From Verrucomicrobiota bacterium (GTDB taxonomy: Bacteria > Verrucomicrobiota > Kiritimatiellia > CAIQIC01 > Lenti-01): a DNA stretch of 27,885 nt. Of this stretch, positions 1-27,885 are shown in pieces (positions within the stretch are counted from its first letter, which is position 1; each line of letters begins with the position of its first letter). Both the position numbers and the translations under genes were made by a program. The stretch is from positions 1 through 27,885 of the forward strand of contig DMJA01000066.1 in assembly GCA_003451935.1 (NCBI GenBank), in the 5' to 3' direction. The notes under the pieces are model-generated. The model was given only the letters and a program-made list of their open reading frames with translations. It was not told where the DNA came from and ran no database searches.

Positions 1-222
1 CCCTTCTACGGGTGGCGTTTTCGAAAAAGCAGCCCGCCGGGGGTTGCAACCCCGGCCGACAACCCGGATCCATTGTAGGCCACCCTTGCACGGGTGGCGC
101 TTTTGTGAACGGCTCACCCGAGGGTTCGCTCTACCCCAACCCCGCGAATTCAGCCTCTTTGGCAGGGCGAACCGTGCCGGTGAGCCGGGGGGTTGCTGCC
201 GGAGCGCGGGCATCTTGCCCGT
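1..222. repeat. Mosaic cluster of REP-like short palindromes (BIME-like)
   Basis: GTAGGCCACCC-TTGCAC-GGGTGGCG at 75-99, with a truncated sister copy at 1-17. Palindrome GCCGGGGG-TTGCAA-CCCCGGC at 36-56. Inverted doublet at 110-135 (minus: GGTAGAGCGAACCCTCGGGTGAGCCG) and 161-187 (GGCAGGGCGAACCGTGCCGGTGAGCCG). GGAGCG-CGGGCA-TCT-TGCCCG at 201-221. Confidence 0.7.
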
Positions 223-255
223 CACGCAATCAGCACAATCCGACCCTGTCGGCAT

Positions 256-286
256 AGAAAAAGCGGCGCAGAGCACCGCTTTTTCT
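256..286 (-). terminator. Rho-independent terminator of the pilMNOPQ operon
   Basis: Minus strand reads AGAAAAA-GCGGTGC-TCT-GCGCCGC-TTTTTCT: a 7-bp stem with one G-U pair plus a U tract, 38 nt past the secretin stop. A/T tracts on both sides suggest it is bidirectional. Confidence 0.85.
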
Positions 287-324
287 GCGGACGGCACACC
301 ATGCCGTCCGGGAGGTTTCGCTAC

Positions 325-2562
325 CTACTTGCTTTTTTTGCGGAACCGCTTGGCCGGGGCGGCTTTTTCCTCTTCCAGCGCGGCCTCGGGCGGGGCTTCC
401 ACCGCCACTTCTTCCAGCTTAGCTTCCGGAGCCGCCACCAAACCGGGTTCCGGCACCGCTTCGACCGGAGCTGCGGGCGCGACACTCGACTCGACCGGCA
501 CCGGCTCCGTTGCCGCTTCGGGAGCGACCGTGGCCTGCGCGATTTCCGGCGCGACCACGGGGGCGATGGCTTCCGCATCTTTCGCGTCCTGGGCCGCCTG
601 CGCCTCGACCTGCTTCTTGAACTCCTCCGCGAATTTCTTCTGGTCGGCCCGCTCCTTCACCCGGCGCTGGTGAACGAGGCGCGCATCTTCGGGAATCCCA
701 GCGTTCTCCTCCAAGACACCCGGATCGGCAACCGACAAGGTGACGAAGATGATGGTTTCGACCTGGCTCTTGACGGTCTTCTCATGCGAGAACAGGCGCC
801 CGATGATCGGGAGGCTCCCCAGGACGGGCACGCGTTTGGTCACCTTTTGATCCTGCACGTCCGTCAAGCCGCCGATGGCCACGGTCTGGCCGCTGCGCAA
901 GGTGAACGTGGTGCCGATCTCCTTGAGCGAAATGATGGGCCAGGAGTTGACGCCCACTTCCTTGAACTCCAGCAGGCGCCGCAGGGAGGGATTGATGAAC
1001 GCCTCGATGTAGTCGTCGGTCTTGACCGTGGCGATCACATCCAGGTCGATGCCGGTCCGGAGATAGCCGCCATCGATGAAGTCCGTCTTGATCCCGGTGT
1101 CCAGCTTCGAGGTGATCGTATCGCCCGGGCTGTCCGTCGTGCCCTTCTTGAGTTCCGAGGAGACGATCGGATCGCGCCGACCGATGCTGAAGAACGAATT
1201 GGTGGCTCCGCTCGTGACGATCATCTTCGGGTTGGAGACGACGCTGACGCCATCCATCGTTTCCAAGGCGCTCAGCACCACGGAGAGATCCGCCGGCGAC
1301 AGGATGGCCGTTTTGATGTCGTCGTACATCTTGTTGGAAATGCGCTCCGCCAGGGATTCGGCGCCGGACCCGCTCGCCCGCTGCGACACCCAATAGGTGG
1401 AAGGCGTTCCCTCCCAATCCTGCTCCGTCAACACGCTGGGCGTGCTTTGCCATCCCGATTCGGTGTCCGACGAGGTTTCAAAGGTGCCGAACCCGGGCTG
1501 ACTGCCCCATGTGTCATAGGTGGCGGCCGAAACCTCCTCGCCGTCCTGATCCTTGAAATCCATCCGGCCGGCTTGCGTCCCCTGCAAATTGTACCCGACG
1601 GCCCGGTCGCGGTTCAGGTTGTCGCGCTGGCGCGTCTCCGACATCTGCCATTCCATATCCGTCAGGCCGACCTTGTAGCCGGCCAGGATGCTCCAATCGA
1701 TGCCCAGTTGCTTCACGGCGTCGTCGGACAGTTCCATGATCTTGGTCTCGATCAGCACCTGGCGGCCGGGCTTGTCGAGGGTCTTGATCAGGGAACGGAC
1801 CTCGGCCAGGCGGGACTCGGTCGAGCGGACCACGATGGCATTGCGGGAGGCCATGGGCAGAACGTTGTTGCTGGATCCAACAATGCCGACCAAGGTGCTT
1901 TGGAGCTGGTCCACGGTGGTGAAATCCAGGAAGAAGGTTTCGACATACAGGGGCTCGGGGGCATTGGTGACCGGGGCCTGGATGCTATACACCTTGGAAT
2001 TGGGCGGCTGTTCCCGGAGATCGAGTTGGTGGACGGCCAGGATCGCGCGTAGCGCGGAAAGCCATTCCACGTCGCGGAGGTTGAAGGTGACGCGGTTGGT
2101 GAGCAGCGAATCGGCTCCAATGATGTTGGCGCCGACCTGCTGGGAGAACAAACTCACGGTGTCCTGCAGGGTCGCATCCTTCAGCGAAACCGTGATTAAT
2201 TCGACCCCGTCCACGGTGCGGGTCGTCATTTGGGTGGCCGCTTCGGCCTCGCCCTCGGCGAAATCGACGAAGTCCACCTCCTGCGGCGCGGCGGGAGCCA
2301 CCGCTTCCGGCGTGGCGGCGGCCGTCGTTTCCGCTGCGGCAGGTGCCACGACTTCCGGCGCGGGCGCGGGCTGTTCCATGGGGGCCAGTTCACGCCCCTC
2401 CAGCGAGGCGGCGTCCAAATTGTCCTTGGCATCGCTCGCGGCATTGATCAGGTCGATGGGGCCGGCCCCTCCCATCAAGGCGCAGGAGAAGACGAGGAGC
2501 AAGAGACCGATCAGGGTTCCGTGCCGGGGCGCGGAGTTACGGGGACGTTTGATTTGTTTCAT
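325..2562 (-). CDS. pilQ: Secretin, PilQ/GspD family (745 aa)
   Basis: Start reassigned to ATG 2562 (AAGGAG RBS, ATGA overlap with the upstream stop). N0-like 'ITVSLKDATLQDTV', N3 'RNAIVVRSTESRLAEVRSLIKTLDKP', and secretin core 'QVLIETKIMEL...GIDW', 'NPKMIVT', 'GQTVAIGGL...KRVPVLGSLPIIGRLF...ETIIFVT'. Last gene after pilMNOP. Confidence 0.93.
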   Translation of the reverse strand: MKQIKRPRNSAPRHGTLIGLLLLVFSCALMGGAGPIDLINAASDAKDNLDAASLEGRELAPMEQPAPAPEVVAPAAAETTAAATPEAVAPAAPQEVDFVDFAEGEAEAATQMTTRTVDGVELITVSLKDATLQDTVSLFSQQVGANIIGADSLLTNRVTFNLRDVEWLSALRAILAVHQLDLREQPPNSKVYSIQAPVTNAPEPLYVETFFLDFTTVDQLQSTLVGIVGSSNNVLPMASRNAIVVRSTESRLAEVRSLIKTLDKPGRQVLIETKIMELSDDAVKQLGIDWSILAGYKVGLTDMEWQMSETRQRDNLNRDRAVGYNLQGTQAGRMDFKDQDGEEVSAATYDTWGSQPGFGTFETSSDTESGWQSTPSVLTEQDWEGTPSTYWVSQRASGSGAESLAERISNKMYDDIKTAILSPADLSVVLSALETMDGVSVVSNPKMIVTSGATNSFFSIGRRDPIVSSELKKGTTDSPGDTITSKLDTGIKTDFIDGGYLRTGIDLDVIATVKTDDYIEAFINPSLRRLLEFKEVGVNSWPIISLKEIGTTFTLRSGQTVAIGGLTDVQDQKVTKRVPVLGSLPIIGRLFSHEKTVKSQVETIIFVTLSVADPGVLEENAGIPEDARLVHQRRVKERADQKKFAEEFKKQVEAQAAQDAKDAEAIAPVVAPEIAQATVAPEAATEPVPVESSVAPAAPVEAVPEPGLVAAPEAKLEEVAVEAPPEAALEEEKAAPAKRFRKKSK

Positions 2563-3059
2563 GGTGCTTTCTCCTTGAGGCGTGGCTCCGGGTCGGCCGG
2601 GGTCTTTGGGACGGGCTTCGCCGGAAATCGGGTGCGGGTAATTCCCAACCGGGCGGATTCGACCCCCCGCTCCGTGATGCGGAGGATGCGCCAATGGAAC
2701 CAGCGCCCGTTGGATTGGATGGAAACCACTTTCTTTTCGCCCACGACGCCGACCCCCTCGACCAGGATTCGGTACGTGCCGTCGGCCGCCCGGGAATGCC
2801 CGCGCACGGGCAGGGCCGGCCAAACCACATCCGCCGTTTCGGTTTCGAATCCCGCCGCCGCGCGGGCCGGGGCGGGCGGCGCATAACCGACCGGCCAGAA
2901 GGGATCACGCCGGGTGGCCGCCTCCATGCGCGCGGCCACCTTGCCTTCGGATTTTTCGGCGGCGGAAAGCCCCATGGCCGCCGCCAACATAATCAGGGCC
3001 GCCCGTGTCCCGGCGGTTCTGGGTTTCTGGACAAAGGTTGGTGGATTCCGCTGGTTCAT
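2559..3059 (-). CDS. PilP/GspC-like periplasmic protein (166 aa)
   Basis: Lies between pilO and the secretin with ATGA overlaps at both ends. Hydrophobic signal 'AALIMLAAAMGLSA', 'RRDPFWP' motif, beta-rich C-terminus. Confidence 0.65.
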   Translation of the reverse strand: MNQRNPPTFVQKPRTAGTRAALIMLAAAMGLSAAEKSEGKVAARMEAATRRDPFWPVGYAPPAPARAAAGFETETADVVWPALPVRGHSRAADGTYRILVEGVGVVGEKKVVSIQSNGRWFHWRILRITERGVESARLGITRTRFPAKPVPKTPADPEPRLKEKAP

Positions 3060-3781
3060 GGAGTCCCGCCGCCCAGGATTTCGTCGGCCTTCTGGCTCAC
3101 CTTGGCCTGCATATCCGGATCGGTCCACACGGGCCACTGCACTTCGAAGCGGACCAAATGCCGCTGCGGATTGTCCGGTTGCGCCGTAATCAGGAAATGG
3201 CTGATGGCGATCAGCGGATTTTCCGCCTGCACCGCGCGCACCCATTTGATGAAGGTGTCATATCCGCATTCCGCCGTCACGCGGGCGGAATAGGCCCGAA
3301 CCGGACCGGCCGGCTCCTTCTTGTCCGGGGCGGTGGCGGCCCCGGGAGTGGGCTTGGATTCGGGCGCGGCGGCCGCCTCCGGTTTTGGGGCGGGCTTGGC
3401 CTTTGCGGGCGGATCGATCAAGCCGATGTTGGTCACCTGGATCGCCTCCACGCCGGAGTCGGTTCCCTTCTTGACCAGGAAGTCCCTCGCCGGGAGCAGG
3501 TAGTTGCCCAGGCGGGGGTGCAGCAGATTCTTTTCGGATTGCATCCGCAGCTCGCGCATGGTCTTCACCAGGTCCTCGCGCATGCCGGCCAGATGGCGGA
3601 TCTGCTGGGGAGCCTGGCGTAGATTGGTTTCCAGCACGATGATCGTGGTGTGCGCCTCGTCCATTTTCCGGTTGATGGGCTGATAGACCCCGGCCCACAA
3701 GCCGTACAGCGCCGCCACCCCGCCGAGGGCGATGAGGGCCAGCATCTTCTGGCGCTCTTTCTTATTGGCCGGCAGGCGCAC
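3056..3781 (-). CDS. pilO: PilO/GspM-like inner-membrane alignment protein (241 aa)
   Basis: GTG start at 3781 with GAGGAG RBS. One TM segment 'MLALIALGGVAALYGLWAGVY', a coiled coil, and a ferredoxin-like C-terminus 'YDTFIKWVRAVQAENPLIAISHFLI'. Follows pilN. Confidence 0.75.
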   Translation of the reverse strand: MRLPANKKERQKMLALIALGGVAALYGLWAGVYQPINRKMDEAHTTIIVLETNLRQAPQQIRHLAGMREDLVKTMRELRMQSEKNLLHPRLGNYLLPARDFLVKKGTDSGVEAIQVTNIGLIDPPAKAKPAPKPEAAAAPESKPTPGAATAPDKKEPAGPVRAYSARVTAECGYDTFIKWVRAVQAENPLIAISHFLITAQPDNPQRHLVRFEVQWPVWTDPDMQAKVSQKADEILGGGTP

Positions 3782-4394
3782 GGAAACTCCTCGGTTTGAA
3801 GCTGACTTCGATCTGGAACAAGCGGTCCTGGCTGGTGGCACCCGGCGTATCGTCGTCGGTGAAGGACGCCACGACGGCCTTGTCGGTCCAGTCGGACATG
3901 GGGGCCTCCGTCTCCCACGCCCGGCGGAAGGATTCCACCCTCGCCTCGGCATTGGCGCCCTGGTGGCGGCCGTTCAGCGTCACGGCGTGTTCGCGCGCAT
4001 AGTGCCCGTCCTTGCCCACGGCCAGCTGCATGCGCAGCTGCAGGGTGCGCCACTGCATCGTGTCCGGGACATGCGTCCGGATTCCTTCCAGGATGTCCTC
4101 CCACGGCAGGCGCGAATGGTGCCAGCCCATGATTTCGTCGAGATAGCCCTTGTGGAGGTTCAGCGCCTGCTGCAGGACATCCGTTTCCTTCTGGCGCTGC
4201 TCGAACTCCATCCGCTGCGGTTCCAACTGCTGGAGCGCCCGGCGGACTTCCAGATAGCCCAGGTATTTCCAGGCCAGGCTGGCCGTCAGGACCGTGACCG
4301 CCACCGCCACCGCGATTTGGCCGATTGTCTTGAAGCGGATCAGGCTGGCGCTGCGCCGCTCCGGTTCCAGGATGAGATTGACTTGGAGGCTCAT
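3762..4394 (-). CDS. pilN: PilN-like protein (210 aa)
   Basis: N-terminal 'QVNLI' (INLLP-like PilM-binding motif), single TM, coiled coil, 'LPWEDILEGIRTHVPDTMQWRTL' and 'VTLNG'. ATGA overlap with the pilM stop. Confidence 0.8.
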   Translation of the reverse strand: MSLQVNLILEPERRSASLIRFKTIGQIAVAVAVTVLTASLAWKYLGYLEVRRALQQLEPQRMEFEQRQKETDVLQQALNLHKGYLDEIMGWHHSRLPWEDILEGIRTHVPDTMQWRTLQLRMQLAVGKDGHYAREHAVTLNGRHQGANAEARVESFRRAWETEAPMSDWTDKAVVASFTDDDTPGATSQDRLFQIEVSFKPRSFRAPAGQ

Positions 4395-5425
4395 GACGGC
4401 TCCAAGACCCCCAGGCACGCCCCGATGGCGGCCGACCACAGCCACGGCTGCGCCGCGTAGCGGTCCGGCATGCTGCCGGGCAGCCGGTCGGGATATCCGT
4501 CCAGCGCGTTCCATTCCTCGCCGGCCTCCTCCCCCTGCGCCCCTTTGAGGAACGCGGTGGCCAAGGCCGCGGGACCGGACACATGCAGTTTCTTCAAGGT
4601 GCAGTTTTCGCCGCGCTCCATGAAATCCCGGCAGCCTACATATTGCGAGCGCAACTCGCGCGTCTGCTGCTCGATCAGGTGGGAGATGTCGAACGCGCCA
4701 TCGGCCAGCACGCCTGCCGCGGTTTCCTCGTCCACGCCCAGCATCTCCATGGTGCTCTTCATGAAGGTGGCCATGCCCATGGAAAAGGTGCGCAACTGGG
4801 AAAGCCGGCCCTGGTTGAACAGCGCCAGCAGGCTGAAGTCCTGGTCGATGTGGATCAGGCCGTGGGCCGTTTCATAGCCCGCCAGGCGGGGATCGCCATG
4901 AAATGCGTTCACGACGGACAGCGAGGAGAGCCCCACGAACCGGGGGGCGACCGCACCGACTTTCGGGAGCAGGTCCAGCATGGACGTCGCCAGGCTTTCC
5001 GGCAGCGCCGCCGCCAGCAAGAGGGCTTCCGTCTTGGCCGTGGCCGGCTGGGCCACCTGGGTGCCCACGCGGCATTCCCCCTGCGCCGGATCGATCCCCA
5101 AGCGCGCGAGCACCTGTTCCGGATGGCCCAGATCCAGTTGTTCCGGAAGGCGGATGAGCTTGAGGACCGCCCGCGCATCGGACGACACCACCGCGGCAAA
5201 GCGCCCCTGCACGTTGGCGGGCAGGACAAGCCCTCCGTGCTTCGGCGTGGAATCTTCGGACACGTCCATCGCGACGGCGGGCAGCATGTCCGCCCCCACC
5301 ACGGCCAACCCCTCCGCGGTTTTTTTCATGCGCACGGCCCGCACGCCGTTGGACGCGAAATCAAGCCCGACCACATCGGTCGGAGCGCGGTTCAGCATGG
5401 CCTTGAGTTTATCCAGCGAGGACAT
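4391..5425 (-). CDS. pilM: PilM-like actin-fold pilus assembly protein (344 aa)
   Basis: 'VVGLDFASNGVRAVRMKK' (GLDIG-type start), 'GLIHIDQDFSLLALF...RTFSMG', 'KLHVSGPAA' and terminal 'AAIGACLG'. First gene of the M-N-O-P-Q series. Confidence 0.82.
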   Translation of the reverse strand: MSSLDKLKAMLNRAPTDVVGLDFASNGVRAVRMKKTAEGLAVVGADMLPAVAMDVSEDSTPKHGGLVLPANVQGRFAAVVSSDARAVLKLIRLPEQLDLGHPEQVLARLGIDPAQGECRVGTQVAQPATAKTEALLLAAALPESLATSMLDLLPKVGAVAPRFVGLSSLSVVNAFHGDPRLAGYETAHGLIHIDQDFSLLALFNQGRLSQLRTFSMGMATFMKSTMEMLGVDEETAAGVLADGAFDISHLIEQQTRELRSQYVGCRDFMERGENCTLKKLHVSGPAALATAFLKGAQGEEAGEEWNALDGYPDRLPGSMPDRYAAQPWLWSAAIGACLGVLEPS

Positions 5426-5474
5426 CCAGCATTTCCGGCGAGTTGATTTGCACGCAACCTTTCACACAGAAATC

Positions 5475-5503
5475 ATCTTGCCGACAACTCTATTGCGATG
5501 CAA
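5475..5503 (-). promoter_or_regulatory. Candidate sigma70-type promoter of pilM
   Basis: Minus strand TTGCAT-N17-CAAGAT about 50 nt upstream of the pilM start. The -10 match is weak. Confidence 0.3.
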
Positions 5504-5595
5504 GCAAGGAGATTGAAAAATATTCAGGGAACTGCCCCCCCCCATTTTTTCGAGCTTGAACGGACGGGATGGCTCTCGAAACACTCCAAACGGCC

Positions 5596-5672
5596 CGGCT
5601 CGGCAGGGACGCCTCGGCCTACCCGGCATATCGGTTGTCTGGCAGGTAGGGCCGAACCCTCCGGGTGAGCCG
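5596..5672. repeat. Inverted REP doublet, same family as 110-187
   Basis: 5645-5672 GGTAGGGCCGAACCCTCCGGGTGAGCCG on plus; 5596-5623 reads GGTAGGCCGAGGCGTCCCTGCCGAGCCG on minus. Same back-to-back geometry as the 110-187 pair (21-nt versus 25-nt spacer). Confidence 0.7.
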
Positions 5673-5740
5673 GGCTCTTTTGGCAGACCTAAAACGGCGT
5701 CCGAAAATCTGAATTTGGCTTCGCCACCCCCTTCCCCCCT

Positions 5741-5779
5741 AAACAACAAACACCCTGCCGGGACCCGGCAGGGTGTTTG
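5741..5779 (-). terminator. Terminator hairpin after the pilin gene
   Basis: Perfect 15-bp inverted repeat CAAACACCCTGCCGG-gac-CCGGCAGGGTGTTTG (5747-5779), followed on minus by TTGTTT, 44 nt past the pilin stop. Confidence 0.85.
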
Positions 5780-5823
5780 GGATTGGCGACGCAGGAACGC
5801 GTCAGCCAAGAAGTGCTCCCGAA

Positions 5824-6183
5824 TTAGGGCAGCACGTGCGGGGCATCCGCCACCAAGGCGGCATTCGGACAGGTCGGATCCGTGCCCAGCGCATTGATGG
5901 TATAGACCGCACCGCCGGCGGGGCAGACAGGCATCACGCCGCCCTTGATATAGGGCGCCACATCCGCATCTGCAGGGACGGCGAGGTCGGCCGCGCCGGT
6001 GGCCAGAGCCCATTGTTCCTTGGCGGCATCGATCAAGCGCATGTTGTTAATACAGGCATTCGCGCGGGACGTATTACGGGCACGCGTGAAAGCCGGAATC
6101 GCAATGGCGGCCAAAATGCCGATGATGGCGACCACGATCATGATTTCGACCAGGGTGAAACCCAGTTTCTTGCTCTTGCTCAT
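5824..6183 (-). CDS. pilA: Type IV major pilin / pseudopilin (119-aa prepilin, 111 aa mature)
   Basis: Class III signal MSKSKKLG|FTLVEIMIVVAIIGILAAIAIP with Glu5. It has its own promoter candidate and terminator and lies downstream of the PilR-like gene. Confidence 0.9.
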   Translation of the reverse strand: MSKSKKLGFTLVEIMIVVAIIGILAAIAIPAFTRARNTSRANACINNMRLIDAAKEQWALATGAADLAVPADADVAPYIKGGVMPVCPAGGAVYTINALGTDPTCPNAALVADAPHVLP

Positions 6184-6273
6184 TCGTTTTTCCTGTTGGT
6201 TGTTGTTTTTAATCAAACCGACCCGGCTTGGTAACTCCATCCTGCTGCCGCCATTTCAATTTCTTTAATTAAA

Positions 6274-6301
6274 ATACTACTACCGCCGGGAGAATATGCA
6301 A
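6274..6301 (-). promoter_or_regulatory. Candidate sigma70-type promoter of the pilin gene
   Basis: Minus strand TTGCAT-N16-TAGTAT inside an AT-rich island (about 6255-6325). No GG-N10-GC sigma54 box was found here. Confidence 0.5.
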
Positions 6302-6375
6302 ACACAATTGTTAAAAATATATTCGGCCGAAAATCCAAGGGGTGCGGGACGTTCCAAGTCAGTCCCCGTCCTTCC

Positions 6376-7755
6376 CTACGGCCCTTTTTGCCCGTTCAAC
6401 TTATGCTGGAGGTCGGCCAGGCTGATGTTGAGATTCTGGGCGGCGGCCTTCTTGTCGCCGCCGGCGCGCTTGAGGGTCTGCTCCAGATAATCCTTTTCCT
6501 TCCGTTGCAAAAAGGCCTTGAGCGAGAGGGCGTGTTCCAGGCCCGGAAGGGCGGAGGACTTGCCACCGGCCGCCGGCGCCTTGCGGGGCGCCGCAAGAAT
6601 CTGGGGCGGGAGGTGTTCGGGCTTGATCTCGCCCCGGTTGGAAGCCAGAAGGGCATTTTGGATGCAGGTTCCAAGTTCGCGGACGTTTCCGGGCCACTCA
6701 TAGGAAGAGAGGATCCGGCACGCTTCGGGGCTGATTCCGCCCGCCTTCTCGCCGGCCGGGGTTTCCTTTTGGATCAGGCGGACGGCAATGGGCAGGATGT
6801 CCTCGGGACGGTCCCGCAACGGCGCGATGGCGATGGAAATGACACTGAGGCGGTTGAACAAGTCCTCCCGGAACAACCCCTGCTGGATCCGCTCGCGCAG
6901 ATCGGTTTGGGCGGACGCCAGCACCCGGGCGTTGATGGGGGTGTTCTGGGTCCCGCCGAGGCGGCGTACCGCGCGGTCCTGCAGCACCTGCAGCAACCGC
7001 CCCTGGACATCCATGGGCAGGGCGTCGATCTCGTCGAGGAAGACCGTCCCGCCTTCCGCCGTCTCGAACAGGCCGGCCTTGGGGGAGTCGGCCCCGGGCA
7101 CGGCCCCCTTGACGTGCCCAAACAGTTCCGATTCCAGCAAAGGCTTGGGCAGCGCGGCGCAATCCACGGACAGGAACAGGCGGTCCTTGCGCGGGCTGGC
7201 CGCATGGATGGCCTTGGCGACGCTCTCCTTGCCGGTGCCGCGCTCGCCGGTGATCAGGACCGTGGCATCCGTCGGCCCCACGCGCCGGATCATCTCGCAG
7301 ACCTTCTGCATCGCGTCGCTCGAGCCGACGAATTCCCCCACCTGCCAGCGCGATTCCAGCTGGGCCTTCAGCATCACGTTTTCCTGGAGGGCCCGGCTGT
7401 ATTCGAGGGCCCGGTGGATGGTCTTGAGCAGTTCATCGATCTTGAACGGCTTGGGCACGTAGTCGAAGGCGCCCAGTTTGAGGGCGTCCACCGCCGTGGC
7501 GATGTTGTCGCAGCCCGTCAGCAAGATCACCACCATGGACGGGTTCCGCTCGTGCGCCCAGCGGAGCAGCTCGAGGCCGTTCATGGTGCCCATGGCGTAG
7601 TCCGTGAGCATGAGGTCGAACGGCTGTTTCTCGAGAAGGGCCTGGGCCTCCTCGCCGCCCGCGGCGACGACGACCTCGTGCTGCTCCCGGTTCAGCAGGC
7701 TGCCGAGCAGCCGCCGCAGGATCGGTTCATCTTCCACCACCAGGAGTCGGGCCAT
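6376..7755 (-). CDS. NtrC/PilR-like response regulator (REC-AAA+-HTH, 459 aa) with a degenerate GAFTGA loop
   Basis: REC 'LLVVEDE...LMLTDYAM...LLTG...YVPKPF'. Walker A GERGTGKE, Walker B FLDEI, 'WPGNVREL', Fis-type HTH. Loop L1 reads ELFGHVKGAVPGA. Confidence 0.92.
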   Translation of the reverse strand: MARLLVVEDEPILRRLLGSLLNREQHEVVVAAGGEEAQALLEKQPFDLMLTDYAMGTMNGLELLRWAHERNPSMVVILLTGCDNIATAVDALKLGAFDYVPKPFKIDELLKTIHRALEYSRALQENVMLKAQLESRWQVGEFVGSSDAMQKVCEMIRRVGPTDATVLITGERGTGKESVAKAIHAASPRKDRLFLSVDCAALPKPLLESELFGHVKGAVPGADSPKAGLFETAEGGTVFLDEIDALPMDVQGRLLQVLQDRAVRRLGGTQNTPINARVLASAQTDLRERIQQGLFREDLFNRLSVISIAIAPLRDRPEDILPIAVRLIQKETPAGEKAGGISPEACRILSSYEWPGNVRELGTCIQNALLASNRGEIKPEHLPPQILAAPRKAPAAGGKSSALPGLEHALSLKAFLQRKEKDYLEQTLKRAGGDKKAAAQNLNISLADLQHKLNGQKGP

Positions 7756-7764
7756 GGGAACTGC

Positions 7765-8880
7765 CTACCCTCCAACGATCTCGCCCATCTTGAAAATGGG
7801 CAGGAACATGGCGATGACCACGCCCCCGATGATGATGCCCAGGAAGGCCATGATCAGCGGCTCCATCAGCGCCGTCAGGCCGCTCACGATGGTCTCGACC
7901 TCGTCCTCGTAGTAGTCGGCGATGCTGTCCATCATGTCGTCGATGCTGCCGGTCTTTTCGCCGGCCTGCAGCATGCGCACGAGGCCGATGGGATAGACCT
8001 GCTGGTTCATGAGGCCCGCCGACAGCGGATCGCCCTTTTCGACCGCGGTCGCCGCGTTCTCGACGATCCGGCCCGCCACGCGGTTGCCCGTGGAGCCGGA
8101 GACGATCTTCAGGGCGGTGAGGATGGGCACGCCGCTGCGCGTCATCTGGCTCAGCATCCGGGCAAAGCGCGCCGCCGCGTTGAAGCGGTTGAGTTTTCCG
8201 AACACGGGAAGCCGCAGCATCATCCCGTCCCACGCATAGGCGCCCTGCTCCGTTTTTTTCCACCGGCGGAGGGCATAGACAGCCCCCCCGATGACGGCGA
8301 TCAGGTAGAGGGCGTACTTGCGCATGAACCCGCTGAGGTCCAGGAGGAACTGGGTCGGCGCGGGCAGCGCCGCGTCGAAATCCTTGAACATGTCGCCGAA
8401 CACGGGCACCACGAAGGTGATCAGGCCGATCGAAATGATGATGCACATGCTCAGCACCACCGTCGGATACATCAACGCCGACTTGACCTTGCGCCGCAGC
8501 TTGGCGCTGGTCTCCAGGAACGTGGCCAGCCGCGCCATGGTTTCGGACAATTCGCCGCTGGTTTCGCCGCCGCCCACCATGTTGCAGTAGAGCGTGTCGA
8601 AGACTGAGGGAAATTGGCGCAGGGACTCGGACAAGGACATGCCGCCCTCGAGGCTTTCGCGGACCTGGTTGATCACCACCTTGAACGCCTTCTGGTCGGT
8701 CTGCTCCTCCATGGCTCGCAGGCAGGCCACGATCGGCATGCCGGCGCCCAGCATGGCGCCCACCTGCCGGGTAAACCCCGGCAGGTTCTGATCCACGATC
8801 TTGCCGGCGCCCGGCACCGGGATGCTTCTCTTCTTGCCGGGCTTGTCCGAAGCCGGCGGTTCCGTGCGGGAGAGGACCAT
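7765..8880 (-). CDS. pilC: PilC/GspF inner-membrane platform protein (371 aa)
   Basis: Two T2SSF repeats ('FTRQVGAMLGAGMPIV...GGETSGELSETMARLA' and 'FARMLSQMTRSGVPIL...GEKTGSIDDMMDSIADYYE'). TMs 'YPTVVL...' and 'EPLIMAFLGIIIGGVVIAMFLPIF'. Confidence 0.95.
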   Translation of the reverse strand: MVLSRTEPPASDKPGKKRSIPVPGAGKIVDQNLPGFTRQVGAMLGAGMPIVACLRAMEEQTDQKAFKVVINQVRESLEGGMSLSESLRQFPSVFDTLYCNMVGGGETSGELSETMARLATFLETSAKLRRKVKSALMYPTVVLSMCIIISIGLITFVVPVFGDMFKDFDAALPAPTQFLLDLSGFMRKYALYLIAVIGGAVYALRRWKKTEQGAYAWDGMMLRLPVFGKLNRFNAAARFARMLSQMTRSGVPILTALKIVSGSTGNRVAGRIVENAATAVEKGDPLSAGLMNQQVYPIGLVRMLQAGEKTGSIDDMMDSIADYYEDEVETIVSGLTALMEPLIMAFLGIIIGGVVIAMFLPIFKMGEIVGG

Positions 8881-8881
8881 G

Positions 8882-10609
8882 TTACTCGCCTCCGGTTACT
8901 TCCAGCGCGGCTTCCAGCGTGGTCAGGCCTTCCTTGACCCGCGCAAAGCCCGCCTGTTTCAATGAAACCATGCCGTTTTTCTCCCCCAGCGCATGCAATT
9001 CCGAACTGTTCAGCCCCTTCATGATGCCCTGCCGGATCGCATCGTTGATGAGAAACACTTCCATGATGGCGCCGCGGCCCTTGTAGCCTTTGTTGCAGCG
9101 CGGGCAACCGACGGCCTTGTACACCGTCGCGCCATCGAGCTCGTGCGGATCGATGTGGTTGTTTTTCAGGATCTCCGGATCGATCTCCGTCGGCCGCTTG
9201 CAGGCGCTGCACAATTTCCGGTAGAGGCGCTGGGCCTGGGCCAGGATCAGCGAGGACCCCAACATGAAGGGCTCCACCCCCATGTCGATGAGGCGCGTCA
9301 CCGCGCCGGGCGCGTCGTTCGTGTGCAGCGTGCTCAGCACCAGATGGCCCGTCAGCGCCGCGCGCAGGGCGATTTGCGCCGTCTCCGCATCGCGGATTTC
9401 GCCCACGAGGACGATGTCGGGATCCTGGCGGAGCACGGAGCGCAGGGCCGCGGCGAAGGTCAGGCCCACCTTGGCATTGACCTGGACCTGGTTGATGCCG
9501 GCCAGTTGGTATTCCACCGGATCCTCGCACGTGATGATGTTGACATCTTCCGTGTTCAGCTCCTGCAGGCAGGAATACAGCGTGGTGGTCTTGCCGCTGC
9601 CCGTCGGGCCGGTCACCAGGATGATTCCGTGCGGCTGGCTGATGCCGTAGCGCATGGCGTTCTCCGCGACCGGATCGAGGCCCAGCGCCCCGAGGCTGGG
9701 GGCCAGGCTGCTCTTGTCCAGCGTGCGCATCACCACCTTCTCCCCGAAGACGGTGGGCAGGATGCTCACGCGCAAATCGACTTCCTTGCCGAGGGCCTTG
9801 ATGTTGAACCGGCCGTCCTGGGGCACGCGATGCTCGGCGATATTGAGGTCCGACAGGATCTTGATGCGGGACAGCACCGCGTTCTGCAGGCCCTTGGGCG
9901 GGCCCGGTTTCTCGACCAGGTCCCCGTCGATGCGGTACCGCAGGCGCACCTTCTTTTCCATCGGCTCGATGTGGATGTCGCTGGCCCCCGTGCGCAGCGC
10001 CTCCACCAGAATCATGTTGACCATGCGGATCACCGGCGCGCCCTCGGCACTCGCCAGCATTTCGTCCAGGCTCTGCTCTTCCTCGCCGCCCTCGACGACC
10101 TGGACCTCCCCCTCCTCCTTCATGAGGGCATCGAGGTCCAATCCCTTGGTCCCGTCCGAGGCCAGCCGCTCCAGGATCGCCTGGATGTCCGGCGCCGGCG
10201 CCGCCAGCGGAACAATTCTCAATCCGGTGGAGGCCGTGAGTTCGTCGATGGCGGCCAGGTCGAAGGGATCGCCCAGGGCGACCGTGAGGGTGCGGCCCAG
10301 GCGCGCCACGGGCACCACCTTGTGGCGCTGCATCATGTCCTGCGGCACCACGTCCATCAACTCCTTGCCCACGGAGAAATGGGCCAGGCCGATCGGTGGC
10401 ATCCGCAGATACTCGGCCAGCGCCAGGGTCATCTCCACCGGCGCCACGCGATGCTTGCCCGTCAGGTATTTCTCCAGCCGGACCCCCGTCTTCAAGGCTT
10501 CTCGCTCGGCCTCGGCCAGGAGATCCGGAGTGATTGAGCCGCGCCGGAGCAGGATCTCCTTGATCTGCCCCGAATGCGTGGCTCCCGGATGTTGGTCGGT
10601 TTCGGACAT
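8882..10609 (-). CDS. pilB: PilB/GspE extension ATPase (575 aa)
   Basis: 'ASDIHIEP', Walker A GPTGSGKTT, 'EDPVEY', Walker B 'LRQDPDIVLVGEIRD', His box 'HLVLSTLHTND', tetracysteine 'CSAC...CPRC', and an N-terminal T2SSE_N domain. Confidence 0.96.
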   Translation of the reverse strand: MSETDQHPGATHSGQIKEILLRRGSITPDLLAEAEREALKTGVRLEKYLTGKHRVAPVEMTLALAEYLRMPPIGLAHFSVGKELMDVVPQDMMQRHKVVPVARLGRTLTVALGDPFDLAAIDELTASTGLRIVPLAAPAPDIQAILERLASDGTKGLDLDALMKEEGEVQVVEGGEEEQSLDEMLASAEGAPVIRMVNMILVEALRTGASDIHIEPMEKKVRLRYRIDGDLVEKPGPPKGLQNAVLSRIKILSDLNIAEHRVPQDGRFNIKALGKEVDLRVSILPTVFGEKVVMRTLDKSSLAPSLGALGLDPVAENAMRYGISQPHGIILVTGPTGSGKTTTLYSCLQELNTEDVNIITCEDPVEYQLAGINQVQVNAKVGLTFAAALRSVLRQDPDIVLVGEIRDAETAQIALRAALTGHLVLSTLHTNDAPGAVTRLIDMGVEPFMLGSSLILAQAQRLYRKLCSACKRPTEIDPEILKNNHIDPHELDGATVYKAVGCPRCNKGYKGRGAIMEVFLINDAIRQGIMKGLNSSELHALGEKNGMVSLKQAGFARVKEGLTTLEAALEVTGGE

Positions 10610-10644
10610 GTGTTGCGTGGGTTGAATTCGATTACCAGCTCCAC

Positions 10645-10672
10645 ACTATAGCCGCTTGCCAGAAATGTTCAA
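10645..10672 (-). promoter_or_regulatory. Candidate sigma70 promoter of pilB
   Basis: Minus strand TTGAAC-N16-TATAGT, 35 nt upstream of the pilB ATG. Confidence 0.5.
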
Positions 10673-10684
10673 TTCAGATATCGT
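10656..10684 (+). promoter_or_regulatory. Candidate sigma70 promoter of the divergent 10709 gene
   Basis: TTGCCA-N17-TATCGT, ending 24 nt upstream of ATG 10709. Confidence 0.5.
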
Positions 10685-10708
10685 GAAATCAAATAAAGGT
10701 TTAAATCC

Positions 10709-11581
10709 ATGGCCGACAAGCGACAATTCGTCCGCAGCGAATCCAAGACCGAAGACGAGCGCGGCGCCCTCAAGACCTTTGAACAGATCCTGGAGGTCAT
10801 GCCGGACGACCGGAGCACGCTGGAGGCGGCCATCCTCGCCGCCCAGGCCTGCGGCGAAGCGGAGATCGCCCGGACCCACCGCCTCCACCTGGCCGACATC
10901 CTGCGCATGGCGGACGACGCGGACGCCCTCCAAAAGCATCTGGAGGCTTTGCGCAACGACCCCGACCCCCGCGCGCAGGAATGGATCGCCGCCTTCGATG
11001 CGGGCTTCAGCGTCGATGTATCCCCCGCGGAGGATTTGGCCAGCCTGGTGGAACCACCCCAGCGGCGCGGCCCCCCCCCCTCCTCCGAATTCAACATCTC
11101 CGAAGAAATCGATCTGGCGTGGCGGCTCTTCGAACACCAGGAGATCGACCAAGAGGAGTATGCGGCGCTGGTCCGGGACCTGACCGAGATGTCCGCCTCC
11201 CCCAACCGGGGCACGGTCTCCGTGCTGCATGCGCTGGAAGCCAGCCACCACCAGAACCTGGATCGCTGTCTCGCGTTTCTTGCGCAGGGCTCCGAAGGCA
11301 CCCCCGTGCCGTACATTTCGCTGTCGGGCTTCACCATGCGGCCCGAGCTGGCGAAGATCCTGCCCGATGCGTTCATGGCCAACCGCGGGGCCATCGTCTT
11401 CGAGGTGATGGGCCATGAATGGCTGGTCGCCGTTCTCAATCCGTTCAGCCTGTCGCTGCGGGCCGACATCCAAAACCTGTGCGGATTCCCCTGCCACTTC
11501 TATCTGGCCCGGGCCTCCGACTTCGACCAGGCCCTGGCCCGCCTCCGGAAAACCGCCAGCGACTCGGACGCCCAATCCTGA
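10709..11581 (+). CDS. Uncharacterised protein: TPR-like helical N-terminus plus a C-terminal PilB/GspE N-terminal (T2SSE_N)-like domain (290 aa)
   Basis: C-terminal 'VPYISLSGFTMRPELAKILPDAFMANRGAIVFEVMGHEWLVAVLNPFSLSLRADIQNLCG...DFDQALARL' aligns by eye with PilB 'MPPIGLAHFSVGKELMDVVPQDMMQRHKVVPVARLGRTLTVALGDPFDLAAIDELTASTG...DIQAILERL'. No Walker motifs. Confidence 0.7.
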   Translation: MADKRQFVRSESKTEDERGALKTFEQILEVMPDDRSTLEAAILAAQACGEAEIARTHRLHLADILRMADDADALQKHLEALRNDPDPRAQEWIAAFDAGFSVDVSPAEDLASLVEPPQRRGPPPSSEFNISEEIDLAWRLFEHQEIDQEEYAALVRDLTEMSASPNRGTVSVLHALEASHHQNLDRCLAFLAQGSEGTPVPYISLSGFTMRPELAKILPDAFMANRGAIVFEVMGHEWLVAVLNPFSLSLRADIQNLCGFPCHFYLARASDFDQALARLRKTASDSDAQS

Positions 11582-11599
11582 CCGGCGCGGCGTTCCGCC

Positions 11600-13372
11600 C
11601 TATGGCTTGGCGGACAGCCGCCGCCAAACATCCGGCTCCTTGCGCTCCAAGGCGATCACCCAGTGGGAACGATCCCGGTTGGGCGGCAGGCGGATTGTAT
11701 ACTGCTGAACGAAACCATCCGGCTGGATGACCACCATGATGCTTTGGTTCGGCTCGGCCGTGTCCAGCACCAGGTAGAAATCGGGCGTCACCCCCATCCC
11801 CATGAAGTTCACGGAAACAAAGCCATCCATATTGACGCGGGCGGAGAACGGCATGGGCAGCGCAATCGTTTGCCCGCCGATCGGGGTGAAGCGGGCCTCC
11901 AGCAGATCGCCATGGATGATTTGCCGCTTCACCAAGCCCGTCTTCACGACCTGCCCGGACTCCTTGACCACCGTGAACCCGCTGGACGACCAGATGAGCT
12001 CCCCCTCCTGGAATCCAATCAGGTAGGGCGCCACAATCATGAACTGGATCTGCTGGATTGGATCCTCGACCGGCTTGTGGTTGCGCACCAGATCGGCTTC
12101 CGCATCGATTGCGACGAGGCAATACTTCTTGGCGAACATGCGGAACGAGGCGGAGTCCTCCTTCCGATCGGAGTCATAGCCGGCCAGCTTCAAGACCTTG
12201 GCCAGATATCCGGGGCACTGGTCGGGGATCATCTCCACGGGGGTGGACTGGTCTTCGAACCGGATGTCCCCGATGGTTCCACCCGGCGGACGAAAATCCG
12301 TGCCGGCTTTCAGCTCCAGCGCCATCAAACGCCCCTCCTGGTCGTCCGTGACCAGCAGGCGGCGGTGCGCGGCGTCCCATTGGACCGACTCGATCGTGCC
12401 CGGGTGGTCGTACAGCAATTGCATCGTGTCGGTGGTCGGATCCAGCCGGTAGATTTTTCCGGACTCCTCGGCCACCAGGGCCGACCCGTTGGGCAGGGCG
12501 CACAACCCTTCGGGCGAGTGCAGCGACTGGCGGGCATGGAAGGTGCGCAACTGACGGGTCCGCAGGTCCAGGCAACCGACGTCCCCTGAAATTTCGCAGG
12601 CGAAAAAAGCATACGTGCCGTCGGGGGAGAAGCATGCCGCGGAATAACTGGCCATCGCGTCGTTTTGCGGCATCCACCATCCGCCCTGGGCATCCCGGTA
12701 CAGGATCGCCCCCCGGAACAGGCCGAACAATCCCTCTTTTTCGCGTTCGCTGATAAACGCTTCCATGGTGGACCCGGCGACCAGCAGTTCTCCCGATGGG
12801 CCAACCGCCACGGACTCCCACGCATAGCGGCTGTTCTCGAGGGGAATGGGCACCACCATCCCGTAGGGGCGCGATTGCTCCTTGAGGTTGAACGAAATCA
12901 AGCGGCCCCCGGGAACATCCTCGACGACATAGAGCATCCCCTTCCCGTCCAGCGCCAACCCCTCCGGCGACCGCAACCCCGGGGCTTTTTTCCGGATGGT
13001 CGGCCCCTCTTCATACAGCGGGGTCGAACCGTCGAACAATACCTGCCGGGAGCCATTGGGCTTGATGCGGACAATGGCCGTCGCGTTTTCCTCCGACACG
13101 TAGATATCCCCGGATTCCAGATCGCGGGCAATTCCATCCGGGCCGCGGAGGTCTTTGGCCACGGTGGAAACCTTCCCGAAAAGATCCAAGGGCTCCGCAT
13201 CGGCCCTGGCCGGATGCGGAGAGATCTGGGGCAGGACCTGGTTATCGGGAAAGGCAAGCCTTCCGGCATCGGTGTCGGCATGCCCGCCCGCAGCGGGCCA
13301 GACGGCCGCCACCACCAACAGGACCTTCATTGAACGACGGGAAGCAACCGCGCGGATGACCATCCAATCCAT
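11600..13372 (-). CDS. Secreted SMP-30/NHL-like beta-propeller protein with an unknown C-terminal domain (up to 590 aa)
   Basis: Signal-like 'MKVLLVVAAVWPAAGGHA' (alternative start 13330). Blade motifs 'GPDGIA..DIYVSEE', 'SPEGLALDGKGMLYVVED', 'WESVAVGPSGELLV', 'SPEGLCALPNGSALVAEE', 'IESVQWD..RLLVTDD'. Confidence 0.7.
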   Translation of the reverse strand: MDWMVIRAVASRRSMKVLLVVAAVWPAAGGHADTDAGRLAFPDNQVLPQISPHPARADAEPLDLFGKVSTVAKDLRGPDGIARDLESGDIYVSEENATAIVRIKPNGSRQVLFDGSTPLYEEGPTIRKKAPGLRSPEGLALDGKGMLYVVEDVPGGRLISFNLKEQSRPYGMVVPIPLENSRYAWESVAVGPSGELLVAGSTMEAFISEREKEGLFGLFRGAILYRDAQGGWWMPQNDAMASYSAACFSPDGTYAFFACEISGDVGCLDLRTRQLRTFHARQSLHSPEGLCALPNGSALVAEESGKIYRLDPTTDTMQLLYDHPGTIESVQWDAAHRRLLVTDDQEGRLMALELKAGTDFRPPGGTIGDIRFEDQSTPVEMIPDQCPGYLAKVLKLAGYDSDRKEDSASFRMFAKKYCLVAIDAEADLVRNHKPVEDPIQQIQFMIVAPYLIGFQEGELIWSSSGFTVVKESGQVVKTGLVKRQIIHGDLLEARFTPIGGQTIALPMPFSARVNMDGFVSVNFMGMGVTPDFYLVLDTAEPNQSIMVVIQPDGFVQQYTIRLPPNRDRSHWVIALERKEPDVWRRLSAKP

Positions 13373-13381
13373 AGCGCCGGC

Positions 13382-13410
13382 ATGCTACGTCCCGAGCTAG
13401 AATATGTCAA
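13382..13410 (-). promoter_or_regulatory. Near-consensus sigma70 promoter of the beta-propeller gene
   Basis: Minus strand TTGACA-N17-TAGCAT. The predicted +1 is only a few nt before ATG 13372, so the mRNA may be nearly leaderless. Confidence 0.65.
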
Positions 13411-13504
13411 TTGGCAGCCCCCCCCCAGGTTGCCCTTGTGGTTGTCCATTTCTTGGGGCATATTCCGGTCCATGGACGGGTTCTTCCAGAATGGAGGAAT
13501 GGGC

Positions 13505-16500
13505 ATGGGAAAGATCGGGCGGACCGGCATGCTTCTCTTGTGGGTGTTGCTTCTTCCGGCGCCCGTCCTAGCTGGCGATTACACCTACACCACGAATTCC
13601 TCCAACCCCGATACCATCACCCTCACGGGATACAACGGGCCGAGTGGCGTGGTGGACATTCCTTCCAGTTTGGATGGCAAGACCGTCACCGCGATCGGGA
13701 ACAATGCCTTCCGCGGCAATACCGGACTAACGGGCGTCCACATCCCCGCCACCGTCGACTCCATCGGAAGCTATGCCTTCCAGACCTGTACCAGCCTGAC
13801 GAACATCTACCTTCCCGATGGCGTCGCTTCCATCGGAAACTATGCCTTCCACGATTGCTCGAACTTGCGGAACGTCCTCATCCCCGGCAGTGTCGCTTCC
13901 ATCGGAACCGGTGCATTCCAAGGATGCTCTGGACTGACGGGCGTCGCCATCGGCAACGGCGTGGCCACACTTGGAAGCTATGCGTTCTATGGATGCACCC
14001 GGCTCTCCAACGTCATCCTTCCCGACAGTGTCACCTCGATCCAAGATCGCGCTTTCGACGCCTGTACCGGCCTGGCATCCATCTCCATCACGGAGGGAAA
14101 CCCCACCTATTCCAGCCGGGACGGAATCCTGTTCAACAAAACGCAGACCGCGCTCATCCAACATCCCGGAGGCCGGGGCGGTGTCTTTGCCGTTCCCGAT
14201 GGCATCACCTCGATCGGGAACTATGCATTCTGCGGCCGCACCGGCCTGGCCACCATCAGCCTCCCCCCCACCCTCGTCGCCATCGGCAACTATGCGTTTC
14301 AAGGGTGCACCGGACTGACAAGTCTTGACCTCCCCGACGCCGTCGCCACGATCGGAAGCTATGCGTTCTCCGGATGCACCAGCCTGCGAAGCATCAATAT
14401 CCCGGGCGCCCTCTCTACAATTGCCGCCAGCACATTTCAAGGTTGTTCCGGCCTGACGGGCATCCAGATCCATGATGGCGTTGTCGCCATCGGAAACAGC
14501 GCGTTCCAAGGATGCTCCGGTCTGGCGGATGTCGCCATCGGCAGCGGCGTGGCCACGATCGGGAGCCAGGCGTTCTACGGTTGCACACGGCTCGCGGACA
14601 TCGCCATCCCCGACGCCGTCGCCACAATCCAGGATCGCGCCTTCGACGGTTGCACCCGCCTGGCCTCCATTTCTGTCGCGGAGGGCAACCTCGCCTATTC
14701 CAGCCGGGACGGCGTGCTCTTCAATAAATCCCAAACCGCTTTCATTCAGCACCCGGGAGGCCAGCAAGGGGCCTACGCCATCCCCGCCGGAGTTGCCTCG
14801 ATTGGAAACTATGCCTTCTGCGCACGTACCGGCCTGACGCACATCGACATCCCGTCCACGGTCGTTTCGGTCGGGGCCTATGCATTCCAAGGATGCACCG
14901 GGCTGACGAGCGTCCAGATTCCCGATGGCGTTGCCTCGATCGGCAACTATGCGTTTCATGGCTGCACAAGCCTGAGAGACATCAACATCCCCGCCAGCCT
15001 CTCTGCCATCGCCGCCGGGACGTTTCAGGGCTGCGCCGGCTTGACAAGCGTGGCGATTCCCGATGGCGTCGCTTCGATCGGAACCTATGCGTTCTATGGG
15101 TGCTCCGGCCTTGCCGGCATCGACATCCCCGCCAGCGTCTCCACAGTCCAGGAGCGTGCGTTCGATGGATGCTCCCGCCTGGCCGCCATCTCCGTCGACG
15201 AAGGCAACGACGCCTATTCCAGCCAGGACGGCGTCCTGTTCAACAAGGATCAAACCGTGCTCATCCAGCATCCCGGCGGCCAAGGCGGGGCCTACAGCGT
15301 TCCCGACGGTGTCACCTCCATCGGAAACTATGCGTTTTGTCTCCGCCCCGGCCTGACGAGTGTGGGACTCCCCGGCACCCTCGCTTCGATTGGAAACTAC
15401 GCATTCCAGGGATGCACCGGGCTGACGCATATCGGCATCCCCGACAGCACCGCCGCCATCGGCATCGGTTCGTTTCTGGGCTGTTCCGCCCTGAAGAATG
15501 TCACGATGGGCAACGGCGTCGCCACGATTGGGAGCAGCGCGTTTCAAGGGTGTATCGGCTTGACGGACATCACCGTCGGCAATGACATCGCCACAATCGG
15601 CAGTTACGCCTTCTTCGGCTGTTCCAGCCTGGAGACCCTGACCATCCCCGACAGCGTCGCCACGATTCAGGATCGCGCGTTCGACGGGTGCTCCAGTTTG
15701 ACCTCCATTTCCGTGGCGGAGGGCAACACCGCCTATTCCAGCCGGGATGGCGTCCTCTTCAACAAGACGCAGACCACGCTCCTCCAACATCCCGGCGGAC
15801 AGGGCGGGGCCTATGCCGTTCCCGACGGTGTCACCTCGATCGGAATCTATGCGTTCAACGGCCGTACCGGCTTGGCCGGCATCAACCTCCCCTCCACTCT
15901 CATCTCCATCGGCAACTATGCGTTCCAAGGGTGCACTGGGCTGACCAGCATCGGCATCCCCGACAGTGTCGTTTCGCTCGGAAGCTGCGCACTCCAAGGA
16001 TGCACTGGACTGACCAACGCCTTGATAGGCAATGGGGTTTCCGCGATTGGCGGCCTTGCGTTCTACGGATGCTCCAGCCTGGCCTATATCGATCTCCCCG
16101 ACAGCGTCGCCACGATTCAGGACCGGGCGTTCGATGGGTGCTCCAGTTTGGCCGCCATTTCCGTCGCGTCGGGCAACTCCGCCTATTCCAGCCGGGACGG
16201 CGTCCTGTTCAACAAAGATCAAACCAAGCTCATCCAACATCCCGGAGGTTTGGGCGGACCGTATGCCGTCCCCAATGGCGTCGCCGCGATTGGGGACTAT
16301 GCGTTCAACGGCCGCACCGGCCTGACGAGCGTTGTCCTCCCCGATGGCGTCACCTCCATCGGCAGCTATGCGTTCCAAGGCGGCACCGGCCTGGAGGAAA
16401 TCATCCTCCCTGGCAGCGTCGCCTCGATTGGAAGCGGGGCCTTTCTGGGCTGTACCAGCCTGGGACGCGTTCATATTCCTGACGGCGTCACTTCAATCGG

Positions 16501-18142
16501 CAATGGCGCGTTCCAAAGTTGCTCCGGCTTGACGAATGCCATCATCGGCACCAACGTCACCACCATCGGAAATTCCGCATTCTACAATTGCTCCGGACTG
16601 ACAGGCGTGGCCATCCCCGCCAGCGTAACCTCGATCCAGGAACGCGCGTTCGATGGTTGCTCCAGTTTGACCGGCATTTCCGTCTCGGCGGGCAATCTGG
16701 CCTATTCCAGCGTAGACGGGATCCTCTTCAACAAGACCCAAACCGAGCTCCTTCAATATCCGGGTGGCAAGGAAGGGGCATATGCCATCCCCCCCGGCAT
16801 CGCGACAATCGGCAACTTTGCGTTCAACGGACGCACCGGCCTGACCGCCATCGATATCCCCGCCGGGGTCACCTCGATCGGGAACTATGCGTTTTATGCT
16901 TGCACCGGACTGACGAACATCACCCTCCCCGACAGTATCGTCGCAATCGGCAGCTATGCGTTCTGCGGGTGCTCGAGCCTGACAAACATCCATCTCCCCG
17001 AAGGTGTCGTCTCGATCGGGAATGGCACCTTCCAGAGTTGCACCGGATTGACCGGCATCCGCATCCCCACCGGCGCCACCGCGATTGGGAATTACGCGTT
17101 CTATGGGTGCAGCGGGCTGACAAACGCGGCAATCCCCGGAAATGTCACTTCGATCGGGAGCTATGCCTTCTTCGGTTGCTCCACCCTCTCCGGCGTGGAC
17201 ATTCCCGACAGTGTCATCTCAATCCAGGATCGCGCCTTCGACGCCTGTCCCGACTTGGTCGCCATCTCCGTTGCGGAGGGGAACCCCGCCTATTCCAGCT
17301 TGGATGGCGTTCTCCTCAATAAGGACTTGACCCTTCTGGTTCAATGCCCCGGCGCACGGTCGGGCTCCTACTCCATTCCCGGCCGCGTCGCCACGATCGG
17401 GAACTATGCGTTCAATGGGTGCACAGGCCTGACGGATGTCGTCATGGGCGGGGCCGTGACGACGATCGGCGCCCATGCATTTGAAGGATGCCTCAACCTC
17501 GCCGCGCTGGTCGTTCCAGGCGGCGTGATCCATGTCGGCATCTCTGCGTTTGACGGATTTCCCGGCGCTTTGTATTTCCAAGGAAACGCCCCCGTATTCG
17601 AACACCACCTCCCGGGCTTGGCTTCCATCTACTACTGCCTCGGCACATCGGGTTGGGATGCCTACACCTCCCCCAAAAGCATCTGGACGAGCGTTGCGGC
17701 CTTCGAGGCCGGCGAAGGAATGCCGTCGTATGCGAGCCAGACCGGCAACGTGGGCAATGCCTACGGCGTGTTGCCGACGGCAACCCGCCCAGGCTTTGCG
17801 TTTGGCGGGTGGTGGACGGAGGCAAATGGCATGGGCACCCATGTGTTCACCAATTCAACCGTCCCCTATGTGACCACGGGGCATGTGCTTTATGCCCATT
17901 GGACCGAAACGCCGGCGCTGGATGCAGAAGACGAGGTGCGGTTCCTCTCCGACAGACTATCCTTTGGCCTCCCGACCGGCTATTCGGCCTGTATGGTCGA
18001 ATGTGCTACCGTCGTGACGAACGGGGCGTGGAATTTCTCGCCCCTGGATGCGAATGAATACGGAATATCGAACGGCACCGTGACCTTGTATTATTTACCG
18101 GAACGTCCCAAGGCCATTTATCGGGCGCAATTCAGCCCGTAG
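13505..18142 (+). CDS. BspA-family (TpLRR/LRR_5) surface protein with a Listeria-Bacteroides (InlB B-type) repeat and a C-terminal domain (1545 aa)
   Basis: ATG 13505 with GGAGG 7 nt upstream. Sec signal 'MGKIGRTGMLLLWVLLLPAPVLA'. Dozens of 23-aa 'LTSIxIPDxVxSIGxYAFxGC' repeats. 'LPTATRPGFAFGGWWT...VLYAHW' at about 17690-17905. Confidence 0.92.
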   Translation: MGKIGRTGMLLLWVLLLPAPVLAGDYTYTTNSSNPDTITLTGYNGPSGVVDIPSSLDGKTVTAIGNNAFRGNTGLTGVHIPATVDSIGSYAFQTCTSLTNIYLPDGVASIGNYAFHDCSNLRNVLIPGSVASIGTGAFQGCSGLTGVAIGNGVATLGSYAFYGCTRLSNVILPDSVTSIQDRAFDACTGLASISITEGNPTYSSRDGILFNKTQTALIQHPGGRGGVFAVPDGITSIGNYAFCGRTGLATISLPPTLVAIGNYAFQGCTGLTSLDLPDAVATIGSYAFSGCTSLRSINIPGALSTIAASTFQGCSGLTGIQIHDGVVAIGNSAFQGCSGLADVAIGSGVATIGSQAFYGCTRLADIAIPDAVATIQDRAFDGCTRLASISVAEGNLAYSSRDGVLFNKSQTAFIQHPGGQQGAYAIPAGVASIGNYAFCARTGLTHIDIPSTVVSVGAYAFQGCTGLTSVQIPDGVASIGNYAFHGCTSLRDINIPASLSAIAAGTFQGCAGLTSVAIPDGVASIGTYAFYGCSGLAGIDIPASVSTVQERAFDGCSRLAAISVDEGNDAYSSQDGVLFNKDQTVLIQHPGGQGGAYSVPDGVTSIGNYAFCLRPGLTSVGLPGTLASIGNYAFQGCTGLTHIGIPDSTAAIGIGSFLGCSALKNVTMGNGVATIGSSAFQGCIGLTDITVGNDIATIGSYAFFGCSSLETLTIPDSVATIQDRAFDGCSSLTSISVAEGNTAYSSRDGVLFNKTQTTLLQHPGGQGGAYAVPDGVTSIGIYAFNGRTGLAGINLPSTLISIGNYAFQGCTGLTSIGIPDSVVSLGSCALQGCTGLTNALIGNGVSAIGGLAFYGCSSLAYIDLPDSVATIQDRAFDGCSSLAAISVASGNSAYSSRDGVLFNKDQTKLIQHPGGLGGPYAVPNGVAAIGDYAFNGRTGLTSVVLPDGVTSIGSYAFQGGTGLEEIILPGSVASIGSGAFLGCTSLGRVHIPDGVTSIGNGAFQSCSGLTNAIIGTNVTTIGNSAFYNCSGLTGVAIPASVTSIQERAFDGCSSLTGISVSAGNLAYSSVDGILFNKTQTELLQYPGGKEGAYAIPPGIATIGNFAFNGRTGLTAIDIPAGVTSIGNYAFYACTGLTNITLPDSIVAIGSYAFCGCSSLTNIHLPEGVVSIGNGTFQSCTGLTGIRIPTGATAIGNYAFYGCSGLTNAAIPGNVTSIGSYAFFGCSTLSGVDIPDSVISIQDRAFDACPDLVAISVAEGNPAYSSLDGVLLNKDLTLLVQCPGARSGSYSIPGRVATIGNYAFNGCTGLTDVVMGGAVTTIGAHAFEGCLNLAALVVPGGVIHVGISAFDGFPGALYFQGNAPVFEHHLPGLASIYYCLGTSGWDAYTSPKSIWTSVAAFEAGEGMPSYASQTGNVGNAYGVLPTATRPGFAFGGWWTEANGMGTHVFTNSTVPYVTTGHVLYAHWTETPALDAEDEVRFLSDRLSFGLPTGYSACMVECATVVTNGAWNFSPLDANEYGISNGTVTLYYLPERPKAIYRAQFSP
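13690..17560 (+). repeat. Intragenic 69-nt LRR repeats grouped into seven super-modules
   Basis: The motif TATTCCAGC (Tyr-Ser-Ser of 'YSSRDGVLFNK') occurs at 14108, 14696, 15215, 15734, 16184, 16703 and 17291. Confidence 0.9.
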
Positions 18143-18225
18143 TTGCTCCCGCATATGGCCGGGAGCCGCGAGGGGAGAGAACTGCCCGACAGGAGTTGAA
18201 CCGGCAATCTCGTGCTCTGTACTTG

Positions 18226-18254
18226 AAAAATCGCCGTTCTTATTAATATGGCGA
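18226..18254 (-). terminator. Possible weak terminator after the giant gene
   Basis: Minus strand TCGCC(AT)-loop-(AC)GGCGA-TTTTT: a 5-bp core stem, a long AT-rich loop and a U tract. Confidence 0.3.
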
Positions 18255-18341
18255 AGGTTGCCGCCAATCGGACCGACGATCGAGATTTCGCTCACCGCCT
18301 TCCCCCGCCCGGCGTGCAGAGTTGAGCCGGTTCCGGCAGCG

Positions 18342-21300
18342 CTATTCCTCGTCGACCTGGATGAGATACAGGCCGATGCCGCCGATGTCCGTGTCGAGGT
18401 ATTCGTTTCCTTCGGGATCGGCGGGGATGCCGGATTCGATGGCCTGGAAGCCCTGGATCAGGTTTGTTGAACGCAGGATCTTGTAGCGTTCGTCCACGCG
18501 GCCCAGCCAGCGGATCCAGACGCCGTTCGTCCCAAGGCTCACGGGGCTTTGCAACTTGAGGGCGATCGCGGTGCGCTCGAACGGCCCATAGACCTGCAGG
18601 TCGCCGGAGGTTTCCACCTCCACCAGCCGATAGGTGTAGGTGCCGCCCGCCACCGCCCCGGCGTCCACCAGGGAATACGCCGTGCCGAAGCCGTCCACGC
18701 CCTGGGCATAGAGGATGTCCTTATTCACCCGCACCCAGGCGCTGCCATCCCAGCGCTCCACATAGAACCCGACGGTGTCTTCCTCCGAAGCCGTCCGCCA
18801 GCGGACCACCACCTGGTCGTTTTCCTCCCCGGCGGTGAAGCTGTACAGCACCACGCGGGTGGTGGAATAAGGCTGGAAATAGATCTGATCGATTTCAGTG
18901 GCCTGGGCCCCGTCTATTGTCTGAACCGCGACGACGCCGAAATACCCGTTGGATTCCAGCGTGGAATCCACGCCCGTGCCTTGGAAGACGGTGGCATTGG
19001 CGGGGACTTCCGTGGCCACGCTGCCCTCGCCATTGGTGGTGGGCAGGACGGAGGTGTAGAGCTCCCACACGCCGGCGCTCTTGCGGCCATGGGTGACCCG
19101 GATCAGGAACCCGACGTCCGTCAGCCCGTCGACCAGCGACTCCTCCGAAGTCAGGATGGTGGCATCGGCGACGCCATTCGTGACCCGTTCCAGACGGATC
19201 TTGTCCCCATAGGTGCTGTCGCCTCCAATCGCCAGGCGATAGCCATCCACCGTGGAGGATTCCAGGTCGGCTTCGTTCGCATACAGCCAGATGTACATGC
19301 GGTTGGCGGTGGCGAACTCCATGTTCCGGCGCCCCACCCACAGGCCCCATTCCTGGGAAACGCCCCAGTACGCGATCTGGGTCCGCAGTTGGTTCGTTGC
19401 CGTACCCGCCGGGCCATTCTGCCGCAAGGTCTGGGAGCCCGTGGCGCCGGCGCCCGCATCGCTGTCGGCCACAATGATCCAATTGGTTGTATCGCCGGAC
19501 CAGACAGGCGACCCCGTGAAATTGCCGTCTATGAAACCATCCAGCGGGGCGGACGCCGTGATGAGCACGCTGGTGACCCCCGCCAACCCGCCGCCATTCG
19601 CGGCAATCGTGAATTCCCCGGCCTCGCTGTACTGAAGCGCGGTCCAGGTGTAGGCACCCGTGACCAAAGATTGGGCACCTCCCCCGCTCAAGGTCCCGGA
19701 TCCGCTGGCCTGGCCGAGGGTCACGCTGACGATGGAATCCACATCCACGTTCTGGTTGGCATCCTGCGCCTGCACGACGGCGCTGAAGTTCTGGGCGATG
19801 GGCACCACGGTGGCGAGCGAGGCGAACGCCAGCTGGGTGGCCGCGACGATGATCCGGTTGCGGTCTCCGGTCACGTCGGTCGCGGCGCCGCCGGCGTCGG
19901 CGGCCGCGAAGATCGACCCGGCGCTGTCGGCCGTGGCGCTGGCGACCGTGAAGGTCAACTGCGCGTTGTCGGTGACGGTGCTGGCGAAACTGGCCAGGAC
20001 TTTGAAAGTCTTGGTGGCGCCATCCGCGGCGGACAGGCCGGCCAGGTTGGTGAACACCACGGTGGTGCCGCCGTAGCCTTCGGCGATTTCGGTGGTGCCG
20101 TCATAGAGCGCCACCCGGCGCAGGTTGTCGCCGTTGGCGACCGTGAAGGTGATCGCCGTCAGCGTGGTCCCAAGCGCATCCGAATCGGCGGCGCCGCCGC
20201 CGTCGCGGATCGTGAAGCTGCCGACTTGCAGGGACGACGACGTCAGGTTGGTTTCCTGATAGGAGCCATAGGCGATGCTGGAAAACTCGGTGAAGCCGGA
20301 GTCGCGGATGATGTCGGAGTCGGCGCTATAGGTGCCCGTCCCGGTCACCACCTTGTCCTTTTGCGTCGCACCAGCGCTGGTGTGCGTGAGGACCGAGTTG
20401 TACACCCCGGCCGTGGCCGGCTTGAACCGCACGAAAATTGTCGTCTCCGCCACGGTCCCGCTGGATGGCGTCAGCGAAATCGCCGAGGAGCTGAAACCCG
20501 AGCCGCTGGTGAGGGAGATCTCAAATCCCGGCGGGGGGGTGATCACGATGTTGGCGCCCAGGTTCACCCCCGACACCGTGTAGGACTGCTCGGCGGACGC
20601 CACATTGGTCACCACGCTGCCGAACGCCAAGGCGTCGCCCGAAACCAGGATTCCGGGGGTCGTGGAATCCACATCCACGATTCCGAAGATATCCAGGCCA
20701 TAGCTGTTGTCGGCACGGGAATAGAACCCCCACGCACCCGTTCCGGTCTGTCCGCTGGCAAAGTAGCGCAGGGTCACCGTCGCGCCTTCCGTCAGGTTTT
20801 GGAGGGCGGACACCCCGGAGAAATCCCACGCGCGGGTGAGGCTGGTGGATTCCAACGGGGATCCGATCCAAGTGAAATTGGTCCCGTCCAAGCTGTAGGC
20901 CCACTGGTCCCGGACACCCGTATAGTTGATGACATTCGTGTAGAAACTTGGGGTGCCCGCGAATCGGCCCGTGATGCTCGTCAGCGAAAGCTTGTGGCCA
21001 GGGGCGGAGGACAGCGTCACCTGGTAATAGTCGTTGCTGTCCAGCGCAATGCCCTCGTTGCCAAATCCGGTGGTCCGGAAGGAGTTGGTGCCGGTGCTGG
21101 CCGGGGCGCCCGCCCCGCGGGTGATGTTGGAAGAACCGTCCATGCTGGCGTTGTACACTTCCGCGGTCCATGTCGCTGGATAGGGCGAACCCGCCCCGGT
21201 GAAATCCCAGGCCGCGAGGCTCGAAGGGCCGAGGGTCACCGCCACCTCCACCGTCTGCGTCGCCACGCCCGCGAGGTTGCTGGCCGTGAAGGTGAAGGTG

Positions 21301-24300
21301 TTCGTCTTGCCCCCTTCGGACAACGGCGGCGTGTAGCTCAACTCGCCTGTCCCCGCCGTGAATACATAGCCCGACGGGGCCGTCGTGCTTTGCAGCGCCA
21401 GCGTGGGTGCGGGCGCGCCCGAGGCGGTTTCCGTGAAGACCAAGGCCACGCCCGTGGTCGTGGCGTACGGGCCGGCGCCGCCTGTGAAGGCCGGCGCCGA
21501 AGCCGCCGTCACCACGACGCTGACGGTTTGGGTCGCCACGCCCAGTTCGTTGCTCGCCGTGAAGGTGAAGGTCTTGGTCGTCCCTCCATCGGCCAGCGGC
21601 GGCGTGTAGGTCAGGACGCCCGTCGCCGGAACAAAGTCGTAGCCCGAGGTGGCCGTCTGGGATTCCAAGGCCAATGCGGGCGTCGGCCAGCCGGTCGCAC
21701 TCACCGTGAAGGCCGTCGCCACTCCCGACGTCGCATACTGGGTCCCCAACGCATTGAACACCGGGGCGTTCGAAATGACCAGCGTGCCGTTGGTCGAGCC
21801 TTGGTAGAGGAGATCGTTCACGATGCCCGTCACGGCGTAGCTGCCGGCATTGCTGGGCGCGGTCGCCGAGCCGTCATAGGTGACGTCCACGGACAAATCC
21901 GCCGGAACGGTTGTCACCGTGACGGTCTTGGCGTTGCCGTCCCACATCTGCGCCAGGTTGCCCAGGGTCACGGTCGCCTTGGCCTTGGTCACGTTGAACG
22001 TGTTGGTCACATCCGGCGCCGGATCCCAACTGGTATTGCCGGCCTGCGAGGCCACGATGCTGACGGTCCCCGACGTCGAGAACGTCAGGTTCGTGCCACT
22101 GGCGATCGACCCCGGCCCGCTGGCCACCGCAAAACTCACCGGCAGGCCGCTGGAGGCAATCGCCGTAAGCTTCACCAAATTCGTCGCGGTCTGGTTGTCG
22201 ATGGGCGCGAAGTGGATGGCCTGCACCCCCTTCGTGGCCACGCTGGCCACGGAGGAATAGGTGCCGGTGCCGATCGCCGAAACCGCCCGCGCACGGAAAT
22301 AATAGGTCGCGCCAGCCGCCAGTCCCGTCACGGACTGGCTCGTGCCCGCCACCGTCAGATTTGAATAGCCGGGGATGTAGGCCGGCGTGGCCAGCGAGCC
22401 TTGGATCAGGATGTCGTCACCCGCGCCTTCGAAGCCCAGGGCGCCGCCGGAGGCTCCCCCCCACCCCGCCAGCCGGAAGGTGATGGCGCCGGATACATTC
22501 TGAAACGCGGGAACTCCGTTCAGATCGCAAGACAAGGCAAGAGCGGCCGTGTTGGTCGCCATTCCATTGGTCGACACCAGATTCGTCGCATAGCCGTCAT
22601 GGCTTGCCCGCAGCGCGAGATTGGAGGCACCGGTGGCGGACCGCTGGATGTTCAGGAGGATGTTGGTGATGGACATTGTCACGTGGTCAGCGCCCGGCTG
22701 GATGGTCCACTCGAAATATTCGCCTGCCGCCAATGCGGCCGCGGCATCCGCGAAGTTGGTGGACCAGCCACCGGCGTTGAACCGGCCCGCATTCGCCGAA
22801 GCCGTCAATCCCGTGCCGCGGGTGATATAGGCGGGAGCCTGCATGTGGGTGGCCGCGAAGGTGGAAATCCCCTGCGCCTCGTCGCCCGCATAGTCCGCAA
22901 AGTCGAAGGCGATCAAGTTGGTGTTCGCGCTGCCGGCCGTGAAATTCGAATTCGCTCCGACATCGAGCCGGTAGCTCGTTGCGCCCCCCGGCGCGCCCCA
23001 GGCCGCCGTGAAGTCCGCGGCGTTCATCGCGCTCGCCCAGATCGGAGCCGGTGCCGCGGGCAGGCCCTCGGCCACCACCACGCTGACCACCTGCGTGTCC
23101 ATGCCCAGGCTGTTGCTCGCCGTGAAAGTGAATGACACATCGCCAACATCCGCATACGGTGGTGTGTAGGTCAGCAGGCCCGTCGCAGGGTTCAAGGTAT
23201 AACTGCCGGGCGTTGCCCCGGTATCCGCTTCCACCACCGCAAAGGTGGGAGGCAAGCCCTGGACGCTCACGGTGAAGGACATCGGCACCCCCGACGTTGC
23301 GTATTGCGTTCCCAGCGCGTTGAACACCGGCGGCGCATGCACGGCCACGCTCACCACCTGCGTCACCACGCCCAAGCTGTTGCTCGCCGTGAAGGTGAAG
23401 GTCCGCGTGCCCGCGTCCGCCAGCGGCGGCGTGTAGGTCAGCATGCTGGGGCTGGTGCCGTTCGTCCAGCCATAGGAGCCGCCGGTGGCCGTCGTGCTTT
23501 GCAGCGCCAGCGTGGGTACGGGATCGCCGGTCGCGCTCTCCGTGAAGGTCAACTCCACGCCATTCGTCGTGCTGTAGCTGGTCCCGCTGGTGAAGAACGG
23601 CGCCAGATCCACCGTCGTCACGCTCGCCACCGACGAATATGTCCCGGTGCCCAGCGCCGAGGCCGACCGCATCCGGAAGTAGTACAGGGTGTTCGGTGTC
23701 AGCCCCGTCACGGAATGGCTCGTGCCGGAAACCGTCAAATTTGAATAGCCGGGGACGTAGGAAGGATCGCCGCTGACGCCGGTCACGGTAAATGAACCCG
23801 CGGGCGGCAGGGCGTTTGTCACCGTGTTGCTGACCGTCCAGTTGTTCGTGTTGCCGATGGCGGCCAGCAGCTCCGCCTTGGTGCCGGCTGTAACACTCAT
23901 GCCATAGACGAAATTATCCACCTCGTTCAAGGCGATGGCCGTTGTTCCATCAGTCAATCCCGTGGGAAGGCCGGACGATTCGGTATTCGTTGCGCTGGCC
24001 TGCCAGCCGATATCTTGGCTATTGACCGCGTAAATCATGGTCGTGGACGAGGCCGTCTTTTGATAAGCGAGAATCTGGTCGCCGGAAGCGGACAAGGCAA
24101 AGGAAGTGCCGGAAACCGTCCCCGTACTTGCTGTCGCGCTCGGGGTAATCGACACCATGGTCCCGGCCATGATGGGATTGGCGGTCGAATTCGACCAAAG
24201 CACGATCCCCTCCCCTGTCCGGAAGTGGTCGTTCGTCCACCCGTTCTCCGTGAAGTAAATGGCCGTGCCCACGTCGAGATTCGCCAAGGCGAGAAACGTG

Positions 24301-27300
24301 AACCGATCGGCATCGAAGTTCGCCCCGATGATGGCGATGTCGCCGGCCGTGAGCGTGGACACCGGCGCGGCCACATTGCCAAGGAACATCGCGTTCGTGC
24401 TGACATCCAGCCGGTAGTTGTCCGAGGCGTTTGCCACCGCGGTCCAGGCCGCCGTGAAGTCCGCGGTGTTCGTCGCGCTCGCCCAGATCGGGCTCGGCGG
24501 GGGAGGCAGGCCTTCCGTCACCGTCACCGACACGTTCGTCGTCGCCACGCCCTGGCTGTTGCTCGCCGTGAAGTAGAAGGTCTGGGTGCCGACGTCCGCA
24601 TAGGGCGCCGTATAGGTCAACACGCCCGAAGCCGGATTGAAGCTGTAGCCACTCGTCGCCGTCGAATTCGTCAAGGCCAGCGTGATGGGCGTGGGATAGC
24701 CGCTGGCGCCGACCGTGAAGGCCATCGCCACATCCGTCGTCGCGCTCTGCGCCGCCAGCGCGTTGAACACCGGCGCAGCGTACACCGTCACGGTGACGGT
24801 CTGCGTCGCCACGCCCAGTCCGTTGCTCGCCGTGAAGGTGAAGGTCCGCGGCCCCGCGTCCGCCTGCGGCGGCGTGTAGTCCAGCGTGCCCGTCGCATTG
24901 GTGAACCAGTAATAGCCGTTCGAAGCCGTCGTGCTCTTCAGGACCAGCGCGGGGGTCGGCGCCCCGGTGGATGTGTTCACGGTGTAGGTGGCCATCGCCA
25001 CCCCGGCCGTGGCGCTCAGCGCGATGGCGTTGGTGGCGAATTCCGGCGCGGAGCCCCCCACCCACACATAGACGGTCTGCGTCGCCACGCCCACGGCGTT
25101 GCTCGCCGTGAAGGTGAACGTCCGCTCGCCGCTCTCCTCCTCCGGCGGGGTGTAGGTCAGCACGCCCGTATTCGTCGCGGCCGGGAAGCTGTAGCCGTTG
25201 GTGGCCGTCGTGCCTTGCAGCGCCAAGACGGGCGCATCACCCGACGCGCTCACCGTGATGGCCGTCGCCACCCCCACCGGCACGTAGAAGGTCCCCGTGC
25301 CGCTGGTGAAGGCCGGCATGCTTTCCCGGGTCGTCACATTCGCCGTCGGCGAGGAATTGGTGCTCGTCCCCGTTCCCGCAACCGTCCACACCCGGAAGTA
25401 ATACGTCGAATTCGTCGTCAGATTCGTCACAATTTGGCTCGTGCCCGAAACCGTCCGGTTCGAATAGCCTGGGACGTAATCCGGCGTACCGCCGCTCGGC
25501 TGGGTGATGGACACATCATCCACCCACAATTTCAGATCGCCCGTTGAAGTGTACACGTAAAGGACGCCAAAATAGCTTGCTGTGGTATGAGTGGTTTCCG
25601 TGGCCGGCGTCCCATAGGAGGTCAGCGCATCGAAGTTCCCGTTCGTGTCCACCTTGAGACTCCACTCCCCTGCCGCAGTCCGGATCACTTCGATTCCGCC
25701 CGCATATGTGTTGCTCACAGTGGTCTGCCAATTCAATCCGCTGTTGATGACTTCGGTTGCCGCCCCGGCCGTGACTTCCCAGAGTCGCAAAATATCGTCG
25801 GATAGCCCGCCATAATTCACCCCCACGATGTACCCGTTGACCGTGCCCTTCCTGGTCATCTGCGCGGCATCCTGATCCGCGGACAGGAATACCGACCAAT
25901 AGTTGCCAGCCGAAGGAAGGTTTGCATGCTTCACCTGCATCCGCCAGGTCGTGTCGGCAGCCGTCAAATTCAAACCAGAAAGGGCATATGAAATCTGATT
26001 CGAGTTCGCCACGGTGTCATTATAGACCTGCTGCAATGAATACGTCCCATTGAGAGGATTGGTCGGAGACGCCATCCATCGGTCCGCAGGGCTTTGCGTC
26101 CAGCCCGTCAATAAACCGGATTCGAAGCCGTTGGATAAAATCGTTGTGGTCCCTGCGCTGCCAGACTGGAAATTGGAGTTCGTGCTGACATCGAGGAGGT
26201 AGCTGGTGGCGCCGGAGACCGGGGTCCAGGCGGCGGTGAAGTCGGTGAAGTTCGTCACGCTCGCCCAGATGTTGGTTGGGGCGGCGGGGGGAGTGTCGCT
26301 GACGGCCACGGTCACGGTCGTCGTCGCCACGCCTTCGGTGTTGGTTGCCCTGAAGTAGAAGATTTTGGAGCCCAGGTCCCCGACGGGCGGCGTGTAGTTC
26401 ACCGTCAGTTCAGTGCCGTTCGTCGTGCAGGTGTAGCTGCCCCCCGTCGCCGTCGAGTTCGTCAGGGCCAGCACGGGGTCGGGATAGCCGGTCGCGCTCA
26501 CCTTGAACGTCAGGAGCGAATCAACATAGGCCGTCTGCGCGCCAAGGGCATTGAATTGAGGCGGCGCAAGCCCCGGAATGATGGTCAGCGTGGTGTTCGA
26601 GGATCCCGTGTAGCCGGGCGAGGCGATCGTCGCCACCACCGCGTAGTCGCCCGTGGCGATCGGCGGAGTGGCCGAACCGTTGTAGGTGACGGCCACGTTC
26701 AGGAAGGCGGGAACCGTCGCCACCGTGACGGTCTTGGCGTTGCCGTCGTACATCTGCGACACGTTCGACACGGTGACCGTCGCGGCAAGCGGGTTGTAGG
26801 GCAGGACCACGATGTCGTCGAGGTTCATCATGCTGCTGTTGTTGCTGTTCGACGTCACTTGGAAGCGCAGATAGGTCGCCGGGCCCAGCGCCAGGGTGTT
26901 GGAATAGGCCAGGAAGGTGAGCTTGTTGGTGACCAGCAGGTTGGTGTGGCTGGTCCAATCCACGCCGTTGGCGCTGGTCTCCAGGGACAACTCGCATTTG
27001 GTGGAGGTTCCGTACAGGGCATAGTTGAACGCCACGGAATGGATGCCGTTGGAGAACGGCGTCAGGCTTTGCATCACGCCGTTGGTCGAGATGTCGTTGA
27101 CATAGCGCAGGCGGATGGACTTCAACCCGTTCGTCACGTCGTTCGTCGTGCTGCTGGTGATGGCGTTGTTCAAATACCAGACGGCGGGATTGGTGGCGGA
27201 CAATGTCCGGTTGACGGGAACGTAGCTCGAGGGAGGCGTGTAGGTTTCGAAATCGATGACGTAGGATGCGCCAACGGCCCTGCTGACCGTGGAGGTGTCC

Positions 27301-27884
27301 AAAATCGTCACCGCGCCGGCGAAGGTATTGGTGATGCCGTCATAGTGGGCATCGCCGGTCACGCGGACCGTCGCGCTGTAGATGCCGACGTTCTTGGGCG
27401 GATGGGCCGGGGAATAGGTCACCGACCAGGAGAGCCCGGTGGGCGCCACCGTGAACGTGTTGGTGTGCGCCAAGCCGTCATAGTTCGCCGTGATCCGCGA
27501 GTCGATCGAGCAGGTTGCCAACGCCTTGGTGACGACCACGGCGTTGCTGAACACGAAGGTGCCGCCCGTCGCGTTGGCATCCCCCACCACCTCCACCGTG
27601 GCATCGTAGCCGCCAATCTCCACGGGCGCCGACACAAATCCGTCGGGAATCCCGTTCGTCGTGTAGGTCACCGTCCACGCCATCCCCGGCGTCACCGTAA
27701 ACGTGTTGGTGTGCGCCGCGCCGTCGTAGGGCGTCGAGATGGCGGAATCCAACGTGCAGGTGGCGGTGCCCTGCGAGATATTCACGGAATTGGTGAACAC
27801 GAAGATGCCGCCGGTGACCTTGTTGGTGTCGGGAATCGTCACAATGGCGGTGTAGGTTCCGGCGTCGACGGGGCTCCCCGCAAC
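18342..27884 (-). CDS. Giant multidomain surface protein/adhesin, 5'-truncated (>3180 aa): MBG-like, Ig-like repeats, split FnIII domains with inserts, lectin-like domains, C-terminal domain
   Basis: The frame stays open past the listed GTG to the window edge (...VAGSPVDAGTYTAIVTIPD...), so the true start is outside the window. MBG-like 'YDGNAKTVTV...GDYAVVAT', FnIII 'FTAAW...YRLDV...YYFR', ASH-like 'LAFGSVVTN...QSYTVSG'. T/S/A/G/N-rich extracellular composition. Confidence 0.92.
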   Translation of the reverse strand, partial: VAGSPVDAGTYTAIVTIPDTNKVTGGIFVFTNSVNISQGTATCTLDSAISTPYDGAAHTNTFTVTPGMAWTVTYTTNGIPDGFVSAPVEIGGYDATVEVVGDANATGGTFVFSNAVVVTKALATCSIDSRITANYDGLAHTNTFTVAPTGLSWSVTYSPAHPPKNVGIYSATVRVTGDAHYDGITNTFAGAVTILDTSTVSRAVGASYVIDFETYTPPSSYVPVNRTLSATNPAVWYLNNAITSSTTNDVTNGLKSIRLRYVNDISTNGVMQSLTPFSNGIHSVAFNYALYGTSTKCELSLETSANGVDWTSHTNLLVTNKLTFLAYSNTLALGPATYLRFQVTSNSNNSSMMNLDDIVVLPYNPLAATVTVSNVSQMYDGNAKTVTVATVPAFLNVAVTYNGSATPPIATGDYAVVATIASPGYTGSSNTTLTIIPGLAPPQFNALGAQTAYVDSLLTFKVSATGYPDPVLALTNSTATGGSYTCTTNGTELTVNYTPPVGDLGSKIFYFRATNTEGVATTTVTVAVSDTPPAAPTNIWASVTNFTDFTAAWTPVSGATSYLLDVSTNSNFQSGSAGTTTILSNGFESGLLTGWTQSPADRWMASPTNPLNGTYSLQQVYNDTVANSNQISYALSGLNLTAADTTWRMQVKHANLPSAGNYWSVFLSADQDAAQMTRKGTVNGYIVGVNYGGLSDDILRLWEVTAGAATEVINSGLNWQTTVSNTYAGGIEVIRTAAGEWSLKVDTNGNFDALTSYGTPATETTHTTASYFGVLYVYTSTGDLKLWVDDVSITQPSGGTPDYVPGYSNRTVSGTSQIVTNLTTNSTYYFRVWTVAGTGTSTNSSPTANVTTRESMPAFTSGTGTFYVPVGVATAITVSASGDAPVLALQGTTATNGYSFPAATNTGVLTYTPPEEESGERTFTFTASNAVGVATQTVYVWVGGSAPEFATNAIALSATAGVAMATYTVNTSTGAPTPALVLKSTTASNGYYWFTNATGTLDYTPPQADAGPRTFTFTASNGLGVATQTVTVTVYAAPVFNALAAQSATTDVAMAFTVGASGYPTPITLALTNSTATSGYSFNPASGVLTYTAPYADVGTQTFYFTASNSQGVATTNVSVTVTEGLPPPPSPIWASATNTADFTAAWTAVANASDNYRLDVSTNAMFLGNVAAPVSTLTAGDIAIIGANFDADRFTFLALANLDVGTAIYFTENGWTNDHFRTGEGIVLWSNSTANPIMAGTMVSITPSATASTGTVSGTSFALSASGDQILAYQKTASSTTMIYAVNSQDIGWQASATNTESSGLPTGLTDGTTAIALNEVDNFVYGMSVTAGTKAELLAAIGNTNNWTVSNTVTNALPPAGSFTVTGVSGDPSYVPGYSNLTVSGTSHSVTGLTPNTLYYFRMRSASALGTGTYSSVASVTTVDLAPFFTSGTSYSTTNGVELTFTESATGDPVPTLALQSTTATGGSYGWTNGTSPSMLTYTPPLADAGTRTFTFTASNSLGVVTQVVSVAVHAPPVFNALGTQYATSGVPMSFTVSVQGLPPTFAVVEADTGATPGSYTLNPATGLLTYTPPYADVGDVSFTFTASNSLGMDTQVVSVVVAEGLPAAPAPIWASAMNAADFTAAWGAPGGATSYRLDVGANSNFTAGSANTNLIAFDFADYAGDEAQGISTFAATHMQAPAYITRGTGLTASANAGRFNAGGWSTNFADAAAALAAGEYFEWTIQPGADHVTMSITNILLNIQRSATGASNLALRASHDGYATNLVSTNGMATNTAALALSCDLNGVPAFQNVSGAITFRLAGWGGASGGALGFEGAGDDILIQGSLATPAYIPGYSNLTVAGTSQSVTGLAAGATYYFRARAVSAIGTGTYSSVASVATKGVQAIHFAPIDNQTATNLVKLTAIASSGLPVSFAVASGPGSIASGTNLTFSTSGTVSIVASQAGNTSWDPAPDVTNTFNVTKAKATVTLGNLAQMWDGNAKTVTVTTVPADLSVDVTYDGSATAPSNAGSYAVTGIVNDLLYQGSTNGTLVISNAPVFNALGTQYATSGVATAFTVSATGWPTPALALESQTATSGYDFVPATGVLTYTPPLADGGTTKTFTFTASNELGVATQTVSVVVTAASAPAFTGGAGPYATTTGVALVFTETASGAPAPTLALQSTTAPSGYVFTAGTGELSYTPPLSEGGKTNTFTFTASNLAGVATQTVEVAVTLGPSSLAAWDFTGAGSPYPATWTAEVYNASMDGSSNITRGAGAPASTGTNSFRTTGFGNEGIALDSNDYYQVTLSSAPGHKLSLTSITGRFAGTPSFYTNVINYTGVRDQWAYSLDGTNFTWIGSPLESTSLTRAWDFSGVSALQNLTEGATVTLRYFASGQTGTGAWGFYSRADNSYGLDIFGIVDVDSTTPGILVSGDALAFGSVVTNVASAEQSYTVSGVNLGANIVITPPPGFEISLTSGSGFSSSAISLTPSSGTVAETTIFVRFKPATAGVYNSVLTHTSAGATQKDKVVTGTGTYSADSDIIRDSGFTEFSSIAYGSYQETNLTSSSLQVGSFTIRDGGGAADSDALGTTLTAITFTVANGDNLRRVALYDGTTEIAEGYGGTTVVFTNLAGLSAADGATKTFKVLASFASTVTDNAQLTFTVASATADSAGSIFAAADAGGAATDVTGDRNRIIVAATQLAFASLATVVPIAQNFSAVVQAQDANQNVDVDSIVSVTLGQASGSGTLSGGGAQSLVTGAYTWTALQYSEAGEFTIAANGGGLAGVTSVLITASAPLDGFIDGNFTGSPVWSGDTTNWIIVADSDAGAGATGSQTLRQNGPAGTATNQLRTQIAYWGVSQEWGLWVGRRNMEFATANRMYIWLYANEADLESSTVDGYRLAIGGDSTYGDKIRLERVTNGVADATILTSEESLVDGLTDVGFLIRVTHGRKSAGVWELYTSVLPTTNGEGSVATEVPANATVFQGTGVDSTLESNGYFGVVAVQTIDGAQATEIDQIYFQPYSTTRVVLYSFTAGEENDQVVVRWRTASEEDTVGFYVERWDGSAWVRVNKDILYAQGVDGFGTAYSLVDAGAVAGGTYTYRLVEVETSGDLQVYGPFERTAIALKLQSPVSLGTNGVWIRWLGRVDERYKILRSTNLIQGFQAIESGIPADPEGNEYLDTDIGGIGLYLIQVDEE
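21240..26560 (-). repeat. Eight ~88-aa Ig/cadherin-like repeats within the giant protein
   Basis: Motif 'Y-T-[PA]-P...F-[TY]-F-x-A-[ST]-N-x-x-G-[VM]-x-T' near 26390, 25150, 24875, 24610, 23430, 23165, 21605 and 21330. Confidence 0.85.
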
Positions 27885-27885
27885 T

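Follow-up and report, generated by a model that had tools for sequence, protein, structure and literature searches.

Two convergent genes of a Kiritimatiellia bacterium (MAG GCA_003451935.1, contig DMJA01000066.1) encode a BspA protein and a giant protein, and their ends raise the question of what a short C-terminal domain might do on such proteins. The sequence-only reading of the window (the whole 27,885-nucleotide stretch analysed) took both ends for beta-rich domains of about 75 aa that act as export signals, analogous to the C-terminal domain (CTD) of T9SS and possibly read by the secretin system encoded nearby. We traced the two tails through the genome and its relatives and weighed this reading against several others.

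Two protein ends and their domains

The features at the two ends are the following.

13499..13573, plus strand: probable true start of BspA, at M40 or M42, with its Sec signal peptide, as seen in the translation (MGKIGRTGMLLLWVLLLPAPVLA, then GD)
17702..17899, plus strand: Flg_new (Listeria-Bacteroides repeat) just upstream of the BspA tail (PF09479, E 5e-7, P0001 residues 1441-1506; TIGR02543)
17888..18139, plus strand: BspA-type tail (P0001 residues 1503-1586; A3 profile match ending at the last residue)
18342..18344, minus strand: stop codon of the giant gene, immediately after domain B
18345..18563, minus strand: domain B, a 73-aa FN3-like tail at the end of the giant (P0002 residues 3108-3180; HMM match 0 residues from the end)
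18564..18863, minus strand: domain A, the penultimate FN3-like domain of the giant (P0002 residues 3008-3107; motif WRTASEE..GF.VER)

The protein ends first quoted from the letters match the translations: the BspA ORF (13382-18142, plus strand) closes with AIYRAQFSP and the giant ORF (18342-27884, minus strand) with LYLIQVDEE, each directly before the stop. The description of the tails as devoid of a TM stretch, LPXTG and PEP-CTERM also holds when the sequence is read directly, as does that of the missing autotransporter barrel, no such Pfam domain being found in the last 207 or 281 aa. The stretch that separates the two convergent genes shows neither a terminator-like nor a promoter-like site.

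In BspA, LRR_5 BspA repeats (Pfam) lie downstream of the signal peptide, and the conserved core of the tail is confined to the last 62 aa (17954-18139), with the consensus F.LP.GY...VE.A....WNF.PL...Y..SN.TVT......IYR..F.P. Twenty further ORFs match this tail in relatives, all terminally, with one more in its own genome, and the BspA-type family has 21 members (21/21 terminal). The last 73 aa of the giant recur in five further ORFs of this genome, in each of which the match ends 0-1 residues before the stop, and domain B is matched in ~500 ORFs across 41 relatives. Given these matches at ORF ends in the genome itself and in its relatives, both tails are real recurring domains and not chance resemblances, as the sequence-only reading had supposed. 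Its size of 75 aa describes a real domain but, in the giant, only the second half of the conserved unit, which comprises A+B (18345-18863, ~175 aa). This module is common to six proteins of the MAG, with 58-66% identity among the paralogues, the passengers of which do not align with one another. The N-terminus of the giant lies off the contig, and its export is deduced from paralogues and homologues with signal peptides.

Domain A is not confined to protein ends and elsewhere is internal or in tandem. In other phyla, proteins with a T9SS type A CTD have a last copy of it that ends 80-114 aa from the C-terminus, and it also occurs ~60-200 aa upstream of TM-plus-basic anchors. Because T9SS CTDs or membrane anchors follow domain A in those phyla and domain B follows it here, domain A is a 'choice-of-anchor' domain.

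The tail family is absent from curated libraries. Pfam and NCBIfam models matched 0/46 members of the domain B alignment (A2), a PDB sequence search with the A+B profile yielded nothing meaningful, and the ESM Atlas returned only Verrucomicrobiota clusters without names, below 0.9. A full-text literature search retrieved no description of such tails and no experiment bearing on them.

Kinship, position and distribution

Tails of the form W..Y..STNL..W/F..FYR, described in the sequence-only reading as recurring on many exported proteins of Verrucomicrobiota, do recur: ten more such classic (FYRV) tails, W..G..Y...dL...W...FYRv, are present in the MAG, and ~560 matches in 41 relatives. Iteration of the domain B profile within the MAG failed to bring in the classic tails at 1e-3, so that the link between the two required profile-profile comparison. 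By hhalign, classic tails match domain B at 98.2% (E 3.5e-14) and the BspA-type at 92.8% (E 3.9e-7) with 39+21 sequences, the latter value falling to only 55% with 10; the direct comparison of B (A2) with the BspA-type (A3) was negative (5%), and unrelated beta-domain controls scored 0.3-8%. From these profile comparisons, B and the BspA-type would appear to belong to one loose superfamily, with the BspA side weaker and the link transitive via the classic tails.

The AlphaFold model of domain B (pLDDT 82) has six strands, and its top fold matches are FN3 domains (Z 6-7.2, 66-77 residues aligned, TM 0.5-0.63), including the Fn3-like protein 3MPC and the FN3 of CtXyl5A, 5G56 (TM 0.55-0.63, Z 6.8, 72 residues aligned). 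Because Z values of 6-7 are within the range that the tool itself calls common, the predicted FN3-like fold of the tail is a generic similarity that carries no functional information. Pfam fn3 (PF00041) did not match the tails at E<=1, and the domain B search yielded weak cross-matches to ordinary internal FN3 repeats of P0123. Unlike ordinary FN3 domains, which are internal and tandem, the tail family is position-locked to the C-terminus.

This lock is tight for each of the tail types. Domain B lies at the ORF end in 46/46 genomic copies, comprising 6/6 in the MAG and 40/40 stand-alone copies from >20 relatives, 36 of which end <=8 residues from the stop and all <=18; among 161 representative database proteins, 158 of 165 instances are terminal. 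Classic tails are terminal in 39/40 copies (10/10 in the MAG, 29/30 in relatives). When all tail types are pooled, 106 of the 107 genomic copies checked end within a few residues of the stop, the sole exception being a genuine internal copy in genome G038. Signal peptides are present on BspA and on all three paralogues from the MAG with complete N-termini, and a hydrophobic N-terminal segment was detected in 97/127 full-length carriers vs 12/127 for an internal control window. The check that the tails sit consistently at the C-terminus of Sec-signal proteins thus came out in favour of the earlier reading. The passengers are unrelated and of extracellular type, including alpha-amylase, PATR, ice-binding-like, MAM, LTD, Kelch and nuclease/phosphatase domains as well as C25 peptidase, FGE-sulfatase, CBM48/53 and BspA LRR, and the number of copies per genome ranges from 0 to 50 for domain B and from 0 to 39 for the classic tails.

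Among 99 genomes of the class, 56 have both B and classic tails, 7 have B only, 4 classic only and 32 neither, these counts being confounded by shared ancestry. In one large sister family, tails were found in 0/48 genomes, and in the rest of the phylum they occur in a minority of genomes, with 1-14 copies each, mostly 1-3. The range of the tails is mainly the class Kiritimatiellia and not PVC-wide, so that the 'PVC' scope given to them in the sequence-only reading is too broad.

Candidate partners and rival readings

We see roughly an even chance that these small FN3-like beta-sandwich tails are C-terminal tags of Sec-exported Kiritimatiellia proteins recognised by a shared partner. Under this scenario, tails of ~60-85 aa would form a loose superfamily used by Kiritimatiellia to terminate Sec-exported proteins, with the domain B subfamily on the giant, after the spacer domain A, and a more divergent 'WNW...IRI' subfamily on BspA, both presumably connected via the classic '...W..G..Y.v...dL...W....D....FYRv..P' tails. 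The signal peptide would bring the protein across the inner membrane, after which the folded terminal domain would be recognised by a shared envelope partner other than the adjacent pilus secretin, the candidates being an outer-membrane export/attachment machine or a surface receptor. The partner would then deliver the passenger to the cell surface or hold it there. It is plausible that the tails serve as an address (sorting) or anchoring tag. The earlier interpretation as export signals stands to the extent that the tails display the hallmarks of a C-terminal sorting or anchoring domain, but computation cannot separate a signal from anchoring or docking, and the terminal position could stem from a requirement other than partner recognition.

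The likeness to the dockerin-cohesin system bears on the partner. Dockerins, too, are conserved modules of ~70 aa that one organism attaches, usually C-terminally, to many of its secreted enzymes, and the presence of one module on many different secreted enzymes implies one shared partner. Dockerins, however, are not beta-sandwiches but helical pairs of calcium-binding EF hands; the tails have no homology to them, and, unlike the case of the cellulosome, no cohesin-like scaffold was identified for the tails.

The partner first suggested for the tails was the secretin next door:

325..2823, minus strand: secretin of the neighbouring type IV pilus cluster (Pfam Secretin, Secretin_N)

Physical proximity is what recommends this reading, the cluster being located 3-13 kb from the two genes, but its contents by Pfam (secretin, PilB-like ATPase, platform protein) are those of a type IV pilus, and the other tail genes of the MAG are on other contigs. 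The distribution of orthologues (>200 bits) does not follow that of the tails either: they are present in 4/19 congeners and missing in 14/19, although all 19 have tails, and present in 5/6 of the tail-poor f3 genomes (0-2 domain B copies). The co-occurrence with the pil-type cluster that was offered as a check therefore failed in both directions, and we regard it as extremely improbable that the tails are export signals read by this secretin.

Two other systems were rejected as discriminators. A GspD-type T2SS secretin is present in the tail-less genomes G026, G030 and G036 and in the tail-rich G025 and G031 alike, and exosortase, considered as a complementary system, is present in every family of the class sampled but one, whether tail-rich or tail-free, including the MAG itself and nearly all Kiritimatiellia sampled. 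The tails resemble PEP-CTERM in being a C-terminal address on exported proteins, but differ from PEP-CTERM and LPXTG signals in having neither a TM helix nor a basic cluster and in a distribution that is not complementary to exosortase. They differ also from autotransporters (T5SS), which end in a beta-barrel of 250-300 aa rather than in a sandwich of 60-85 aa.

Among the closest parallels is the T9SS type A CTD of Bacteroidota (PF18962 Por_Secre_tail, TIGR04183). It, too, is a small beta-sandwich (70-100 aa) that forms the very end of Sec-exported proteins whose passengers are unrelated, with tens of copies per genome; in Bacteroidota-type proteins, domain A directly precedes the CTD as it precedes domain B here. 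In sequence, nevertheless, the two are distinct: CTD profiles (Pfam, NCBIfam) match 0/46 domain B and 0/21 BspA-type members, and hhalign of a 10-sequence CTD alignment against A2, the classic tails and A3 gave 0.3% each. The comparison of folds that had been proposed identified the tail as an FN3-like sandwich; CTDs are absent from the top 50 Foldseek/VIA rows, which still leaves room for a CTD-like fold, and the model of domain B has six strands, compared with seven in the Ig-like sandwich of solved CTDs. Verrucomicrobiota are outside the known range of T9SS. The SprA model TIGR04189 matched 0/5 genomes, in a search in which the control matched nowhere, and the PorV model NF033710 gave nothing above the cut-off in five genomes, with the control itself sub-threshold. 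We entertain, tentatively and as the less probable outcome, that all three kinds of tail (B, classic, BspA-type) mark cargo for a dedicated outer-membrane export/attachment pathway of Kiritimatiellia, a functional T9SS counterpart of independent PVC origin that would handle up to ~80 proteins per genome.

A stricter version, in which a PorU-like C25 peptidase would serve as the sortase that cuts off the tail and attaches the cargo, is highly improbable in our judgement. Peptidase_C25 is the family of PorU and gingipains, and its 2-10 copies per genome here are unusually many; it is found in 30/31 genomes with >=3 domain B copies and absent from 9/10 with <=2, and in a related genome an 877-aa C25 gene adjoins three tail-bearing genes. 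However, C25 proteins themselves belong to the cargo: a good many of them are encoded by giant ORFs that contain domain A, and several, including the MAG's own C235 ORF, end in B or classic tails, so that the co-distribution arises mostly because C25 proteins are among the passengers. In addition, G039 (14 B and 18 classic tails) and G038 (14 classic) lack any C25.

Two further readings dispense with a dedicated sorting partner or replace it by a ligand. That the tails are passive FN3-like end-caps or spacers closing a beta-rich stalk would agree with the generic fold, with the cross-matches to P0123 and with the lack of co-occurring machinery in the tests of the pilus secretin, exosortase and GspD-type secretins. 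Yet the end of the protein is not a position that a spacer requires, and domain A next to the tail is not restricted to it; the conservation of the tail exceeds that of the passengers, and tails also close stalk-less enzymes, such as proteins of 340-560 aa, which together make this reading unlikely. Alternatively, the tails might be CBM-like or adhesive modules that tie enzymes and adhesins to polysaccharide or to the cell's own glycan layer. Many passengers are carbohydrate-active, and 5/21 BspA-type tails show weak matches (best E 2e-4, below the gathering cut-off) to CBM_X2 (PF03442), a small Ig-like beta domain of cellulosomal proteins; X2 modules are implicated in the cell-surface localisation of cellulosomes. 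Neither the window's own BspA tail nor domain B matched CBM_X2. CBMs, however, are not position-locked, the carriers of the tails include peptidases, nucleases, LRR adhesins and FGE-sulfatase domains, and the tails show no conserved aromatic platform beyond the structural W and Y. We therefore consider ligand binding distinctly unlikely.

Uses of the tails and their last residues

Kiritimatiellia play a major part in breaking down sulfated algal and host glycans, and a tail so locked in position provides a concrete handle on how their large enzymes and adhesins reach and stay at the cell surface. The tail is present on up to ~2% of the proteins of a genome, and would predict the surface proteome and serve as bait for the machinery. 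The 56 genomes with both subfamilies and the 32 with neither form contrast sets for phylogenetic profiling. Tail models would also help to annotate the 'hypothetical' giant proteins, of which there are thousands; were the tail only a structural cap, its value would be limited to this.

The Y-x-x-Q-hydrophobic ending ascribed to both proteins is borne out in part. Across the members, the last strand keeps its aromatic and hydrophobic positions but not the Q. Proline is enriched among the last three residues, a sign to which we give no weight, in 22/46 domain B and 15/21 BspA-type members compared with 28% of background ORFs, the sequences being related and the background GC-biased.

The convergent genes and the terminal module of the giant protein

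The window is a complete contig (C129) of a 1.85-Mb MAG that is 66% complete, and two genes converge within it:

13382-18142, + strand: BspA-type LRR protein, 1586 aa (longest ORF)
18342-27884, - strand: giant Ig/FN3/MBG-rich protein, >3180 aa, 5' end off the contig

Each translation finishes with the residues quoted in the sequence-only reading and, as stated there, both C-termini lack an autotransporter barrel as well as any TM stretch and any LPXTG or PEP-CTERM motif. The BspA-type protein has a canonical signal peptide that starts at M40 or M42 in the numbering of the longest ORF, and this ORF probably begins too far upstream; the true start is probably one of these codons (13499 or 13505), and 13382-13498 (the first ~39 codons) is likely untranslated. 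A simple scan of the 199-nt gap between the two stops (18143-18341) detected no terminator-like hairpin with a T-run.

When every six-frame ORF of the MAG was searched, the last 175 aa of the giant protein were found again in five others (contigs C138, C86, C70, C166, and C131), each copy ending 0–1 residues from the stop. The six copies share 58–66% identity, the regions upstream do not align, and tail conservation exceeds passenger conservation, the upstream domains being unrelated (alpha-amylase and PATR; ice-binding-like and SdrD_B; MAM and Ig; FN3 and LTD). Clear signal peptides are present on all three copies with complete N-termini. This A+B module comprises two beta-sandwich halves:

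giant residues 3008-3107: domain A, with the motif WRTASEE..GF.VER
giant residues 3108-3180: domain B, the '75-aa tail' of the sequence-only reading

More than 20 related genomes yielded 40 stand-alone domain B matches; in each, the reading frame stops 0–18 residues past the aligned end, and within 8 residues in 36. In 161 representative proteins drawn from a 1.8-billion-protein library, 158 of the 165 instances are at most 5 residues from the projected end; two others are 13–16 residues from it and five are internal, all of these being weak matches to ordinary FN3 repeats in one protein. A strongly hydrophobic N-terminal segment was found in 97 of the 127 full-length carriers, whereas an internal window taken as control gave 12 of 127. 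Domain B is widespread in the class Kiritimatiellia (0 to 50 copies per genome in the order). The remaining classes of the phylum have few copies (a minority of genomes, 1–14 copies each, mostly 1–3), and none was found in 48 genomes of one large sister family. The tails had been put forward as a candidate PVC sorting signal; their range is class-level and not PVC-wide. None of the 46 aligned members matches Pfam or NCBIfam, and a structure model built from the 46 sequences (pLDDT 82, pTM 0.72) is a six-stranded FN3-like sandwich with a generic likeness to FN3 domains (TM <=0.63, Z <=7.2).

In the related genome GCA_040765705.1, a 475-aa FGE-sulfatase-domain protein (locus L078, 2731-4158, - strand) also closes with the A+B module. 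Enzymes of this type are usually thought to be active before or during export, so that such an end is unexpected.

BspA-type and classic tails and their kinship

The BspA tail, with the consensus F.LP.GY...VEGA....WNW.PL...Y..SN.TVT.....IRI...P, belongs to a sequence family different from domain B. A second strong example closes a 714-aa ORF on contig C125 of this MAG, and twenty more in relatives are all at ends of ORFs (128–2365 aa as stop-to-stop frame lengths), with passengers including CBM48, CBM53, and Flg_new_2; CBM_X2 matches in 5 of the 21 members are weak and sub-threshold. The classic, FYRV-type tails (...W..G..Y.v...dL...W....D....FYRv..P) account for at least 10 more ORF ends in this MAG and about 560 matches in relatives, where 29 of the 30 loci inspected lie at the C-terminus. 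The single true internal copy seen of a classic tail (locus L122; genome G038, contig C187, ~11.8-12.6 kb) is followed by >490 aa of ORF beyond ...RFYRVQRQP, and belongs to f3, a family otherwise poor in tails. Within the C-terminal 100 aa, the classic tails of contigs C157 and C143 of this MAG follow a thrombospondin-type-3-like acidic motif (D.DGD...EY.ADTDPT..S), as do the weaker tail-like ends of C128 and C117; the motif is absent before the domain B and BspA-type tails of the window.

Direct comparison of the domain B and BspA-type alignments with hhalign gave no link (5%). An alignment of 39 classic tails matched the family of the giant's tail at 98.2% (E 3.5e-14) and the BspA family at 92.8% (E 3.9e-7; 61 collinear columns through the last strand), the latter value being 55% with only 10 classic sequences; the controls were much lower (T9SS CTDs, 0.3%; domain A, 3–8%). 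Because both families link to the classic tails and the controls are far lower, the preferred reading is that the two tails of the window diverged within one superfamily, with the weaker link on the BspA side. Of the shared 'Y-x-x-Q-h' ending noted previously, the homology of the last strand is upheld; the alignments of the two families show no conservation of the Q.

The tails as candidate sorting or anchoring tags

Elsewhere, domain A is found internally in proteins and in tandem arrays. In Bacteroidota-type proteins, the last domain A ends 80–114 residues from the C-terminus, where the T9SS type A CTD sits; in others, a TM-plus-basic anchor closes the protein ~60–200 residues after domain A; and in the giant, domain B follows directly. 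Because a T9SS CTD, a TM-plus-basic anchor or domain B can follow, depending on the protein, domain A behaves as a 'choice-of-anchor' domain. PATR-repeat and C25-peptidase passengers bear these tails here; in other settings such passengers end in an autotransporter barrel, a PEP-CTERM signal or a T9SS CTD. Over 99 genomes of the class, the B and classic subfamilies are both present in 56, B only in 7, classic only in 4, and neither in 32, an association inflated by shared ancestry.

We infer that the tails could be a sorting or anchoring tag, which agrees with every testable bioinformatic hallmark, although a secretion signal, a surface anchor, a docking module, and a glycan binder look alike in silico. 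The proposal that they are sorting signals accords with the terminal position, Sec signals, and varied passengers, and has one true internal copy against it.

Candidate systems for reading the tails

The sequence-only reading had suggested that the tails may be read by the adjacent cluster, whose genes specify a secretin, a T2SS-M-like protein, a sigma-54-type regulator, a platform protein, and a PilB-type ATPase. The distribution of the secretin argues against this role: orthologues (>200 bits) are present in 4 of 19 congeners, all 19 of which have tails, and in 5 of 6 f3 genomes, where domain B copies number 0–2. T9SS SprA and PorV models gave no match above the cut-off in five genomes, with weak controls. 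Peptidase_C25, the family of PorU, is a weak lead: of the 31 genomes with 3 or more domain B copies, 30 have it, versus 1 of the 10 with 2 or fewer, but the C25 proteins are themselves tail-bearing cargo and are missing from two tail-rich genomes (G038 and G039).

GspD-type secretins were rejected as a discriminator, occurring in both tail-less and tail-rich genomes, as was exosortase as a complementary system, being nearly universal in the class.

We found no curated family for these tails in Pfam or NCBIfam and no published description in full-text literature searches. New from the window are the B subfamily and the fixed A+B module, the BspA-type branch with its profile link to classic tails, the choice-of-anchor evidence, and negative tests for four candidate systems.

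Peptidase_C25 is unusually abundant in the order (2–10 per genome), often in 3000–4700-aa ORFs also containing domain A, and the copy in this MAG (contig C235, 415-2949) terminates in a classic FYRV tail. In GCA_040765705.1, three successive tail-bearing genes are preceded, immediately upstream, by a conserved gene row that resembles a RiPP-type cluster:

L078:4276-9180 and L081:1-3929: 877-aa C25 peptidase, PqqD, two small ORFs (61 and 54 aa), ScmC-like gene (weak match), 212-aa ORF

Many called tail-protein genes in relatives have odd extensions, FQSLEK, FPIIGK or FSNVWK, ahead of the signal peptide (for example, library proteins P0161, P0037, P0040, P0092, P0102, P0087, P0090, P0081, P0076, and P0131). 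Back-translated from protein, these look like a single palindromic DNA motif, approximately TTCCAATCATTGGAA, read in its three frames; the window has no copy at <=2 mismatches. If they are indeed frames of one such motif, a repeated upstream operator or hairpin would be mis-called as coding.

Follow-up and report, generated by a model that had tools for sequence, protein, structure and literature searches.

Split FnIII domains as probable sockets for replaceable β-rich domains in a giant secreted protein of an uncultured Verrucomicrobiota bacterium

Described split-domain proteins and the protein P0001

The closest described counterparts of the locus considered here are the RTX adhesins, in which split Ig-like domains project ligand-binding domains (PMC10865825, PMC12077191, bioRxiv 10.1101/2025.09.30.679566) and otherwise near-identical isoforms are reported to differ by the swap of a single ligand-binding domain, with ~28% identity in that domain against >75% elsewhere (2024 Proteins 92:933; bioRxiv 10.1101/2025.09.30.679566). 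Like the FnIII sockets of this study, they have a discontinuous β-sandwich stalk domain in a giant fibrillar surface protein; in both, a complete domain (in RTX adhesins a ligand-binding one, such as CBM, PA14, or vWFA) buds out from a point at which its two termini lie side by side, and the split domain escapes standard domain searches. The Gram-positive pilus tip adhesins RrgA and GBS104 also resemble the FnIII sockets, with a vWA domain inserted in a loop of a CnaB/Ig-like stalk domain, but they have one fixed insertion per protein, sortase-assembled pili, and isopeptide-stabilised domains, and we know of no family of exchangeable passengers in them. The integrin β hybrid domain with its inserted, vWA-like βI domain is likewise a discontinuous Ig/Fn3-like β-sandwich with a large insertion, and the interdigitated Fn3 of HCF-1 is discontinuous, its halves associating non-covalently after cleavage; these are eukaryotic and, to our knowledge, single fixed cases devoid of cassette diversity. 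Finally, ordinary bacterial FnIII domains that belong to this subfamily but are unsplit ('Y.LDV.T...F..Y..GY.N..V...T...V.GL...T.YY.RV.A') share the motifs of both halves and differ from the split units in that their C-C' loop has no insert.

The window, that is, the whole 27,885-nucleotide stretch of DNA that was analysed, contains the ORF of P0001 (Table 1), whose 5' end is lost at the contig end, so that the full protein exceeds 3180 aa. It is composed of MBG, Ig-like (He_PIG/Big_9-type), and FnIII domains and closes with a β-rich C-terminal tail; Pfam matched MBG_3, fn3, Big_9, and He_PIG, and NCBIfam gave a single sub-threshold match, tandem-95. A 3855-aa ORF of a congeneric metagenome-assembled genome (MAG), G248_A, is collinear with P0001 at 70-90% identity and has, as read by eye, a signal-peptide-like N-terminus. 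P0001 also resembles a fusion of two tandem genes of the G248 genome.

P0001 was considered as an RTX adhesin of the LapA/FrhA/MpIBP type, a class recognised by a C-terminal RTX nonapeptide β-roll with a T1SS signal, an N-terminal retention module, and arrays of BIg extenders. This assignment was rejected: neither Pfam nor NCBIfam reported an RTX/HemolysinCabind match anywhere in the 3180 aa, the C-terminus is a different β-rich tail, and neither a T1SS signal nor a retention module was seen in the part of P0001 within the window, outside which the N-terminus falls. The two systems differ further in host fold (FnIII as against BIg), in split site (the mid-domain C-C' loop as against a point following the first strand or preceding the final two), and in phylum (Verrucomicrobiota as against Gammaproteobacteria). 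Moreover, the FnIII sockets are distributed along the protein and over many genes (13-20 per genome) and their breakpoints map to conserved half-motifs, unlike the RTX adhesins with their one C-terminal ligand-binding region. The sequence-only reading had presented the arrangement as an undescribed scheme of adhesin diversification. That goes too far: since both split domains and domain swaps are already published for RTX adhesins, the FnIII sockets are a further case of a known principle. The literature searched yielded no case on an FnIII scaffold, in this phylum, on this scale, or with breakpoints mapped so precisely.

The split FnIII units and their passengers

Three FnIII copies in P0001 are cut at one identical point, between an N-half motif 'Y.LDV..N..F' (aa 562-572, 1157-1167, and 1638-1648) and a C-half motif 'Y[VI]PGYSN' (aa 803-812, 1376-1385, and 1836-1845). 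The motif positions and the lengths and boundaries of the three inserts agree exactly with the sequence-only reading, and the inserts are, as it held, mutually unrelated (best BLASTP E 0.35 among the three). Half-specific HMMs match every copy (E 1e-21 to 1e-26), Pfam fn3 reports the second half of unit 2 alone (profile positions 41-83; whole-protein E 2.8e-08, 34.3 bits), and the first halves of the units have no Pfam fn3 report. A home-made profile of the joined halves aligns end-to-end, gapless at the junction, with a natural contiguous FnIII on contig C142 of the same genome (E 1e-22). The linkers joining passenger to socket are short and in most cases Gly/Ser-rich. Contrary to what had been claimed, the flanks are not near-identical at the DNA level: compared over whole FnIII halves, the copies are 69-75% identical and their longest exact matches measure 11-23 nt. 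The two 29-mers on which attention had been focused are indeed present at 23732 and 22352, with 2 differences (C-half).

Table 1. Features of P0001 in the window
Feature	Coordinates	Residues (aa)	Strand	Basis
Giant secreted multidomain protein P0001	18342..27884	3180 aa within window	-	ORF listing, translation, Pfam
Free-standing domain, probably jelly-roll-type	26796..27272	205-363	-	Homologue of G248_A socket 1 occupant
FnIII unit 1 N-half, strands A, B, C	26169..26294	531-572	-	N-half HMM E 3e-21; AF2
Insert 1, ConA-like/legume-lectin-fold domain	25479..26168	573-802 (230 aa)	-	Structure comparison of AF2 model
FnIII unit 1 C-half, strands C', E, F, G	25317..25478	803-856	-	C-half HMM E 9e-26
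FnIII unit 2 N-half	24384..24512	1125-1167	-	N-half HMM E 6e-21; AF2
Insert 2, uncharacterised autonomous domain, 'GDIAI...FTENGW...SGDQ' motifs	23760..24383	1168-1375 (208 aa)	-	
FnIII unit 2 C-half	23601..23759	1376-1428	-	C-half HMM E 8e-26; Pfam fn3
FnIII unit 3 N-half	22941..23066	1607-1648	-	N-half HMM E 5e-22
Insert 3, domain of no known family	22380..22940	1649-1835 (187 aa)	-	
FnIII unit 3 C-half	22221..22379	1836-1888	-	C-half HMM E 2.5e-25
Free-standing in-line distant homologue of insert 3	20706..21230	2219-2393	-	BLASTP
Free-standing in-line distant homologue of insert 1	18876..19544	2781-3003	-	hhalign

In the AF2 models of units 1 (pLDDT 89.7, pTM 0.72) and 2 (pLDDT 90.3, pTM 0.77), the two halves are predicted to form a single complete FnIII domain, with the passenger nested in the C-C' loop. 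All seven strands (A, B, C, C', E, F, G) are present in the predicted structures, those of the N-halves lying at E13-18, E21-25, and E32-40 in unit 1 and at E11-18, E21-26, and E35-41 in unit 2. Solved single FnIII domains superpose on both units across both halves (88-96 residues, 1.6-2.3 Å, Z 11-14): the integrin β4 FnIII 3f7q_A covers 92 residues of unit 1 at an rmsd of 1.6 Å between model residues 5 and 328, and on unit 2 the 88-96 residues superpose at 1.7-2.3 Å over model residues ~3-306. The models thus have the make-up of a split-domain unit, namely, a discontinuous stalk β-sandwich with a complete foreign domain between its halves and adjacent termini. The passenger would hang sideways off the Ig-like/FnIII stalk, though not necessarily as a rigid projection, since the linkers are flexible in the model (pLDDT <50 at residues 48-50 of unit 1).

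Split units are the common form in the loci sampled from the class and the rare one among the top hits of a global search. The catalogue drawn from these loci counts 88 FnIII units of the subfamily, three of them empty and 85 interrupted at this site, and it includes both the empty and the alternative forms that the sequence-only reading called for. BLAST groups the occupants into at least nine unrelated families, the largest of which (58 members) is a single-linkage cluster joined through weak similarities. In this genome, all seven high-scoring copies are split, with inserts of 147-230 aa, and each congeneric genome has 13-20 matches to the N-half. By contrast, when 1.84 billion proteins were searched, the 150 top-ranking ones contained 580 N/C-paired units, 556 of them contiguous and 24 split, in keeping with the view that the half-motifs are normally adjacent in this subfamily.

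The inserts are complete domains that are also found free-standing. Insert 1 had been called lectin-like, and its predicted fold bears this out: VIA-align places it closest to ERGIC-53 (8jp4_A, Z 17.9, 199 residues, rmsd 2.8), followed by an E. histolytica legume-lectin-like protein (Z 16.6) and calnexin (Z 16.4), and Foldseek finds calreticulin, the Aap lectin, and ERGIC-53 with probability 1.0, all at sequence identities of 6-14%. It has the curved two-sheet β-sandwich of L-type lectins and superposes on them; the ConA-like fold also occurs in glucanases, and fold alone is no proof of lectin activity. Its type is FnIII-embedded in G487, G428, and G230 and occurs as free-standing tandem copies in many genomes, and hhalign of the family profile recovers a free-standing relative further along P0001 (probability 98%, E 1.7e-13, 197 columns). 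No homologue was found in G248, including the orthologous site, and no recent donor, the best identity being 50%.

Insert 2 matches nothing in Pfam and no solved structure in a profile search, and reaches a TM by hit of up to 0.77 against AFDB clusters. Of the 150 best hits in a search, 94 proteins contain this type, with 152 copies in all: eight lie within split FnIIIs and the other 144 stand free; it is because of this preponderance that we regard the domain as autonomous. Insert 3 likewise has no match in Pfam or PDB, its paralogues (59-67% identity) likewise interrupt FnIII domains, both on contig C290 and in G248, and its in-line relative in P0001 is 27-28% identical to it and its G248 orthologue (E 2e-06). 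The occupant of socket 1 in G248_A, in turn, has a free-standing homologue in P0001 (31% identity, E 1e-10), and an LTD insert occurs on contig C70 (Pfam E 1.4e-13). The passenger set includes the legume-lectin fold, LTD, two uncharacterised families, and small ~150-aa domains that are probably jelly-rolls. These are most likely heads that would bind ligands or glycans.

Replacement of passengers between congeners

Comparison of orthologous loci points to replacement of whole passengers. At socket 1, P0001 and G248_A are collinear and 75% and 82% identical over ~150 aa on each side, yet the 230-aa lectin-fold insert of the former is matched in the latter by an unrelated 170-aa domain; DNA homology stops at about codon 570 and restarts at about codon 803, which are the positions of the two half-motifs. 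At a second socket, compared across nine congeners, the flanks are mostly 68-92% identical (57-74% in G411), whereas the inserts are 22-29% identical and of at least four to five types. The breakpoints lie in or beside the conserved FnIII half-motifs, and therefore congeners bear different heads in one socket. On these comparisons, cassette replacement is a process that occurs on an evolutionary timescale. The proposal of exchange by recombination between flanks accordingly survives in part: the swaps and their breaks at the half-motifs are there, the near-identical flanks are not. Homologous recombination at the flanks may well be the mechanism of exchange, but frequent RecA-type exchange would be poorly served by units with the low identity and short exact runs noted above.

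The best explanation, to which we give a probability of roughly 0.8, is that P0001 is a giant fibre-like secreted protein, presumably displayed on the surface of an uncultured Verrucomicrobia bacterium, with split FnIII sockets whose nested autonomous heads are replaced as cassettes over evolution. One FnIII subfamily would act as the socket, the C-C' loop of each such FnIII would enclose a complete, self-folding β-rich domain of 140-230 aa whose two ends meet at the socket through short linkers, and heads would be exchanged as cassettes through recombination breakpoints in or beside the half-motifs.

A different history, in which the inserts at orthologous sockets are one ancestral domain that diverged in situ under diversifying selection and was never replaced, we regard as improbable. 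Many sockets do hold inserts of ~145-150 aa, which resemble one another in length and probably share a fold; the largest insert family is held together by weak similarities, and similar Gly/Ser linkers recur at insert starts. The two occupants of socket 1, however, are of unequal length, and both are closer to domains at other sites than to each other: FnIII-embedded copies from other families of the class match insert 1 at 49-50% identity, and the G248 insert shares 31-35% with domains that stand free in the same proteins. Import of insert 1 is also favoured by its GC content, 0.56 against 0.64 for the gene. At the second socket, the upstream flank of G335 is 87-92% identical to that of G029 (92% as against 70% to G414), while its insert shares ~80% identity with the G414 insert, a phylogenetic incongruence at odds with divergence in place.

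Programmed high-frequency switching, with the half-motif DNA serving as recombination sites at which heads are exchanged between units or silent copies, as in pilin- or VSG-type antigenic variation, appears very unlikely. Breakpoints exactly at the half-motifs of two independent sockets, the 13-20 paralogous units per genome, and the local conservation of the C-half 29-mer (two mismatches) speak for it, but the within-gene flanks are too diverged to suit it, and no silent cassettes are seen, because all seven units of this genome lie inside long ORFs. Nor did a Pfam scan of ten ORFs in the neighbourhood (two of them with no Pfam match; some small ORFs excluded) report any recombinase domain, the low-depth contigs of the source sample contain no alternative joints at the junctions, and inserts 2 and 3 are stably kept at their orthologous sites in G248 and G248_A (85% and 78% identity, respectively).

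All of the genomes compared are MAGs. Logan contigs of the only sample with the sequence, probably the source itself, at 4-6x depth, bridge both insert-1 junctions with 0 differences. Chimeric joins between repeats, which could create splits or insert differences in so repeat-rich a gene (the fusion-like aspect of P0001 could itself be a collapsed assembly), are a far-fetched source of the pattern, given this agreement with an independent unitig assembly, the recurrence of the architecture across dozens of genomes that were assembled independently (85 units) and in the global protein set (24 units), reading frames that are intact throughout, and paralogous flanks whose exact matches of at most 23 nt are too short for assembler chimeras at both junctions.

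Wider implications

The split FnIII architecture bears first on annotation: FnIII half-motifs 140-230 aa apart mark candidate ligand-binding domains in huge, otherwise unannotatable surface proteins of Verrucomicrobiota, and several domain families so exposed lack a Pfam model or solved structure, for instance that of insert 2. It also points to convergence, in that the split-domain adhesin principle extends beyond RTX adhesins and BIg folds to another scaffold, on which it arose in a phylum far removed from theirs. The loci furnish clean natural cases of head exchange with fixed junctions and mapped breakpoints. For protein engineering, they indicate that entire domains of 25 kDa can be accommodated in the C-C' loop, whereas FnIII monobody scaffolds normally take short loop grafts.

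A bolder and tentative view, which we hold to be somewhat less probable than its negation, is that the subfamily is a dedicated evolvable "docking port," with half-motifs that serve as standard junctions in both protein and DNA and with at least nine head families recombined between ports, genes, and genomes. If true, this would give designers of loop-grafted display a directly usable natural blueprint based on FnIII and would constitute a modular scheme for the diversification of surface recognition in Verrucomicrobia, and perhaps in other phyla, with a fold and a junction unlike those of the RTX split domains.

Split FnIII domains in the giant protein

The final 9.5 kb of the window form a single open frame that leaves the contig end and encodes a giant protein, P0001. 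The window spans all of contig C129, part of a fragmented MAG of an uncultured Verrucomicrobia bacterium (308 contigs totalling 1.85 Mb; 66% complete). Pfam recognizes in P0001 the MBG_3, Big_9, and He_PIG domains and the second half of only one fn3 domain (profile positions 41-83). Motif mapping on P0001 located the half-motifs of three split FnIII domains (units 1 to 3) exactly where a sequence-only reading had placed them. The N-halves of these units are 54-61% identical to each other in protein sequence and the C-halves 51-55%, and the inserts, as had been claimed, bear no mutual resemblance (BLASTP, best E 0.35). The split-FnIII observation is real and far beyond chance. The same reading had described the DNA flanks as near-identical, which is overstated: the halves are 69-75% identical overall between units, with exact runs of 11-23 nt, and the two 29-mers that it quoted do exist, as a local peak of DNA similarity.

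Features of the window and correspondence of P0001 to gene A of congener G248
Feature	Position in window (strand)	Position in P0001 (aa)	Position in G248 A (aa)	Identity
P0001 (3180 aa)	18342-27884 (-)			
Unit 1, N-half motif		562-572		
Insert 1 (230 aa)	25479-26168 (-)	573-802	no match	
Unit 1, C-half motif		803-812		
Unit 2, N-half motif		1157-1167		
Insert 2 (208 aa)	23760-24383 (-)			
Unit 2, C-half motif		1376-1385		
Unit 3, N-half motif		1638-1648		
Insert 3 (187 aa)	22380-22940 (-)			
Unit 3, C-half motif		1836-1845		
Segment before insert 1		1-572	1170-1738	69-83%
Segment after insert 1		803 to ~2120	1909 to ~3226	71-90%
Type IV pilus/T2SS-like cluster	325-10609 (-), 10709-11581 (+)			
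BspA-type leucine-rich-repeat protein (1586 aa)	13382-18142 (+)			

A profile of the joined halves, built from seven copies in the source genome, aligned end-to-end and without a gap at the junction (E 1e-22) to a natural contiguous FnIII domain on contig C142 ('YRVDVATDAAFTQILPSYNN...'); judged by sequence, the two halves are one FnIII. The same is seen in AlphaFold2 models run with family alignments for unit 1 (aa 528-858; pLDDT 89.7, pTM 0.72) and unit 2 (aa 1122-1436; pLDDT 90.3, pTM 0.77), both of which place three strands ahead of the insert and four behind it. In exhaustive structural alignment with VIA-align, single solved FnIII domains fit 88-96 residues at an rmsd of 1.6-2.3 Å over a range covering both halves; integrin beta4 (3f7q_A) scored Z 13.4 and 14.1 against the two models, and all 93 residues of an sDscam FnIII (7y8h_B) aligned to a unit model. 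A Foldseek search of the PDB with the unit-2 model matched the halves to separate domains of multi-FnIII chains at an rmsd of ~30 Å, which has no bearing on assembly, a question that VIA-align settles for this unit. The predicted structures thus bear out the expectation that both halves make one FnIII. The insert enters at the C-C' loop, with 'Y.LDV' forming strand C and 'Y.PGYSN.TV' strand C'. The linkers are flexible in the models (in unit 1 the first linker has pLDDT <50), so that the models do not fix the angle at which the insert projects; the structural reading of one FnIII with an insert in a loop is supported in silico.

All seven high-scoring copies in the incomplete source genome are split, and near-complete congeners have 13-20 N-half matches per genome. 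Pairing N- and C-half HMM matches over ~60 loci from the same class gave 88 non-redundant units. Among these class loci an insert is present in 85 units (141-228 aa, falling into nine BLAST families) and three are empty, thereby supplying the catalogue of inserts and empty forms that had been envisaged; 85/88 is not an unbiased frequency, because the loci were picked by similarity to P0001. Globally the picture differs: of the 580 paired units in the 150 top-ranking proteins when 1.84 billion representatives were searched, 556 are contiguous and 24 split. This FnIII subfamily is therefore normally contiguous, in line with the sequence-only reading, and split units are heavily over-represented in this lineage, as sampled by loci chosen in this way. 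Frames of 12,700-13,600 aa with many FnIII N-half matches also occur in three congeners (G335:C2, G059:C16, and G029:C2).

Passenger domains and their relatives

Pfam and NCBIfam scans of inserts 1-3 and their in-line relatives returned no significant match. Insert 1 (GC 0.56, lower than the 0.64 of the gene), earlier called lectin-like, has a predicted ConA-like/L-type lectin fold, with ERGIC-53 as a match (Z 17.9 over 199 residues) alongside calnexin/calreticulin, the Staphylococcus Aap lectin domain, and CBM66. Across the class, many genomes have relatives of it (37-46% identity) as free-standing tandem domains, and a distant copy lies in-line in P0001 itself (aa 2781-3003; hhalign probability 98%). 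Split FnIII domains also enclose its nearest relatives (49-50%; G487, G428) and a remoter one in G230. With 49-50% identity as the best match across the class (301 genomes), no recent donor of insert 1 was identified.

The family of insert 2 is large and uncharacterised and has neither a Pfam model nor a solved structure; a PDB profile search with it gave no match. Among the top 150 hits from a search of 1.84 billion proteins, this type has 152 copies in 94 proteins, of which 144 are free-standing, often straight after a signal peptide, and eight lie inside split FnIII domains. Its AFDB cluster matches are unnamed or labelled PEP-CTERM, LTD, SLH, T9SS, or endonuclease I; they include eukaryotic algal proteins. 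In the family alignment, a set of acidic and aromatic positions is invariant or nearly so (GD, FTDNGW, EG, SGDQ, DN.Y, NW) and may constitute a Ca2+- or ligand-binding site.

For insert 3, sequence searches of Atlas, Pfam, and PDB revealed no family; the insert has nested paralogues at 59-78% identity and a distant in-line copy in P0001 (aa 2219-2393). Other split copies in the source genome host an LTD domain (contig C70; Pfam E 1.4e-13), the only Pfam-recognised insert, and two different ~150-aa domains. Given that relatives of the inserts are also found free-standing or in-line, every insert examined is a complete, autonomous domain. We infer that these heads would bind ligands.

Exchange of passengers at orthologous sockets

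Two giant genes, A and B, lie in tandem in the congener G248 (MAG CALMBO01). In gene A, socket 1 (the split FnIII hosting insert 1 in P0001) holds an unrelated 170-aa domain that has free-standing homologues within these proteins; inserts 2 and 3 remain conserved (85% and 78% identity, respectively). DNA homology to P0001 runs at 81% until it ends within 'TNSNF', at about codon 570, and picks up again from 'YVPGY' (about codon 803) at 78%. The insert in G248 socket 1 has weak F5/8-type-C and Reelin-subrepeat matches, which are sub-threshold and leads only.

A second orthologous socket was traced in nine congeners, with flanks mostly 68-92% identical (57-74% in G411). It houses at least four to five types of insert with a mutual identity of just 22-29%. 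Between G335 and G029, identity in a sliding DNA window is 87-92%, falls to 14-39% exactly between the half-motifs, and then returns to 86-92%. The inserts of G335 and G414 share ~80% identity, yet the upstream flanks of these two are only 61-73% identical. This incongruence of insert and flank points to recombination rather than hyper-divergence in situ. Programmed switching is likewise rejected, for neither silent cassettes in the source genome nor alternative joints in the sample's contigs were seen and the ten neighbouring ORFs scanned contained no recombinase domain in Pfam. An assembly artefact is also rejected; Logan contigs of the sample span both insert-1 junctions (25061-25633, 26083-26541) with zero differences. 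The stretch was found in one study only, probably the source, with a hydrocarbon metagenome as the source-type sample.

The cassette-exchange proposal accordingly divides: it finds support as an evolutionary process, with different inserts in the same socket among congeners at two sockets and homology breaking at the half-motifs, and none as a programmed mechanism. Sequence comparison thus supports exchange on an evolutionary scale, with mapped breakpoints.

The surrounding locus and known adhesins

Relative to G248:C4 (L035), P0001 appears fusion-like: aa 1 to ~2120 track gene A, and from ~2100 on it tracks the C-terminal third of gene B, which lies next to A, at 67-92% identity (window 18342-21800 corresponds to aa ~2036-3180). 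This pattern suggests a ~9.8-kb deletion between homologous Ig-like repeats of tandem giant genes, or a collapsed assembly. The full-length orthologue, G248 ORF A (L035/L036, G248:C4:28725-40289, minus strand), begins with an N-terminus that is signal-peptide-like by eye ('MTKSNRYFCALLGFALWGAALSAEA'), followed by 'LQVRVATWNV'. As the latter resembles the start of endonuclease/exonuclease/phosphatase-type domains, the giant protein may have an N-terminal enzyme domain missing from the window. The pilus/T2SS-like cluster comprises a secretin, an N-methyl pilin, a sigma54-type response regulator, a PilC-like T2SSF, and a PilB-like T2SSE with an MshEN domain, and its region also encodes a separate 290-aa protein with the MshEN domain alone. 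The leucine-rich-repeat gene (LRR_5, E 2e-287) is convergent with the giant FnIII gene.

Among published systems, RTX adhesins come nearest with their split Ig-like domain: a BIg-type extender is discontinuous in sequence, and domains that bind ligands (PA14, CBM, peptide-binding, vWFA) protrude from it (PMC10865825, PMC12077191). A preprint reports single ligand-binding-domain swaps among otherwise near-identical adhesin isoforms (10.1101/2025.09.30.679566). The split-domain principle itself is therefore already known, and the scheme cannot be called undescribed as had been suggested. P0001 is not an RTX adhesin, and Pfam and NCBIfam detect no RTX beta-roll or T1SS features in it. The host fold is FnIII rather than BIg-type, and the split falls mid-domain, whereas in RTX adhesins it follows the first strand or precedes the last two. 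Moreover, the sockets are many and dispersed, in contrast to the single ligand-binding region of RTX adhesins. Our literature search found no split bacterial FnIII domains, which is absence of evidence only; its sole match was the 'interdigitated Fn3' of eukaryotic HCF-1. These findings are of relevance to adhesin research, to genome annotation in the PVC group, and to protein engineering.
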